DNA of 64,000 nucleotides from an uncultured Gammaproteobacteria bacterium (GCA_964397195.1 CAYNGY010000001.1:134586-198585); one strand, 5' to 3'. Positions 1-64,000 are shown, counted from the first letter of the stretch. Program-made: numbers and translations. The notes: generated from the letters alone by a model not told the origin.

Positions 1-425
1 AGCATCCCATAAATTTTCCATGGGCGGACGAGGCGCGATAATTGGTGGACAACGAACCAGCCAAGGAAACAGGCAATGAAAAGCGGAATCCATTCCTGGC
101 CTACCGAGTGCCACCAACGCACCAGTCCGATCGAACTATCTTCCTCTGGAAACCATCCGTTGTGCCATCGTCCCCATGATTGCAAAATCAGCCACCACGC
201 TACGAACGGCGTGATGAACATCCAGGTCACGCCACGCCAATACCCGAGATGCGTAATGGTGTAGGCGCGAGCGAGAACACGCGGATCGCCGAGTGTTCGC
301 TGGGGATCTGCGGTCGTATCGAGCTGATCGATGTGCGCCCGAAGTTCGGCGAGGATGCTGGCGCGGTTTTTCCCACCGACGCGCAGGTGCCGTTCGAAGC
401 GCTCAAGATATTCGACGTGGGTCAT
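1..425 (-). CDS. Partial CDS; the 3' end lies beyond the window. DUF1700/HAAS-like membrane protein of the kind usually co-transcribed with PadR regulators
   Basis: The reverse strand from the ATG at 425..423 (an ATGA overlap with the padR stop) translates as MTHVEYLERFERHLRVGGKNRASILAELRAHIDQLDTTADPQRTLGDPRVLARAY, followed by Trp-rich hydrophobic helices. The ORF stays open to position 1. It was not in the ORF track because it has no stop inside the window. Confidence 0.55.
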   Translation of the reverse strand, partial: MTHVEYLERFERHLRVGGKNRASILAELRAHIDQLDTTADPQRTLGDPRVLARAYTITHLGYWRGVTWMFITPFVAWWLILQSWGRWHNGWFPEEDSSIGLVRWWHSVGQEWIPLFIACFLGWFVVHQLSRLVRPWKIYGM

Positions 426-748
426 ACCGCCATCGAATGGACTAAGCGGCCGACGAGATTCGTCATCATCAACCACTCTTTTTTCTTGGCCGACAACTCT
501 TTACTGCCACGCTTCGTCAACGCGTAGACCCGACGATCGGCGCCGGCAAATGTCTCCCACCGGCCAACAATATACTTTTCTTTTTCCAGCTGGTGGAGGA
601 GCGGGTAAAGCATCCCGACCCCAAACTTAAAGGCCTCGGCCATTTCTTCTTTCAGGTACTCGGAGAGGGCGTAGCCATGCATTGGTCGCTTAGCCAGCGC
701 GGTCAGGATGAGGAGGCGAGAGGTGCCTTTGAGGAGTTGTTGGTTCAT
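422..748 (-). CDS. PadR-family transcriptional regulator
   Basis: 108 aa with a winged-HTH signature: LLKGTSRLLILTALAKRPMHGYALSEYLKE...GMLYPLLHQLEKEKYIVGRWE...RRVYALTKRG. Confidence 0.9.
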   Translation of the reverse strand: MNQQLLKGTSRLLILTALAKRPMHGYALSEYLKEEMAEAFKFGVGMLYPLLHQLEKEKYIVGRWETFAGADRRVYALTKRGSKELSAKKKEWLMMTNLVGRLVHSMAV

Positions 749-750
749 AT

Positions 751-792
751 ATATCGTGATGCGATATGGACACTCTATATCGCACTGCGATA
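751..792. promoter_or_regulatory. Two operator-like palindromes (ATATCG-N5-CGATAT type) immediately upstream of the padR start; candidate PadR autoregulatory sites
   Basis: 751-767 atatcgtgatgcgatat is a perfect 6-5-6 inverted repeat. 778-792 tatcgcactgcgata is a second, near-identical palindrome 10 nt away. Both sit within about 45 nt of the padR ATG at 748. Confidence 0.5.
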
Positions 793-805
793 CATGTCAA
801 GCAGT

Positions 806-831
806 CTAAAAAACCGGCCGTTCTGGCCGGT
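806..831 (-). terminator. Rho-independent terminator downstream of the 846..2402 minus-strand gene
   Basis: GC stem accggcc/ggccggt at 813-819/825-831 with a 5-nt loop. It is followed on the minus strand by a U-tract, the complement of the A6 run at 808-813. Confidence 0.6.
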
Positions 832-845
832 CATCCGGATGGCGA

Positions 846-2402
846 TTAGTACTTCACAACCACGGTCACGTAGCCCGGATCGCGGAAGAGCGCCGACAGC
901 TGGTAAGCGGTACTGGCCCGGCTGACGAGGGTCCAGCGTTTCGTGCGGAGCGAATAAAAGGCGATGCGTAACTGTGAGCGATCAGCGCCGAGATCATCAA
1001 TCGCCGATTTGTTGACGGTCATAATCACCTGATAGCGTGACGTCCAACGCGCAGCGTTCAGCTGATAGACGGCACTGACACGATCAACATCGCCGAGGTA
1101 ACTTGGGATACGAACGGCGCCTAATTTTTTCACCGTGAAATACGTATTATTGAGCGGCGAGGTGGCCGTCAATTCATTCGTCGGGCGGAAGGTGATCGAA
1201 CGCGGCCAATCAACAGTCGTAAACTGTCGGTCGAAGACGGTGATGTAGGCGACACGTTGGGTGCCAATGGTCAGGTAGTATGTTCCGGCGGGAACATAGA
1301 TGTCGGAATATCCGGCGTTGCCAGTGGTTTTTGATTTGACGATCGCGGTGCCAGGGATCGGCCGACCGAGGGCGTCCTTGAGTTGGGTCGCAAATGAGTA
1401 GCGCAGGGTTCGGGCCAAGTCGCCGTTCGCGCCGCGTAAAATAATGCGGGCGCCGCTCATGCGGAACGTTGCCACCTTGTATTCTTCGGTGTCGATGGAG
1501 TATCCGAAACTCTTATAGGCCGTGCCGCCCGTACCCATCACCCGAATCGCGTACGTGCCCGGCGGGAGGTAGGCGTCGTAGGATCCACCCTCCTTGGTCG
1601 AAAGTCCCGCGCCAACCAGATCGCCAAAGATGGCGGTCCCCCGAACGTCGGATGTTTGGCGGTAAATGTTAAAGGCCTGGTTTTTGACCACCTTCCCAAA
1701 TCCATTCTCAAAAACGAATCGCATCGTGGCGAGATGGTACTCAACCAAGCTCTCTTCTTCGGCGTTCACTTCCTGGTCCCAGAGGTAAAAATACGACGAC
1801 CCGGTGCCGTGGATGCGAATGACGTAGTGTCCGGGGTTCAAGAAGGCGCGGGTGGTGCCGAAGGCCTGGGTATTAAAGTCACTGGCGACGAGTTTGTCCG
1901 CGTTGAGCTTGGTGACGTCAATAATCGGCTCGCCATCGTAGTCGAATGATTGAATATAGACATCAAAGACGACGTTCTTCAGGAGTGTGCCCTGGGCATC
2001 GCGGAGGACGACCTGCAGTCCGCCGAGTTGGACGTCAACATTCGCTACGTCGAGCGGCCCGTTTTCAGAAATATCCCAATACGTAAAATACCCGAAGGTC
2101 GCGCTTTTTTGGTAGACCTTCACCGCATAGGGCGACTGTTTATTTGAAAGACAAAAAACGCCGGTTTGGCCACCAGCATCAGTGGTACCGGCGGTGATGG
2201 CGCTAGTTGCCAAGTACGGGTTGCCGTCCGGGTCAGTATTTTTGTGATAGACCGAAACATTCATCCCGGGCAACAACGTGCCCTCTGAATCGCGGGTGAT
2301 GACTCGCACGGCATTTGTATTACTGCCGCAGGCGGCGTCGGCATGAGGAATACGAAAAACCAGGCTGATGGTCAGCGCGGCAAGAAAAGTTCCGATGTAT
2401 TT
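846..2402 (-). CDS. Secreted protein with tandem prealbumin-like / carboxypeptidase-regulatory-like repeats (PGTYxI-type motifs)
   Basis: The ORF is 846..2450. The likely start is Met17 (MKYIGTFLAALTISLVFRIPHADAA), which gives a signal peptide. Repeated PGHYVIRIHG / PPGTYAIRVMG / PAGTYYLTIG / PGMNVSVY segments follow. A terminator lies downstream. Confidence 0.7.
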   Translation of the reverse strand, partial: KYIGTFLAALTISLVFRIPHADAACGSNTNAVRVITRDSEGTLLPGMNVSVYHKNTDPDGNPYLATSAITAGTTDAGGQTGVFCLSNKQSPYAVKVYQKSATFGYFTYWDISENGPLDVANVDVQLGGLQVVLRDAQGTLLKNVVFDVYIQSFDYDGEPIIDVTKLNADKLVASDFNTQAFGTTRAFLNPGHYVIRIHGTGSSYFYLWDQEVNAEEESLVEYHLATMRFVFENGFGKVVKNQAFNIYRQTSDVRGTAIFGDLVGAGLSTKEGGSYDAYLPPGTYAIRVMGTGGTAYKSFGYSIDTEEYKVATFRMSGARIILRGANGDLARTLRYSFATQLKDALGRPIPGTAIVKSKTTGNAGYSDIYVPAGTYYLTIGTQRVAYITVFDRQFTTVDWPRSITFRPTNELTATSPLNNTYFTVKKLGAVRIPSYLGDVDRVSAVYQLNAARWTSRYQVIMTVNKSAIDDLGADRSQLRIAFYSLRTKRWTLVSRASTAYQLSALFRDPGYVTVVVKY

Positions 2403-2471
2403 CATGTTCTGAAATATGTATTTGACTCCATGAGTGTACCACAAAATCACGCATTCGTCAATGTGTTGGAG

Positions 2472-3074
2472 TTATTGGAGAGCCAACTCGAGGTCGGTCA
2501 TGAATTGGTGGGGCGTGATCATTTGCAACACGCGCATCCCAAGTTCTCGCGCCGCCAACAGATTCTCCGGCTGGTCGTCGACGAAGAGGGTCTGTTCGGG
2601 GTTGGCGCTGAGCCGCTGCAACGCCGTGCTGAACATAATCCGTTCGGGTTTCAGGTGGCCGCGATGGAAGGAGTAGACTGCGTCATCAAAGAGCTGTTCA
2701 TAGTGAAACCGTTGTTCGCAATGCTCAATCCACTCGCGGGCGTGATTGGAGAGTAATCCGAGGCGGTACCCACGGCGGCGCAAATCAATGATTTGCGGTC
2801 GAACATGTTCAATTTCTTGAAAGTTTTGGCGGACGATGTCCATGGCGGTCGAGATCGGAATCCGCCAGCCGTGTTGTTGCTTCATTGCGTTCCAATACTC
2901 ACGTTCAAACAGTTGTCCGCGCATCAGACGATAAAAATCCGGTCCGGTCAGGTGACGATCAATCTCGGATGGTGAATATGGTAAAACACCAGCCAAACGG
3001 TCAGCGGTGCCGTGCAGTCCACGGAGGAGAACTTCCGACAGGTCGAAGATAATCGTCGTCACCTCGTTTCCCAT
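2472..3074 (-). CDS. HAD-superfamily hydrolase
   Basis: Motif I IIFDLSEVLL, motif II LGLLSN and motif IV LFVDDQPENL; 200 aa. Confidence 0.85.
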   Translation of the reverse strand: MGNEVTTIIFDLSEVLLRGLHGTADRLAGVLPYSPSEIDRHLTGPDFYRLMRGQLFEREYWNAMKQQHGWRIPISTAMDIVRQNFQEIEHVRPQIIDLRRRGYRLGLLSNHAREWIEHCEQRFHYEQLFDDAVYSFHRGHLKPERIMFSTALQRLSANPEQTLFVDDQPENLLAARELGMRVLQMITPHQFMTDLELALQ

Positions 3075-3137
3075 ATGCGTATTCTACGCGAAAAGAATGG
3101 AATTGTCAGATACGAGTCCGTTGTGGGCACCGATGAC

Positions 3138-3416
3138 CTAGATCGGTCGAAACCAAACCACCGACCACCACCCGGCGACGAGGATGGTGAGGATTGCTCC
3201 GAGGACGAGGAGGACGAGGTGATCATGATTATGTCGGCGATTGACGATCCCAGTGGTGATAATCGCGAGAATCCCGATAGCCACCGCTGCCGCGGAAAAG
3301 TTTTCACCGAGCGCAAAACCAAAGGCCACAGCCACGGTCCCGACGAAACCAATGACGGCCAGACAGAGCCAGGCCGCGAGGCGGTGTGGGCGAGGAAGAG
3401 CGATGGGTGTTTCCAT
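3138..3416 (-). CDS. Small hydrophobic membrane protein (hypothetical)
   Basis: 92 aa on the same strand as its flanking genes, with 2-3 predicted TM helices (LAAWLCLAVIGFVGTVAVAFGFAL ... LVLLVLGAILTILVAGWW). No homology recognised. Confidence 0.4.
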   Translation of the reverse strand: METPIALPRPHRLAAWLCLAVIGFVGTVAVAFGFALGENFSAAAVAIGILAIITTGIVNRRHNHDHLVLLVLGAILTILVAGWWSVVWFRPI

Positions 3417-3452
3417 ATACGTATCGTATACCTCTCACGCCCGTCGGGCAAT

Positions 3453-3848
3453 CTATGTCGTCGGGGCGGCGTCGAGGCTAAGCTTATGCCGAACTTGTTC
3501 CACAATTTCCGCTGGGGTGTAGTTCGCCTTCACAAGATAATCAAAAACCCCGTATTTCAAGCGGTCCGTTACCAACTGGACATCGCTCATATTGGTCAGG
3601 AGAATAACGAGGGCCTTGTCCCCCCAGCGATCCTTCCGAAGTTTTTTTAAAAATCCCCACCCATCAAGCACCGGCATATTCAGATCGAGGAGGATGCAGT
3701 CGGGATGTTCGCGGAGCGCTGTGTCATACCCTTCCTGACCGTTGGCCGCCGTTAGCGCCTGAAATCCGCTCATCGAAAACTTCGCCGCGTATGATCCGGC
3801 GATCAGTTTTTCATCTTCGATAATGAGAATTTTCTTTTGCTCAGACAT
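3453..3848 (-). CDS. CheY-like receiver-only response regulator
   Basis: KKILIIEDEKLI, phospho-acceptor Asp in ILLDLNMPVLDGWGFLKKLR, LVILLTNMSD and the conserved Lys. There is no output domain and no adjacent histidine kinase. Confidence 0.85.
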   Translation of the reverse strand: MSEQKKILIIEDEKLIAGSYAAKFSMSGFQALTAANGQEGYDTALREHPDCILLDLNMPVLDGWGFLKKLRKDRWGDKALVILLTNMSDVQLVTDRLKYGVFDYLVKANYTPAEIVEQVRHKLSLDAAPTT

Positions 3849-3903
3849 ACACCGTGCGTAACGTGTCTATCGTACCGCATTTTAAAAATCATGTCGACTC
3901 GCC

Positions 3904-5325
3904 TTACGAGAGAAGTCGCCAGGAAAAGTACCAGTAGAAGATCGTCGCCCCGGCTAAGGCGCATTGTGTGATGAGGCCTGGGCGGAGTTCGCGTGGGAGC
4001 CGGCGGGCATTGATGTACCACAGAAAGGGAACATAGAGTGCCATCGTCAGCCCGCCCAACACGCCGGACAGCACCAGTAATGCAAAAGGCTGTTTATATG
4101 GCAGGAGACTGGCCCCCAGCAACACGATAATAATAATGAGTCCGTAATACAAGACGTGGAGCGAGACAGTGCGGACGGGACGGAAGAGCGGGGCCAGCCG
4201 GCCGACTCGGGAATTCGTATAGATAATGTCACTAACAATGCGCGCAAAGGCATCAATGACCGTCCAAAGCACCGAGAACAACATCAGCGAGGCCATCGCC
4301 AGAAAGATTTTGGTCCCAATGATTCCAAGTTTGAGTCCGAAGATATCGGCTTGCGCGACAGCGATGTCGGCCCCGACCGGGTGCAGTCCGCGGGGAACAA
4401 GTACGGCGTGGGCGTTCAATGATAAGAGAAAGAGGGTGGTGAAGCCGAGGGCGAGAAAAATAAGGCCCTGGTCAATTCGAACGTAGCGCAGCCAGCCTCG
4501 CCAGCGGTGGTGCGTCTCTGGTCCCGGATGGAACGTGGCGCCGAGCGGAGAGATCGCAACAGGATGACCAGTGACCGGATTTTGGATCGACTCGACGTAG
4601 GCGCCCATGCCAAATCGTTTATCGCGGTACCATAACCCAATCACGAGGTTGAGCATGCCGCCGGCACCGGAAAAAACAATCGCACTGAGGAGTGTATCAG
4701 TGTCGATACCGCGAGGAATGTGCCCGAACGACATCAGGCCGCGAAGACCGTCACCGAAATCAGCCCAGGTCAGGTTGACGAAACTCATGACCACGAGCAG
4801 GACAAAAAAGGTCGGGACAATCACGCGCAGTCCGCGCTCTAACCCGGCGTAGGCCGCTCGGCCCGAGAACGTTAAGACAAGGACAAGACCGAGTCCAGCC
4901 CAGGCCCAGGCGAGATAGTTTCCAAATCCGAACAACGCAGTCAACATCGTGCCGAGTGCGCTGGCCCAGCCCGGCCAGATGTACAGCACCACGGCCGCAA
5001 ACATCCAGAGCAGTGGCGTCCAACTCAGGACGCGGGCAGATGACGTGAAAAAACTTTCGCCGGTCGCTAAGGCCAGGCGGGCGACCTCATGGTTGATGAC
5101 AAACTGAATCAGAATGCCGACGAGCGCCATCCAGAGTACCGACAATCCATGATTGACGACTAAACTTGGCCAAAGAATCAACTCGCCCGTGCCGATCGCT
5201 AGGCCCATGACGACGATGCCGACGCCGATCGCCTTCCGCCAGTGTGGTGGATCAGGCAGTTCGCGGAATTCGAGTGGCGGGAAACTCATAGCCATAGTGT
5301 ACCGCAAAACCGCGGTCAATGTCAT
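3904..5325 (-). CDS. Polytopic membrane transporter, Nramp-like fold (divalent metal transporter family; tentative)
   Basis: 473 aa with about 11 hydrophobic helices. The N-terminal block GVGIVVMGLAIGTGELILWPSLVVNHG resembles Nramp TM1, but the canonical DPGN motif is absent. Confidence 0.7.
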   Translation of the reverse strand: MTLTAVLRYTMAMSFPPLEFRELPDPPHWRKAIGVGIVVMGLAIGTGELILWPSLVVNHGLSVLWMALVGILIQFVINHEVARLALATGESFFTSSARVLSWTPLLWMFAAVVLYIWPGWASALGTMLTALFGFGNYLAWAWAGLGLVLVLTFSGRAAYAGLERGLRVIVPTFFVLLVVMSFVNLTWADFGDGLRGLMSFGHIPRGIDTDTLLSAIVFSGAGGMLNLVIGLWYRDKRFGMGAYVESIQNPVTGHPVAISPLGATFHPGPETHHRWRGWLRYVRIDQGLIFLALGFTTLFLLSLNAHAVLVPRGLHPVGADIAVAQADIFGLKLGIIGTKIFLAMASLMLFSVLWTVIDAFARIVSDIIYTNSRVGRLAPLFRPVRTVSLHVLYYGLIIIIVLLGASLLPYKQPFALLVLSGVLGGLTMALYVPFLWYINARRLPRELRPGLITQCALAGATIFYWYFSWRLLS

Positions 5326-5334
5326 TGTCTTCGG

Positions 5335-5709
5335 CTAGTCGTTCGATTCGTATAATTCGACCGGAAATCCGCTCGGATCAGCCACGAACGCATACCGTTT
5401 TACGGCCGTGCCAGTGGTAATTGGTTTGAGCATGCGCACCGGCAACGTGCCGAGTGCAGCGAGGGCATGGTCGAGATCATCGACCGCGATGCCGAGATGT
5501 TGGAGTTCCGGTACCGCAGTAAATGATATGCCCGCTGACTCTGGGTGTGACATGAGTTCCACAAAGAACGTGTCATCGCGTTTCATCCGGGTGATATGGA
5601 GATCACTGCCGGGCTTCGCGTAGTTCTGTTCAACCGAAAAACCGAGTCGCTCATAAAACGCGACTGATGATGCCACGTCAGTTGTGGGAATGGCGACGTG
5701 CGTGTTCAT
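5335..5709 (-). CDS. VOC/glyoxalase-family protein
   Basis: The start is taken at the internal Met (MNTHVAIPTTDVASSVAFYERLGFSV...). The glyoxalase/bleomycin-resistance fold signature is present. The longer ORF to 5811 would overlap the tRNA. Confidence 0.8.
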   Translation of the reverse strand: MNTHVAIPTTDVASSVAFYERLGFSVEQNYAKPGSDLHITRMKRDDTFFVELMSHPESAGISFTAVPELQHLGIAVDDLDHALAALGTLPVRMLKPITTGTAVKRYAFVADPSGFPVELYESND

Positions 5710-5767
5710 ACTTAAAGAGTATACCCGAAAAAAACCGAAGCCACACCTCGGGCAACCAAAATCTGGC

Positions 5768-5842
5768 TGGGGTGGCCAACGGGGATCGAACCCGTGATAA
5801 AGGCTCCACAAGCCTCTGTGTTACCACTACACCATGGCCACC
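5768..5842 (-). tRNA. tRNA-His (anticodon GTG), with encoded G-1 and CCA
   Basis: The reverse complement folds as G-1 + GTGGCCA/TGGCCAC acceptor, discriminator C73 pairing with G-1, D-stem GTGT/ACAC, anticodon loop TTGTGGA, T-arm ACGGG-TTCGATC-CCCGT and a 3' CCACCCCA end like E. coli tRNA-His. Confidence 0.9.
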
Positions 5843-5934
5843 ATGGTCGGAATGAAGTGTCTCAGCAGTGTTCCCGCGTTGTGAGGACGGAAAAACAGGC
5901 AACTTCAGCGAGAATATACGGGGAAATACTCACG

Positions 5935-5963
5935 TTGTCAATAGAATAGCAGCCTGTTAGGAT
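5935..5963 (+). promoter_or_regulatory. Candidate sigma70-type promoter for tRNA-Arg(TCT)
   Basis: ttgtca (5935-5940), 17-nt spacer, taggat (5958-5963); about 60 nt upstream of the tRNA. Confidence 0.3.
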
Positions 5964-6026
5964 GCAAAGGACGCCCGAAATGTCTGTGCGTCAGGCTCGA
6001 CGCATGTCCCGCCCGATTCGCCTCGT

Positions 6027-6101
6027 GGCCCCGTAGCACAACGGATAGTGCAGGGGACTTCTAAGCCCAAGATGTAGGTTCGACTCCTACCGGGGCCACC
6101 A
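6027..6101 (+). tRNA. tRNA-Arg (anticodon TCT), CCA encoded; atypical anticodon stem
   Basis: Acceptor GGCCCCG/CGGGGCC, D-arm GCAC-AACGGATA-GTGC, anticodon loop CTTCTAA (identical to the E. coli argU loop), T-arm GTAGG-TTCGACT-CCTAC, discriminator A. The anticodon stem GGGGA/GCCCA has only 3 central G-C pairs, with 27:43 G.A and 31:39 A.G mismatches. Confidence 0.75.
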
Positions 6102-6142
6102 GATGAATCAGGCGGGCGACCCAAGTCAAACAATATTCTACG

Positions 6143-6805
6143 ATGTCTTCTTTCCCCGACAAAAAACTATTACACGATATCGCTGATGCAGAATCCGCGA
6201 AAGTCGCGGCGTGGCAATCGGATACCGACCGGATTGTGACCGCCAGCGGCGCGCTTCTGAATTGGGTGGGCGATATCCTATCTGATGAAGGCTGGACGCG
6301 GGAAGAACAGGCGGTCGATGTCGACGCGTTGACGCTGACGGGCACTAACCCAGCGTGGAACGCCATTGTTATTGATCGTGCCGAACGTTCGCCCAAAAAA
6401 CTTCGTGAACTCTGGGCAACGGAGCGGGAGACGCGTCAACCATTTGAATCAATTGCGCACGACGCTCGTCCAATCCTTGTACGGCGGGAGGGGAACGAGT
6501 TAAAAGTATTTGACGGGATGCATCGGACACTCGCGGCCATCCGCGATGGCAAGCCAATCCTCGCCGCGCTGATTGGTACGCCGCCCAGCGTGCCCCGGCC
6601 TACGTGTGAAGCTCATGTGGTGTACGATCTCCTCCGGCCGTGGCAACAGCATCGTACGACCGACCGCGCCGGTCTACTGGCGGCGCTTCGATATTTACGT
6701 CGGACCTATGGAAATGTCGACTCCTTACTGGTCGAACGTTTTGGACCGGTTTGGATTCCAGACCAAGAACTACAGTCAATCATTCAAGAAGCATTACGGG
6801 ATTGA
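6143..6805 (+). CDS. Hypothetical protein (220 aa)
   Basis: Long ORF with a non-repetitive, protein-like composition. No recognisable motif. Overlapping minus-strand ORFs were judged spurious. Confidence 0.5.
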   Translation: MSSFPDKKLLHDIADAESAKVAAWQSDTDRIVTASGALLNWVGDILSDEGWTREEQAVDVDALTLTGTNPAWNAIVIDRAERSPKKLRELWATERETRQPFESIAHDARPILVRREGNELKVFDGMHRTLAAIRDGKPILAALIGTPPSVPRPTCEAHVVYDLLRPWQQHRTTDRAGLLAALRYLRRTYGNVDSLLVERFGPVWIPDQELQSIIQEALRD

Positions 6806-7024
6806 CACCACAAATGCCCGCCGCTATACTTCCGCCTACATGAAATCCTATTTCGTCCAACTCAGCTGGCTGATTACGACCTGTATGATGGGTCGCGAAC
6901 TGGGTATGGTCAGGTAGGCACGAATGCTTTCCCCGCTGACCGGCCCAGACGCCGGTCGTTTTGTTTCTTCCTCGTCACTGGTCGACCATCGTGGCCGATC
7001 AGTACCCGGGGAGGGACACCCACC

Positions 7025-7474
7025 ATGGCGGATCAGCGCACCTTCAACGATCGTTTGGCGAGCCTCATTTCCCAGCTCAGCTCGAAGCTCCAGCGGCCCG
7101 ATGCAGTGGTGCCGATGTGGGAGCGGCCGACTGCTCACCAGGTCACCCAGGCCAAGTGCTGGTTGCACGAGGAAGGGATCCTGACGTGGTCGATGCAGTC
7201 GGGGATCATTACTCCGGCGGAGCAGCTGACGCTATGCCGTGCCCTGACCAACTGGGAGCAGCTCGGACGCGATCCGCGGCATATCGGCTACAGCGTGATG
7301 AACGTCCTGTTCGTCATCAAGCGACGCTGTGCGAGCATGCCGTTCGATCGTTCCCGTTTCGCGGAGTACACGTTCTTGGAGAACTGTTTCCCGCGCGAGC
7401 GTCAGGTCCGTGAACGGCGGCGGCGCATGCAAGGGCGTCGCGAAGCCCATACCTTCGCCGAATACGCCGGCTGA
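7025..7474 (+). CDS. Hypothetical protein (149 aa)
   Basis: The ORF is followed directly by a hairpin plus T-tract terminator at 7492-7531. Competing overlapping frames (6924-7184, 6961-7413) lack such support. Confidence 0.5.
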   Translation: MADQRTFNDRLASLISQLSSKLQRPDAVVPMWERPTAHQVTQAKCWLHEEGILTWSMQSGIITPAEQLTLCRALTNWEQLGRDPRHIGYSVMNVLFVIKRRCASMPFDRSRFAEYTFLENCFPRERQVRERRRRMQGRREAHTFAEYAG

Positions 7475-7491
7475 AAGACGGCCCGAACGCA

Positions 7492-7531
7492 CCCGGGCGG
7501 CCCGCAACGCGGACCGCCCGAGTTTTCTTTG
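7492..7531 (+). terminator. Rho-independent terminator downstream of 7025..7474; possibly bidirectional with the 7566..9062 minus-strand gene
   Basis: GC-rich stem gggcggcccgc / gcggaccgccc with one mismatch and a 3-nt loop, followed by gagttttctttg. Confidence 0.5.
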
Positions 7532-7565
7532 TTACACCGAACGGACAGCCGTTCTGGTCGAGCGG

Positions 7566-9062
7566 TTACTTTCGCTTGAAAACTGTGGCCGGGCCTTGTT
7601 CGAACACGAGGATCCACTCGGGAGCAGTGCGCAGATACGTTTGGTAGGCTGCGACCTGTTCGGCAGTGTAGGGCCAGGCTGGTGCACGCGGGTCGAGGGC
7701 GATGTATGTGGTATCCTCATGAAGATTTGGAAAATGGTAGAGGGTAGTGCGGTGTGTTAGGTGCGGCGCAAAGGCATCTTGGGCGCTGACCACGGCATCG
7801 TTCGGGATAGATGCGACCAGGGTATTCCATGTCGCCACGGGGCGCGTGCGGAGTTGCTGGTCATGAAAAAAAGCGAGCGGTGTGACTCGGATGTAGACAA
7901 TCGATACGGCACCGACGCAAAAAACAGCGACACCATAGGCCAGACCGCGCGACCATTTCCATTTTGAAAAGTCAGCCAGGGCTAATAATGTCGCGATGAG
8001 GTAGACCGCCATCATCCCCACCTGATAGTGGAACTGAAACATCCACAAGCCGGTGTTCGTCGTCCAGAAACGTTCGCCTAACGTCAGCAGGGTCATCGGC
8101 CACATCGTCCAGGTCAAAAGTGGGAAATACAGAAACGAGCCCACTGTGTATTTTGTGGTCTCAATCTTTTCCGGTGCATCGCGGAGGAGGGTGAACGTGC
8201 GTTGTGGATGCAGGACAATATTTTTAACGACCGTCGCCGGGGTGTCGCCGATCTGATCATACTGATTCAGGTACACGTAACCCTGTCCATCGGACAAAGC
8301 GGGAATGATGAGTCGAGTAATCAGAAAAAAAGAAATCAAGCCAACGCCGAGCGTCGCGAGACCATGTCGGACGTCGATAGTTTTCCAATGCCACGGCCGT
8401 GCCCGCAATGCAATCGTCAGGCCGAGCAGGGCGGCATAGATGGCCATCGACTCTTTGGTCAGAATAAGTCCAACGACTGCCAACCAATACCATCGCCATT
8501 GTTTTCCGACGGCGAAGATGAGCATCAGCAACATGAACGCCGGTGCAAACGCGATCTCGTGAAAATCAAAGTTGATCGCGGCGAGGATGCCGGGGTGGAC
8601 CGCGGCCGCCAGACTGATCACGGCGACAGCCCAGGTTGGCAGACCAAGGCGACGCCCTAGGATGGTGCCGAGCGGAAAAATCAGACTCAGGAGACAGGCT
8701 TGGGCGACAAGGAGCACGATCGGTGATGACCAGATCCAGTAGAGCGGGACGAGGAGGAGAATAATTGGGTGAAAATGATCACCAAAAAGATTACCGATTC
8801 CGCGAATGGTGCTGGCTGGGGCGGAAAAGTGGCTGGCGTGCCAGAGCGCTTGGTCAAAAATGCCGAGGTCGAACGCGTGGGTTTCGAAATGAAGGTGTCG
8901 CCAGATCGCAATCCAGCTCAATCCGACGGCGAGCAGGACGGTGACTGTCCAAACAAGGGGCCAAAACCACCGCGGCGTCCGTTGCCAGCGTCGCCCGAAA
9001 TAGCTGAGCGTCACCGCTAAGAGTAACGCCCCGAGTCCGGTCCAAAATACCTCCGCGCTCAT
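7566..9062 (-). CDS. Large polytopic membrane protein (12 or more TM helices), DUF2079-like / possible GT-C-type glycosyltransferase; identity uncertain
   Basis: 498 aa, very hydrophobic, with the motif HAFDLGIFDQALWH near the N-terminus. Its start overlaps the recombinase stop by 4 nt. Confidence 0.75.
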   Translation of the reverse strand: MSAEVFWTGLGALLLAVTLSYFGRRWQRTPRWFWPLVWTVTVLLAVGLSWIAIWRHLHFETHAFDLGIFDQALWHASHFSAPASTIRGIGNLFGDHFHPIILLLVPLYWIWSSPIVLLVAQACLLSLIFPLGTILGRRLGLPTWAVAVISLAAAVHPGILAAINFDFHEIAFAPAFMLLMLIFAVGKQWRWYWLAVVGLILTKESMAIYAALLGLTIALRARPWHWKTIDVRHGLATLGVGLISFFLITRLIIPALSDGQGYVYLNQYDQIGDTPATVVKNIVLHPQRTFTLLRDAPEKIETTKYTVGSFLYFPLLTWTMWPMTLLTLGERFWTTNTGLWMFQFHYQVGMMAVYLIATLLALADFSKWKWSRGLAYGVAVFCVGAVSIVYIRVTPLAFFHDQQLRTRPVATWNTLVASIPNDAVVSAQDAFAPHLTHRTTLYHFPNLHEDTTYIALDPRAPAWPYTAEQVAAYQTYLRTAPEWILVFEQGPATVFKRK

Positions 9063-10021
9063 GACTCGTCCTTCTCGTCGGGGCGGGTCGTGCCGTGGAA
9101 CGCTTGATGGATTTCCTTCAACTGCTTATTTGTGACGTGGGTGTAGACCTGCGTTGTCTGAATAGATGAGTGGCCGAGCATGGCCTGGACACTCCGAATG
9201 TCCGCACCGTTTTGAAGAAGGTCGGTCGCATACGAGTGCCGCAATGTGTGCGGGGTGACGCGTTTCGTTAAACCGGCCGCTTTTGCATATTGATCAACGA
9301 GGCGCTCGATCGACCGAGGCGTGAGTGGGGTCACCTCGTTCGAACGCCGGCCGGCGCGATCGAGCCGAATAAACATGGCCTGATGATCATCGGTGCGGCG
9401 CTCAAGAAATTCCCCGAGCCACTTCTTCGCCATCGGCGAGAGGAAAACAACGCGGAGCTTGTCGCCTTTACCGCGGATGGTGAACTCGTCTTTTTTGAGA
9501 TTGATGTTATCTCGTTTCAGGCTGGCCAGTTCAGAGACGCGCAGGCCGGTCGAGAAGAGTAGTTCCAAGATCGCTTTGTCGCGTAACTCCAACAGTGATT
9601 GCCCATGCGCGATCGGCGCGTTCAAAAACCGCTGAAGATCGTCGCCGTCGAGGACGCTGACCTGGCGCTCGGCCACTTTCGCTAATTCGATTTTTTCCGG
9701 CGCCAATGTTTTTACGTCCTGCTTCTGTAAATATTTGAGGAATGAGCGCAGGGCGATGAGATAATAATTTTGGGTGGACTTCTTTAACGGCTGACCGCGG
9801 TGACTAATCTGACGATTCAGCCAGAGCCGAAAGTCTCGAACATCATCGAGCGTTAAGGCGCTGGGCGAGCTAACCTTACTGATCGCTAAGAAGCGGGTCA
9901 GGTACAGATCATAATTCCGGCGGGTCAACAGGCTCTTGCCACGCTCGACTTCAATATAGGTCAGGAATCGATCTTTCCAGCGGGTGAATTCATTGATGCT
10001 CATGTCAATATTGTACGACAC
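9059..10021 (-). CDS. Tyrosine site-specific recombinase, XerC/XerD-like
   Basis: N-terminal core-binding domain (FLTYIEVERGKSLLTRRNYDLYLTRF). C-terminal catalytic box LTPHTLRHSYATDLLQNGADIRSVQAMLGHSSIQTTQVYTHV with the R..HxxR..Y residues. Confidence 0.9.
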   Translation of the reverse strand: MSYNIDMSINEFTRWKDRFLTYIEVERGKSLLTRRNYDLYLTRFLAISKVSSPSALTLDDVRDFRLWLNRQISHRGQPLKKSTQNYYLIALRSFLKYLQKQDVKTLAPEKIELAKVAERQVSVLDGDDLQRFLNAPIAHGQSLLELRDKAILELLFSTGLRVSELASLKRDNINLKKDEFTIRGKGDKLRVVFLSPMAKKWLGEFLERRTDDHQAMFIRLDRAGRRSNEVTPLTPRSIERLVDQYAKAAGLTKRVTPHTLRHSYATDLLQNGADIRSVQAMLGHSSIQTTQVYTHVTNKQLKEIHQAFHGTTRPDEKDES

Positions 10022-10058
10022 TTCTGATAGGCCTTCAAGAGCCCTAAAACGGCCTAGA

Positions 10059-10087
10059 TTGACTTCTACGCCGTTCTCTGGTAATAT
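10059..10087 (+). promoter_or_regulatory. sigma70-type promoter of rpsO
   Basis: ttgact (10059-10064), 17-nt spacer, taatat (10082-10087). An 85-nt leader containing the GC hairpin gccctggccgggc follows. Confidence 0.6.
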
Positions 10088-10179
10088 CTCAGCGTTTTAC
10101 ATGACGACTAACCCCTGACGATTTCTTGGTTTCGCCCTGGCCGGGCCGACTCGGAATCGCCGCTTGAAAGGACGGCACC

Positions 10180-10449
10180 ATGCCACTCTCGAAAGACGAC
10201 AAGGACAAGATCATCAAGAAGTATAAGACCCATGAAGCTGACACGGGTTCTTCGGATGTCCAAATTGCGCTGCTGACAGCCGAGATTGAACAGCTGACTG
10301 AGCACCTGCAGACGCACAAGAAGGACTTTTCGTCGCGTCGTGGACTCTTGAAGAAAGTTGGACTGCGCCGACGGCTTCTGCGCTACCTGCAAAAAGACAA
10401 CCCAACCGGATTCGAGGAGATTACCAAGAAACTTAAACTCAAGGTCTAA
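10180..10449 (+). CDS. rpsO: 30S ribosomal protein S15
   Basis: 89 aa: ...GSSDVQIALLTAEIEQLTEHLQTHKKDFSSRRGLLKKVGLRRRLLRYL... Confidence 0.95.
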   Translation: MPLSKDDKDKIIKKYKTHEADTGSSDVQIALLTAEIEQLTEHLQTHKKDFSSRRGLLKKVGLRRRLLRYLQKDNPTGFEEITKKLKLKV

Positions 10450-10451
10450 AC

Positions 10452-11072
10452 ATGAACCATTCGCAACGCGTCGGCGTCTTCGTCGATGTGGCGAACATGT
10501 ACTACTCGGCCAAGAACATCCACGGCACGCGGGTGAACTTTGGGAAACTCCTAGAAGACGCTGTTGGTGACCGCGAATTGGTTCGCGCCTTAGCCTACGT
10601 GATCAAGGCCGACTCGCCTGACGAGAATCGTTTTTTTGAAGCGCTGGATAAGCAGGGATTCGAGCTCCACATGAAAGATCTTCAGGTCTTCGCCGGTGGG
10701 GCGAAGAAAGGCGACTGGGATGTTGGGATTACGGTTGATGCCATTGCTATGTCGTCGCGACTCGACATCGTCGTCTTAGTCACTGGTGACGGCGATTACA
10801 TCCCGCTTGTCCAGTATCTCAAAAGCGCCTCCGGGTGTCGCGTTGAAGTCATGGCCTTCGGCGAATCAACCTCGCAAAAACTCCGCGAGGTCTCCGATAA
10901 GTTTATCGACCTTTCGGCCGATAAGAAGAAGTATCTGTTCCCGATTCGGCCGGGACTTCGTCCAAATATTCCGCGCCCGCGATTCCTCGGCGGAAAGAAT
11001 CGCCAAGACCTGCCGCGCTATGAGTCACCGGCTACCCTACACGAACCGCCAACGGAGTATCATGCCGATTAG
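10452..11072 (+). CDS. NYN-domain (LabA/PIN-like) putative ribonuclease
   Basis: VGVFVDVANMYY...VLVTGDGDYIPLVQYL...VEVMAFG matches the NYN/LabA catalytic architecture. The gene starts 2 nt after the rpsO stop. Confidence 0.8.
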   Translation: MNHSQRVGVFVDVANMYYSAKNIHGTRVNFGKLLEDAVGDRELVRALAYVIKADSPDENRFFEALDKQGFELHMKDLQVFAGGAKKGDWDVGITVDAIAMSSRLDIVVLVTGDGDYIPLVQYLKSASGCRVEVMAFGESTSQKLREVSDKFIDLSADKKKYLFPIRPGLRPNIPRPRFLGGKNRQDLPRYESPATLHEPPTEYHAD

Positions 11073-11838
11073 TCAGATTACCCCAATTCCGGAACAACAG
11101 CCGCGCCCAGTGACGCCGGAATTCCTCCGTCCCCAATACATGGTCTTGCAACCGGTGAGTCGTGTCGAAGTCATCCAGATGCAGACGCGTCCAATCACTC
11201 CGGAAACGATGCCGGCGATCGTCGAACGCGACTACACCAACATCGGCGAAGCCTACCACGAGGCATTCGTCCAAGCCGATCAACTGCCAACTATGTTCAT
11301 CGAGCAGGATATGACCGAAGCGTCGGTGTATACCTCCGAGCGAGAAGTGCTCCACGAATTCATGGAGGCGGTCATGGACTACTTGAAAGAACAGCCGTCC
11401 TTCCAGCACCTAAAAACGCTGGCCGAGACCGACCCGGCGGCGATCACGAAATTCGATATTGATCCGGTCTTCGAAGCCTACGAGCGCGGGTTGCGGACAG
11501 CCTTCCGTGAAATCAAAATGGATCTGACCCGGCCACAACGGAGTGAGTTGCAGCAGGCGCTGGCGGAACTGAACTGGAGCTATAAGGATGTGATTGCCAA
11601 CCATGTCCTAGCCTTATCGGAAGGCGCATCCCAGCTCGAATACGACCCGATGGATATTTTTCTCTTGGTCAATCCCAAAGCGCGACGGATTGAGTACACC
11701 AGTACGAGCGAAGCGCGCCATCTCATTCAACATTTCGGCAGCACGATGACCAAGGATGTCATTACCCGCGACCTGCAGCGCGCCATTCCGGCGCACCTGG
11801 AGAGCGCGTTCGATGACACGCCGGCCATGGCCGCCTAG
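11062..11838 (+). CDS. Hypothetical protein (about 258 aa) between the NYN gene and pnp
   Basis: The 350-aa ORF from 10786 overlaps the NYN gene in another frame. The start was moved to the ATG at 11062, an 11-nt overlap with the NYN stop. An acidic, protein-like sequence follows. Confidence 0.5.
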   Translation: MPISQITPIPEQQPRPVTPEFLRPQYMVLQPVSRVEVIQMQTRPITPETMPAIVERDYTNIGEAYHEAFVQADQLPTMFIEQDMTEASVYTSEREVLHEFMEAVMDYLKEQPSFQHLKTLAETDPAAITKFDIDPVFEAYERGLRTAFREIKMDLTRPQRSELQQALAELNWSYKDVIANHVLALSEGASQLEYDPMDIFLLVNPKARRIEYTSTSEARHLIQHFGSTMTKDVITRDLQRAIPAHLESAFDDTPAMAA

Positions 11839-11947
11839 TCACGCCCCTTCGATTATTCACTGATGATGTTCGTCAGACACGTAGACTGACACGGCCCGAA
11901 ACCGTCAGGTCTAAAGTCTGGCGATCATCTTGAAAGGATTGCGTCCT

Positions 11948-14284
<2,337 letters not shown>

Positions 14285-14297
14285 ACCCGTTTCAAAA

Positions 14298-14327
14298 ACA
14301 CCTCCGCCAATCGGCGGGGGTGTTTTG
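14298..14327 (+). terminator. Rho-independent terminator after pnp
   Basis: acacctccgcc-aatc-ggcgggggtgt stem-loop followed by tttt. Confidence 0.8.
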
Positions 14328-14403
14328 ACACGCGCGACACAATGCCGTAAGGTCTGGTCGAATCCTTTGTACCTCCATTCTCCCTATCGACGACGAGGGC
14401 AAT

Positions 14404-15054
14404 ATGAGCGTCACGCGACGCATGCCGCATCCGGACGATCGTGAGCGTCGGGCGTGGGGCTGGGCCATCGGTCTCCAGCTTATCGTCGACATTCTCGAGG
14501 GAGTCATGGCCCCGCATACGCGGAGCCATGCGCTCTGGTCCGACTTCCTGCACAACGCGAACGATGTGGTGTTAATGGCTATTAGTGCCTGGCCCGTCTA
14601 CAGCGTCATGCTTCTCCACCATCGGGGATACGCCGATCGGAAATCACGCTGGCGGCATCTGGCATCGAAAATCAACATCGCTGCCTTGATGATCAGCGGC
14701 GCCGGCGCCTGTCTGCTCGGTGTACAGCGCCTGTTGGGGCACCCGGTCGACGTGAATTACGCCGCCGCCTGGCCGATCGCCGCCATTTCCGCGGTCGCCA
14801 ACATGATCATCTATTTGGCCATCAGGCCGTTCGGTGGTCATAGCCATATCCGCGTGCTTGGCTGGCACCAGCTCTGGGATGTCTTCAGTGCGCTGAGCAC
14901 GGTTGCCATCCTGATGCTCGGCACCTCCACCAGCGGGGCGCAACTCGACGCCACTGCCTCCATCCTGATCGGTCTCGGGATGATGCTCCACTGGCCGGCC
15001 CATCGCTTCTTCGGGCGCCAGGGTCGCCCCTGTACGCACCACCATGGCGCGTGA
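14404..15054 (+). CDS. Cation-diffusion-facilitator (CDF)-like transmembrane domain protein lacking the usual cytoplasmic C-terminal domain
   Basis: SHALWSDFLHNANDVV corresponds to the CDF TM2 metal-site motif, and a second H..D appears in LGWHQLWDVFS. The protein has 6 hydrophobic helices but is only 216 aa, ending in a His-rich tail (CTHHHGA). Confidence 0.6.
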   Translation: MSVTRRMPHPDDRERRAWGWAIGLQLIVDILEGVMAPHTRSHALWSDFLHNANDVVLMAISAWPVYSVMLLHHRGYADRKSRWRHLASKINIAALMISGAGACLLGVQRLLGHPVDVNYAAAWPIAAISAVANMIIYLAIRPFGGHSHIRVLGWHQLWDVFSALSTVAILMLGTSTSGAQLDATASILIGLGMMLHWPAHRFFGRQGRPCTHHHGA

Positions 15055-15093
15055 CGGCCTCGCCGTCACGCGCTTCATTCTATATAAACACTC

Positions 15094-15864
15094 GTGTATA
15101 CTGCGGCTATGGAGTATCGCGTCCCGAATCAACGAGGCCTCGAACTTGATGTCTTAGTCACCGGCGAGCCAACCGGAATCACCGTGCTCTGCGTCCATGG
15201 CTTTGGCACAGGCAAGCATGAGAACGGAGATCTCCTGCGGGATGTGGCGACGGAATTGCGGGAAACCGCGCAAGTCGTGCAATTTGATTTTTCGGGCTAC
15301 GGACAAAGTCAGGGCCACGATGTCGACGCCAGTATTGAGACCATGACCGCCGATGTGAATGCCATGGTCGCCTGGATAAAAGCGCAGTTCCCGGGACGGG
15401 CCATGATTCTCGCGCACTCGATGGGCTGTTTTGCGGTCGCCAACGCGGCGCCGGTGGGCATTGAACGATCTATCTTTAGTGGCATTCCGCGACCCAATAC
15501 CGACGAATCCATCCAAGCACTCCAACGGCGCCTCCTCCAGCGCGGCGGGACGCTCAATGTGGACGGAGTGAGCATCTACCCGCGCAAGGATGGACAGCGC
15601 CAGCGTCTCGGCCGACAGTACTGGTCATCGTTGGCCGCGCTCGACCCGCTTGGACTTGTTCAAAGCTACGCGCGGACTACCGAGCTCACCATCATTAAAC
15701 CGCTCGAGGACGAAATCATTGGTGGATCTGAGATTACCTCGGCCTATCGCCGCCTACCCGGCGTGACGATGGTCGAACTACACGGCGATCACGGTTTCAC
15801 GAAACCGAAGGATCGTCGTGCCTACCTTCGGAAGGTCCACGAGCTCATCGCCGAACGAGGATAA
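15094..15864 (+). CDS. Alpha/beta-fold hydrolase
   Basis: VLCVHGFGTG oxyanion region, nucleophile elbow LAHSMGC, and C-terminal His in ELHGDHGF. Confidence 0.8.
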   Translation: MYTAAMEYRVPNQRGLELDVLVTGEPTGITVLCVHGFGTGKHENGDLLRDVATELRETAQVVQFDFSGYGQSQGHDVDASIETMTADVNAMVAWIKAQFPGRAMILAHSMGCFAVANAAPVGIERSIFSGIPRPNTDESIQALQRRLLQRGGTLNVDGVSIYPRKDGQRQRLGRQYWSSLAALDPLGLVQSYARTTELTIIKPLEDEIIGGSEITSAYRRLPGVTMVELHGDHGFTKPKDRRAYLRKVHELIAERG

Positions 15865-15866
15865 TT

Positions 15867-16451
15867 ATGGCCACCTTTTTCAAACTGATAACCATTTCCG
15901 GGACGCCAGGCGCTGGGAAGGGAACAGCCGCCCAGTTGTTATCCCGAAAATTGAAAATCCCGGCCTACTCAATCGGCGATATTCGCCGAAGTTTAGCGAA
16001 AGACCGCGGGATGACCCTAGAGCAGTTTAATCGGTACGGTGAAACGTACCCGGAAACGGACCGCGATGTCGACCGCTGGCAAGGAACTATCGCCAAACGG
16101 AAAAAAGTCGGTATTTTTGACGGTCGGGTCTCGTATTATTTCATTCCACAGTCATTTAAGGTTTTTTTGCGCTGTGACAAGCGAGTCGGGGCCTGGCGGG
16201 TGATGCATGATCCGGCTAAAAAGCGGAAAAACGAGGCCGATCACTCAACCATCAAGAAAACCATGGCCTCCCTACGTCGCCGGGCGGCTAGCGACGCGCG
16301 ACGTTACCGCGCATTTTATGGGATCAGCATCTTTGACCGCTCACAATACGATCTTGTTCTTTCCACGACGAACAAAACCCCGGAACAGGTGGCCAGAGCG
16401 ATTATGGCGGCCCTGAAAAAATGGTCTTCGGGACGAAATGTGGGTAAATAA
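15867..16451 (+). CDS. Cytidylate kinase-like P-loop NMP kinase
   Basis: ITISGTPGAGKGTAAQLL P-loop, small size (194 aa) and an Arg-rich lid. Assignment to Cmk rather than another NMP kinase is tentative. Confidence 0.65.
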   Translation: MATFFKLITISGTPGAGKGTAAQLLSRKLKIPAYSIGDIRRSLAKDRGMTLEQFNRYGETYPETDRDVDRWQGTIAKRKKVGIFDGRVSYYFIPQSFKVFLRCDKRVGAWRVMHDPAKKRKNEADHSTIKKTMASLRRRAASDARRYRAFYGISIFDRSQYDLVLSTTNKTPEQVARAIMAALKKWSSGRNVGK

Positions 16452-16558
16452 CGGGTATGTGGACAACCGATATGTTGAAATATGGAGTTATCCACAGATT
16501 AGAAACAGCTGAGAAAAGGCTAACTTTAGCCAAATAGAGTCTCAGAAAGGGTCGATTC

Positions 16559-16587
16559 TTGACAAAAGCCATTTTTGGTGCTATACT
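16559..16587 (+). promoter_or_regulatory. Near-consensus sigma70 promoter (TTGACA-17-TATACT) heading a roughly 400-nt noncoding region upstream of lspA
   Basis: ttgaca (16559-16564), exactly 17-nt spacer, tatact (16582-16587). Confidence 0.65.
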
Positions 16588-16992
16588 CGTCGTGTAAGCT
16601 TTTTTCACAACAAAGTTGACTCCTAGTCAAGAAAGCAGTGTGACTCAAGAAATTGGGTCCCAGTACTGTCCCGACTATCCAATTGGCGACTGAGCGCCGC
16701 ATAAAATCAAAAACAAAATAACGGTTCGTTCTACATCGAGTGAAATCGATCGGGATAGAACCATGAGGACGGTCGCGACATGCTCCTTACCAAGCTCAGT
16801 ATTCGTAAGAGCCTCAGCAGAGGCGCTTCATATGGTTCGGTGCACATTCGCGCTCCCCGGGCGGATCCAGGGGACTGCGAACGTGCGCCGAAACATTGGC
16901 AACTCCGCTATTAGAGGGCTCCACGCCCTTATTCCCTATGAGTACGCGTTGGCAGCCCTCTTTTCTTTTACAAAAAATGTATACTAGAGGAG

Positions 16993-17430
16993 ATGAAGCA
17001 ACTATTTCCATGGCTAGTCAGCGGTTTCGCGCTTGGCCTCGACCAATGGCTGAAAGCGACTGCCGACTCCGGTTCCCAGGCCCATCTCGGCGGCATTTTT
17101 TTTCGACTCTACAAAAATTCGGGACTCGTCTTCTCTATTCCGGCGCCGGGTGTCATCATCGTCGGTTTAACGATGATGGCCTGTGTTTTGATTCTCTGGA
17201 TGCTTTGGTCACGGCGTCACGATCGATGGACGCAATGGCCGGCGGCGCTCTTTGCCGCGGGCGCAGTTAGTAATCTTGGGGACCGGCTCTGGCGCGGGTA
17301 TGTCGTTGATTATTTTTATGTTGGTGATCGAGCGCCGATTATCAATATCGCCGATGTGATGCTCTTCGTGGCTCTGGTGATGATGCTCTGGCCGCGGAAG
17401 GCGTTGACAGTCAAATCGCCGACGGTATGA
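16993..17430 (+). CDS. lspA: Lipoprotein signal peptidase (signal peptidase II)
   Basis: LYKNSGLVFSIP, AGAVSNLGDRLWRGYVVDYF and INIADVMLF match the conserved LspA boxes. AGGAG Shine-Dalgarno sequence 6 nt upstream. Confidence 0.9.
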   Translation: MKQLFPWLVSGFALGLDQWLKATADSGSQAHLGGIFFRLYKNSGLVFSIPAPGVIIVGLTMMACVLILWMLWSRRHDRWTQWPAALFAAGAVSNLGDRLWRGYVVDYFYVGDRAPIINIADVMLFVALVMMLWPRKALTVKSPTV

Positions 17431-17457
17431 TGTCAGTAGGGCTTGGCGTGACGATCT

Positions 17458-18957
17458 ATGCACGCCAGCGTCCCCAGCGCCGCCATCCACGGCATCGAGG
17501 CGGTCCTCGTCACCGTCGAAGTTGATATTTCACCCGGCTTACCGGCGGTGCATATTGTTGGCTTACCCGATGCCGCCGTTCAAGAAGCGCGCGAACGAAT
17601 TCGGGCGGCCATTCGGAACGCCGGGTTTGAGTTTCCACTCAGCCGACTAGCAATCAACCTTTCTCCGGCCGACCAACGAAAAGAAGGGGCGGCGTTTGAC
17701 CTGCCGATCGCGGTCGCGGTCCTTATCGCCACGCATCAAATACAGATGAAAGTGGACGACGGAATTTATGTCGGTGAGCTCACGCTCCACGGTGACTGTC
17801 GGGTTATTCCCGGGGCAATTGCCTACGCTCAACTCGCCCAGCGATTACGGCGACGGTTAGTCGTGCCGGAAGAAAATGCAATCGAGGCGAGTCTCATTCC
17901 CGACACGCGGATTTATACCGTGCGCCAACTCCGTGAGGTCTGCGCACCAACGTTCGTCGAGCCGCATCGAGTCACGCTGCCGAGCGCACCCGTGCGGACG
18001 TGGAATATGTGGCCGGCGATCCGTGGTCAAGCCGTGGCAAAACGGGCGGCAGAAATTGCCGTCGCCGGCGGTCACAACCTCTTGATGAGCGGCCCGCCCG
18101 GTACCGGGAAAACCATGATTGCCGAAGGGATGACGGAAATCATTCCGGACTTGGATGATGCCGCGGCGATTGAGGTACTCAATATTGCTAGTCTCGCCGG
18201 TCTGCGCCAAGGCGCGGCGCCATTCACGCGTCGGCCACCATTCCGTCATCCCCATCATAGCGCCTCGGTGGCTTCATGTGTTGGCGGCGGTCGGATCCCG
18301 CGTCCGGGAGAATTCACGGTTGCGCATCATGGCATTTTATTTATGGATGAATTTCCGGAGTTCAGCCGCGAGCATATCGAGTCACTTCGTCAGCCACTCG
18401 AGCAGGGGATGGTCGTGGTAAGCCGCGTCGCTGGCTCAATCGAATTTCCGGCGGCGTTTATGCTGGTGGCGGCGATGAACCCGTGTCCATGCGGGTACGC
18501 GGGCGATCGGACGCGCCCATGCGTGTGTGCGCAGAGCGCCATTCGGCGATATCGACAGCGTATTTCCGGGCCGATTCTTGATCGATTCGATCTGGCTGTG
18601 ACCTTGAATCGGGTCGAAGGGCGCGATGTATCGGTCAGTACTGACGATCCGCGACTGCGGGTGATAGCCGCGCGTGAACAGCAAAAACAACGCGGCCAAA
18701 AAATGGTAAATGCCTATCTCCGTGGGCGAACGTTGATGCAACAAGCACGGCTGACGATGGCCGCCGCCGTCTTTTTGCGAACCGCGCTTGATCGGTTGCA
18801 CCTGTCATTACGGGCGCACGATCGAGTGATTCGGGTCGCCCGAACGATTGCCGATCTCGCCGGAGAACTCGACGTAACCGAACATCATGTCGCCGAGGCG
18901 ATCCAGTACCGACCGCATGCGTTGCTGGACGGACCTAGTAGAACGATAGCGGGTTAA
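17458..18957 (+). CDS. comM: YifB/ComM-family Mg-chelatase-like AAA+ ATPase
   Basis: N-terminal Lon-like domain (IHGIEAVLVTVEVDISPGLPAVHIVGLPDAAVQEARERIRAAIRNAGFEFP), Walker A LMSGPPGTGKTM, GILFMDEFPEF, and C-terminal HHVAEAIQYR. Confidence 0.9.
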   Translation: MHASVPSAAIHGIEAVLVTVEVDISPGLPAVHIVGLPDAAVQEARERIRAAIRNAGFEFPLSRLAINLSPADQRKEGAAFDLPIAVAVLIATHQIQMKVDDGIYVGELTLHGDCRVIPGAIAYAQLAQRLRRRLVVPEENAIEASLIPDTRIYTVRQLREVCAPTFVEPHRVTLPSAPVRTWNMWPAIRGQAVAKRAAEIAVAGGHNLLMSGPPGTGKTMIAEGMTEIIPDLDDAAAIEVLNIASLAGLRQGAAPFTRRPPFRHPHHSASVASCVGGGRIPRPGEFTVAHHGILFMDEFPEFSREHIESLRQPLEQGMVVVSRVAGSIEFPAAFMLVAAMNPCPCGYAGDRTRPCVCAQSAIRRYRQRISGPILDRFDLAVTLNRVEGRDVSVSTDDPRLRVIAAREQQKQRGQKMVNAYLRGRTLMQQARLTMAAAVFLRTALDRLHLSLRAHDRVIRVARTIADLAGELDVTEHHVAEAIQYRPHALLDGPSRTIAG

Positions 18958-20212
18958 GGAAGCCGCCGCTGGTTCGGATTTCGAAGTGGAGGTGCGTGCC
19001 CGTCGAACGACCGGTCGAGCCGACCATAGCGATCGTTTGGCCTTTGGTCACGCGTTGACCATTATGAACAAAAATTTTACTGGCATGCCCGTAGAGCGTT
19101 TTGTAGCCGTTGCCATGATCAATAATGACGTGGAGCCCATATCCACTGCGGTTGTATGCGGCATACACAACTGTTCCGCTGGCGGCCGCGTAGATTGGTG
19201 AAGAGTAATCGCCGTCAATGTCGACGCCGGTGTGATATCGGCCGCGGTAGTATTGGTTGATGCGATGGCTGGAAGTCGGCCAAGCGAATTTCCCGCGCCC
19301 GAGCGGACCGCTTGGTGGAACAACGGTTGTGCTTGGTGGTGAGAATATCCCGCCCAGCAACGTTCGACGCGGGGTGACCGTCGGCACGGCGGCCGGCGGT
19401 TCACCGCCGGGAATAATAATTTCTTGCCCGACCTCAATCGCATCGGCGGCCGGTAAATCATTGGCGGTCAGAATTTCCTCGACGTCGCCTTTGTACTTTT
19501 TAGCGATAGCGGCGAGGGTGTCGCCTTTCTTGATGGTGTAGAGATAGCCGCTAAGGGGCGGAATTTTCAGGGACTGACCCGGTTTAATATAATCCGTCTC
19601 CGATAAGCCGTTCGCCCAAAGCACGGTCCGAATCGAAATCCCGAAGCGATCGGCGATGGTCGAAATAGTATCGCCATTCACGACGGTGTACGAGGTCGTT
19701 TCATCGCGGACGAGCGGATCGGACCCGTCGTCGGTATCCCCGATGTGATCTTGTCCGACCGCGGTGCTGGTTGTATTTTCCGTTGGCGTCAGGGCCAGGG
19801 CCGCGGTTGGCAATCCGCCGATGGCGAGCTGTGGAGCGCTCGTTAATTTTTTGGCCGGCGCGGTTTCGACAATCAGATCAGGCGTATCGCTCGACTGAAA
19901 CGAGGTCCAGATCGCGCCTTGGCCAACCTCGTCCGGTCGGATGGTCCGCGCAAATAGGTTGTTCCCGGCCACACTCACGCCCAAAACCACGAGGACGACA
20001 TAGAGCGAGTAACGCTGCATAAAATGGCCGACGTTCTCGATATCGGCGAAGATGGGACTTTTACGGGCGCGTTGCTTGAGCGGAACGTAGAGGCGATAGA
20101 GCGGCAAAATGGCCACCTGAAACAAAAAACGCCCGATCCATGCCGCCGGGCGACCAAGTCCGTATTGAAGTCCAAGACCGAAAAAACGGCCCAGCCCGCT
20201 GATGGCCGCCAA
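18935..20212 (-). CDS. LysM-domain peptidoglycan-binding M23-family metallopeptidase
   Basis: Two LysM repeats (YTVVNGDTISTIADRFGIS...; YTIKKGDTLAAIAKKYKGDV...) and a C-terminal M23 domain (HTGVDI...GYGLHVIIDHGNGYKTLYGHAS...GSTGRSTGTHLHFEI). The alternative start at 20020 gives a signal-anchor. Confidence 0.85.
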   Translation of the reverse strand: MAAISGLGRFFGLGLQYGLGRPAAWIGRFLFQVAILPLYRLYVPLKQRARKSPIFADIENVGHFMQRYSLYVVLVVLGVSVAGNNLFARTIRPDEVGQGAIWTSFQSSDTPDLIVETAPAKKLTSAPQLAIGGLPTAALALTPTENTTSTAVGQDHIGDTDDGSDPLVRDETTSYTVVNGDTISTIADRFGISIRTVLWANGLSETDYIKPGQSLKIPPLSGYLYTIKKGDTLAAIAKKYKGDVEEILTANDLPAADAIEVGQEIIIPGGEPPAAVPTVTPRRTLLGGIFSPPSTTVVPPSGPLGRGKFAWPTSSHRINQYYRGRYHTGVDIDGDYSSPIYAAASGTVVYAAYNRSGYGLHVIIDHGNGYKTLYGHASKIFVHNGQRVTKGQTIAMVGSTGRSTGTHLHFEIRTSGGFLNPLSFY

Positions 20213-20397
20213 GAGAGCGGTCGCACTACGAACAGCGAGCTGTTTAATGGAGAATGGAATAGCGAAGGTTCCGTATCCGATCGACCCGCACTCACGCCGT
20301 ACCCGTCACCGTGTGTGAGCAGAGAAAACGACCAAATTCAGCCAGAAAAGGCGACGAAGAATATACCATGTTGGAGGGATTTGGTCAATTGCGGCGC

Positions 20398-20427
20398 TTG
20401 CCTAAGGGGCGAAAATATTGGTATGCT
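20398..20427 (+). promoter_or_regulatory. Candidate promoter of leuS, giving a short leader without a Shine-Dalgarno sequence
   Basis: ttgcct (20398-20403), 18-nt spacer, tatgct (20422-20427); about 20 nt before the leuS ATG. Confidence 0.35.
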
Positions 20428-20447
20428 CATACTCTTACCGATACGAT

Positions 20448-23279
20448 ATGGCCTCGAATTACGATCATCGCGACATTGAAGCGAAGTGGCAGCAACGCTG
20501 GACGGACGAACGAATTTTTTCTGCTGCTGAAAAACCCGGATCGAAAAAAGCCTACGTGCTCGACATGTTTCCGTATCCCTCAGGTGATGGGCTCCACGTC
20601 GGCCATCCGGAAGGGTATACCGCGACCGATATTTACTCGCGCTTCTTGCGGATGAACAACGTGTCGGTGCTCCACCCGATGGGCTGGGACGCCTTTGGCT
20701 TGCCGGCCGAGAACTACGCGATTAAGATGGGCGTCCACCCGGCTGAGGTGACCAACAAGAATATTGCCAACTTCAAGCGGCAAATCCAAAGTCTCGGATT
20801 TTCGTACGACTGGGATCGCGAGGTCAACACCACCGACCCGGCATACTACAAGTGGACCCAGTGGATTTCTCTTCAACTCTTCAAGCGTGGCCTGGCCTAC
20901 GAAAAAGAGTCGGCGATTTGGTGGTGTCCGAAAGATAAGACCGGATTAGCGAATGAAGAGGTGGTGAACGGGAAGTGCGATCGCTGTGGGACGACCGTGG
21001 AAAAGAAAATGCTGAAGCAGTGGATGTTAAAGATTACGGCCTACGCCGACCGACTGCTTGATGGGTTAGAGAAACTCGATTGGCCGGAGTCGATCAAGGC
21101 TCTCCAACGGAACTGGATTGGGAAGAGCGAGGGGGCGGAAGTCGACTTCATGATCGGTGACCAGAAAGTAACGGTATTCACCACTCGTCCGGACACGCTC
21201 TTCGGCGCGACGTATCTCGTGTTATCACCGGAACATGAACTTGTGCCGCAAATCACGGCGAAGGAGCAGAAAAAAGCTGTCGAGAAATATGTAAAATCGG
21301 TGGCGGCGAAATCTGATCTCGAGCGCACCTCGCTCGAGAAAGAAAAAACCGGTGTCTTCACCGGCGCGTATGCGATGAATCCGGTCAACAATGAAAAGAT
21401 CCCAGTGTGGATCGCGGACTACGTGCTGTCGAGTTATGGCACGGGAGCGATTATGGCCGTCCCGGCGCATGATGAGCGGGACTGGGAATTTGCGAAGAAG
21501 TTTGAACTACCGATTCGTCAGGTGATTGCACCATTCTATAAAAACACCACCGACCTCGCCGTGAAAGCAGGCGCGCCGGTGGTTCGCCGCCCGGTAGCCT
21601 ATGGAATAATCCATCGAAAACAAGACGACCATTACTTGTGTCTCCGCTGGAAAGAGCACGGCTGGGGCTCTTTCGTGACTGGCGGTATTGAAGCTAGCGA
21701 AAAACCAGTTGATGCAGCCAAGCGCGAGATTCTTGAAGAAGCCGGATACACACATGTGAAACACGTGTCCACCATCGATTGGCAGGTGCACACCGAATTT
21801 TTTGCCGCACACAAACAAGAGAACCGATATGGGATAGCGACTGGTGAGATATTCGAGTTGATTGACGATGAGAAAGTACCTATCTCTAGCGAAGAACAGG
21901 ACAAGCATGAGCTAGTATGGGTACCGGCGAACAAAGTGCGCGATTTCGTGACACACGGGAACGCGAAGTACATCTGGGATTGTTATCGAACCCCAAGTGC
22001 GTTCGTTGGCGAAGGGGTAGCCGTGAACTCGGGCGAAGTTAATGGCATGAATAGCGCCGACGCTCAAACTAAGCTTATTGAGAGTCTCTCTCAACAAGGA
22101 AAAGCGTCAGCCAAAACCCAATACAAACTTCGCGACTGGGTCTTTTCCCGTCAGCGCTACTGGGGCGAGCCGATCCCGTTGGTGCATTGTCAGAAATGTG
22201 GTGTCGTCGCCGTACCTGAAAACGAATTACCACTCAAGCTTCCCGACGTCGAAAAATATGAACCAACCGGGACTGGTGAATCGCCACTGGCTGGCATCAC
22301 CGAGTGGGTGAATACGAGCTGTCCGCAGTGCGGCGGTCCGGCGAAGCGCGAAACAAACACCATGCCGCAATGGGCTGGGTCGTGCTGGTACTATCTGCGG
22401 TATCTCGATCCGAAAAATGAAACCGCCCTAGCGAGTGCGGACGCCATGAAAACATGGCTCCCGGTCGATATGTATGTCGGTGGCGCCGAACACGCGGTGC
22501 TTCATCTCCTCTACGCCCGGTTCTGGCACAAGGTCTTGTTCGATGCGGGCGTCATCCCGGCCGAAGTCGGGGACGAGCCGTTCATGAAGTTAAAAAATCA
22601 GGGTTTGATTCTCGGTCCTGACGGCGAGAAGATGTCGAAGTCGCGGGGAAACGTCATTAATCCCGACGAATTAGTTGAGAAGTTCGGCGCTGACACGTTT
22701 CGGATGTATGAAATGTTCATGGGCCCGTTCGAAGACGCGAAACCGTGGGATACGAATGGGATGATTGGGGTGCGCCGATTCTTGGATAAAGTGTGGCGGG
22801 CCGCCGAGCGAGTTGTAGAAATACCGCCGAACGATCGATGGCACCGGTACGCAAAATCAATCACCGAATCAATCCCCCAGTTCCGACTCAACACCTGCGT
22901 CAGCGATTTGATGAAGTGGGTCAATGAATTCGGTCCGGGCGAAGTTTCGAAAGACGAATTTCAGGCGTTCTTAAAACTCCTAGCACCGTTCGCGCCGCAC
23001 ATCGCCGAAGAACTCTGGTCGCGATTAGGACATACCACATTGCTCATCACAGAGTCATGGCCGAGCTTTGATGTGCAAAAAATCACCGACGCCACTGCGA
23101 CGATCGTTATCCAAGTCATGGGGAAACTCCGCGGCACCATTTCCATGCCAGCGGGAACCGATCAAGCCACGGCTATCGCGGCAGCGAAAGCCGAACCGAA
23201 CGTGGCAAAATTTTTAACCAGGGAACCGAAGAAAACTATCTTCGTCAAAGACAAGCTGATAAATTTCGTGGTCTCATGA
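20448..23279 (+). CDS. leuS: Leucyl-tRNA synthetase carrying a Nudix hydrolase domain inserted in the editing (CP1) region
   Basis: HVGH-type signature PYPSGDGLHVGHPEGY. Editing-domain start TTRPDTLFGATYLVLSPEH and GTGAIMAVPAHDERDWEFAKKFELPI. KMSKS as EKMSKSRGN. ATG 20448 is used; TTG 20418 was rejected. A complete Nudix box GGIEASEKPVDAAKREILEEAGY sits about 21.68-21.75 kb, inside an insertion of about 155 aa that E. coli LeuS lacks. Confidence 0.95.
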   Translation: MASNYDHRDIEAKWQQRWTDERIFSAAEKPGSKKAYVLDMFPYPSGDGLHVGHPEGYTATDIYSRFLRMNNVSVLHPMGWDAFGLPAENYAIKMGVHPAEVTNKNIANFKRQIQSLGFSYDWDREVNTTDPAYYKWTQWISLQLFKRGLAYEKESAIWWCPKDKTGLANEEVVNGKCDRCGTTVEKKMLKQWMLKITAYADRLLDGLEKLDWPESIKALQRNWIGKSEGAEVDFMIGDQKVTVFTTRPDTLFGATYLVLSPEHELVPQITAKEQKKAVEKYVKSVAAKSDLERTSLEKEKTGVFTGAYAMNPVNNEKIPVWIADYVLSSYGTGAIMAVPAHDERDWEFAKKFELPIRQVIAPFYKNTTDLAVKAGAPVVRRPVAYGIIHRKQDDHYLCLRWKEHGWGSFVTGGIEASEKPVDAAKREILEEAGYTHVKHVSTIDWQVHTEFFAAHKQENRYGIATGEIFELIDDEKVPISSEEQDKHELVWVPANKVRDFVTHGNAKYIWDCYRTPSAFVGEGVAVNSGEVNGMNSADAQTKLIESLSQQGKASAKTQYKLRDWVFSRQRYWGEPIPLVHCQKCGVVAVPENELPLKLPDVEKYEPTGTGESPLAGITEWVNTSCPQCGGPAKRETNTMPQWAGSCWYYLRYLDPKNETALASADAMKTWLPVDMYVGGAEHAVLHLLYARFWHKVLFDAGVIPAEVGDEPFMKLKNQGLILGPDGEKMSKSRGNVINPDELVEKFGADTFRMYEMFMGPFEDAKPWDTNGMIGVRRFLDKVWRAAERVVEIPPNDRWHRYAKSITESIPQFRLNTCVSDLMKWVNEFGPGEVSKDEFQAFLKLLAPFAPHIAEELWSRLGHTTLLITESWPSFDVQKITDATATIVIQVMGKLRGTISMPAGTDQATAIAAAKAEPNVAKFLTREPKKTIFVKDKLINFVVS

Positions 23280-23836
23280 TTTCACTCCGCCAAGCCGCTC
23301 GAGCCTTACTCGCCGGTGAGATCATCGCTTTTCCGACGGAGTCGTTCTGGGCCCTTGGGGTCTTAGCCACTAAATCCGATGCAATCGATCGGCTCTTTCG
23401 GGCAAAGTACCGTGAAAAAAATAAGCCGATTGCCCTGATTGCCGCTAGCCGCGCCCAAGTCGAAGCGTTTTTTCATCTCTCCGCGACCGAAAAAGTCCTC
23501 GCTGACCGATTCTGGCCGGGATCGCTAACTATTCTTCTTAAGCCGAAAGCAAGCATTGCCGCCAAATCGCTTGGTGCACGGTATATTGGGGTCCGCGTTC
23601 CGGCCCACGCCGCTTCCCGGAAGCTCGCCGCCATCGCTGGCGCACCGATCACGGCCACGAGCGCGAACGAAAGCGGCCAACCAGCAACGAAATCCGGCCG
23701 CGTCGTCGCCCGCGCCTTTCCCGACATTGAGCGGCTCAGCGGTGCCTGCGGTCGTCAGCGCCTCCCATCGACCATTGTCCGTTTCCGCGGGCGGCACATG
23801 ACGCTTATCCGTCAGGGTGCCGTGCCGATGATCTGA
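23276..23836 (+). CDS. tsaC: L-threonylcarbamoyladenylate synthase (YrdC/TsaC/Sua5 family)
   Basis: IIAFPTESFWALGVLA...KNKPIALIAAS...GVRVPAH...ITATSANESGQPA; 4-nt overlap with the leuS stop. Confidence 0.8.
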   Translation: MISLRQAARALLAGEIIAFPTESFWALGVLATKSDAIDRLFRAKYREKNKPIALIAASRAQVEAFFHLSATEKVLADRFWPGSLTILLKPKASIAAKSLGARYIGVRVPAHAASRKLAAIAGAPITATSANESGQPATKSGRVVARAFPDIERLSGACGRQRLPSTIVRFRGRHMTLIRQGAVPMI

Positions 23837-23838
23837 GT

Positions 23839-25002
23839 ATGATGAATCGCCTGACCCACCACTTGCCGCACTATTTCAAGCACCGCCTCGGTCGGCAACT
23901 TGAAGAGCTCTATATTACTGTCGGGATACAGGACTTTGCGCTGGCGATGATGATCCTGTTCGAACCAGTCTACCTGTTTCAACTAGGCTACACCATCTCG
24001 CATATCGCCTGGTACTACGCCATCGTCTACGCCGCCTATATCCTCCTCATTCCGATTGGCGGGAAAGTTGTATCGCGCTACGGTCCGCAACGTGCCATCG
24101 CCGTCAGTACGTTTTTTCTTGTCGCCTATTACATTAGCGTGCTCCTGATTAGCGTCTCGGCGCCGATGTTCTGGGTGGCCCCGCTGTTACTGGCTCTCCA
24201 AAAAAGCTTCTATTGGCCGGGGTACCATACTGACTTCATCGCCACTTCGGATCAGGGCGACCGCGGAAAAGAGTACGCGGCGCTATATTCGGTCACGACC
24301 ATCATGTACATTATCGGTCCGATTATCGGCGGCGTTCTGATCAATGTCCTCGGTTTCGCGGCGCTGTTTATCGTCGGTTCGTTGCTAATCTTCGTCTCCA
24401 ACATCCCGCTCCTGATCGATCGCCCACAGTCCATCGCCTACCGCTATTCATACTGGGACGCATTTCGTCAGCCATTTACCAAACGTCACCGTCGCTCGGT
24501 TCTCGGCTACCTCGGATTTGGCGAAGGTGTGCTGTTAATGTATATTTGGCCGATCTTTTTGTATCAAACATTCAAAACAGTCCTCGACTTGGGTTGGCTC
24601 TCGGCCTTGGCGACACTCCTGACCACGTTGGTGACGCTGGCGGTGGGAAAACTTGTCGACAATGGACGATGGCGAATGGTCTGGCGGGCGGGCGGAGCCT
24701 TGGCGGCCGTCAACTGGGTGACGCGTTTGGCACTGAATGGAATTGGCGCAGTATTTGTGAGCGACACCATTGGAAAAGTTGCCGAAAACATGACCGTCGT
24801 GACATCCACGGATATCACTTATGAACGTGCGATTGCCGAACGCGATCCGTTACGCCGGGCGATGGTCTACGAACAAGGTCTTTCATTTGGAAAAGTTCTC
24901 GCCGCCACCCTCTTAGCTATTGCCGCCATGTTTTTTCCGGCCTTCCCCGCCGCCTTCATTATCGCCGGCATATTCTCACTCCTCTTTTTCATTTTTAAAT
25001 GA
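23839..25002 (+). CDS. MFS-like polytopic membrane transporter
   Basis: 387 aa with about 12 hydrophobic helices and a GGKVVSRYGPQR loop typical of MFS motif A. Confidence 0.7.
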   Translation: MMNRLTHHLPHYFKHRLGRQLEELYITVGIQDFALAMMILFEPVYLFQLGYTISHIAWYYAIVYAAYILLIPIGGKVVSRYGPQRAIAVSTFFLVAYYISVLLISVSAPMFWVAPLLLALQKSFYWPGYHTDFIATSDQGDRGKEYAALYSVTTIMYIIGPIIGGVLINVLGFAALFIVGSLLIFVSNIPLLIDRPQSIAYRYSYWDAFRQPFTKRHRRSVLGYLGFGEGVLLMYIWPIFLYQTFKTVLDLGWLSALATLLTTLVTLAVGKLVDNGRWRMVWRAGGALAAVNWVTRLALNGIGAVFVSDTIGKVAENMTVVTSTDITYERAIAERDPLRRAMVYEQGLSFGKVLAATLLAIAAMFFPAFPAAFIIAGIFSLLFFIFK

Positions 25003-25814
25003 CCATTCCCGGCATTCAGAAACAGATTCGTGATTCCGGGCTGCAACCATCGCGAGCCGCTGGGCAACATTTTTTGCTTGATGAATCAGTGGTCGAGCGG
25101 ATGTGTGATGCCGCGAAGATCACCGCTAAAGATACGGTACTCGAGATTGGCCCCGGTTTCGGGATATTAACGAACGCACTTGTTGCTCGCGGAGCCAAGG
25201 TCATTTCTATTGAGCTCGATCAACGACTAGCCGCGTATATGCGTCGCACGATGAGCGCGGCGACGAACCTGACCGTGGTTGAAGGGGACGTGTTTCGCGT
25301 CCGCCTCGACGAATACGTCAAAGACTTCGGGTATAAACTCGTCGCCAACCTGCCGTATAGTTCAACCTCGCTCATTTTTCGACAGTTCCTGACCCGCGCA
25401 CCCCGTCCGACCGAAATGTGCGTCTTAATCCAAAGAGAAGTAGCTGAGCGGATCACCGCTCCAGCCGGTCAGCACAGTCTATTAAGTCTATCAGTCCAAT
25501 ATTACGGCCAACCGTCGGTCTTGTTTGAGGTTCCGAACACTGACTTCTACCCAGCCCCAGAGGTTACGTCGGCGGTACTTCAAGTCAAAAAAATTGCCGA
25601 TAAATCGCCAGAGTTAGCCAAAAAAATGTTTCGGCTAGCAAAAATGGGGTTCGCCGGGAAACGAAAACAGCTCAAAAAGTCGTTAGCCGCCGGTTTGCAC
25701 GAAGAAATGGCTAATGTTAGCCAAGTAATGCTTGAGTGTGGGATTGCGCCGGAAATTCGTCCACAGGAACTTGAAATTAATAGTTGGCTAACCTTAGCGG
25801 AGAAGCTGGGCTAG
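24999..25814 (+). CDS. rsmA: 16S rRNA (adenine1518/1519-N6)-dimethyltransferase RsmA/KsgA
   Basis: GQHFLLDESVVERM, SAM motif VLEIGPGFGILT, NLPYSSTS. Confidence 0.9.
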   Translation: MTIPGIQKQIRDSGLQPSRAAGQHFLLDESVVERMCDAAKITAKDTVLEIGPGFGILTNALVARGAKVISIELDQRLAAYMRRTMSAATNLTVVEGDVFRVRLDEYVKDFGYKLVANLPYSSTSLIFRQFLTRAPRPTEMCVLIQREVAERITAPAGQHSLLSLSVQYYGQPSVLFEVPNTDFYPAPEVTSAVLQVKKIADKSPELAKKMFRLAKMGFAGKRKQLKKSLAAGLHEEMANVSQVMLECGIAPEIRPQELEINSWLTLAEKLG

Positions 25815-25866
25815 CCGAGCCAGAAACCGATTTACACTGTGGATAAGTTGTTAGCCTGTGGATTTG

Positions 25867-25895
25867 TTGACTTCTTGGGTTTTCTGTGCTATAGT
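25867..25895 (+). promoter_or_regulatory. Strong sigma70-type promoter heading the 25.9-57.9 kb plus-strand gene train
   Basis: ttgact (25867-25872), 17-nt spacer, tatagt (25890-25895). A perfect DnaA-box 9-mer tgtggataa at about 25838-25846 and a hairpin cggcga-ctgaaa-tcgccg in the leader. Confidence 0.6.
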
Positions 25896-25994
25896 AAGGC
25901 CACGTTTTCCCGAAGGAATGACGAAAAATACTGAACAATTCTACGTGTAGAAATCGGCGACTGAAATCGCCGCTTTTGCGTTAAAAACACATCC

Positions 25995-26831
25995 ATGGGT
26001 TGGGCCGGTCGAGTTACAAAAACGAGTGCTGATACGCTCGTCAAAATAGCATCTGGGGAGCAGCCGATTCGAGCGCTCGACGAGTCCAAAACAGCTTTTC
26101 GGATTGTGATTGGCATTTCGGCCATCACCATTCTCACCACCGGTGTATTTATGTGGCGCCTGATCGTCAATTCCGCCAAGCTGCCGGTCGCCAAGAAATC
26201 GAACACGAATGTCTCGTCGACGCTCGTGGCGCTCAAGGAAAAAGATACCGACGCCGACGGGCTCAACGACTACGAAGAGCTCTACGTCTACGGCAGCAGT
26301 CCATATCTCTTTTCATCAGCCAGTGATGGCGTTGCCGATGGTGAAAAAGTAAAGCAGGGTGTTAATCCAAATTGTCAGATCGGAAAATCATGTACAGTTC
26401 CGACGCTGACCGTTGGTACCAACTCCAACGGTGATACGAATAGTTCCGTCAGTGTCAGCTTCCTTCGTCAGGCCCTCGTCGCTTCTGGTGCCTCTGCCTC
26501 GGTAGTCCAAGCGGCTGATGACGCGACCATTCTTGAAATGTACGAGCAAGCAACGCAAAACGGTTCCAGCACAAACACCAACACCGCGGTGACCAACACG
26601 TCTACCACCAACACGAGTACAACGGGGAACACGAATGTGGCCAGCAACGCCAACTCGACGGTCACGAATACCTCGGACACGAGCAGCCTGACATACGCCG
26701 ATCTCGAATCTCTGTCCGGTGCCGAAATTCGTTCGTTACTGACCTCATACGGTATCGACGCTTCAAACCTCACGCAGGTTGATGACGCAACGCTCAAAGC
26801 AATTTTTTCCGAAGCCATTTCCGGCAACTAG
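25995..26831 (+). CDS. Membrane-anchored/secreted protein with a thrombospondin-type-3-like Ca-binding motif and a Thr/Asn/Ser-rich tract
   Basis: N-terminal TM (FRIVIGISAITILTTGVFMW), DTDADGLNDYEE, and low-complexity NTNTAVTNTSTTNTSTTGNTNVASNANSTVTNTS. Confidence 0.7.
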   Translation: MGWAGRVTKTSADTLVKIASGEQPIRALDESKTAFRIVIGISAITILTTGVFMWRLIVNSAKLPVAKKSNTNVSSTLVALKEKDTDADGLNDYEELYVYGSSPYLFSSASDGVADGEKVKQGVNPNCQIGKSCTVPTLTVGTNSNGDTNSSVSVSFLRQALVASGASASVVQAADDATILEMYEQATQNGSSTNTNTAVTNTSTTNTSTTGNTNVASNANSTVTNTSDTSSLTYADLESLSGAEIRSLLTSYGIDASNLTQVDDATLKAIFSEAISGN

Positions 26832-26837
26832 ATTTTC

Positions 26838-29800
26838 ATGACTAAAACACGACGAGTTTTACGGAAACCAGTCATCGCCTTCATCGTTGGGGTGATTGCG
26901 CTTTCGTCGTTCAACGCCCAGCCGGTACGCGCATTATTTTTTATCCCTGAGGTAACCTTCAGCACGACAGTCCAAGATATTCCACGCTCGGTATCTGAGG
27001 CGGTGACGAAAGCGACCGATGCGGTTAAGGCCCGAGTCAAAGACTCAATCGCCATCGCCTTTAAGCAGGCGGCTCGTCAATTCCTTGGGAATGCCGTGCA
27101 ACAAATGGCACTCTCGCTTGCGACCACCCAGCCCGGACAGCTGCCACTTTTCTTACAAAGTCCGCGCACGTACCTCCGTGACGTGGCCGATGCGGCCGCC
27201 GGTGATTTCATCGACGGGTTTACCAAAGGTGTGACCGGCAGTTCGCAGTGTACCAGCCCCGACCCGGTCGTTCGTCAGCGCTGTCTCGAACAAACCGGCA
27301 CGACCGGCGGGAGCGATCCGACCAGTGGTCAACGTGGGCGATTTATCATCTCCCGTCTTTTGCGCGCCGGTTCCGACGCGACGTACCAAGCCTGTCTCCA
27401 AGGGGCACAGGAAAAGCATGGTATCGGGGACGCAAAAAAACTGACACTGACGTCGGTCCCGACCAACTCGATTACCAGCCTTGAAGACATGGATCGCTGG
27501 GGGAAATATACCAACGACTACCAGCGCGGGGTGGCGCTGCTGCTCAGCTTCAAAAAGTACTATCTCGACGTAGCCATTGCTTCCGGTGATCGGGAGATTA
27601 ACTGTATGCACGTCGCGCCACGGCCGGACGTGTCGACCGATCTACAGTGGGACATCGCGCCGGAAGCGTGTGTTGACTCGCCGTGCATGGTGACGCCGAC
27701 CGAGTGTTTGGCGCATGTCCAAGATGCCATCAACTACAACATCGCCGCCTCGCAAAAAGAAGAACAGGACGCACGGACGCAATGTAAGACCGGGCTGGGC
27801 GGTGACGTTCGAAATTATGTCACTCAAGCGACGGCGACCGATGTCTTCGCGGCCGCGGACAACTTTGATATTCGCACCTCGCCGAAACTCATTTCGGCGC
27901 GATTTCAGAATAATAGCGACATCAGTCAGTACTTCCAGGCCGCTGCGCTGTTAACATCGTCGGTCCAGTCAAAGTTGACTGGTGAGGATACCTATCTTAA
28001 TTCCGGGCTCCTGCCGCGGACCTCACGAGTCGGTGACAAAACGCTTGCCCCAAAAGAAGCGGCCTCGGCCCTCTTCGGTATTCCGTTCTACAACAACAAC
28101 GGTGAGTTAACGTATACCGGGACTGGCGCCGCCGACATTATTCGTGGCCTGGCGTCATTTGTGAACAGCCCGGTTGGAAAAGCACTCTTTACGTATTTCC
28201 GAAGCCAGTGTGGCTTGAACCCGAACGCCTGTAAGGGGCCGACGAATACGCAATCAGAAATTGGACGGATGCTCTTTGGTACTGGTGGGGCGACCGGGAT
28301 TGCGGCGGCGCAAGTCCAGTATGCCTCGATCGGTCAAACCGACACTATTACCGGTAGTCCGGGGAAAAATGACATTGATATCCTCGGCCAGCTGACCTCC
28401 TCGGGGATTATTGACCAAGCATTGCGCACCGCCGTCGACGAAGGTCTGACGGTCCAAGAAGCGCTGGACCGGAATTTGCTGAGCAAGAAGAAAATTGTTG
28501 GATTTGATCGGAATGGGATCGAGCCGACAAATGGCTATCCGTACCGGACGCTCCAATATCTCCGCAAGTACCGAATTATTTCGGTCGGGTGGGAACTCGC
28601 GGCGAAGTATGCCTATCAGTTTGCCTCCAATGAGCTCACCCTAGACACGCTAACGAAACAATATAGTCTCTGCGCCCAAGATACTGCCCATAAAGTCTGT
28701 TCTGACTCTCTCGTTGCCTGCACCGATTCGAGTCAATGTAATCAAGACGACGGTGAAACCTGCGGCGCGTCACCATACTGTGGCCTCGTCGATCCAAACT
28801 GGGTCCTGAAAGCACCGCAAACATTTTGCCGACGTCAGGGGGCGGGCGAAGAAATAGTCACCAAGGAATTTGTGTGTGACGTCAATAACGTCGACAAGAC
28901 TACCGGCGATGTTATTCCGACTGGCACGGTCTGCGACGACGGGACAAACGCGAATGCGGTCTGCCACGACACCGCCGCGCCGAACTGTGTTGAGAACGAG
29001 GACAACAATCAGTTTCCAGACATCGGACGCTGGGTTATTTCCCGCAACACCGACACCTGTGCCGATAGTCAATCATGTTTGGCTGAAGATGAAGACGGGA
29101 CATGTCTAGCCTATGGGTACTGCGTGCAAGAGCGTCAGACATTCAAATTTGGTGGGACGTCCTGCGAGGCTCAGAATATCAGCTGTACATCCTATACTGA
29201 TTCCTCCGGGGCAGCCGTCTCATACTTAGCAAAAAACCTCGACACGAATTGTAACGCCGACGATGTCGGATGTCAGTGGTACTGCGCCAAGCCGAGTTAT
29301 AATGACACCAATAAGCAGTGGCAGTGCACGGCGACCACCGGAACAAAAGTTCACCTAACCGCCAAGGCTGACGATTGTAAGGCCGGTGACGCTGGCTGTC
29401 GTCAGTTTATTCGTCTGACGCCGGGCACGAACTTCCTGCAAAATGGCGGCTTCGAATACTATAACGGGAATCGGATTGATGTCGATCCGGCCACCTTTAA
29501 TGGCTGGACCGCACCGGTGGCTCGCCTCACGCCAATCACGTCTACCGACAGCGACAACACGGTTGGCAACACCGTTGCCGCCCGGGCACAATTTACCCTG
29601 GCCTCGGACACGATCCGACAGACGGTGAACATCGGTGCATCCCCGAACGGTCGGGTTTTCACTTTCTCCCTTCGCGCACAAGCGGCGACCAGTTGTTCGG
29701 CGGAAATCACCCTTTGCACCGGGAGCGATTGCCAAACATCGGCCGTCCACCCGAGCGCCACGTTTACGGCGACACCGAGTTGGGAAACGTATGCGGTGAC

Positions 29801-32486
29801 CATGGCTGTCCCGAGCGCCGATATCACGCCGATCAGTTCAACGCTACTCACGGCGGTCATCCGTCCGGATGGTTGTCATGATGCTGGATTTGCGGTCGAC
29901 AGCGCTCAGGTCAAAGAGTCGAGCGAGACCTCAACCTTCAGCGAATACGGCACGACCAATGTTGTCCATCTGAACGGTCAACGCCGTACGTGTGAGGCGG
30001 CCGATATTGGGTGCGAACGGTACACTCCAGTGGCGGGTGGCGCCGTGGTCAACGGTATTCTCGCCTCGGAAAATCTGTGCACCCGCGATCAGGTCGGCTG
30101 TCAACAATACGAGCGTCAACCGATTACCTCGGTTCCGTATCGTGACGCACGTCCGAATCAACCCGCAACGGGCGTTGATGTCACGATTGTCGCCGCCCAA
30201 GGAAAGCTCTGCTCGGCAGCGGAAGTCGGCTGTGAAGAATATACCAACCTCGACGCGGTCAAAGCCGGTGGCGAGGGGAAAGAGTATTACCAAACGGCGC
30301 GACAGTGTGTACCAACCACATCAACGGTGGCGAAAAAAACCTATTACACATGGATTGGTGATCCGGAAAAAGGATTTGTCCTGCAATCCCAGCAACTCGT
30401 GGTCTCGAATTTGAATGGTGGTCCATGTGCCCAGATGGGACTTGGTCGAAGTGATGGTACGCTACCGACCTGCCGCGATACGGCCGCTACAATCAATGCA
30501 GCCGCTTGTCTTCAGGGCGACCTCGCGTCTGACCCGGATTGTGCGGAGTTCTATGATTCCGATCTGAACGTCTACTACATGCATCGCTCGGCGACTGTCC
30601 CGGTCAGTGCCGACTGTCATCCGTATCGAAATACAATCGACAGCACCGAGCCAACGTGTCAGGCGGGTCTCTGCTCAAGCGGTGGCTTCGCTGGCCAAGC
30701 ATGCTCGGCTGACAACGACTGCCGCAACGGCGTCTACTACATGGCCAAGAAGCAAAACACCTCGTGTTCTGCTGCTGCCGCTGGCTGTCGCGAATTCATT
30801 GGGAATAGCGGCCGGGCCTCACGACAGATTTTCCAGGACACGATGGAGAAGTCGAGCCTCTCGAACTGGGTCGGTGGATCGTGGAGCGCATCTTCTCCAA
30901 ACGCTTCCGGTCACTCCATCCGTATCGATCCGCCAAATAGTTCCACCAAGGGCGTGGCCTTTACCGTTACCAGCGCCTTGAAGGGGAAGGTGGCGACTGG
31001 AAAATCGTATCTTCTGACTGTCACCGCCGCGGCGGCCACGCCGGGTGATGATATTCGGTTGCGAGCCTTCTTCGGTCGCGGGAACGATGTCAGCGGCTCG
31101 TTCGATGAGCTCGGGGGTGTCGCCTTCCAGCAAAATGCGGGTGCCCAGCTAGTGTGGAACGAATCCATTACGCCGGCCGGCCCCGAGTGGCATTCATACA
31201 CGCTTGGTCCGATTTCTCTTTCCAACGCGGTCGATCCGGACTGGCGCCTCGGCCTCGTGGTTGAGGGTGGCTCAGGGTATGTCGACAATGTGAAGCTGAC
31301 TGAGATTAATGATCGAACGTACGTCGTCAATAATTCTGCGCCGCTCTGTCCGGCTTCCGCCATTGGCTGTCAGGCTTACCGTGATCGCGCCGGGTCGTTA
31401 AACTACGCCACTTCATTCGCCCGACTCTGTAATGATAAAGTTGTCGGTTGTGAAGCGATGATTGACACACAAAACAGCACCACGCCGTTCGAGCAAACGG
31501 TCAAAGGTGTGACGACGCCGGCCGATCGAATCGTAACCGTAGTGAATGATAGCGCCAATTACTGCAACGCCAGCGCGAAAGCCTGTGAAATGGTGGGCGA
31601 GCCGGTCTATGGCCGCGATGACACCATTGCGAGTTTCAAAACCGTGTATAAGATCATTGATCCAGACCAATTCTCGACGGATCTGTGCTCAGCTGAAGCG
31701 GTGAGTTGTGAGGCGTATACGACACAAGAAGGGACAACCGTTTACTTCAAGGACCCACGCGGGCGGACCTGCGAGTACCGGAGTGGCGGTTCCATCACCG
31801 GCGGCTGGTTCATTACCGGTACCTCCTATCGGTGTCCAACAGTGACGCCGCCAACCGTCAGTCAACCAATTGGTGCATCATGTACACCGGTCTGTGCCGG
31901 CGGAACGCGGGACGGGAAAGCGTGCAAAACGGTTGGATCGTCAGCTGAGTGTCCGGGAAGCCCGGCGGGTGTTTGCACGGGGAATGCCGCTACGACCGGA
32001 AAGATAGTGGTCGATGGGAATCCCGTTGTCGGTTCGTGTACGACTGATACGCAGTGTGGAACGAACAAGTGTCGATACTTGGTTGGGGTGTGTCCGAGCA
32101 CCGAAAACGGATGCACGGAATACCGTGACCCGACCGAGCCCGTGAATTGTCGTGCTGAATGTCCACTTGAGTTGATGGGCGGTACTCCATTGTATGTCGA
32201 CGCGAGCTGTACGAAAACGGTTTGCGCGAGCTCGGACCCGGCCAACAAGCGGATCGGTCAAAACTGCCAAACCAGTGATCAGTGTACATATGCCGGTATC
32301 CCGGGAACGTGTGTCGGAGCTGATAATAATGTGACGACCGGGGCGCCGGGCTGTCGCGCCTATACCTTAATTCGGCAATCGGTTGAAGACACCGCCAGCG
32401 ATTGTAATGGTCAGATTAATACCGCCACCGGCTGCCGGCCGTTCTATGATACGTCGAATTCGTCCCTTAACTTCCGCGGCCAATGA
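26838..32486 (+). CDS. Giant (1882 aa) secreted/surface protein with at least 13 copies of a C-x4-5-[GAS]-C-x2-[YF] cysteine repeat
   Basis: N-terminal signal-anchor MTKTRRVLRKPVIAFIVGVIALSSF. Repeats include CNADDVGCQWY, CKAGDAGCRQF, CEAADIGCERY, CTRDQVGCQQY, CSAAEVGCEEY, CSAAAAGCREF, CPASAIGCQAY, CNDKVVGCEAM, CNASAKACEMV, CSAEAVSCEAY and CPSTENGCTEY, spanning 29.06-32.45 kb. Confidence 0.85.
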   Translation: MTKTRRVLRKPVIAFIVGVIALSSFNAQPVRALFFIPEVTFSTTVQDIPRSVSEAVTKATDAVKARVKDSIAIAFKQAARQFLGNAVQQMALSLATTQPGQLPLFLQSPRTYLRDVADAAAGDFIDGFTKGVTGSSQCTSPDPVVRQRCLEQTGTTGGSDPTSGQRGRFIISRLLRAGSDATYQACLQGAQEKHGIGDAKKLTLTSVPTNSITSLEDMDRWGKYTNDYQRGVALLLSFKKYYLDVAIASGDREINCMHVAPRPDVSTDLQWDIAPEACVDSPCMVTPTECLAHVQDAINYNIAASQKEEQDARTQCKTGLGGDVRNYVTQATATDVFAAADNFDIRTSPKLISARFQNNSDISQYFQAAALLTSSVQSKLTGEDTYLNSGLLPRTSRVGDKTLAPKEAASALFGIPFYNNNGELTYTGTGAADIIRGLASFVNSPVGKALFTYFRSQCGLNPNACKGPTNTQSEIGRMLFGTGGATGIAAAQVQYASIGQTDTITGSPGKNDIDILGQLTSSGIIDQALRTAVDEGLTVQEALDRNLLSKKKIVGFDRNGIEPTNGYPYRTLQYLRKYRIISVGWELAAKYAYQFASNELTLDTLTKQYSLCAQDTAHKVCSDSLVACTDSSQCNQDDGETCGASPYCGLVDPNWVLKAPQTFCRRQGAGEEIVTKEFVCDVNNVDKTTGDVIPTGTVCDDGTNANAVCHDTAAPNCVENEDNNQFPDIGRWVISRNTDTCADSQSCLAEDEDGTCLAYGYCVQERQTFKFGGTSCEAQNISCTSYTDSSGAAVSYLAKNLDTNCNADDVGCQWYCAKPSYNDTNKQWQCTATTGTKVHLTAKADDCKAGDAGCRQFIRLTPGTNFLQNGGFEYYNGNRIDVDPATFNGWTAPVARLTPITSTDSDNTVGNTVAARAQFTLASDTIRQTVNIGASPNGRVFTFSLRAQAATSCSAEITLCTGSDCQTSAVHPSATFTATPSWETYAVTMAVPSADITPISSTLLTAVIRPDGCHDAGFAVDSAQVKESSETSTFSEYGTTNVVHLNGQRRTCEAADIGCERYTPVAGGAVVNGILASENLCTRDQVGCQQYERQPITSVPYRDARPNQPATGVDVTIVAAQGKLCSAAEVGCEEYTNLDAVKAGGEGKEYYQTARQCVPTTSTVAKKTYYTWIGDPEKGFVLQSQQLVVSNLNGGPCAQMGLGRSDGTLPTCRDTAATINAAACLQGDLASDPDCAEFYDSDLNVYYMHRSATVPVSADCHPYRNTIDSTEPTCQAGLCSSGGFAGQACSADNDCRNGVYYMAKKQNTSCSAAAAGCREFIGNSGRASRQIFQDTMEKSSLSNWVGGSWSASSPNASGHSIRIDPPNSSTKGVAFTVTSALKGKVATGKSYLLTVTAAAATPGDDIRLRAFFGRGNDVSGSFDELGGVAFQQNAGAQLVWNESITPAGPEWHSYTLGPISLSNAVDPDWRLGLVVEGGSGYVDNVKLTEINDRTYVVNNSAPLCPASAIGCQAYRDRAGSLNYATSFARLCNDKVVGCEAMIDTQNSTTPFEQTVKGVTTPADRIVTVVNDSANYCNASAKACEMVGEPVYGRDDTIASFKTVYKIIDPDQFSTDLCSAEAVSCEAYTTQEGTTVYFKDPRGRTCEYRSGGSITGGWFITGTSYRCPTVTPPTVSQPIGASCTPVCAGGTRDGKACKTVGSSAECPGSPAGVCTGNAATTGKIVVDGNPVVGSCTTDTQCGTNKCRYLVGVCPSTENGCTEYRDPTEPVNCRAECPLELMGGTPLYVDASCTKTVCASSDPANKRIGQNCQTSDQCTYAGIPGTCVGADNNVTTGAPGCRAYTLIRQSVEDTASDCNGQINTATGCRPFYDTSNSSLNFRGQ

Positions 32487-35400
32487 TGACCTCGCGCCGC
32501 CATTTGCAACAGCGATTAGCGCTCGGTTTCGGCGGGATCATTTTTGGGGCCCTGGTGGCTACTATGCTCACCCAACACGCCATTGCCGCCAGTGCCTTAG
32601 CAGTCTGTCTCGGACCACAAACTCGTGGGAATGGTGAGGACTGTTTAACGGGGTTAGTCTGTGTTGGCGGAGTGAATCTCGGCGAGTGCACCGATTTTGT
32701 GACCACCGTGACCAACTCGGTGTCGGGGGTAAACTCGATCCAAGTTACGATCAACGCGAATGCTGAGGTGCCCCCGAGTTTCTCATCCTCGTATTGTCTG
32801 GGTACCACCACATCGTGTGGGACGCCGACAACCAAACCGACATTGTGGAGTGCACCGATCAATGGTGTTGGTGGTCGGACCTTGACGATCAACGGTCTTC
32901 GTCCGGGGCGAGCCGTTAACCTCTCATTTACTGGTGTATTCCAATCAACGACCAGCATCATCGACTATTCTAGCTACACTATCCCGGGGTTAAAACCAAC
33001 GGGTGTCAACGTGACGAACCTTGCCTCAGGGTCACCGACCCTCGCCTGGACAACGCAAACGCCGGGAACCACACAGGTCACTTATTCCGAGAGCGCTCCG
33101 GCGTGGACGAATGAGAGCCTAACCCTGCCAAGTTCGGAGACAATGATGGCCATGACCGCGCTCCCGAACCGTTCGGCGTGGGCAGTGACCAACAACGGGA
33201 AAGTGTTTGGAACAACGGGTACCACCTGGAGCGCCGCTCAATATACGGATTCGGCCTCTCGCGTTATCCGTGGCGTGGATGCGGCGAGCCAAAACTGGGT
33301 CTGGGCCGTCGGCGAGCTGGGCGGCACGCCAGCCCGGCCGATTATTCTGCAAAGTACGAACGGTACGAGTTGGACGAGTATCACACCTTCTATTTCTATT
33401 GCGAACCACCTCTACGCGGTTTCAACGCCGACGACAAACTCCGTCTGGATGGCTGGTGACGGTCAAAAAGTCTACGCCTTACAAAATGGTGTTTGGTCGG
33501 ATAAAACGCCAAACAACCTAGCGTCATCACAGCACTTCTTTGCAATTCTGGCTTTGAATAACCTTGATGTTTGGGCGGCCGGGAGCGGCGGCCAAGTGGC
33601 GCATACCACCGATGGCGGTGCGACATGGAATTATACGACCCTGCCAAACGGAAGCGGCGTCGGGGTAGCCTCGCTCGCCTCGGTTGATGGGAAAACCATT
33701 TGGGCCGGCGGATCGAGTGGCCACCTCTGGAAGTATCCAGTCAGTCCCACGAATCTGACCTGGCAGCAAGTCAGTTTACCGTCCGCCTCGAATATCGTGA
33801 ACGTTGCCCTCTCGGCTCCTGATGATGTCTGGTTTAGCCAGGGTGGCTTCGTGGTTCATATCCCATCCGGCTCAAGTACGCCGGTGTACGATCCGCAACC
33901 AGCGAGTGCGCTCGGTGACTCGTTGATACAGGCGGTGGCGCCGATTAGTGCCACGCGTGTTTATGCGGCCACGAATAACCACACGGCTCTCTACGGCCTG
34001 ACGGGGACTACCATCCCAGACTCCTTATCGACGACGACGCATGCCATAAGTATTCCGTCGACGTCGCTGGTCCGGAATCAATTGTATTATGCTGCCCTCG
34101 AATCGTGGAACTCTGGGTATGTGACCGGGGCTTTTACGACGTTCTTGACGCCGTTACCGGATACTGAGCCGCCAACAATCACGTTTACCTCTCCCGCGAG
34201 CGGCGATACAGTCTATACGCACGGCACGGGCGCTGATACACAATATCTCGTTCGCGGGACAATCGCTGATAATATCTCACTGCAAGACATGTGGATGTGT
34301 GATCCGTTTGTATCATGTTGGCCGCGGCCGGATGCATATCATTTAACGAATATTGCGCCGAGCCTCCCAATCTCAGGAACAAATGTGAACGCCATATGGA
34401 ATCAGACGGTGGTCGCAAATTCGGCGACCGGCAGCAAAGACGAAGAATTCAGAGTTTTTGATGGACAGAATTACGCTACCAAAACCCTTCATGTCATATA
34501 CGATGGCACGGCACCCGCCGTAGACTTCAGTCCCGAGTCTTGGGCCTATCTTGGATCATTCGGCACCGTTCGCGTCAGTAGTTTACCGTTTACCGTCACC
34601 GGAACTGTGTCGGACACGAACCCAATTACCCGTTTAGAATATCAGTTGAATGGCGGGGCGGCGCAGTCGTTGACCATCCCGACGCTGCCGGCCACGAACT
34701 GGAGCATCACCTTCCCGGTGAACTCATTGATCGCGGGGGATGCGGGGAATGAAATCATCGTTCGGGCTTTTGATGCCGCCGGAAATGTCGGCGTATCGAA
34801 TGCAGGGTATCTCTATTACGATGCACCAACATTCACCCTCTCGGCGAACCCGTCTACTGTGCAACGCGCGCCACAAGGTCAGTCGGTCACATATACTGTT
34901 GATGTGCACCCGCTCTACGGTTTTAATCAGCCCGTTACATTTACCTCGAATAACGCCAACGGCCTAGTGGCAACGTTTTCACCAAGTACCATAACTAGTC
35001 CGTATACCGGTGGGGTGACGATGACGGTGGCAACTTCCGCGGCCGCTCCGACGGCCGGCACATATCGTCTGACGGCCACGGGCACCGGCGACGGTCAATC
35101 AGCCGATGTGGCTGTCGATATTGGGGTTGATGTCGCGCGAAACTACACGCTCTCGGCCGCTCCAAATAGTCCGCTACCGAATCTTATCGCTGGGAACACC
35201 GGGTCATATGCGTTGACGATGAAAGCGAATGAATCATTTGCCGGTACGGTTGCTTTAAGTGTGACCGGGTTGCCGTCTGGGGTCACATCTCGCTTTATCC
35301 GTGGTGGCGTCGCGGTCACCACCGCCACATTTGCCGCCAACGAACTCATTGACGATGTGGCACTCGAAGTCACGGCCGCCGCGAGTGCTCCAGCCGCTAC

Positions 35401-36742
35401 GGCCGCTCTCGTGATTCGCGGGGTGACGCCGGGCCTAACCGATCGAACGGCGAATGTAACGCTCGTCCTCTCCGCGCAACCCGACTTTGATTTGACAATC
35501 ACGCCGCCCGCTCAAAATCTAACCGCCGGTGGTGCGGATACGTTTTTTGAGGCGACGTTAAGCAGTATCAACAACTTTAGCGGACAGGTCAGCGTCGGAT
35601 ACTCGGTGAATAATGAAACCGGGATTGTTATTCCGCAACCACAGCAGTTCAACGTCAGTCCAACGAGTTCGCCGACCTTCCAAATTCATGTTCAAGCATT
35701 GAATACGGCTCGGACCGGTGTCTACCCGCTCATCATCACGACTAGCCAACTTCCACTCACCCACGAAACACGAGTGAACCTGAATGTCACCGGTGATACA
35801 ACCAACCCGGTGATCACAAACATTCAGGCCATGCCCGGTTGGGACTCTGTCACCATTTCATGGGACGTGAATGAGCCGGCCGATGGTTCGGCGATTGTCG
35901 GGGGAATTGGCGCTCTCGGTTCGGCTGCCTGCGCCACGATGCCATGTCACCACTCTATCAACTTCCCGTCGGGACTATCACCGAGCACAACCTATTCGTA
36001 CTCGGTCGTCTCGCATGACATTTCACCGCAGCGGAACACAACGACGGTTTCAACCAAATCAGATGGCACGCCACTCCAATTCACGACCGCGGCCGCACCG
36101 GATGCAGTTCCGCCGAGACTAGAGTCAGTCGATAACCCGGCGGCGGCGATCGACCCGCCAGTCATCATTGGTTCAATTACCATGACTGGTTTGGCGACGG
36201 ACAATGTGGCCGTTACCCGCGTCCAGGCAAAAATTATTTCGTTGTCTAATCCGGCCTACACCGTCGTCCGCACCCAAGATTGTAATACGACGTCGTGTGC
36301 CTTCGCCATCCAGTGGGTGACTGACCGGAACACACCGAATGGTCTCTACACCATCGAATTCCAAGCCTTCGACAGTGACAATGCAAGCAACATCGTGACC
36401 CGACAAGTCGATGTTGAAAATGACTTTAATGCTCCCGAAATCTTTAACGGACCCAATATTGAGGTCGCCCCAACCTGCGGCACAGGCGAATGCTATGCCA
36501 TAATCACCTGGCAGACGAACTCGTTAGCGACCTCGCAGATTGATTACGGGGCCTCGGCCTCATGTTCAGTAGATGACGGTACCTGTTTATATCCACTCGG
36601 TCCGGTCTACGATGACGCGGCGAGCACCAATCCAAGCTATCGGACGCGGACCCACACCGTGACCCTCCGGAATCTTGAAGATCATCAGATCTATCACTAT
36701 CAGATTACCAGCTGTAATGGAAATAATATCTGTGCGTACTAA
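32483..36742 (+). CDS. Giant (1419 aa) surface protein: N-terminal signal-anchor, BNR/Asp-box beta-propeller-like region, and multiple Ig-like/beta-sandwich segments
   Basis: ATGA overlap with the upstream gene. Asp-box motifs STNGTSWTS (about 33.35 kb) and TTDGGATWNYT (about 33.61 kb). A long Thr/Ser/Val-rich beta-strand-like region follows. Confidence 0.85.
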   Translation: MMTSRRHLQQRLALGFGGIIFGALVATMLTQHAIAASALAVCLGPQTRGNGEDCLTGLVCVGGVNLGECTDFVTTVTNSVSGVNSIQVTINANAEVPPSFSSSYCLGTTTSCGTPTTKPTLWSAPINGVGGRTLTINGLRPGRAVNLSFTGVFQSTTSIIDYSSYTIPGLKPTGVNVTNLASGSPTLAWTTQTPGTTQVTYSESAPAWTNESLTLPSSETMMAMTALPNRSAWAVTNNGKVFGTTGTTWSAAQYTDSASRVIRGVDAASQNWVWAVGELGGTPARPIILQSTNGTSWTSITPSISIANHLYAVSTPTTNSVWMAGDGQKVYALQNGVWSDKTPNNLASSQHFFAILALNNLDVWAAGSGGQVAHTTDGGATWNYTTLPNGSGVGVASLASVDGKTIWAGGSSGHLWKYPVSPTNLTWQQVSLPSASNIVNVALSAPDDVWFSQGGFVVHIPSGSSTPVYDPQPASALGDSLIQAVAPISATRVYAATNNHTALYGLTGTTIPDSLSTTTHAISIPSTSLVRNQLYYAALESWNSGYVTGAFTTFLTPLPDTEPPTITFTSPASGDTVYTHGTGADTQYLVRGTIADNISLQDMWMCDPFVSCWPRPDAYHLTNIAPSLPISGTNVNAIWNQTVVANSATGSKDEEFRVFDGQNYATKTLHVIYDGTAPAVDFSPESWAYLGSFGTVRVSSLPFTVTGTVSDTNPITRLEYQLNGGAAQSLTIPTLPATNWSITFPVNSLIAGDAGNEIIVRAFDAAGNVGVSNAGYLYYDAPTFTLSANPSTVQRAPQGQSVTYTVDVHPLYGFNQPVTFTSNNANGLVATFSPSTITSPYTGGVTMTVATSAAAPTAGTYRLTATGTGDGQSADVAVDIGVDVARNYTLSAAPNSPLPNLIAGNTGSYALTMKANESFAGTVALSVTGLPSGVTSRFIRGGVAVTTATFAANELIDDVALEVTAAASAPAATAALVIRGVTPGLTDRTANVTLVLSAQPDFDLTITPPAQNLTAGGADTFFEATLSSINNFSGQVSVGYSVNNETGIVIPQPQQFNVSPTSSPTFQIHVQALNTARTGVYPLIITTSQLPLTHETRVNLNVTGDTTNPVITNIQAMPGWDSVTISWDVNEPADGSAIVGGIGALGSAACATMPCHHSINFPSGLSPSTTYSYSVVSHDISPQRNTTTVSTKSDGTPLQFTTAAAPDAVPPRLESVDNPAAAIDPPVIIGSITMTGLATDNVAVTRVQAKIISLSNPAYTVVRTQDCNTTSCAFAIQWVTDRNTPNGLYTIEFQAFDSDNASNIVTRQVDVENDFNAPEIFNGPNIEVAPTCGTGECYAIITWQTNSLATSQIDYGASASCSVDDGTCLYPLGPVYDDAASTNPSYRTRTHTVTLRNLEDHQIYHYQITSCNGNNICAY

Positions 36743-36749
36743 CTCGCTC

Positions 36750-39700
36750 ATGACCAACGCCCTGCGCCATCTCCGATCGGTAACCTTCCTGCTTACAGCG
36801 GTTGTCCTGAGCTTGACGATCTCATCAGGAGCGCAGCCAACGATTGCTCAAACGACCAGCGTGAAAATCACATCTATCTCGGTGACCGGCTGGACCGCTC
36901 ACACGGCATCAATTTCATTTTCAGCGAATACGACGGAGGATTTTGAAGCCCAGCTCGACTACGGGCCAACCAAAAACTATGGCCTCACCTACCCGGAAGG
37001 GAATTATTCGCGAGTGACAAGCGGACATCGGTTTGACCTCGCTGGCCTCGATGCGGGTACGACCTATCATTTCCGGCTTCGGGTACGACCGCTCAATGGC
37101 GTTAACCCGACCGATACGAGCGCGGATCGGACATTTACGACGCGATCATCGGATCAACCGACAACGCCGGTGGTAACGTTAATGAACGTTGAGTGTACGA
37201 ATGACGCCTGTACGGTTCAATTTTCAACCGCCACCGAAGCCAATGTAAAAATTGGTTGGGGGACAGAATTGCGTAATCCAGTTCTTGCCTCTGCGCTGTG
37301 TGATGAAGCGGGTGGCGGGTATCCAAACTGCGCCGGGGAAACACCCGATCAGTACCGAGCAACGGTGCGCACATTGCGTATGACTGGGTTGACGGCTTCG
37401 ACCGAATACCACTTCCGATTAGCCGCTACCAACCAGGCCGGGTTTGCCTCGATGTCGGGTGCGGCCGGATCGGATTCGACAGTGACCACCGCCGCGAGTA
37501 GTCGTGACCGAACCTTTAGTACCGGAAATTGTACCGGGATTGATAATCGATCGTATCCGATTGGGTCGTGTATGCCGGGAGGCGAGTATTGCAGTCCAAC
37601 GGGTGTTGATCGGCATTGTACAAATAGATGCGGCGCGAGCTGTGCGGCTGGTGAAACCTGTAATATTGCCGGTGGGGAGTGTGTCCAAGATCCGGCCTTA
37701 ACGAATTCGCCCTACCAGTGCAATAAGCCGGCCTGTTACAACAATGGAAACTTCATCTCGCCGGCCTCCGCCGGGTGCTACGCGACATGGCCAAAGTGTA
37801 GCGCCAACACGATCCTGAAGGTGCAGAAAGATCGTGGGTGTAATGTCTGGCTAACCTGCAGCACGAGTATTCAAACGGTTGCCTCAAAAACCGCTCCGGC
37901 CGAGACATTGTGTTTATCGCTGGCGGCCTGTAACCAACTGGGCAAAAACGGATCCTGTACGCATTATTTGCCGCAAGGTCAATGTGATAACGACCCGCTC
38001 CGTTTTTGCGGAAATGATACCGATTGTCTTGCGGGAGGGTCGTGCGTGATTGCCGCGACGAGCGCCAGTCAAAATCCGAGCCTGCAAGACCTCACCTTCA
38101 GATCACCACAGGAAGTATCGACTATCGCGAATTTGTCGGGAAATGTTATTGCCGGGCTCGACTGGACGCAGCAAGGCGGAAATCGGATCATTCAGGGGCA
38201 ACTGCCATGGCAACTGATGCGCCAAATTGGTGGGAACGTCTCACTCCGAAATACGGATTTTGAAACAAACCCGCCGAACCCGTCGCCATGGATTGGAGTG
38301 CCAGTTTCACAGACGCCAATGAGTGCGCTCCAGGTTGAATTTGAAGACAAGGACGTCAGCATCAACCACGTCTTAAAAGTCTCACCGGTAACTCAAGCCG
38401 GGTCTGCCGGTCGATCGTGCGCTGACCCGATCAATCAACAAAATCCAAATATTGGCAAAGCCTGTACCGGCGAGGCAGATGAAACGACCTGTCTGACGAG
38501 CGCATCGACCTGTAACGGACACTTCTTCTGTGCCGCACAAACATCACGATCATGTGTTGTCGATGGAGATTGCCAAGATGCCGACCACCCGACTGATACC
38601 TGTAACACCGGCGGGTATACACTGACTGGTATTAGTTGTACTGAACATGCCGAAACGGCAACGCCGGATTCTGATTGTACCACCCAGTTTGGAGTTGGCC
38701 ACTGTTCTGATAATGCCGCCGTTACCTGCCGCGTGGCCGGTGATTGCGCGGACCCGGCTGCCACGTGTGACGGGTTAAGTAGCAATACTAGTTTCCCGAA
38801 CGCGACCTGTGATCAACGTTCTACTGGGATTTGCTCGAACGAATCATTTGCGGTCGCTCGCGTTCGATTCTCCGGCGCCGCCAGCGGTGAATTCCAGACT
38901 CAGCCAACCGAATACTATTACGCGGAAGCGAGAATTCGCGCTGAATCGGGTGACCCGCTTGTTCGATTCGAACTCGGACATGATGGGTTTACGAAGTTTG
39001 ATGCGACTGATCCGGATACGCGAATCAATAAAAAGACCTATATTGATGTCGTCGCGACGAGCGCTTGGCAGACGGTGAGTATCGGTCCAATTCGTGGACT
39101 TTCCGGCGGAACGCGCGTGGCCGCTGTTTGTGCGGACGCCTCCCAATGCAGTACGTTCTATATTGATGATATTCAGGTCAAGCCGGTTCTCCAGACGACA
39201 ACCAATCCGGACTATGTAACGCCGTCATGTCGTCTCTATCCGAAAGAGGATTCCCCGTCCTGTGACTACACCGATACGTCGGGCGTAACCTACAAGGGCT
39301 GGAAAGGCTACTGTCTGGAGAATGATAGTGTCTCTGGGTCGTGCTTATCGTGGTGGCCGGTTGATATTATTCGCGGGGAGTCGAGTGTCTTTGGCTCCGA
39401 TAAAGTGGCCGGGTATCAAGACCGTACGCCGCTGTATTACTGCGCTGAAGCGGCGGGCTGGAATGGTCGTAACGATTTTAGCTCACAGGCCTATACAGTT
39501 GCCGTTGCCCATAATGCTTCAAATGCTAACGGAAACTGCGAACGCGGCGCGTCGGGATCTTGGACGGTCTCGTCATGCAGTACGAATGGTGGAGCCTGGT
39601 CAACGTACACCATTACACCAAACGATAAGGACTACGGCTTAACTGAAGATCAGATCACCACCGCGACGTGGGATCCAAAGGGCGGGTCGCCAATGGATTG

Positions 39701-42149
39701 GGAAAAGCCGACCTTCTATTTCTACAATACATCAGACTTCCAATCTTCGAGTCCGTCGAATCCGTGGTTGACCGGCCAGCACTGGCAGCACAGCATCAGC
39801 ATGTACCGCGAAGTCGACGAGGTGAATCGCTATATTTACTGGCGCCTGTCCGTGACCAGTTGTTCACCGGGCGCGAATGGAAATTGTGTTGATGCCTACT
39901 TACGATTTAATTTGGACAGCAAAATCCTTGAACAGTATGGTGTCAACGAGAACGACCAAACCGGAGATGAAACAGAAGCCGCAGCGTACCGAGTGTATCT
40001 CAAAGTAAAAGAACAGTGCACAAAGATCGTCGAAGTCGTTGATCCGAGCGGTCAGAATACGGCTTTCGCCGAGCGGGTCAATTCCAAGTCATATACAGTG
40101 CCTGAACTGGGGTATAAGCGAAACACAGACGGCATTCCGTTTGGTGGGATCTCCACACCGGTGACGTCGGAAAATCCGATTGACTGGCCGGCGCTTGATG
40201 TGGCTTCATCTACAGCTGGTAATCAGGCGCGGAGCGGCCCAGCCTATGCGTGTAATGGGGATTGTAGCCAGAACATCTGCCGGGTCACCAATTCCGGCGG
40301 CCAGGTCAAAGATGGAGCAACCTGTCCAAAACTCCTCTCGCAGGCGCGATCGAATTCATGTGGCGGTATTGACTCCGACCTCGATGGCGTCAACGACGAC
40401 ATGTGTACTGGCGGGACAAAGCCGGCCAGTAAGAAGAGCGTACAACTTTTCGATAATAGCCGTTGCGATGTGGCACATGGATACTGTTACGGCACGAATG
40501 AATGTTTAACCTCACCAGTGACCCAAATTTGTGACCAAACATTGGCGGTGACCGCGACCGGGAAGACCAAGCAAGAGGCGATGACGAATTCGACCGCCTG
40601 TCAAGAAACCCGCTTGGCCTGCCGCGATGTGAACGGATCGCTCGTCTTCTCCCCAACGACCTGCCTCGCTGAGAACCAAGACTGCGGAACCGCCACCCGA
40701 CCGGCCAAGTGTAAAGCCGAGCCGAGCGGCACCATGCGCGTGGCCTGTAACGGTTCCTGCGGTGCGAACCAGAGCGTCGTGCGGTATACCACCTTCCAGC
40801 CGGATGAGTCGACGATGACCTGCTACAAGACTGACAAGCAGGATCGCTGTACGAACGCGCCGCAGACCTCATACTACTGTCCGGTCAATGCAACCTATTA
40901 TGTCTCATCAACGCAGTGTCGCAATAGTCCGTGTGGGATGTTTGGTTGTCAGGCGGTACAACGGAAGTTCTGCCAACGGAACGTAAATTTGACCTGTTCG
41001 ACTGACCAGGATTGCTGGACGACGACCACCATCGACCCAAATCTCTGCTCTAACCGTAACGCCGGGTGTACGTGCGAAGTTGCCGGAACGTGTACCGTTG
41101 CGCCGGCACAGCAGTCCTACAATTCCTACGGAACGGCGCCGAAGACCTGTGCCAATGACGCCGAATGTTCATATGACCCGGCCGATTCCCAAGACGCCAA
41201 TCGATTCTACGCGCAAGAAAAAATTAAGCGGTTATTCGCCCGTTCCTACGGTATCTGGGATTGGAATCCGGCCGCTGGAAAATATGAATTGGTCACGGGG
41301 TCGGATCTAGACGCCGAGACGGATGCTGGATTTGTCGGCTGGCGGCCGCCAACAAAAATCTGTCCGACCGAGCCGGTGCGCACCGTCCAATCCTGTACAA
41401 CGAAAACACAGGCCTGCACCGCCTCGCTTGAAATGACCGGCGCCACGAAGAGTACGGTTGAACTGGCGAAGAAAGACGCCGCCGATCGCTGCCGCAATAC
41501 GGTGGCCTGTGACGGTCGTGACTCGCTGTGCAGCGGCGGCACGAGCGTCAAGTACGAAGATTTCCAGGGGACCTGTAATCAAACGGCGGCTGGTTGGACC
41601 TGTAAGGGGCGATGTAGTACTACCTTGGACTACACACTCGCCGCGAATAGTCAGGCGACTCCGCCCAAAACGGAGCCGGTCCGCCCAACAACCACTCCGG
41701 CGGATTACTGCGCGATTCCGCCGACCGTGAAGAATGCCACCTTCACCACCGGGACGAGCATGACCGCCATTATTGACGGCGGGAACGGGAGTATCGGCCT
41801 CAAGTTTAATACGGCCGCCGATCCACAGCAGGTCCCGTTACAGACGATCTCCGTTGATTGGGGGGATGGGTCGCCGGAAACATTCAGCTACCCGTATGCC
41901 CCGCGCACCGACCCGAAAAAGCCGCACATCTTCAGCCACGTCTACACCTACAATAAGTCGGATTCACAGCACTGTAATCCGGCCACCGGTGTCTGTACCT
42001 ACCCAATTAAAATTCAGGTGCAAGATAATTGGGGGTGGTGCTCCGCGGCTCGCTCGAGCGGAAATCCGGCAACGGCGGATACCAAAGGTTGTGATCTTCC
42101 GCCGTCACAATGGTATGATTCCGGCCTGAAGGTGTTGCTCATCCCATAA
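36750..42149 (+). CDS. Giant (about 1800 aa) Cys-rich surface protein with N-terminal FN3-like repeats and a C-terminal PKD-like domain
   Basis: Start moved to Met at 36750, just after the upstream stop. Signal-anchor LRSVTFLLTAVVLSLTISSGA. FN3-like TTYHFRLRVRP and TEYHFRLAATNQAG. A very Cys-rich core. PKD signature ISVDWGDGS...HVYTY at about 41.86-41.95 kb. Confidence 0.8.
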   Translation: MTNALRHLRSVTFLLTAVVLSLTISSGAQPTIAQTTSVKITSISVTGWTAHTASISFSANTTEDFEAQLDYGPTKNYGLTYPEGNYSRVTSGHRFDLAGLDAGTTYHFRLRVRPLNGVNPTDTSADRTFTTRSSDQPTTPVVTLMNVECTNDACTVQFSTATEANVKIGWGTELRNPVLASALCDEAGGGYPNCAGETPDQYRATVRTLRMTGLTASTEYHFRLAATNQAGFASMSGAAGSDSTVTTAASSRDRTFSTGNCTGIDNRSYPIGSCMPGGEYCSPTGVDRHCTNRCGASCAAGETCNIAGGECVQDPALTNSPYQCNKPACYNNGNFISPASAGCYATWPKCSANTILKVQKDRGCNVWLTCSTSIQTVASKTAPAETLCLSLAACNQLGKNGSCTHYLPQGQCDNDPLRFCGNDTDCLAGGSCVIAATSASQNPSLQDLTFRSPQEVSTIANLSGNVIAGLDWTQQGGNRIIQGQLPWQLMRQIGGNVSLRNTDFETNPPNPSPWIGVPVSQTPMSALQVEFEDKDVSINHVLKVSPVTQAGSAGRSCADPINQQNPNIGKACTGEADETTCLTSASTCNGHFFCAAQTSRSCVVDGDCQDADHPTDTCNTGGYTLTGISCTEHAETATPDSDCTTQFGVGHCSDNAAVTCRVAGDCADPAATCDGLSSNTSFPNATCDQRSTGICSNESFAVARVRFSGAASGEFQTQPTEYYYAEARIRAESGDPLVRFELGHDGFTKFDATDPDTRINKKTYIDVVATSAWQTVSIGPIRGLSGGTRVAAVCADASQCSTFYIDDIQVKPVLQTTTNPDYVTPSCRLYPKEDSPSCDYTDTSGVTYKGWKGYCLENDSVSGSCLSWWPVDIIRGESSVFGSDKVAGYQDRTPLYYCAEAAGWNGRNDFSSQAYTVAVAHNASNANGNCERGASGSWTVSSCSTNGGAWSTYTITPNDKDYGLTEDQITTATWDPKGGSPMDWEKPTFYFYNTSDFQSSSPSNPWLTGQHWQHSISMYREVDEVNRYIYWRLSVTSCSPGANGNCVDAYLRFNLDSKILEQYGVNENDQTGDETEAAAYRVYLKVKEQCTKIVEVVDPSGQNTAFAERVNSKSYTVPELGYKRNTDGIPFGGISTPVTSENPIDWPALDVASSTAGNQARSGPAYACNGDCSQNICRVTNSGGQVKDGATCPKLLSQARSNSCGGIDSDLDGVNDDMCTGGTKPASKKSVQLFDNSRCDVAHGYCYGTNECLTSPVTQICDQTLAVTATGKTKQEAMTNSTACQETRLACRDVNGSLVFSPTTCLAENQDCGTATRPAKCKAEPSGTMRVACNGSCGANQSVVRYTTFQPDESTMTCYKTDKQDRCTNAPQTSYYCPVNATYYVSSTQCRNSPCGMFGCQAVQRKFCQRNVNLTCSTDQDCWTTTTIDPNLCSNRNAGCTCEVAGTCTVAPAQQSYNSYGTAPKTCANDAECSYDPADSQDANRFYAQEKIKRLFARSYGIWDWNPAAGKYELVTGSDLDAETDAGFVGWRPPTKICPTEPVRTVQSCTTKTQACTASLEMTGATKSTVELAKKDAADRCRNTVACDGRDSLCSGGTSVKYEDFQGTCNQTAAGWTCKGRCSTTLDYTLAANSQATPPKTEPVRPTTTPADYCAIPPTVKNATFTTGTSMTAIIDGGNGSIGLKFNTAADPQQVPLQTISVDWGDGSPETFSYPYAPRTDPKKPHIFSHVYTYNKSDSQHCNPATGVCTYPIKIQVQDNWGWCSAARSSGNPATADTKGCDLPPSQWYDSGLKVLLIP

Positions 42150-42151
42150 TC

Positions 42152-45100
42152 ATGCGTCGTCTTCCCTCATTTATTTCACGAAAACGAGCGGTTGCTCTGG
42201 TAGCACTGCTCGGTTTCGTGGCGCCGCTTACCGCTTTTGCCCAGTCCTCCACCGATGACACCCGGGTCAAGATATACCAGTTCTTTGGGAATATTCTCCT
42301 TGGTATTTTGCAGACAGTTGCTCAGTTGGTGGCGATGGTCACCCATTTCTTAATCATCATCGCCCAGTACAGCGATTTCACGCGAAATGAGGTAGTGACC
42401 AAGGGCTGGGACATTGTCATCAGCGTGGCCAACATGTTCTTTGTGATCGCACTGCTCGTGATTGCCTTAGGCACGGTCCTGCGAGTCCAAAACTATCGCT
42501 ATAATCGATTACTCGGCAATGTCATCGTCATGGCCTTCCTGACGAACTTCTCGAAGACGATTGCCGCCTTCTTCATCCAATCGTCCCAGGTGGTCATGCT
42601 GACCTTTGTCAACGCCTTCAAGGACGCCGCGTTTGGGAACTTTGCCACCATGTTTGGGCTGGACAAGGTACTAACGTTTTCAACCATTGAGCCGAGCGGG
42701 GCGATTGATGTGCTCGCGGCGGTCCTGATCGGACTTTTTTTCCTAACCGTTGCTCTCATCACCATCCTGGCCTTAGCCGTCGTGTTGGCGGTGCGGATTG
42801 TCATGCTCTGGATCCTCGTGATCCTTTCGCCGTTTGCCTACGCCATGCGGGTGATTCCAAATACGGAAAAATGGGCCACGCAGTGGTGGGGCGAATTTGG
42901 AAAATGGGTCACGAACGGTCCGGTTATCGCCTTCTTTTTATGGTTGGCACTGGCCATTTTGTCGCAATCAAATCAAGCTGGCGGAAGCCCGGCCAGTTTC
43001 ATTACCTCGCAGGCCTCAGTGAAGAAAGCGATTGAAGCTATTCCGCCGTCAGAAACAGCGCTCTTTTTCGGAAAAACGGAACTGCTCGATTTGAATAATT
43101 TTGTTGGCTTCATCGTGTCCATAATTTTCCTCTGGATGGGACTCCAGATGGCTATTTCAACCGGCGGTGTGGCTGGAAAATGGGCCGGAAAAATCGCCGG
43201 CGCGGGCTTAGCCGCCTACGGCACCGTTTCACTCCTCAATGCGGTGCGTGATCGTACCGTTGCCCCAATTCAGGGCTACCTCAGCCAACGTGAACAGCGT
43301 CGCAAGCAGGCGATAACCGAGCGGACCGCCGGACTGACGGCGCGCGTCGACCAAGCCTCGTCACTAACCGTGGGAAATGTGGGCCGAGTCGGGGCCGCCG
43401 CCGGGGCGGGTATCCGTTCAATCGGCAGTGCAGTTAAAGCCGGGGACGCCGGAGTCATTACTGATGCCATGATGTCCGGGTTACGGACCGGAACTCGCGG
43501 TGAACAGCAGCGCCAACAGCGCATGGAAGAATTCCAGCAAGGGCGAGCCGCTCGGCGGGCTGGCGAGATGGACATTGCTAATCTTGATACCCAAGCCGTG
43601 CTCGGGAAGGCCGCTTCCGGATCAGACGAAGACAAGTATGCCGCCACGCAGGAGCTCATTCGGCGAAACGCCTTAAATGCGGATGACTCTTATCACCAGA
43701 GCCTTGTTCAGGGGGCGGCGCAGTATGCCGGCGACCGCAAGATGGGATCGGAGTTCCGTCAGAATCTTGAGAAGCTTAGTCCGGAGCTGGCTAAGCAGGT
43801 GCTCTATCATAACTTTGCCGGTCAAGCCGACCGCGACAAGTATCTGGAGCACGTCCAGCAACGTTCGGCTGCGCTTAAGCTAGAAAAGGGAGATGTAGAG
43901 TCGTTTGGTGGAACACTCGGAAACGAGATGGTTAAATATGCGCGGAATCGAGAGGATCTCGAGAAGATGTCCGGACTATTAGCCGACACGAGCGCGAAAG
44001 AGGAGGCATTCAAATCGCTCGACCTGTCGTCGGTTGCACCAAATGCGACCATTCGGGAGAGACGGAATATCGCCGAAGTGACCGGCCGGTATATGGCGGC
44101 GTTCCGCAATAATGATGGGACGCACATGGAGGATGAAATGAAGCAATGGGTTGAGGCGACGGGAAGTGATACGGTCGCAAAAACAGCTTCGCATACGGAT
44201 CTTTCGAGTAGCGAGGGTGTCCAAGCTCTGAAGAAGTCCGGATTAAAATTCTCCGGTTGGATTGCTATTCGAAAACGTGATAAAAAAACTGCTCAAGCCG
44301 TGAGCGCTGGTCTCAAGGGATGGCAAGATGAAATGGATAGTGCCACACCTGAAGGCGGTGATGTCCAAGCGAATGAGGATTGGCAGTTTGCGGCCGCTCA
44401 ACGATTTGCGGCAAATAATGGCGAGGTTATTGATTACAACTTTGGCACTGCGAAGGGACGGGAGCTGTTTGAGGGTGTCCTCGAAAATGCCAAAGCGGAG
44501 GACGTGAAGTCCATTGATAAATCTGACTTCTACAAGAAGGCAACCGCGGAAGAGAAAGCCTATATCCACCGGGCCATGGCGTTCAACATGCCAAACCCAC
44601 AATTAAGCGCCTTGTTGCTTGATGAAAATAAGACCCTCTCCAAGAGTGTCTTGGCCGAAGCACAGGACGTGTTGGATAATAAAGAAAAGAGCGCGGAAAA
44701 GATACCGAGTACGATTGCGAATAAACTGATTAGCATGAATTCGAACCCGGTGCTTGGGCGGTTTATGAATGCCGAAAAGGCCCGAGTGAACAAGATCAAA
44801 GATGACAAGGCGGCCATGAAGGCACAGGGCTTTGCTGGGCTCCCAACCGACCCGCCAGGGAAGCCAACCCCGGCCAAGCCACTCATGGATGTTGACCGCG
44901 ACACGTTCAATCGAACGAAAAAAGCGATTGCCGAATATACGGCCCTGACCGGTAACGCGGCCGGATTCTGGCTCGATAAAAACGGTGGATATAATGCCGC
45001 TTCGGGTGTCTATCTCGACCGCGCGACGTTCGAGGCTGCAAATCAAGTGGCCGGCTATCAAGCAGCACACGGTATTTCCCGCGTCAGTGGATTAAAGGGA

Positions 45101-47158
45101 TTAAGCGGTGCGACGGGGAAGAAAGCAAATCGTCTTGGCACTGACTTCCGGTCGATGCTCGGTGGGCGCTACGCGGACCGGGCCGCTATTCGCATGACCG
45201 ATCCAAAAGAGATTCAAGAGTTTGCGACCGAGTACGTTGGCGTCTTGGATGAGGAGTATCAGGCCATTGAATCGAAGATTGACAAGACGGCTGGTGATCA
45301 AGTGCGCATGGCCCAACTGAAATCAGCGCGTGAACGCATGGCGAAGGTCGTGTCCGATCCGAGCAGTATGCCGGAGCTGAAGATTTTGAATACCGCTCGC
45401 GTTGGCCAGCGCGCGAAGACCGCCCTCGCTCACGAAGCGACCCACGGCAAGCTCGATCGAATCGATCCAAACGGGGAGCTGCGCCGTCAGCATCTCGAAG
45501 CATTGTCGCCGAAAGATCGTCAGGCCTTAGTGGCTGAGTATCGTACCAAGCTCAAGAACCCACAACTCACCGACGAACAAGCATTTGACGAATACCTGAC
45601 GGAAGGGTTAACAAACGCCTTCCGACCATGGGCCGATCGCTCTGCCTCAGCCGTCACGCTCAGTCCGGAGACGATTGAGGCCTTCCAGGATCAGGCCCTC
45701 GCCGCCGGGGAGAAACCATTCATGACCTCCGGAGTCATGCTCGGTGGGTATGGCAAGAATGCGAAGCAAGTCCAGACCGCGTTAGCCGCCGCCGGATACG
45801 CCGGGGTGGCGAAGGGGAAGGGCTGGCTCAATACGCTCGTCGCGAGCACGAAGGCCACCGCCGGCTCGTTGAAAGAAAACGCGATTATCGCCGGGATGAT
45901 GGGCAAAGAAATGGTTGGTGAAGGCGCCCGAGCGGTTGTCGGCGGCGCCAAGTCGGTGATTGGCGGCGCACAATCCATCGGTCAGGATGTGGCCATGGGT
46001 GCTAAAATGAGCGCCGACGATATCGCGAAACTCCCGATGCTTCAGCGGATTGGTCTGAGTCTCGGCGAGCGCTCTCAGCGTATTCGCACCGACCGCCAAG
46101 CGAGCAAAGAGCGAAAGACCGCTGCCCGTGCCGAAAAAGAGAAGGTCTCCGCGATGTGGGATGAGGCCAAGGCGATGGATGCACAGTTTGACGAACAAAA
46201 ACGTATCGCCAAGCTGGATGAGCGAGCCGCCAAGGCGCAAGAGCAGTATGAAAAGGCCCGGGCCCGCAGCGCGCGGTGGCAGGATGATCGGGTCGGTACG
46301 GATTCATTAGCCAAAGAAGAAGATGATCGGCTAGCGAGCCGGGTGACCCATCTGTCGACCAAGCGCGATGCGCGCGTGAAGCAAGGTAAGGTGGCTGAAG
46401 CGAACGCGTTCGCCACCAAGATTGCCGAACTAGAAACGCGTCGCGAAGGATTACGTCAGGACCAAGCCATCGAACGTCGGAACTATCAAGTCATCGCCGC
46501 AAAAGAAGAGGAACAGGCGCGAATCGCTGCGGAAAAAGCCGTGACCAAGGCCGCTGACGCGCGTCGTGCTAACGCGGCCAAGCAGTCGAAACCCTCGTCA
46601 CCAGTCGCTGTCACAACACCAACGCCAGCTTCGGCCACTCCAGCCGCCACCGTAGCTTCACCACAGCCAACCGCTATTCCGGAACCTCCAACCGCGAAGT
46701 CAGCCGGCCCGACCGCGGCGCCGAAAAACCGGACGCGCCGTGAAGAGCGCAAAGATCAGGTTACGCAAGAGCGGGCGGATCGTGAAGCGCGACGCGATGA
46801 ACAGCGACGAACCGGATCGGCTCCGCGAAAGCAGGTCGTCCGCACCGAAAACGTCGCTACCGCCCGCGTCCCGGAAGTTGACCGAATGATTAGCGAGCTG
46901 GAATCATCGGTCGCGTCCTCCATTGACTCACTGGGACTCCGGTTAGAAGGCGTCATGAGTCAGTTGGCGAGCAAGGCCCCGGAGATGCAATCACAGATTG
47001 AAGAAGTTCAGCGCAATCTTCGGACTGAAATGCAGTCGGCCCGAACCGATCCGAAATCATCAGCGGCGAACGTTGAGCGTATCCAGCGTGAAATGCTCGA
47101 ACAGCTGAAAAAACTGAACAAGAAAGAAGAAACGCGCTCGTCAACGTTTGAAATATAA
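42152..47158 (+). CDS. VirB6/TrbL-like polytopic membrane protein (N-terminal roughly 350 aa) fused to a roughly 1300-aa hydrophilic coiled-coil and Pro/Ala-rich extension
   Basis: Signal peptide (VALVALLGFVAPLTAFAQ) followed by 6-7 TM helices (FLIIIAQY..., FFVIALLVIALGTVL, VIVMAFLTNF, LFFLTVALITILALAVVLAVRIVMLWILVILSPFAY, VIAFFLWLALAIL, FVGFIVSIIFLWMGL). A long charged K/E/A/R-rich region and a PTPASATPAATVASPQPTAIPEPP tract follow. Confidence 0.8.
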   Translation: MRRLPSFISRKRAVALVALLGFVAPLTAFAQSSTDDTRVKIYQFFGNILLGILQTVAQLVAMVTHFLIIIAQYSDFTRNEVVTKGWDIVISVANMFFVIALLVIALGTVLRVQNYRYNRLLGNVIVMAFLTNFSKTIAAFFIQSSQVVMLTFVNAFKDAAFGNFATMFGLDKVLTFSTIEPSGAIDVLAAVLIGLFFLTVALITILALAVVLAVRIVMLWILVILSPFAYAMRVIPNTEKWATQWWGEFGKWVTNGPVIAFFLWLALAILSQSNQAGGSPASFITSQASVKKAIEAIPPSETALFFGKTELLDLNNFVGFIVSIIFLWMGLQMAISTGGVAGKWAGKIAGAGLAAYGTVSLLNAVRDRTVAPIQGYLSQREQRRKQAITERTAGLTARVDQASSLTVGNVGRVGAAAGAGIRSIGSAVKAGDAGVITDAMMSGLRTGTRGEQQRQQRMEEFQQGRAARRAGEMDIANLDTQAVLGKAASGSDEDKYAATQELIRRNALNADDSYHQSLVQGAAQYAGDRKMGSEFRQNLEKLSPELAKQVLYHNFAGQADRDKYLEHVQQRSAALKLEKGDVESFGGTLGNEMVKYARNREDLEKMSGLLADTSAKEEAFKSLDLSSVAPNATIRERRNIAEVTGRYMAAFRNNDGTHMEDEMKQWVEATGSDTVAKTASHTDLSSSEGVQALKKSGLKFSGWIAIRKRDKKTAQAVSAGLKGWQDEMDSATPEGGDVQANEDWQFAAAQRFAANNGEVIDYNFGTAKGRELFEGVLENAKAEDVKSIDKSDFYKKATAEEKAYIHRAMAFNMPNPQLSALLLDENKTLSKSVLAEAQDVLDNKEKSAEKIPSTIANKLISMNSNPVLGRFMNAEKARVNKIKDDKAAMKAQGFAGLPTDPPGKPTPAKPLMDVDRDTFNRTKKAIAEYTALTGNAAGFWLDKNGGYNAASGVYLDRATFEAANQVAGYQAAHGISRVSGLKGLSGATGKKANRLGTDFRSMLGGRYADRAAIRMTDPKEIQEFATEYVGVLDEEYQAIESKIDKTAGDQVRMAQLKSARERMAKVVSDPSSMPELKILNTARVGQRAKTALAHEATHGKLDRIDPNGELRRQHLEALSPKDRQALVAEYRTKLKNPQLTDEQAFDEYLTEGLTNAFRPWADRSASAVTLSPETIEAFQDQALAAGEKPFMTSGVMLGGYGKNAKQVQTALAAAGYAGVAKGKGWLNTLVASTKATAGSLKENAIIAGMMGKEMVGEGARAVVGGAKSVIGGAQSIGQDVAMGAKMSADDIAKLPMLQRIGLSLGERSQRIRTDRQASKERKTAARAEKEKVSAMWDEAKAMDAQFDEQKRIAKLDERAAKAQEQYEKARARSARWQDDRVGTDSLAKEEDDRLASRVTHLSTKRDARVKQGKVAEANAFATKIAELETRREGLRQDQAIERRNYQVIAAKEEEQARIAAEKAVTKAADARRANAAKQSKPSSPVAVTTPTPASATPAATVASPQPTAIPEPPTAKSAGPTAAPKNRTRREERKDQVTQERADREARRDEQRRTGSAPRKQVVRTENVATARVPEVDRMISELESSVASSIDSLGLRLEGVMSQLASKAPEMQSQIEEVQRNLRTEMQSARTDPKSSAANVERIQREMLEQLKKLNKKEETRSSTFEI

Positions 47159-47163
47159 CCATC

Positions 47164-47859
47164 ATGATTCCTCTCGACGCGTATCTCGATAAAGTCCGGG
47201 CCCTCCCACCGTTGATGAAAACCATCATTAATAATGATGCGCTGGGTGATGCGCTGGGTGAACTCGAGGATAAATACCTCTTGTCCGGGGAGCAGGCAAA
47301 AGCGTTACTACTCATTGAGTCCTCAATTATCGGTCAAGAATATGCGCCTGACCAGGTGTATGTGCACATCAAAGAGCTTTTAAAACTCAGCGACCCGATT
47401 GCCCAGCAATTAACCGTCGACTTTCTCGGGAAGATTGTCATGCCCATGCAGTGGTTTGTCGGAAATGTCGAGCAAATCATCCGCGGATTTGGCGGTGACC
47501 CGTCGTCGTTCGCGCACGACATGCAACGCCGATTCCCAGAATTGTCAGCCAGCCCAAGCGGAACGGATGGCAGCGTTCAACAAACGACCGCCGAAAAAAT
47601 CCTCGACCACTTCGCTGAGCATCTCGAAACATTTCCGGGGCGCGCAGAAATTTTATTGCGACTCACTGGCCTCAGCGCGACCGTTGAAGCTCTCGTCGGA
47701 CGACAACACATGAGTCACGAAGAGGGGGAACGAGCGCTCGCCGAGCTCGAGTCGATCAGTGCGGCCATTAATACCCGTGATTTGAACGCGTTTGAGGTCC
47801 AATCTGTTCAGCGCCGCGTAAAACGAATCGTTGATGCGGTGAGTGAGGCCGGCGAATGA
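47164..47859 (+). CDS. Hypothetical soluble protein (231 aa)
   Basis: Tightly packed in the operon, 5-nt gap. No recognisable motif. Confidence 0.65.
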   Translation: MIPLDAYLDKVRALPPLMKTIINNDALGDALGELEDKYLLSGEQAKALLLIESSIIGQEYAPDQVYVHIKELLKLSDPIAQQLTVDFLGKIVMPMQWFVGNVEQIIRGFGGDPSSFAHDMQRRFPELSASPSGTDGSVQQTTAEKILDHFAEHLETFPGRAEILLRLTGLSATVEALVGRQHMSHEEGERALAELESISAAINTRDLNAFEVQSVQRRVKRIVDAVSEAGE

Positions 47860-48152
47860 CCATTACCGTCCCGGCCGCTCGCGTTCACCCGCGTGTCGCC
47901 ATGCAACAGGTCGGCTATGTACCGTTTGGTGAAGGTCGGGGCAATGAGCTCTCGTTTATTCGCCGACTGGGATCACAGTTCTATCCGCGATTTCATATTT
48001 ACCTGACGCCATCCGCCGCGCAGTGGCGTCTGACGCTTCATCTTGACCAAAAGCAGGCTTCCTACCAAGGGAGTCACGCCCATAGCGGCGAGTATGATGG
48101 GGAGTTAGTTTTGGCCGAGGGTCAGCGTATCCGAGGCCTGTTCGGCGTCTAG
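47856..48152 (+). CDS. Hypothetical protein (98 aa)
   Basis: 4-nt overlap with the upstream gene, consistent with translational coupling. No recognisable motif. Confidence 0.5.
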   Translation: MTITVPAARVHPRVAMQQVGYVPFGEGRGNELSFIRRLGSQFYPRFHIYLTPSAAQWRLTLHLDQKQASYQGSHAHSGEYDGELVLAEGQRIRGLFGV

Positions 48153-48193
48153 TTATTCACAGGGGGTAATGATTTTGTTTTTGGGCGGATTTA

Positions 48194-48202
48194 TGATATA
48201 AT
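48194..48202 (+). promoter_or_regulatory. Extended -10 promoter element (TGaTATAAT) in the only sizeable gap (72 nt) of the gene train; a candidate internal promoter for the T4SS-like sub-operon
   Basis: tgatataat at 48194-48202. An AGAGGA Shine-Dalgarno sequence precedes the ATG at 48225. Confidence 0.45.
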
Positions 48203-48224
48203 CACGGCCTCAAAACAAAGAGGA

Positions 48225-49706
48225 ATGGAAGATATTTGGCAACAATTTCATCGACTCCCGAAGGTGATTCGGGATGCAGTAGCCTCTCCTGAGGCGCTGA
48301 CTGCGATTAATCGGATAGAAGCAGCTCACCCAGGCCTCGATTTGGCCGGTTTTGTGATGCGGGTAATGGTTCGTGAGCTGTCGGTCGAGCATCTTCCCGC
48401 AGAACTGATGAAGGCGGGAAATCTTGATGAATCCGCCGCGAAAGACGTAGTCGAAGATTTGACCGTAACGGTGTTCCGTACCGTTAGTGAATACCTAGGT
48501 CTCGCACCGGTAAAACCAGCTAGCGCCACGGCAGTCACTCCGAAGGCCACTCCGCCTATCACGACCCCGGTGACCGAAAACCCGCCGACCATGACACCAC
48601 GTGTTGCCCCTGCTCCGCCGAATGTCCCACTGGCCTCGCCGTCTCCCGTCCAAGCTGCGCCATCGTCGCCGCTAGCCCAGCCGAATGTACCCATCGGCAA
48701 CATCTCCCCGGCGCCAACACTTTCGACCGAGGATGACGCCGAAATTGCCGCGCATTCCGAAAAACTCCGCGCCATGACGTCCGCCGTCGGGCCGGCTGAT
48801 TTTGATACCATCGCCCAGTCCATTCTTGACCAGCACCATCTCGCCTTCCAAGATGACTTGTTGACCAAGCGCGCCGTTGCGGTAATCAAAGCCCGATTGA
48901 AGGGAATCCGCTCGAATGACGACACGAAAGCCATGCTGATGCGACCTCCGAAAGTCGGCGGTCTCGGTCTTGATGGAGACATCGTGACCGCTGTCATGCG
49001 CACAATTGAAGATCAAGCCTCACACGCTCATGCGCAGGGCATGACAGCCCGACCGGCCGCACCGGTTCCGCCGCCCCCACCACGAGTCCCGGCCCCGCAA
49101 ACACAAGTCCCGGCCGCAATCCCACCGTTGACCCGTGATTTTTCGACCATGAAACCCGATCAGCCGAGCGCTTCGGTAACAGAACAGCCGCGGGCGAGCC
49201 GACCAATCATTCGCCCGGTCGATATTCCGCCGCCACCAGCCATGCCAACCGCCGCGCCGGCCACCCCGGCTAAGCCGAAAGCCGTGCCAATCCCGGTTGC
49301 TGTTCCGACGCCAGCTCCAGCGGTCCAACGAGCTCGCGGCTCAGATCGTCCGTCTGTGTCGGATATCACCCTCCCGACGACCACGCTCGGACCGGCGGAA
49401 GAGATGCAGAGCTTCACCCTAGCGCAATTTCGACGTCTCGGGCAAGGTGCGGCCGAATCGGCAAAAAAGATACTGGATAAATTAAAGCATTTAGAAGAAG
49501 AATCTTTTTCGCTCTGGGCCGAAGCGGTCGCTGGATGGCGTCAGAGCGAGGTGTATTCCCTCTACCTTGATATGGGACGCCAGTGTCTCGATCAGAATAT
49601 TTCCATCGATCAGGTTATCCAGCGTCGCGCGAGCGCCGGTCAACTCTATCTATCAGAACATGAGTTCAATGTGCTCGCCGACATGAATCGTCAGCTCCAA
49701 CTCTAG
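48225..49706 (+). CDS. Pro/Ala-rich hypothetical protein (493 aa)
   Basis: A central PPITTPVTENPPTMTPRVAPAPPNVPLASPSPVQAAP... low-complexity region between ordered N- and C-terminal segments. A VirB10/TrbI-like role is only speculation. Confidence 0.7.
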   Translation: MEDIWQQFHRLPKVIRDAVASPEALTAINRIEAAHPGLDLAGFVMRVMVRELSVEHLPAELMKAGNLDESAAKDVVEDLTVTVFRTVSEYLGLAPVKPASATAVTPKATPPITTPVTENPPTMTPRVAPAPPNVPLASPSPVQAAPSSPLAQPNVPIGNISPAPTLSTEDDAEIAAHSEKLRAMTSAVGPADFDTIAQSILDQHHLAFQDDLLTKRAVAVIKARLKGIRSNDDTKAMLMRPPKVGGLGLDGDIVTAVMRTIEDQASHAHAQGMTARPAAPVPPPPPRVPAPQTQVPAAIPPLTRDFSTMKPDQPSASVTEQPRASRPIIRPVDIPPPPAMPTAAPATPAKPKAVPIPVAVPTPAPAVQRARGSDRPSVSDITLPTTTLGPAEEMQSFTLAQFRRLGQGAAESAKKILDKLKHLEEESFSLWAEAVAGWRQSEVYSLYLDMGRQCLDQNISIDQVIQRRASAGQLYLSEHEFNVLADMNRQLQL

Positions 49707-49707
49707 T

Positions 49708-50220
49708 ATGGCCACCCAGTTTACTGTTCCACAATTCACGAATGAGCCGGATAAGATCATCGGTCCGATCGTTGTTCGGCAATTCATCATCCTGCTCGTC
49801 GGTGCCGGGCTGGTGGTTGGGGCCTATCAGCTTTTTTATCGACTGATAAACTCGTCGGTTGGGTTTCTTTTCTCGGCGGTAATCATTTTAAGTCTGACGG
49901 CGGCTTTCGCCTTCATTCGAGTTAACGGTCGCCCGTTTCATCTTTTTATCTTGAATGTGATTGAGTCGTTACGCGTGCCGTCGATGCGTCTCTGGAACAA
50001 CATGGCAGCCGAGCGAATTCAGTACCGCCGTGAACCGCCGCCGCCGGCTCCGCCGCCGACAAAAGCCCCGCTCGTGCAAACGAATTTGGCCCGCCTAGCT
50101 ATGTTAGTGGATACCGGCGGAGCGTTCCACGAAGATGAGGATATCCTCTACTGGGGTGAGACATTACCGAAAGCTACTCGCCAAGCCGAGGTGCTTACCA
50201 ATCAGGTTGATCGCGAATAA
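49708..50220 (+). CDS. PrgI/VirB3-like small two-TM membrane protein
   Basis: 170 aa. Two adjacent hydrophobic helices (IVVRQFIILLVGAGLVVGAY / VGFLFSAVIILSLTAAFAFI). It sits immediately upstream of the VirB4 gene, as in Gram-positive T4SS. Confidence 0.55.
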   Translation: MATQFTVPQFTNEPDKIIGPIVVRQFIILLVGAGLVVGAYQLFYRLINSSVGFLFSAVIILSLTAAFAFIRVNGRPFHLFILNVIESLRVPSMRLWNNMAAERIQYRREPPPPAPPPTKAPLVQTNLARLAMLVDTGGAFHEDEDILYWGETLPKATRQAEVLTNQVDRE

Positions 50221-50226
50221 TTCCGT

Positions 50227-50952
50227 ATGGCCACACCGTCACAAAAAACGCCCCCACGACCGAAAAAAGTTGCGCCTTCAACGCAGCAGTATTTGGATAT
50301 CATGGAAATTCGCGACGATGCTGTAGTGATGAAGAACGGCGGATTAGTAGCGGTGCTCCTCGTGTCGTCAATCAATTTCTCGCTCAAATCAGAAGAAGAA
50401 CAAGAAGCGGTGATTGGGGCGTACGTCTCGTTCCTGAATACCATCGATTTTCCGCTTCAAATCGTCATCCAGTCCCGTCGCCTCGATATTGATGCCTATC
50501 TTGAAGTCCTCAAAGGTGTCGAGAAACAACAAACGAACGAACTGCTCAAGACGCAGACACAGGATTATCGTCGCTTTGTGAACGAGCTCGTGCAGATGAA
50601 CGCGATTATGTCGAAGCGTTTCTATGTGGTCATTCCTTTTTCACCAAAAGTAGATCGTCCGGGCAAATTCTTTAGCCGCCTGCTCGATGCCTTTGCGCCG
50701 ACGGAAACTATTCATTTGAAACAGAAGCAGTTTGAAAAATACCGCCTTGAATTATTTAAGCGGGTCGATAACGTCATGAACGCGCTATCGGCGGCCGGAC
50801 TCCAGTCACAGCCCTTACGGACGCAGGAACTGATCGAGCTGTACTACAATTCCTATAATCCCGAAACTGCCCGTCAAGAAAAACTCGACGACGTCCGAAA
50901 ATTGTCTTTAGAGGAAGTGTCATCTATCAAGCCCGACAATGCCCGAAGTTAA
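50227..50952 (+). CDS. VirB4/TrsE N-terminal domain encoded as a separate ORF
   Basis: YLDIMEIRDDAVVMKNGGLVAVLLVSSINFSLKSEEEQEAVIGAYVSFLNTIDFPLQIVIQ resembles the N-terminal (CagE/TrbE) region of VirB4. Its stop overlaps the ATG of the ATPase ORF by 14 nt, a +1 frame change. Confidence 0.6.
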   Translation: MATPSQKTPPRPKKVAPSTQQYLDIMEIRDDAVVMKNGGLVAVLLVSSINFSLKSEEEQEAVIGAYVSFLNTIDFPLQIVIQSRRLDIDAYLEVLKGVEKQQTNELLKTQTQDYRRFVNELVQMNAIMSKRFYVVIPFSPKVDRPGKFFSRLLDAFAPTETIHLKQKQFEKYRLELFKRVDNVMNALSAAGLQSQPLRTQELIELYYNSYNPETARQEKLDDVRKLSLEEVSSIKPDNARS

Positions 50953-52861
50953 TCTCTTCCGCCCAAACGAATTCCGTAGCGCCCCCCAAGCGAGTGGTGG
51001 TGGCACGACCCCAAAACTCCCCGAGGACGAGCGGGAGCTCCTTGAGGCTGAGCGCATCTACCGCCAAGGCGTCGTTCGAGAACTCGATCTTATCGCCCCG
51101 GCCGCCTTTAAGGTTGACCCGAGATTTCTGATGCTCAACGGTCGCTACGTTCGGACGCTCTTCGTTATTTCCTATCCGCGATACATCTCCGTTGGCTGGT
51201 TCGCGCCAATCATTAATTATAGCGCTCCGTTAGATGTCTCGATGTTCTTCTACCCGATTCCCTCGGACATCATCCTGAGGCAGTTAAAAAATAAGGTCGG
51301 CGCCCTCGAAGCCCAGCTGATTACTGACCAGGAAAAAGGCGCCCCGCGTGATCCGATGCGTGAAACAGCGCTTCGTGATATCGAAAAACTCCGCGACGAT
51401 TTAACGCAGGGGACCGAGAAGTATTTCCAGTTCGCCCTTTATGTTTCCTTTTACGCGGATTCGCTCAAAGAACTGGACGAACTGACAAACCGTATGGAGG
51501 CCCTCTTCGGCTCTCGTCTCGTGTACTCAAAGCGCTCCTTTTTCCAGTCCGAGCAGGGATTCACCTCAACCATGCCGCTTGGCCTTGATCGGCTTCAGGT
51601 CGCGTTCAACATGAACTCGTCCCCAATCGCCTCAAGTTTTCCGTTTATGTCGGCGGACCTGTCGAGTGATAATGGGATTTTGTACGGTATCAACCGTCAT
51701 AATAACTCGCTTATTCTCTTCGACCGTTTCTCCCTGCCAAACCCAAACTATACCGTCTTCGCTACCGCCGGTGCCGGTAAGTCATTCGCCGTCAAGTTAG
51801 AAATTATTCGGTCGATGATGTTCGGGACTGATATTATCGTCGTCGATCCGGAGCATGAATATAAATATCTATCTGATGCGGTCGGCGGGACGTATATTAA
51901 TATCTCCCTGAACTCCGATACGAAGATTAATCCCTTTGATCTCCCGCGCGGGATTGGCGGCGATGAAACCCCGGCCGATATTATTCGGTCCGCGGTTATT
52001 ACGCTCAAGTCCATGTTGCGCCTGATGCTGGGCGACGTGACTCATGAGGAAGATTCTATCCTCGATCGGGCGCTCCTCGAAACCTACGCCAAGAAAGATA
52101 TTACGCCGGATGCGGACTTAGCGAATATCGAGCCGCCCGTCATGTCAGATTTTCAAGAAGTATTGAGCGGTATGACCGGCGCCGAGAGTCTAGCGGAACG
52201 GTTGAAAAAATATACCGAAGGTACGTTCTCGGGGCTTTTTAACAGTCGGACGAACATTGAGCTGAACAATCAACTCGTCGTCTTCTCGGTCCGCGATCTT
52301 GAGGATGAACTTCGCCCAATCGGGATTTCGATTATTATTTCTTATATTTGGAATATCGCTCGTTCGCAGCTCAAGCGCCGCATTCTCGTCATTGATGAAG
52401 CGTGGTGGTTAATGCAACATGAAGACTCGGCAAAATTCGTTTACGGCCTCGTAAAACGATCGCGGAAATATTATCTGGGCGTTACGACGATTACCCAAGA
52501 CGTGAATGATTTCTTGCTCAGTCCATATGGTCAGGCCATCATCAATAACTCAGCACTTCGGCTGCTGATGAAACAATCGCCGGCGGCGATTGAGATTGTT
52601 ACCAAAACCTTCCTCCTGACCCAACAAGAACGGTATTTGTTACTTGAGGCGGGCGTCGGCGAGGGAATCTTCTTCGCCGGTACAAAACATGCCTACATGC
52701 AAGTCGTCGCCTCGCCGACAGAAAATCAGATCGTCACGACGAATCCAGAAGAGGTACTTCGCTTGGAAGAAGCGAAGCGCGAATTTGAAGACTCAATTGC
52801 CTCTGGGACGGCGACGAATGCCGGAGCGGCCGTCACCAACCCCGAAGATTTAACATCATAA
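50939..52861 (+). CDS. VirB4/TraC/TrsE-family type IV secretion ATPase (C-terminal ATPase portion)
   Basis: Walker A FATAGAGKSFAVK at about 51.77 kb, Walker B ILVIDEAWWLM at about 52.39 kb, and characteristic YISVGWF..., LDRLQVAFNMNS and GVTTITQD blocks. Confidence 0.9.
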   Translation: MPEVNLFRPNEFRSAPQASGGGTTPKLPEDERELLEAERIYRQGVVRELDLIAPAAFKVDPRFLMLNGRYVRTLFVISYPRYISVGWFAPIINYSAPLDVSMFFYPIPSDIILRQLKNKVGALEAQLITDQEKGAPRDPMRETALRDIEKLRDDLTQGTEKYFQFALYVSFYADSLKELDELTNRMEALFGSRLVYSKRSFFQSEQGFTSTMPLGLDRLQVAFNMNSSPIASSFPFMSADLSSDNGILYGINRHNNSLILFDRFSLPNPNYTVFATAGAGKSFAVKLEIIRSMMFGTDIIVVDPEHEYKYLSDAVGGTYINISLNSDTKINPFDLPRGIGGDETPADIIRSAVITLKSMLRLMLGDVTHEEDSILDRALLETYAKKDITPDADLANIEPPVMSDFQEVLSGMTGAESLAERLKKYTEGTFSGLFNSRTNIELNNQLVVFSVRDLEDELRPIGISIIISYIWNIARSQLKRRILVIDEAWWLMQHEDSAKFVYGLVKRSRKYYLGVTTITQDVNDFLLSPYGQAIINNSALRLLMKQSPAAIEIVTKTFLLTQQERYLLLEAGVGEGIFFAGTKHAYMQVVASPTENQIVTTNPEEVLRLEEAKREFEDSIASGTATNAGAAVTNPEDLTS

Positions 52862-52864
52862 CTC

Positions 52865-53419
52865 GTGCGTCGGTATCTCCTCATCTCCATCATCGGACTT
52901 CTCGCCATCGTCATTATCGGCGGCGGCGTCATACTGTTGGTTGACCGGACGCCCGCTCTACAAAATGCGATCAATGGGGAAAAAAATAATTCGATCATCA
53001 ATACCGCGATTGTGACAAACACGGCGAATACGAACACGAAGCCGAACACGGACAAAGCCGATGTGCTTCTTGTCGCCCGGGTTTTTACGGAACGGTACGG
53101 AACCGGATCGAGTGACGACGCGTTTGCCGGGTACCTGGCAGCCGTACCATATGCCACGACCGCGCTCGGTAATCAACTTGAGGCGAATGTTCGGGCGCAG
53201 AAACCAGCCACCGATGTCAATTATCGAGGTTTCGTAACGCACGTCGTGTCCTTAACGATCGATCAAGCGTCGTCCACGGTCGCCACCGTTCGAGTCGGAA
53301 CCCAGCGTACCGAGACAATTGCCACGACGGCCAAACAATATAATCAATCCATCACGCTGCTGGTAGTGAAGGAGTCAACCGGGTGGAAGGTCTCCTCCGC
53401 GCAGTGGCAGGCGCTCTAA
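52865..53419 (+). CDS. Membrane-anchored periplasmic protein, VirB8-like / NTF2-like fold candidate
   Basis: N-terminal TM (LLISIIGLLAIVIIGGGVILLV) followed by a roughly 150-aa domain with an alternating beta-strand pattern (VVSLTIDQASSTVATVRVGTQRTETIATTAKQYNQSITLLVVKESTGWKV). Confidence 0.5.
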   Translation: MRRYLLISIIGLLAIVIIGGGVILLVDRTPALQNAINGEKNNSIINTAIVTNTANTNTKPNTDKADVLLVARVFTERYGTGSSDDAFAGYLAAVPYATTALGNQLEANVRAQKPATDVNYRGFVTHVVSLTIDQASSTVATVRVGTQRTETIATTAKQYNQSITLLVVKESTGWKVSSAQWQAL

Positions 53420-53420
53420 T

Positions 53421-54263
53421 ATGGCCGATGCTATGTCAGTCACAATGACGCCAGAAGAACGCGCGAACAGTGCGGCCTGGGCCAAGGCGCGATTGCAGCA
53501 ACTGAAATCAACGCGTCGTGGTGCGGCGCGTACGGAATATGCCAGTGCCCTGAACGCCGACACGGCGGCGGGTCGTGATGCCTACCAGCGTAACGTCGGG
53601 ACGCCAATGCAGTCGGGGATTAATCGACAACTTAACCGGCTCCCGTCGTCAGTACGAAGCGTGGTCCAACCGTTTGCCGATCAGTATCTGCAAGCCCAAG
53701 AAAATTTGAATGATCGCCGATTGCGTGTTGGGGCGGCTACCCAAGCGTTGATGGCGAACGGCGAGCTGGCTCAAACGGCGGCCGCCCGATCGGCCCGCGC
53801 CGCGACACTCCGCGGCCTACGGAAGGCCGCTCGAGGTGAGGCTAGTCCTACTGAGGCGGAGAATGAAGCCCTAGCGAGTATTCAGCCCTTGGCCGAACAG
53901 GCGTGGGCCCGTTTGTGGGACATTCTTCAGTCGACCTTAGCCGCGCTGGGCACGGCATTTTGGGGGGTACTATCGACGGTCACACTCGTCCCAGTAGTCG
54001 CTGTCTTTTTTGCCAGACTCCTTGGTCGCATGTCATTCCGTATCGGTTTTCGGGGCGCTAAAGTCCATTTCGTGTCACCATATTCCGGTGCGGGGATGAT
54101 GACCCATGTGGTCAGCCTCCTGATGAATGTCGGCTGGGCTATCATATGGCTATCGGTCATGATTTTCCTGGTCTATCTCTATATTGAAGCCCAAGACAAA
54201 GTGTGTTGGGCGAGTTGGGTTGTCAATTTTTTCCGCGCTGGTTTTTGTCCATCCTCATCATGA
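53421..54263 (+). CDS. Hypothetical membrane protein (280 aa) with a C-terminal multi-TM region
   Basis: Soluble Ala/Arg-rich N-terminal half, then the hydrophobic helices LAALGTAFWGVLSTVTLVPVVAVFF and WAIIWLSVMIFLVYLYI. Confidence 0.65.
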   Translation: MADAMSVTMTPEERANSAAWAKARLQQLKSTRRGAARTEYASALNADTAAGRDAYQRNVGTPMQSGINRQLNRLPSSVRSVVQPFADQYLQAQENLNDRRLRVGAATQALMANGELAQTAAARSARAATLRGLRKAARGEASPTEAENEALASIQPLAEQAWARLWDILQSTLAALGTAFWGVLSTVTLVPVVAVFFARLLGRMSFRIGFRGAKVHFVSPYSGAGMMTHVVSLLMNVGWAIIWLSVMIFLVYLYIEAQDKVCWASWVVNFFRAGFCPSSS

Positions 54264-55399
54264 TACAGAAGGTGTTTCTACCGCTGGTTGTTGGACTTAC
54301 CCTGATCGGGGCATCGTTTGTATTTGTGCCTAGCCCGGTGCATGCGGTCGATGTCACCAAAGAAAAGCAGTACTTTATCCCTGACATCATCCTGCCGGGA
54401 CAGTTTGAGCGCGTGGAGATCGATAGTAGCCTGATGTCGAAGTACTTCCGGGCACTGTACGTCTACATGGTCTACATCGTCAGCATTATTGCGGTGGTGA
54501 TGATTATCTATGGTGGTTTGAAATGGGTCGCGGCGGCCGGAAATTCCGCCCAAATTAATGATGCGAAAGACGTGATAACTAATGCGGTTATCGCTATCGT
54601 GATCGGCCTGACCTCATATGTTTTGCTGTACGTCATCAATCCAAAACTCCTAAATCTGTCCTTACCACTCGGCGACACCGTCACCCAACACGCTCTCGGC
54701 ACACTCTGGAATGAGCAATTGGGCTGTTTTGAACAGTTAAGCTGTCCGCCGGGGTCAACACAAGTTCTTGGAGCAACGTGTGGGAGCAACTACACGACCG
54801 TAAATCCGGGTGAAAATGCCTGTACAGCGGCGGCTGCCGGCGGGAAAGGGATTTGTTGTCAGGCGGGTGATAAGTGTTATCGGTACTCTGCCTACGATGG
54901 GTCGCTTACCTCGAAGCTGCCGTATACCTGTAGTGCGGTCGATTCCGGCGATGAGTCGAAACGCCCATATTGTAAAGACGCGACGCCGTGTGGGACAACG
55001 ACGAAAGACTGCAGTGGTCTGACCTGTGGCGGTGGAAACAGTTGCTTGCTCATGTTTGTGAAGGAGCCGGACGGGTACAAAAACCGCTCCAAGTGTGTGA
55101 CCAGCAATGGCCTAGTAACCGAGAATGCCCTCAGCTGTGCCTCGGCATTATCCGGTGTCGATACGAAATTCACGATTCAGACCGATGCGAATCGAAACTG
55201 TGGGTGGGCGGCAAAAGGGGAAAGGTATTTGCACGCCGGGACCGATCCGCGTACCTGTTCAGCCGATCAAGTGTGTGTCATCATCCCGCCGAATATCTAT
55301 ACATCGGCCGAAGGAAAGGACATGTGTGTCTATCGTCAAACCGATGCGCAAGGGCTTGTCTATGACCCGATGCCATCCAAATGCATAACTATCCGCTAA
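54260..55399 (+). CDS. Pilin-like (TrbC/VirB2-like) two-helix module fused to a C-terminal disulfide-rich domain of about 230 aa (24 Cys)
   Basis: Start set at Met 54260 (MIQKVFLPLVVGLTLIGASFVFVPSPVHA signal). The module YMVYIVSIIAVVMIIYGGLKWVAAAGNSAQINDAKDVITNAVIAIVIGLTSYVLLYVINPKLLNL is shared with two paralogs. Confidence 0.7.
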   Translation: MIQKVFLPLVVGLTLIGASFVFVPSPVHAVDVTKEKQYFIPDIILPGQFERVEIDSSLMSKYFRALYVYMVYIVSIIAVVMIIYGGLKWVAAAGNSAQINDAKDVITNAVIAIVIGLTSYVLLYVINPKLLNLSLPLGDTVTQHALGTLWNEQLGCFEQLSCPPGSTQVLGATCGSNYTTVNPGENACTAAAAGGKGICCQAGDKCYRYSAYDGSLTSKLPYTCSAVDSGDESKRPYCKDATPCGTTTKDCSGLTCGGGNSCLLMFVKEPDGYKNRSKCVTSNGLVTENALSCASALSGVDTKFTIQTDANRNCGWAAKGERYLHAGTDPRTCSADQVCVIIPPNIYTSAEGKDMCVYRQTDAQGLVYDPMPSKCITIR

Positions 55400-55403
55400 G
55401 TGT

Positions 55404-56648
55404 ATGAATGAACGTCTCAAGCGCGCGTTGATCATCACTGGGTTTGTTTTAGTTGTCATTGGGATGTTCGTGGTGATTTATTTTGTGTTCTTTCGTTCCA
55501 CTGACCAACTGAACGGAAACACGAACCAGCCGGGCAATATCAATGGTCTGCCGAACGCGAACAACGGAAACCGTAATGCCTCGACAGGTAGTAATGTAAA
55601 CAGTCTGCCAGTCACAAATACCTCGGCGTCTGGCCCGAGTAAATATGCTGATGGAGGCGCGACCTTGGTTGAAACGGTCGTCAACACGCCGGTCGCCGGT
55701 CAAACCGTCAGCAACACCGGGAGTTTACAATACTACGATCGCCAAACCGGAAAGTTCTTCCAAGTTTCCGCCGATGGGATGTCAACCAAGGTGATGACGG
55801 ATGCGATCTACAAGGATCTCGATACTGTCACCTGGGATCCATCCGGCACGAAAGCCATCCTCCAATTTCCGGACGGGTCGAAGGTTCTCTATAACTTCGC
55901 CACCAAGAAACAGTCGACCCTACCGCGGGAACTCGATAATTTCTCATTCTCACCAACGGGCAGCCAAATTGTTTCGAAATATCTTGATGCCAAACATCTC
56001 GACAACCAGTGGCTGATGGTTTCAAACCCGGATGGCACCGGTTCACAATCAGTTGAACAACTCGCCGAGAATGCCGATAAGGTCATTGCTGCGTGGTCAC
56101 CCAACAATGCGGTGGTTGGCACCTACGAACGATCGTCGACGAGTAGTTCATCCGATATTATTTTCCTCGGGAAAAACAATGAAAATTACCCACTCGTCAC
56201 AGTTGACGGGAAAGGTTTTACGCCAAACTGGTCACCGGATGGATCGAAGATTCTCTATAGCGTCTACAGCGACGACACAAACAACGCCGCTCACCTCTAT
56301 ATTATGAATGGCGATGTTAACACCTTAGGGCAAAATATCATCGATCTCAATCTGAACACGAGCGCCAATAAATGTGCGTTCTCGCAGGACAATTACACTA
56401 TCTACTGCGCTGTTCCGTACTACACGGTGGAGAACTCGGGACCGATACCTTCGCTCGGGTATAGTGTTCCGGACAATCTCTATGCCATTGATATGCTCCG
56501 TGGGACGACGACCCTTCTCGCCCGGCCGGTGGATGAGCACAGTCTCCAGCAGTATTCGGTCGGGAGCATTCGACTCTCCGGTGATGAGTCGGCTATATAC
56601 TTTACGGACGCTAATACCGGCAAGCTTCATCGGATCTTGCTCCCATGA
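55404..56648 (+). CDS. Membrane-anchored TolB-like (PD40/WD40-like beta-propeller) protein
   Basis: N-terminal TM (ALIITGFVLVVIGMFVVIYFVFF). Repeated PD40-like blades WDPSGTKAILQFPDGS, FSPTGSQIVSKYLD, WSPNNAVVG and WSPDGSKILYS. Confidence 0.75.
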   Translation: MNERLKRALIITGFVLVVIGMFVVIYFVFFRSTDQLNGNTNQPGNINGLPNANNGNRNASTGSNVNSLPVTNTSASGPSKYADGGATLVETVVNTPVAGQTVSNTGSLQYYDRQTGKFFQVSADGMSTKVMTDAIYKDLDTVTWDPSGTKAILQFPDGSKVLYNFATKKQSTLPRELDNFSFSPTGSQIVSKYLDAKHLDNQWLMVSNPDGTGSQSVEQLAENADKVIAAWSPNNAVVGTYERSSTSSSSDIIFLGKNNENYPLVTVDGKGFTPNWSPDGSKILYSVYSDDTNNAAHLYIMNGDVNTLGQNIIDLNLNTSANKCAFSQDNYTIYCAVPYYTVENSGPIPSLGYSVPDNLYAIDMLRGTTTLLARPVDEHSLQQYSVGSIRLSGDESAIYFTDANTGKLHRILLP

Positions 56649-57877
56649 TCGCTCGCCCGTCACGATGGTTTTTCCTCGCGGTGTTCGGGGCGTTTCTCCT
56701 GCCCTTGATGGTGTCCGCGGAGGCGTTTACCGTCACATGCGAAACGGGCGATGATACGAGCAAGGTCGCGGGGACACCAGCGATGGTCTACGTTCCCGAT
56801 ATCACCATTCCGGGATTCACGGCCAGTCAAAAAGTGACGATTTCCGGCGACACACTTGGACTCTATATCCGCGGCCTCTTTGTGGTTATGGTCTGGACCG
56901 TGAGTGTCCTAGCGGTGGTGATGATCATCTACGGCGGGATCAAGTGGGTGGCAGCAGCAGGAGACGCGGGTCGGATCAATGATGCAAAAGATGTGGTCAT
57001 GAACTCAGTCATCGGGCTGGTGATTGCCCTCACATCGGTCGTACTTCTGCAAATCATAAATCCACAGCTGATAAATCTCACGGACCTGACCAACCTCGTT
57101 AAGCCGGTGAATAAGTGCTCACTCTCCGTCCTGCAACAATTGGTGGAAAAGAGCGGCAAGCTCGAGGCGAAATGTGCTTCGGGGCTCGGGACGCCGGAGC
57201 CCGATACCGTGTGCTTTGCGACGCCTGGGGTACCGTGCATTACGGGATTGAACCAGCTGATCAAACAGGCCGCCAGTTACACGCGGAGTGACGGCCACCT
57301 CGTCAGCGTCGACCCGATCATGATGAAGGCCATATTGTTAGGTGAGGCCGCCAACCAAGGTAAAACGACCTTGGTGTCAGGGCCAACCGCTGGACGGGCG
57401 TGTAAGCAAGATACGCCACGCTGTAAGTTGAAGGGCTCAGCCTATGGGATTATCCAAATGACCCATGCGACGATGATCGCAAATTGGGAACGGGTCAGCG
57501 GTTCAGTGCCCGCGGCCTGCGGGAGCGAAAATGAGGCGGTCTGGCGACAATCGTCGGGGTCATTAGCGGCCGATTGCGCGCGCATCCTCGATAATGGAAA
57601 GGAAGGCATACTCCTACAACTTAAAATGATGGCCAGCGAAATATCCGAGGTGGCGACGAAGAAAATATTAAATGACAATCCCACCTATATTGCCGGCGCG
57701 TACCATCTTGGCTCCGGAGGGATTGAAGAGTATCTCCGAACCGGAGAAGCGCGGAGCGAGTCCAGCTCAGCCTCGGTCGCCTACCTCAAAGCATTTAACG
57801 AGCGTTTCCATTCTATTTGTATTGAGTCGGCCGTTCAGAACTACGAAAACGATCGACCGGGGACCGCGCGAGAATAA
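56645..57877 (+). CDS. Pilin-like (VirB2-like) module fused to a lytic transglycosylase (SLT/VirB1-like) domain
   Basis: The N-terminal module VVMVWTVSVLAVVMIIYGGIKWVAAAGDAGRINDAKDVVMNSVIGLVIALTSVVLLQIINPQLINL is a paralog of the 54260 gene. The C-terminal domain carries SLT-like blocks LLGEAANQG, SAYGIIQM and AGAYHLGSGG at about 57.34-57.72 kb. Confidence 0.7.
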   Translation: MIARPSRWFFLAVFGAFLLPLMVSAEAFTVTCETGDDTSKVAGTPAMVYVPDITIPGFTASQKVTISGDTLGLYIRGLFVVMVWTVSVLAVVMIIYGGIKWVAAAGDAGRINDAKDVVMNSVIGLVIALTSVVLLQIINPQLINLTDLTNLVKPVNKCSLSVLQQLVEKSGKLEAKCASGLGTPEPDTVCFATPGVPCITGLNQLIKQAASYTRSDGHLVSVDPIMMKAILLGEAANQGKTTLVSGPTAGRACKQDTPRCKLKGSAYGIIQMTHATMIANWERVSGSVPAACGSENEAVWRQSSGSLAADCARILDNGKEGILLQLKMMASEISEVATKKILNDNPTYIAGAYHLGSGGIEEYLRTGEARSESSSASVAYLKAFNERFHSICIESAVQNYENDRPGTARE

Positions 57878-57880
57878 TCT

Positions 57881-59239
57881 ATGGCTAAATCAACAACCGT
57901 TTTTACCTGCAGCCACTGCGATGGGCAGTTTCCCAAATGGACTGGTCGCTGTCCTGAATGTGGGCAATGGGGAACCCTGAAAGAAGAACGGGTGTCGGCG
58001 ACGGCTGCGGCCGCGCCGCGGGCCGCTAGTGGCGACGTGGTGTCGCTAAATGACCTGACCGCCGAACCGCTTGTTCGATACGCGACCGGCTCACAGGAGC
58101 TCGACCGAGTATTAGGGGGTGGTGTTGTGCCAGGCTCACTGATTCTGTTGGGGGGTGACCCCGGGATCGGGAAATCTACGCTGGCCCTCGAGGCCGCGCA
58201 CAGCCTAGCCGTCAGTGGTTCAAAGGTGCTCTATGTCAGTGGCGAGGAATCGGCCGCCCAGGTCGCGGTGCGACTACGACGTATTGCGCCTGCCGGTACC
58301 AAGATGGACTTCATGGCGGAAACGTCTCTGCCGCGTATCCTAGCCACTGTCAAAAAAATAAAACCGCACGTGGTCGTGATTGACTCCATCCAAACGATCA
58401 GCACGCCGGAAGCTGCGGTCGAAGCTGGAAGTGTTCAACAGGTTCGGTTGGCGGCCGCCACACTCCTCCAAGAAGCGAAGACGAAGAACTTCGCCTGTAT
58501 TATTGTCGGGCATGTGACCAAAGAGGGATCAATGGCCGGCCCGCGCACACTCGAGCATCTCGTCGACGTCGTCATGTACCTCGAAGGTGATCCGCTCTCC
58601 AGCTACCGTCTGCTCCGGGCGGCTAAGAACCGATTCGGCTCAACGAATGATACCGGTGTTTTTATGATGGGTGATCGCGGGCTCCGCGATGTCGCCGAAC
58701 CATCGCGGGTATTCCTAGCCGACCGTCACGATGGCTCGGGGACGGTGGCCACGCTGGTGCTCGAGGGAACACGCCCGTTTGCGATTGACATCCAAGCACT
58801 CACGTCGCCAACCGCCTTTGGGAATCCGCGTCGTGCTGCGGTCGGGATCGATCAAACGCGATTGCAATTACTCTTGGCGGTCCTCACCCGCCGAGCCGGA
58901 TTAAAGACCATTGGTGCCCAGGATGTCTTCGTCAATATCGTTGGCGGCCTCACGGTGCGCGAACGATCGGTCGATGCGGCTGTCTGTGTGGCGGTGGCTT
59001 CATCTATTTCCGATGTGGCGGTGGCTTCGACCACCGCGGTGCTCGGTGAAGTAGGCTTAGGCGGTGAGTTACGTCGAGTCAGTGATATCGACCGGCGCGT
59101 CAAAGAACTCGCGCGCCTCGGATTTAAAGAGATTTGGCATCCAGTCCAGCCCACGGCAAAAATGCCGGCTGGGGTGATCAGCCGTCCAATGAAGTCGATT
59201 GAGATGGCCGTGGCGTTACTTCAAAAACCGCGACGATAA
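57881..59239 (+). CDS. radA: DNA repair protein RadA/Sms
   Basis: N-terminal C4 zinc ribbon (CSHCDGQFPKWTGRCPECGQWG), RecA-like Walker A LLGGDPGIGKSTL, KNRFG, and a C-terminal Lon-protease-like domain. It starts 3 nt after the previous gene. Confidence 0.95.
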   Translation: MAKSTTVFTCSHCDGQFPKWTGRCPECGQWGTLKEERVSATAAAAPRAASGDVVSLNDLTAEPLVRYATGSQELDRVLGGGVVPGSLILLGGDPGIGKSTLALEAAHSLAVSGSKVLYVSGEESAAQVAVRLRRIAPAGTKMDFMAETSLPRILATVKKIKPHVVVIDSIQTISTPEAAVEAGSVQQVRLAAATLLQEAKTKNFACIIVGHVTKEGSMAGPRTLEHLVDVVMYLEGDPLSSYRLLRAAKNRFGSTNDTGVFMMGDRGLRDVAEPSRVFLADRHDGSGTVATLVLEGTRPFAIDIQALTSPTAFGNPRRAAVGIDQTRLQLLLAVLTRRAGLKTIGAQDVFVNIVGGLTVRERSVDAAVCVAVASSISDVAVASTTAVLGEVGLGGELRRVSDIDRRVKELARLGFKEIWHPVQPTAKMPAGVISRPMKSIEMAVALLQKPRR

Positions 59240-59240
59240 C

Positions 59241-61310
59241 CTACTCGCGGTGGTAAACGCCGCTCGGCGCTTTCCAGGTATCATCCATCATGATGGCGCG
59301 ATCTTGGCCGTGTTCACGGAGATAGAGCGCAGTTTCACGGGCGGCAATAATGAGCTCACGGTCGCTCAGGGTGGCCATCCGCCAGCTCGGCCAGCCCGAC
59401 TGCCGGATGCCATACATATCGCCCGCCCCGCGGGTTTGTAAGTCAAATTCGGCTAAGGCTAAGCCGTCGTCGGTGGAGGCGACGCGTTCCACGCGCGTCC
59501 GTGCTTCTGCGGCATCGGTCGTCAGGACGAAGATACAGGTGCTTTGGACGGAACTGCGACCGACGCGCCCGCGCAGTTGGTGCAGCTGCGCGAGCCCAAA
59601 TCGTTCCGCCCCATCAACTACCATCAGCGTCGCTTCGGGCACATCGACACCAACCTCAATCACGGTCGTGCCGACTAAAACGGTGATGCGTCCCGATCGG
59701 AAATCATCCATTACGGCTACCCGATCGTCGGCCGACAGTTCCCCATGGATGAGGCCGATGTGTGGTGCGAGGTCGGGTAGTGTCTGCTTGAGGCGCTCGT
59801 ACTCAACCGTGGCCGCATGGGCGCCAAAATGGTCTGATTCATCAATCAACGGCGTAATGTAGTAGACCCGTTGTCCCGCTGTCACAGTCGCTTGGATCTG
59901 TTGGTCAATAGCGGCGACATCTGCCACGGTTTTAACCTCCGAACGGATCGGTTGGCGGCCCGCCGGTTTGGTTCGGAGTCGTGAAATCTGCAGCTCACTC
60001 CCGAGAAACAAGGCTAATGTTCGCGGGATCGGCGTGGCGGTCAAACTGAGGAAGTGTGGTGTGTGGAGTCCGGAGGTGGCCATCTGTGCCGACAAGCCGG
60101 CGCGTTGGGTGACGCCAAAGCGCTGTTGCTCATCGACAATAGTAAAGCCTAGTTGCGCCCAGGGCAACGGCGTCTCGAGAATCGCCTGGGTCCCCACCAC
60201 CAGATGTACCTCGCGATCGCGTATTGCTTGGTCAAGCCCGGCTCGTGAAAAATCGGCGGCGGTGTTGGACCGAATACGCTGGCCGGTGACGAGCGCTAGG
60301 ACGATGTCGGTTCCGGCGAATAGTGTTGAGAGGGTGGCGAAATGCTGCTCAGCTAACACCACCGTCGGGACAAGAAACGCGACTTGTCCACCCTGGCGCG
60401 CGACGTTATAGGCGGCAATGGCCGCGACAATCGTTTTTCCTGAACCGACATCGCCCTGAAGCAACCGGGACATTGGGGCCGTCGTTCCGAGTGACTGTAG
60501 AATCTCCCAGGCCGCTTGGCGCTGGTCATTGGTTAGTTCATAGGGAAAACGCTGGACAAACGAGCGCACCGCCGTCTCAGAAAACGGATAGGCCACCGCG
60601 GCCGGCTGGCTCCGGGAATCTGTGTCAATTTGCCAACGCAGCTGCCAGAGCAAGAGCTCGTCAAATTGCATGCGCCGAACACCGGCCGCCGCGACGTCAT
60701 GATTCTCCGGGAGGTGAATCGCGCGCAAGGCGTCAGCTCGTGGCAAGAGTTGCCATCGCTCTGTTATCTCGGTCGAGAGATGATCGGGAATTAGGTTGGC
60801 AAACTCGAGGGCCTGCGCGATGACCGATCGTATCTGTCGCTGCGACAGGCCATCAATTGACGGGTAGACGGGGACAAGTCGTTGGTGGGTCGGGTCGGCC
60901 GTCTGACGTTCAAACGTCGGATTAACCATCTGGAAGCTCTCGCCTTTGGTCTCAATTCGGCCGGATATAAAGTACCGTTGGCCGATGGCGAGTGTTTTCT
61001 GGAGGTACGGTTGGTTGAACCAGATCAGGGGAATAGATGCGGTCTCATCCTCAAGTCGCGCCTCCGTGATTGCCGATACACGCCGACGAAAAAGTTTGCG
61101 AGTGCGGAGGGCGGTCAATTCGCCGGCCAGGGTGACCATATCACCCGCGTGAACATTTTTAATGTCGATCTGGGTCCGCCAGTCTTCATGGCGAAGGGGA
61201 AAATACAATAACGCGTCCTCGAGCGTCTCGAGGCCAAGGCGGGAAAATTTTCCTGCTAACGCCGGACCGATTCCGTGCAAACTCTTGATGGGCGTCAACA
61301 GGGAATGCAT
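59241..61310 (-). CDS. recG: ATP-dependent DNA helicase RecG
   Basis: Wedge/OB N-terminal domain, helicase motif I GDVGSGKT, motif II IVDEQQRFGV, and TATPIPRTLAL. Convergent with radA; the stops are 1 nt apart. Confidence 0.95.
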   Translation of the reverse strand: MHSLLTPIKSLHGIGPALAGKFSRLGLETLEDALLYFPLRHEDWRTQIDIKNVHAGDMVTLAGELTALRTRKLFRRRVSAITEARLEDETASIPLIWFNQPYLQKTLAIGQRYFISGRIETKGESFQMVNPTFERQTADPTHQRLVPVYPSIDGLSQRQIRSVIAQALEFANLIPDHLSTEITERWQLLPRADALRAIHLPENHDVAAAGVRRMQFDELLLWQLRWQIDTDSRSQPAAVAYPFSETAVRSFVQRFPYELTNDQRQAAWEILQSLGTTAPMSRLLQGDVGSGKTIVAAIAAYNVARQGGQVAFLVPTVVLAEQHFATLSTLFAGTDIVLALVTGQRIRSNTAADFSRAGLDQAIRDREVHLVVGTQAILETPLPWAQLGFTIVDEQQRFGVTQRAGLSAQMATSGLHTPHFLSLTATPIPRTLALFLGSELQISRLRTKPAGRQPIRSEVKTVADVAAIDQQIQATVTAGQRVYYITPLIDESDHFGAHAATVEYERLKQTLPDLAPHIGLIHGELSADDRVAVMDDFRSGRITVLVGTTVIEVGVDVPEATLMVVDGAERFGLAQLHQLRGRVGRSSVQSTCIFVLTTDAAEARTRVERVASTDDGLALAEFDLQTRGAGDMYGIRQSGWPSWRMATLSDRELIIAARETALYLREHGQDRAIMMDDTWKAPSGVYHRE

Positions 61311-61426
61311 GGTACTAGTATATCACGCGATAGCGGTATCTGACCCCGGAGTGTCAAGGCGGATACAAAAAGATAGCGGGTACGTCGTTCGGTCCGCTCG
61401 TGCTGTTCGATAGTTTGTACGCGCTT

Positions 61427-61504
61427 TGGTGCGCCCGGCAGGATTTGAACCTACGACCCTCAGCTCCGCAAGCTGATGCTCTATCCAGGCTGAGCTACGG
61501 GCGC
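61427..61504 (-). tRNA. tRNA-Arg (anticodon GCG), CCA encoded
   Basis: The reverse complement folds as GCGCCCG/CGGGCGC acceptor, GCTC-AGCCTGGATA-GAGC D-arm, anticodon stem TCAGC/GCTGA with loop TTGCGGA, T-arm GTAGG-TTCAAAT-CCTGC, and discriminator A. There is no G3:U70, so it is not Ala. Confidence 0.7.
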
Positions 61505-61735
61505 ACGAGAGCGCGTACAAATGTGCTAGGACAGTATTCCACTGTTCCAAGTCTCGGGCCTTAACAGGCGAGGAGAGTCGTACATCATCGGGACAGGAGT
61601 ACTGTGCCGGATGAGAATACCCGATTTATGGATATTCTGCAAGGGTTGAGCGCAACTCACCATCATGGAATACGAAACTGAAAAAATGCTGAAAAAATCG
61701 TTTTTTACGGTAATATTAGCCAAAAAAAATATGGG

Positions 61736-61764
61736 TTGCTCGAACCCGCTGAACAACGTATGCT
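61736..61764 (+). promoter_or_regulatory. Candidate promoter giving a leaderless transcript for the 61771 pilin-like gene
   Basis: ttgctc (61736-61741), 17-nt spacer, tatgct (61759-61764). The ATG lies 7 nt downstream of the -10 element, with no Shine-Dalgarno sequence. Confidence 0.4.
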
Positions 61765-61770
61765 ACGACT

Positions 61771-62100
61771 ATGTTTGTCGCCACCGCGCTTACGACGGCC
61801 ACGATTGCTAATGCGAATATTGGCCAATCAATTGGCCTACAAGATACCGACCTTGTGACGGTTGTGTACCGAGTTGTTCAGTTAGCGCTCGGCTACTTAC
61901 CGCTGATCGCGGTCGTCTTTGTCATTCTCGGTGGGTTCCAATGGCTGACATCGGCCGGTGATGAAGAACGACTCTCGCGCGCCAAGCGGACGCTCTCCGG
62001 CGCCTTTATTGGGCTTCTGATTGTGTTGTTCGCCTGGGCGATCGTCCACTACACCGCCGGCACAGTCCTCAACGTGAGTAATACAAACACCGGCCAATAG
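61771..62100 (+). CDS. Stand-alone pilin-like (TrbC/VirB2-like) two-helix protein, a paralog of the modules at 54260 and 56645
   Basis: 109 aa. LPLIAVVFVILGGFQWLTSAGDEERLSRAKRTLSGAFIGLLIVLFAWAIV aligns with ...MIIYGGLKWVAAAGNSAQINDAKDVITNAVIAIVIGL.... Confidence 0.65.
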   Translation: MFVATALTTATIANANIGQSIGLQDTDLVTVVYRVVQLALGYLPLIAVVFVILGGFQWLTSAGDEERLSRAKRTLSGAFIGLLIVLFAWAIVHYTAGTVLNVSNTNTGQ

Positions 62101-62121
62101 GCCGGTTGACCGTCCCGCGTA

Positions 62122-62610
62122 TTACATCTTGAACATCCGAAGTAACTGGTCGCTCGCGGTCTCGCTTTCTTGAGCGATATTTTCCGGCAAAAACTCATTC
62201 AACGCTTCGCGGACCTTCAGCGGGTTCTGATTCATCAGGTCAATGGAAAACGGCTGACGGAGCGTTGTCTTAAACGTGATGTAGAGTTTTTTGATCTCTG
62301 GGGGCCGATAGACAATCCAGAACTCACGTAGCTCTTCCCAGCGAATATTCATGTCGGCCACCTCGAGACCGAGATCGGTGATCCGGGCGGTAATTTCTGT
62401 CGGTCGGCGACGGAATCGGAGAATTAAAATCAGGGTGATTAAGACAATCACCGGAATGGCCGTGTACACCCGACCAAGAACGGCTAAGCCAGCCATAATG
62501 GCCGCTAATACAAAGAATCCGAGATACCAAGCTCGTCCGCGGGGGTAGTCCGCAAACTCCGGGAAGCTCCATTCGAGGATAGTATTGCCGTGTGGGGCCT
62601 GCTCAGCCAT
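62122..62610 (-). CDS. Hypothetical membrane protein (two TM helices plus a roughly 100-aa cytoplasmic, bPH/DUF304-like domain; tentative)
   Basis: Start moved to the internal Met (MAEQAPHGNTILEWSF...) to avoid an overlap with the upstream gene. Helices WYLGFFVLAAIMAGLAVLG and IPVIVLITLILIL. Confidence 0.5.
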   Translation of the reverse strand: MAEQAPHGNTILEWSFPEFADYPRGRAWYLGFFVLAAIMAGLAVLGRVYTAIPVIVLITLILILRFRRRPTEITARITDLGLEVADMNIRWEELREFWIVYRPPEIKKLYITFKTTLRQPFSIDLMNQNPLKVREALNEFLPENIAQESETASDQLLRMFKM

Positions 62611-62648
62611 ACCTAGATAGTATAGCACAATCGGCTCAGCACCGCTGA

Positions 62649-64000
62649 TTAGCGGGAAAAGCCGTACGGATAAGGCGGGAACTGTGGGGTCGTAATCATG
62701 ATGCTCCCACGCCGATCGTTGATCGCCGAAGCGGTGTAGATGGTGCTCTGACTGACCGCCACATCGAAGCCGCTCATCCACCAGCGCTCAAACACGTCTC
62801 GCTCGACGATGATGTTCCCGCTTTGGTCGTGTTGGCGGATGATACCGTGGCCGTGACTCATGGGGACGGTGTAGATGCTCGCCTCGTTGGTAGTCGGGCT
62901 GATGCTCGTCGTGACGCGTAATCCGCCGCGGAAGGTCGCGTCACCCGAGAGGAATGCCGCAGTCAGATTCCCGTGCATGGTGAAGACGCGAACCTGTGGC
63001 TCACTGCCCGCCCCCGGCGTCACCACAATCAATCCGGTCTGCGTCGCGGACGCGCTGATCCCGGCGACATCAACACCGCCATGAAAACTATTCGGGTAAG
63101 CGTCAAAAACCGAGACGATATCGCCGTTCATCCGAAAAACGCGCACTTCCGGACCGCCACCACGTCCGGCGCCGGTAATAATTTCGTCTACGCCGTCACC
63201 GTCCAGGTCAGCAGTGCTAACGCGGACGCCGCCGCGGAAGGCTTTGCCGTAGGCGAGGAAGCTCGCGAGGACTGTGCCATGGCGGTCGACCACTTGAACC
63301 AGCGGATCATTTTTCGGTCCGAGGCCGGTCACAATCTCTTTCACCCCGTCGCCGTTCACGTCGCCGATTGCGACATCGACGCCGCCGCGGCCTTTTCGCT
63401 GGCTCAAGAAAAATCCGCCGATATCAAATCCCGCTGGGGTCATAATCCGAACTTGTGGCGGTGAACCGACGCCAGCCCCGACCACGATTTCGTCGCCGTC
63501 ATATTCAGGTGCAATATCACCCATGGCGATGTTCGATCCGACGCGAAATTGCGCGAACGGAAGAATTTCAAACGAAAGGGTCGGCGCAATAGCGGCGCGC
63601 GTTATTTTCTTCGCCGCTTTGAGGCTATCGTACGGGTTGATGGCGGTATCGTCGGGTTTTCGGATTTCAAAATGGAGGTGGGGCGACGTGCTCTCGGCAT
63701 TTCCGCTATCGCCCATGTAGGCGATCACCTGGCCAGCAACGACTGGCCAACTACGTTCAACGCCCGGCGCGTAGGCGAGCGTCGCGCCGCCGCGACCATT
63801 GTCGGTTCCCGGTGTATCGTTGTTGATATGGATGTAGGAGTACGTGTACCCATCCGCGTCGACAATCCGAATGTACCAGCCATAACTTGGTTCCGGGTAG
63901 GCGACGAATTCAAGCGTCCCATCAACCGCGGCGACGAGCGGTTGCATCTTTTTTCCAAAAATGTCGTTTCCGGCGTGGGTATGACCGACGCGGGGGTTTC
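62649..64000 (-). CDS. Partial CDS; the 5' end lies beyond the window. M23-family peptidase domain fused to FG-GAP/VCBS-type beta-propeller repeats
   Basis: The reading frame stays open upstream of the listed Met to the window edge (...VGHTHAGNDIFGKKMQPL...). M23 motifs HTHAGND and SPHLHFEI. FG-GAP-like repeats GDVNGDGVKEIVTG, ADLDGDGVDEIITGAGRGG and NGDIVSVFDAY. Confidence 0.8.
   Translation of the reverse strand, partial: NPRVGHTHAGNDIFGKKMQPLVAAVDGTLEFVAYPEPSYGWYIRIVDADGYTYSYIHINNDTPGTDNGRGGATLAYAPGVERSWPVVAGQVIAYMGDSGNAESTSPHLHFEIRKPDDTAINPYDSLKAAKKITRAAIAPTLSFEILPFAQFRVGSNIAMGDIAPEYDGDEIVVGAGVGSPPQVRIMTPAGFDIGGFFLSQRKGRGGVDVAIGDVNGDGVKEIVTGLGPKNDPLVQVVDRHGTVLASFLAYGKAFRGGVRVSTADLDGDGVDEIITGAGRGGGPEVRVFRMNGDIVSVFDAYPNSFHGGVDVAGISASATQTGLIVVTPGAGSEPQVRVFTMHGNLTAAFLSGDATFRGGLRVTTSISPTTNEASIYTVPMSHGHGIIRQHDQSGNIIVERDVFERWWMSGFDVAVSQSTIYTASAINDRRGSIMITTPQFPPYPYGFSR

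Follow-up and report, generated by a model that had tools for sequence, protein, structure and literature searches.

The T4SS locus and its genes

The window analysed here, a stretch of 64,000 nucleotides considered at its full length, belongs to an ultra-small bacterium of the Patescibacteria that is Kerfeldbacteria-like and falls into class ABY1. [quoted passage not shown] The core of the operon, like all other features described here on the plus strand, consists of five genes at 49708..54263: a PrgI/VirB3-like gene (49708-50220; PF12666 PrgI, E 1.1e-8), a TrsD-like or VirB4 N-terminal-like gene (50227-50952; NF041427 TrsD, E 7e-8; Mbov_0397 VirB4 N-terminus, E 2.1e-11), the VirB4 ATPase (50939-52861; PF19044 TraG P-loop, E 2.7e-29), a 184-aa membrane-anchored protein (52865-53419) and a 280-aa protein with hydrophobic helices at its C-terminus (53421-54263). 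Immediately 3' of this core lies the first of three genes that we call P1, P2 and P3. From PrgI through radA the genes either overlap or are separated by gaps of at most 6 nt, and P1 and P2 both lie inside this tightly packed operon, while P3 is found 3.9 kb beyond. Published T4SS loci of Patescibacteria contain VirB2-like pilins near virB4 and, in ABY1, recG and radA (PMC12102498). The locus in the window resembles them in being chromosomal, in its PrgI/VirB3, TrsD and VirB4 genes and in having recG and radA nearby.

Two further proteins of the locus deserve mention. Between P1 and P2 lies a gene for a 414-aa protein (55404..56648) with an N-terminal membrane anchor, a low-complexity linker and a TolB/PD40-like beta-propeller, the latter seen in sub-threshold matches (TolB propeller, E 3.1e-6; Dpp5 propeller, E 3.2e-7; PD40, E 0.016). 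Its counterparts in the related loci L002-L010 share about 51% identity with it over about 412 aa and always stand between both module genes. A 1668-aa protein (42152..47158) combines an N-terminal multi-helix hydrophobic region with a long charged C-terminal part and has no Pfam or NCBIfam match. By its position and by analogy to SEML1_0013 of Southlakia epibionticum, a TrbL/VirB6-like protein of about 1000 aa (supplement of PMC10633639), it is a candidate for an extended VirB6-like channel subunit.

A two-helix pilin module shared by three genes

An earlier note on this DNA had proposed that the genes at 54260, 56645 and 61771 share a module, and this is borne out. All three open reading frames are real and each exceeds the gathering threshold of PF18895 T4SS_pilin (26.6 bits; 71 model positions): P1 with 28.9 bits (model positions 10-71, E 1.2e-6), P2 with 29.5 bits (2-70, E 8e-7) and P3 with 47.1 bits (3-70, E 2.5e-12), matches that are far beyond chance. 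In each module two hydrophobic helices flank a short polar loop, an arrangement seen in hydropathy as well as in AF2 models. The hydropathy scan places the helices at residues 62-94 and 104-131 in P1, 70-106 and 115-144 in P2, and 28-63 and 73-102 in P3. The modules of P1 and P2 are 60% identical over 78 aa; local alignments of P3 give 29% identity to P1 (69 aa) and 43% to P2 (42 aa). A profile of the module matched no further open reading frame of the 64 kb window (next best E 0.24). The loop between the helices carries a net charge of about -1 in P1 and P2, a departure from the positive-inside rule for cytoplasmic loops that counts against the explanation we prefer below.

The same note had likened the module to T4SS pilins of the TrbC/VirB2 type. 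The pilin assignment stands, through PF18895 and through an operon with PrgI/VirB3-like, TrsD-like and VirB4 genes; the direct link to TrbC/VirB2 does not, as PF04956 gave no match to P1, P2 or P3 at E<=1 and the module profile, compared with VirB2 of pTiC58 by hhalign, reached a probability of 3%. All three modules match NF045849, the Mbov_0395 pilin-like family, below its cut-off (best E 4.3e-7). Two pilins of S. epibionticum match both PF18895 and PF04956 in a published table (PMC10633639).

Could the module be a generic membrane anchor, its pilin similarity and its location being incidental? Hydrophobic two-helix hairpins are low in information content, the comparison to the Agrobacterium VirB2 just given is not significant, and no solved pilin was matched by sequence. 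We nevertheless regard this explanation as very improbable. The threshold passed by all three modules is a curated one; PF18895 is also matched by 48 of 50 related proteins and PF04956 TrbC/VirB2 by two of the 50 related modules (best E 5.3e-4); the position of the module genes relative to virB4 is fixed across the loci of 25 relatives; and conservation is strong in the motifs YGGIKWVAAAG and INP. VirB4 and a PrgI-like gene lie close to the modules, in the same order in relatives. These comparisons support the view that the shared module is a VirB2-like two-helix pilin hairpin of family PF18895.

P3, a free pilin, and P1, a cysteine-rich fusion

P3 (61771..62100) encodes a stand-alone T4SS_pilin of 109 aa that lacks cysteine, with the module at aa 23-100 (nt 61837-62070). 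Because of an in-frame TGA at 61750-61752 the gene cannot be extended in the 5' direction, and just about 25 residues, none of them basic, precede the module. The earlier description of P3 as lacking a canonical leader is therefore correct, while the N-terminal MFVATALTTATIANA may be a short atypical leader. An orthologue of 110 aa adjoins recG in L002 (E 2.6e-16). Judged by its sequence, P3 is a free pilin and an ordinary small member of PF18895. Its match to NF045849 has an E-value of 4.3e-7. The PrgF-type VirB2-like proteins of Gram-positive conjugation systems and Mbov_0395, the pilin-like conjugal transfer protein of mycoplasma ICEs, are likewise small, pilin-like and built of two helices, and belong to T4SS of monoderms; the TrsD-like gene of the window matches a mycoplasma VirB4 family. 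However, those proteins are free-standing and carry no fused enzyme, and the score in the window stays under the family cut-off (29.5 vs 40 bits).

P1 (54260..55399) has 379 aa from an ATG that overlaps the preceding stop codon (ATGA); the open frame extends back to a GTG at 54203. A signal peptide, judged by eye, is predicted at aa 1-29 (nt 54260-54346), followed by the module at aa 54-131 (nt 54419-54652) and a C-terminal domain at aa 156-379 (nt 54725-55396). This domain had been credited with 24 cysteines; the count is 20, all within residues 156-375, and eight of them are invariant in 14 orthologues. Neither the copy in the window nor 10 orthologues contain a Pfam domain in this part. P1 is a paralogue whose hairpin bears a fast-evolving domain of 20 cysteines.

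P2, a fusion to a probable, divergent lysozyme-like domain

P2 (56645..57877) encodes 410 aa, its start codon again overlapping the preceding stop. Behind a predicted signal peptide (aa 1-25/27; leader judged by eye) follow the module (aa 66-143, nt 56840-57073) and, at aa ~195-405 (nt 57227-57859), a divergent lysozyme-like domain of the GH23/SLT type, recognised by homologues and by profile-profile comparison. Its putative catalytic residue, Glu234 (nt 57344-57346), is followed by Ala in place of the usual Ser; GIIQ (aa 268-271, nt 57446-57457) aligns to GLMQ and AYHLG (aa 352-356, nt 57698-57712) to AYNGG. E234, G268 and Q271 are invariant among 11 homologues, all of the same architecture.

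The proposed fusion to an SLT-type enzyme, called a VirB2-VirB1 fusion in the earlier note, is supported by these motifs and by way of homologues, and fails as a direct match: the sequence of P2 itself found no Pfam SLT domain even at E<=1, its divergence being too great for direct sequence matches in Pfam or the PDB. Five of the 11 family members do match PF01464 (best E 1.5e-7), and hhalign of the P2 domain with the canonical SLT domains that relatives have in its place gave a probability of 96% (E 3.7e-9), pairing E234, GIIQ and AYHLG with ES, GLMQ and AYNGG. When the family profile was compared with the PDB, solely lysozyme-like enzymes matched the C-terminal region: g-type lysozyme at the top (E 0.0012), EtgA, Tse3 and an endolysin. 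The AF2 model of P2 shows a mostly helical C-terminal domain, with pLDDT mostly 65-94 by 10-residue block, in which E234 terminates helix 224-234. A Foldseek search with the full-length model gave no significant match, and MltF and an LT_GEWL protein came up among the weak ones only; direct similarity to VirB1 of pTiC58 was not significant. The evidence, which is transitive, supports placing the C-terminal domain of P2 in the GH23 lysozyme-like superfamily with the catalytic Glu kept. As to chemistry, lytic transglycosylase and muramidase are not distinguishable by sequence.

Conservation of the layout in relatives

The comparison covered the loci of 25 relatives with 50 locus-associated module proteins, 48 of which are fusions of 275-1006 aa. 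The second module gene bears a hydrolase domain (GH23, M23 or M15/VanY) in 18 loci, the window included: SLT in L011, L013, L016, L017 and L018; the divergent lysozyme-like type in L002, L005, L006 and L007; Peptidase_M23 in L003, L004, L009 and L010; M15_4 in L012; and VanY/M15 in L028, L064 and L075. By their sequences, the second module gene of these relatives encodes a wall hydrolase of interchangeable type, and, as in the VirB1/PrgK class, the 18 T4SS operons conserve a gene for a predicted peptidoglycan hydrolase. At a VirB4 identity of 80-83% the modules are about 50-56% identical, while the C-terminal domains either share about 26-38% or have been replaced altogether. In other relatives the module is joined to adhesin-like Big_7, Big_13 or Beta_helix domains, and some carry long extensions before the hairpin. 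A P3-type short pilin lies within 10 kb of the locus in 1 of the 25.

The T4SS and pilins of Patescibacteria have already been published, and the pilins described (SEML1_0014-0019; PMC10633639, PMC12102498) belong to the same family, PF18895. They are, however, small (about 100-185 codons) and often arranged in tandem arrays, whereas the window and its ABY1-type relatives have long fusions and no short-pilin array beside virB4. A pilin joined to a hydrolase had been called unusual; within this lineage it is the rule and not a rarity, but our literature search found no description of such a fusion or of the layout.

Discussion

We consider it probable, on the strength of these sequence comparisons, that P2 is the VirB1/PrgK-type wall hydrolase of the T4SS, held on a VirB2-like hairpin. 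After cleavage of the signal peptide, helix 1 would traverse the membrane inward, the loop would be cytoplasmic and helix 2 would traverse outward, so that in this predicted topology everything after the hairpin would be extracellular. P1 and P2 both have a hydrophobic leader ahead of their two helices, and a hairpin with both ends outside would fit the wall-enzyme and Cys-rich cargo as well as the long extensions that some relatives have before the hairpin. P2 would then be the system's own peptidoglycan hydrolase, functionally equivalent to the VirB1 of diderms and, in Gram-positive bacteria, to PrgK or TraG. The apparent lack of VirB1 in most Patescibacteria genomes with VirB2 homologues (PMC12102498) speaks for this view. 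As its anchor is a pilin hairpin, we propose that P2 would be brought to the membrane platform that handles pilin subunits, and that wall cutting would thereby be restricted to the point at which the conduit passes through. The disulfide-rich domain of P1 would probably serve the same apparatus at the surface, in adhesion or as a structural part.

Like VirB1 (Agrobacterium), PrgK (pCF10), TraG (pIP501) and SEML1_0006/0007, P2 is a predicted peptidoglycan hydrolase encoded inside a T4SS operon. It shares with T4SS wall hydrolases a putative SLT/lysozyme-like domain, for which relatives have M23 or M15 as alternatives, and with the Gram-positive ones a predicted membrane-tethered, extracytoplasmic position. 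P2 differs in its tether, a full VirB2-like hairpin after a predicted cleavable leader and not a simple N-terminal anchor, and in its single catalytic domain. In SEML1_0006 the lysozyme-like and protease domains start at residue 61, and for neither SEML1_0006 nor SEML1_0007 is a PF18895 match listed, unlike P2. Against the explanation we prefer weigh, besides the charge of the loop, the divergence of the P2 domain, the Foldseek result and the Ala after the putative catalytic Glu. The tether weighs against it too: a cleavable signal peptide and a two-pass hairpin exceed what mere tethering needs, which hints at a role beyond anchoring.

Such a role might be that of true minor or tip pilins. P1 and P2 would then polymerise, by their hairpins, together with subunits of the P3 type and might be the first to be added; their domains would ride the pilus, cutting the producer's wall during growth and afterwards binding and breaching that of the host. 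The fused modules have kept a complete pilin fold, which is better conserved than the attached domains; adhesin-like domains occur on the same module elsewhere; and a free short pilin lies near the locus in the window and in L002. In F and T pilus structures the VirB2-type subunits have both ends outward. Reviews have speculated that the T4SS of Patescibacteria makes a pilus towards the host (PMC12857230). VirB5 and other minor pilins with large heads offer a possible functional analogy only, as domain-bearing accessory subunits, and VirB5 is not built upon a VirB2 hairpin. On the other side, no pilus has been reported for any Patescibacteria T4SS in the literature searched, and a short pilin of the P3 type turned up within 10 kb in just one of the 25 relatives' loci. 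By a geometric estimate, a VirB2-type filament would be crowded if every subunit bore a domain of 25-30 kDa, and sparse or tip incorporation is the most that is plausible. We hold this reading to be unlikely.

The enzyme of P2 might sit at the tip or base of a pilus; the earlier note had spoken of the tip or base of the conduit. In the boldest version, which we rate slightly lower still, P1 and P2 would be the first subunits of the pilus, whose tip would thereby bear a disulfide-rich binding domain along with a wall-cutting enzyme. If true, such a 'drill-head' pilus would bore through the producer's and then the host's wall, opening a conduit for the epibiotic lifestyle, and would account for the apparent absence of VirB1 from many Patescibacteria genomes; in a 2025 survey, most of those with VirB2 homologues appeared to be without it (PMC12102498).

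It is also conceivable, if rather doubtful, that P2-type hydrolases are not assembly factors but mainly host-directed weapons or feeding tools that degrade the wall of the epibiont's bacterial host. Tse3, among the PDB profile matches, is a type VI muramidase effector; free swapping of the enzyme class and fast divergence of the domain are what one would expect where a host is contacted; and Patescibacteria are obligate epibionts whose T4SS and pilins are essential for epibiotic growth on the host in S. epibionticum (PMC10633639). However, P2 is tethered by its hairpin and not free, so that the host wall would be reachable only on a pilus as set out above or by very close contact. Mixed sets of SLT, M23 and CHAP domains are also normal among Gram-positive T4SS assembly hydrolases such as PrgK and TraG (PMC12102498), and no immunity gene was identified beside P2.

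The assembly hydrolase on a pilin hairpin, which we prefer, bears on a system that is essential in the sole member of the Patescibacteria whose genes have been tested, S. epibionticum. In ABY1-type lineages, if not more widely, many of the 'VirB2' matches near virB4 are long fusions, and the wall hydrolase that seemed to be missing is found on one of them, which changes how censuses of T4SS genes are to be read. The pilin hairpin is used here as a general carrier of predicted surface domains, a use that the literature searched does not describe for other classes of T4SS. The locus offers a testable handle on how the T4SS crosses the cell wall, be it that of the producer or that of the host.

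Gene neighbourhood of the pilin-like proteins

Three plus-strand genes of the window, encoding P1 (54260-55399), P2 (56645-57877) and P3 (61771-62100), have a helix-loop-helix module in common, as an earlier note made from the sequence alone had claimed, and none of the remaining ORFs of the 64-kb window matches that module. P1 and P2 share 60% identity across 78 of its residues; in local alignments the module of P3 is 29% identical to that of P1 (69 aa) and 43% to that of P2 (42 aa). The likeness to TrbC/VirB2 holds at the level of membership in the T4SS_pilin family PF18895, but direct similarity of the module profile to Agrobacterium VirB2 (pTiC58, single-sequence hhalign) was not significant. 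Chance or a generic signal-anchor is rejected as an explanation of the module, because curated thresholds are passed and synteny is fixed.

P1 and P2 are part of a tightly packed plus-strand operon (49708-59239) in which genes overlap or are separated by gaps of at most 6 nt; the start codons of both overlap the stop codons of the genes just before them (ATGA). The operon comprises a PrgI/VirB3-like gene (49708-50220; Pfam PrgI, E 1.1e-8), a gene for a 241-aa protein (50227-50952) matched in NCBIfam by TrsD and the mycoplasma-ICE VirB4 N-terminus, virB4 (50939-52861; Pfam TraG/VirB4 P-loop, E 2.7e-29), genes for a 184-aa membrane-anchored protein (52865-53419) and a 280-aa protein (53421-54263), P1, a 414-aa propeller gene (55404-56648), P2 and radA (57881-59239). 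A minus-strand recG follows 3' of radA, and tRNA-Arg (61427-61504) lies between recG and P3. The window VirB4 is 80-83% identical to proteins of Candidatus Kerfeldbacteria MAGs, and the patescibacterial class ABY1 includes Kerfeldbacteria. The window also matches the survey of Patescibacteria type IV secretion systems (T4SS) in which recG and radA are typical of ABY1 loci (PMC12102498). In a scan of 49-62.5 kb, promoter-like sites occurred no more often than in shuffled sequence; sites resembling terminators were commoner than in shuffled sequence (25 vs 13.5 ± 3.7), and none of them marked an operon boundary.

The 241-aa gene overlaps virB4 by 14 nt. Its matches, all below cut-off, are to the mycoplasma Mbov_0397 family (E 2.1e-11), TrsD (E 7e-8) and the CD1110 family (E 8.8e-6). 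Since it resembles the N-terminal part of VirB4-family ATPases, VirB4 function appears to be split between this TrsD-like protein and the ATPase. The 280-aa protein encoded directly 5' of P1 is helical in its N-terminal part, with hydrophobic helices towards the C-terminus. Its residues 93-191 are weakly similar to SipD, a needle-tip protein of type III secretion (E ~0.03, NCBIfam and PDB), which may reflect no more than a coiled-coil composition; conceivably the protein acts as a tip or adaptor component like VirB5.

Immediately 5' of the T4SS cluster lie two genes for very large secreted proteins of 1419 aa (32483-36742) and 1824 aa (36675-42149), the latter extremely rich in cysteine. The pair has matches to BNR/Ycf48-like, fn3 and purple-acid-phosphatase-N-like (Ig-like) domains; a surface or adhesive function seems likely, and the two may be part of the locus. 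The 1668-aa protein at 42152-47158 has a membrane region of several helices at its N-terminus, followed by a long C-terminal part that is highly charged and resembles a coiled coil; it had no match in Pfam or NCBIfam. Its position and the analogy with SEML1_0013 of S. epibionticum make it a candidate for an extended VirB6-like subunit. At the other end of the region, a minus-strand ORF (62649-63947) encodes FG-GAP repeats together with a Peptidase_M23 domain and overlaps the next minus-strand ORF (62122-62781) by 133 nt. Its M23 match begins at ORF residue 2 and profile position 14, which could mean that part of the N-terminus is missing or that the start was wrongly called.

P3 stands alone outside the operon and, as had been noted, is apparently leaderless: because the approximately 25 residues before its module are uncharged or acidic, a canonical leader is absent, and an in-frame stop at 61750 prevents N-terminal extension. 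The orthologue in the related locus L002 (110 aa) has an N-terminus of the same kind. Searching plasmids with P3 (tblastn) gave two marginal matches only, one of which falls on a 'Mbov_0395 family pilin-like' gene of a Pontibacillus plasmid. All three modules match, below cut-off, NF045849, the Mbov_0395 family pilin-like conjugal transfer protein of mycoplasma ICEs (E 0.004 for P1, 2.8e-4 for P2 and 4.3e-7 for P3). Such similarities hint that monoderm (MPF-FATA-type) elements encode proteins corresponding to the Patescibacteria pilins. A 2025 survey regarded the MPF-FATA class as being without VirB2-like pilins (PMC12102498); a 2025 preprint argued that Gram-positive T4SS possess VirB2-like PrgF proteins too. 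A GC-rich inverted repeat with perfectly matching 7-bp arms (ACCGGCC-AATA-GGCCGGT, 62089-62106) lies across the P3 stop codon, between P3 and a convergent minus-strand gene, and may be a bidirectional terminator.

A divergent lysozyme-like domain in P2

One module copy had been proposed to carry an SLT-type lytic transglycosylase. P2 itself has no SLT match in Pfam, its C-terminal domain found nothing in a sequence search of the PDB, and a word-indexed protein search returned only P2 itself. The word-indexed search was insufficient; exhaustive HMMER searching was needed and recovered 18 relatives, ten of which are 363-461 aa long and have the domain at the corresponding position. In an alignment of 11 sequences E234, G268 and Q271 never vary and Y353 hardly does, and five of the 11 family members match SLT (PF01464; best E 1.5e-7). 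Against the PDB, the family profile matched goose-type lysozymes (E 0.0012), EtgA, Tse3 and an endolysin, and over the C-terminal region no enzyme of any other kind. EtgA is a type III secretion transglycosylase and Tse3 a type VI muramidase. Compared profile to profile with canonical SLT domains, represented by the same-position genes of L011, L013, L016, L017 and L018, the P2 domain scored 96% probability (E 3.7e-9), with GEA, GIIQ and AYHLG of P2 paired to ES, GLMQ and AYNGG.

The AF2 model of P2 (mean pLDDT 69) has a mostly helical C-terminal domain (pLDDT by 10-residue block mostly 65-94), with E234 ending the helix 224-234. Fold searches with the whole model gave nothing significant, nor was similarity of the domain to VirB1 of pTiC58 significant (single-sequence hhalign). 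We conclude that the C-terminal domain of P2 is GH23 lysozyme-like, divergent in sequence but retaining the putative catalytic glutamate. The SLT motifs are thus supported through homologues and profiles though not by a Pfam match of P2 itself, and the narrower term lytic transglycosylase is not, as sequence does not separate it from a muramidase.

Constant carriers with exchanged domains

The module HMM found 50 proteins in 26 virB4-anchored loci (window counted), of which 48 match PF18895; 48 are 275-1006 aa long and two only are about 110 aa. The gene order in relatives is constant: virB4, two small genes, a P1-type gene, the ~414-aa propeller gene and a P2-type gene. The P2-type gene encodes SLT in L011, L013, L016, L017 and L018, the divergent lysozyme-like domain in the window, L002, L005, L006 and L007, Peptidase_M23 in L003, L004, L009 and L010, Peptidase_M15_4 in L012 and VanY/M15 in L028, L064 and L075. 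Hence in 18 loci (window counted) three unrelated hydrolase types (GH23, M23 and M15/VanY) occur on one constant carrier, which establishes a conserved position with domain swapping. Some hydrolase genes of relatives have an N-terminal extension of ~160-670 aa 5' of the hairpin-coding part (L006 15433-18453; L003 15547-16998; L010 8927-10369; L005 17084-18628), so the hairpin can be mid-protein, flanked on either side by parts predicted to be extracellular.

The cysteine-rich domain of P1 was also correctly noted, but it holds 20 cysteines and not 24, all within residues 156-375. As a query this domain matched only itself; full-length P1 found eight relatives, two of which cover it. The AF2 model (7-sequence alignment) is unusable (mean pLDDT 40, below 40 throughout the domain). 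P1-type genes of relatives share eight invariant cysteines, and ten of ten tested showed no Pfam domain besides the module. We infer that P1 is a paralogous carrier of a fast-evolving disulfide-rich surface domain. Between the window and its closest relatives (L002-L010), conservation declines from the cytoplasm outward: identity is 80-83% for VirB4, 68-74% for the TrsD-like protein, 57-65% for PrgI, 48-54% for the propeller, 43-56% for the modules and 26-44% for the C-terminal domains of P1 and P2, which are often matched over partial length or replaced.

Proposed role of the fusions

Once the leader is cleaved, the hairpin would make two passes through the membrane and leave its two ends on the outer side, so that both the enzyme of P2 and the cysteine-rich domain of P1 would come to lie in the wall compartment. 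P2 would then be the VirB1/PrgK-type hydrolase of the T4SS, localised to the pilin-handling platform by its pilin-like anchor; P1 would be its paralogue with the variable surface domain and P3 the free pilin. P1 and P2 may, with lower probability, be built into a filament as tip or minor pilins, and the enzyme might act on the wall of the host. The hairpin is unusually complete and well conserved, and in isolated members a Big_7, Big_13 or Beta_helix domain takes the place of a hydrolase; the hairpin and these adhesin-like alternatives keep such a pilus-borne placement alive beside the platform-anchored hydrolase. Because direct similarity to VirB2 and VirB1 was not significant, we file the modules under PF18895 and the P2 domain under the GH23 superfamily; P2 is described as working like VirB1 or PrgK, not as a VirB2 or VirB1 family member proper.

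Patescibacteria T4SS with VirB2-like pilins have been published before (PMC10633639, PMC12102498, PMC12857230). Pilin-hydrolase fusions are mentioned neither in these papers and their text supplements nor in what targeted, incomplete literature searches (outside domain-architecture databases) returned. The pilins of S. epibionticum differ in being small and arrayed; the lysozyme-like and protease domains listed for its SEML1_0006 start at residue 61, and no PF18895 match is listed for SEML1_0006 or SEML1_0007. Apart from the cysteine count, the observation in the earlier note is confirmed as a whole, and its reading as a pilin module fused to a wall hydrolase is supported. This fused architecture with interchangeable hydrolases is built from components of known kinds; it is conserved and, to our knowledge, undescribed, and it is relevant to the seeming lack of VirB1 among Patescibacteria.
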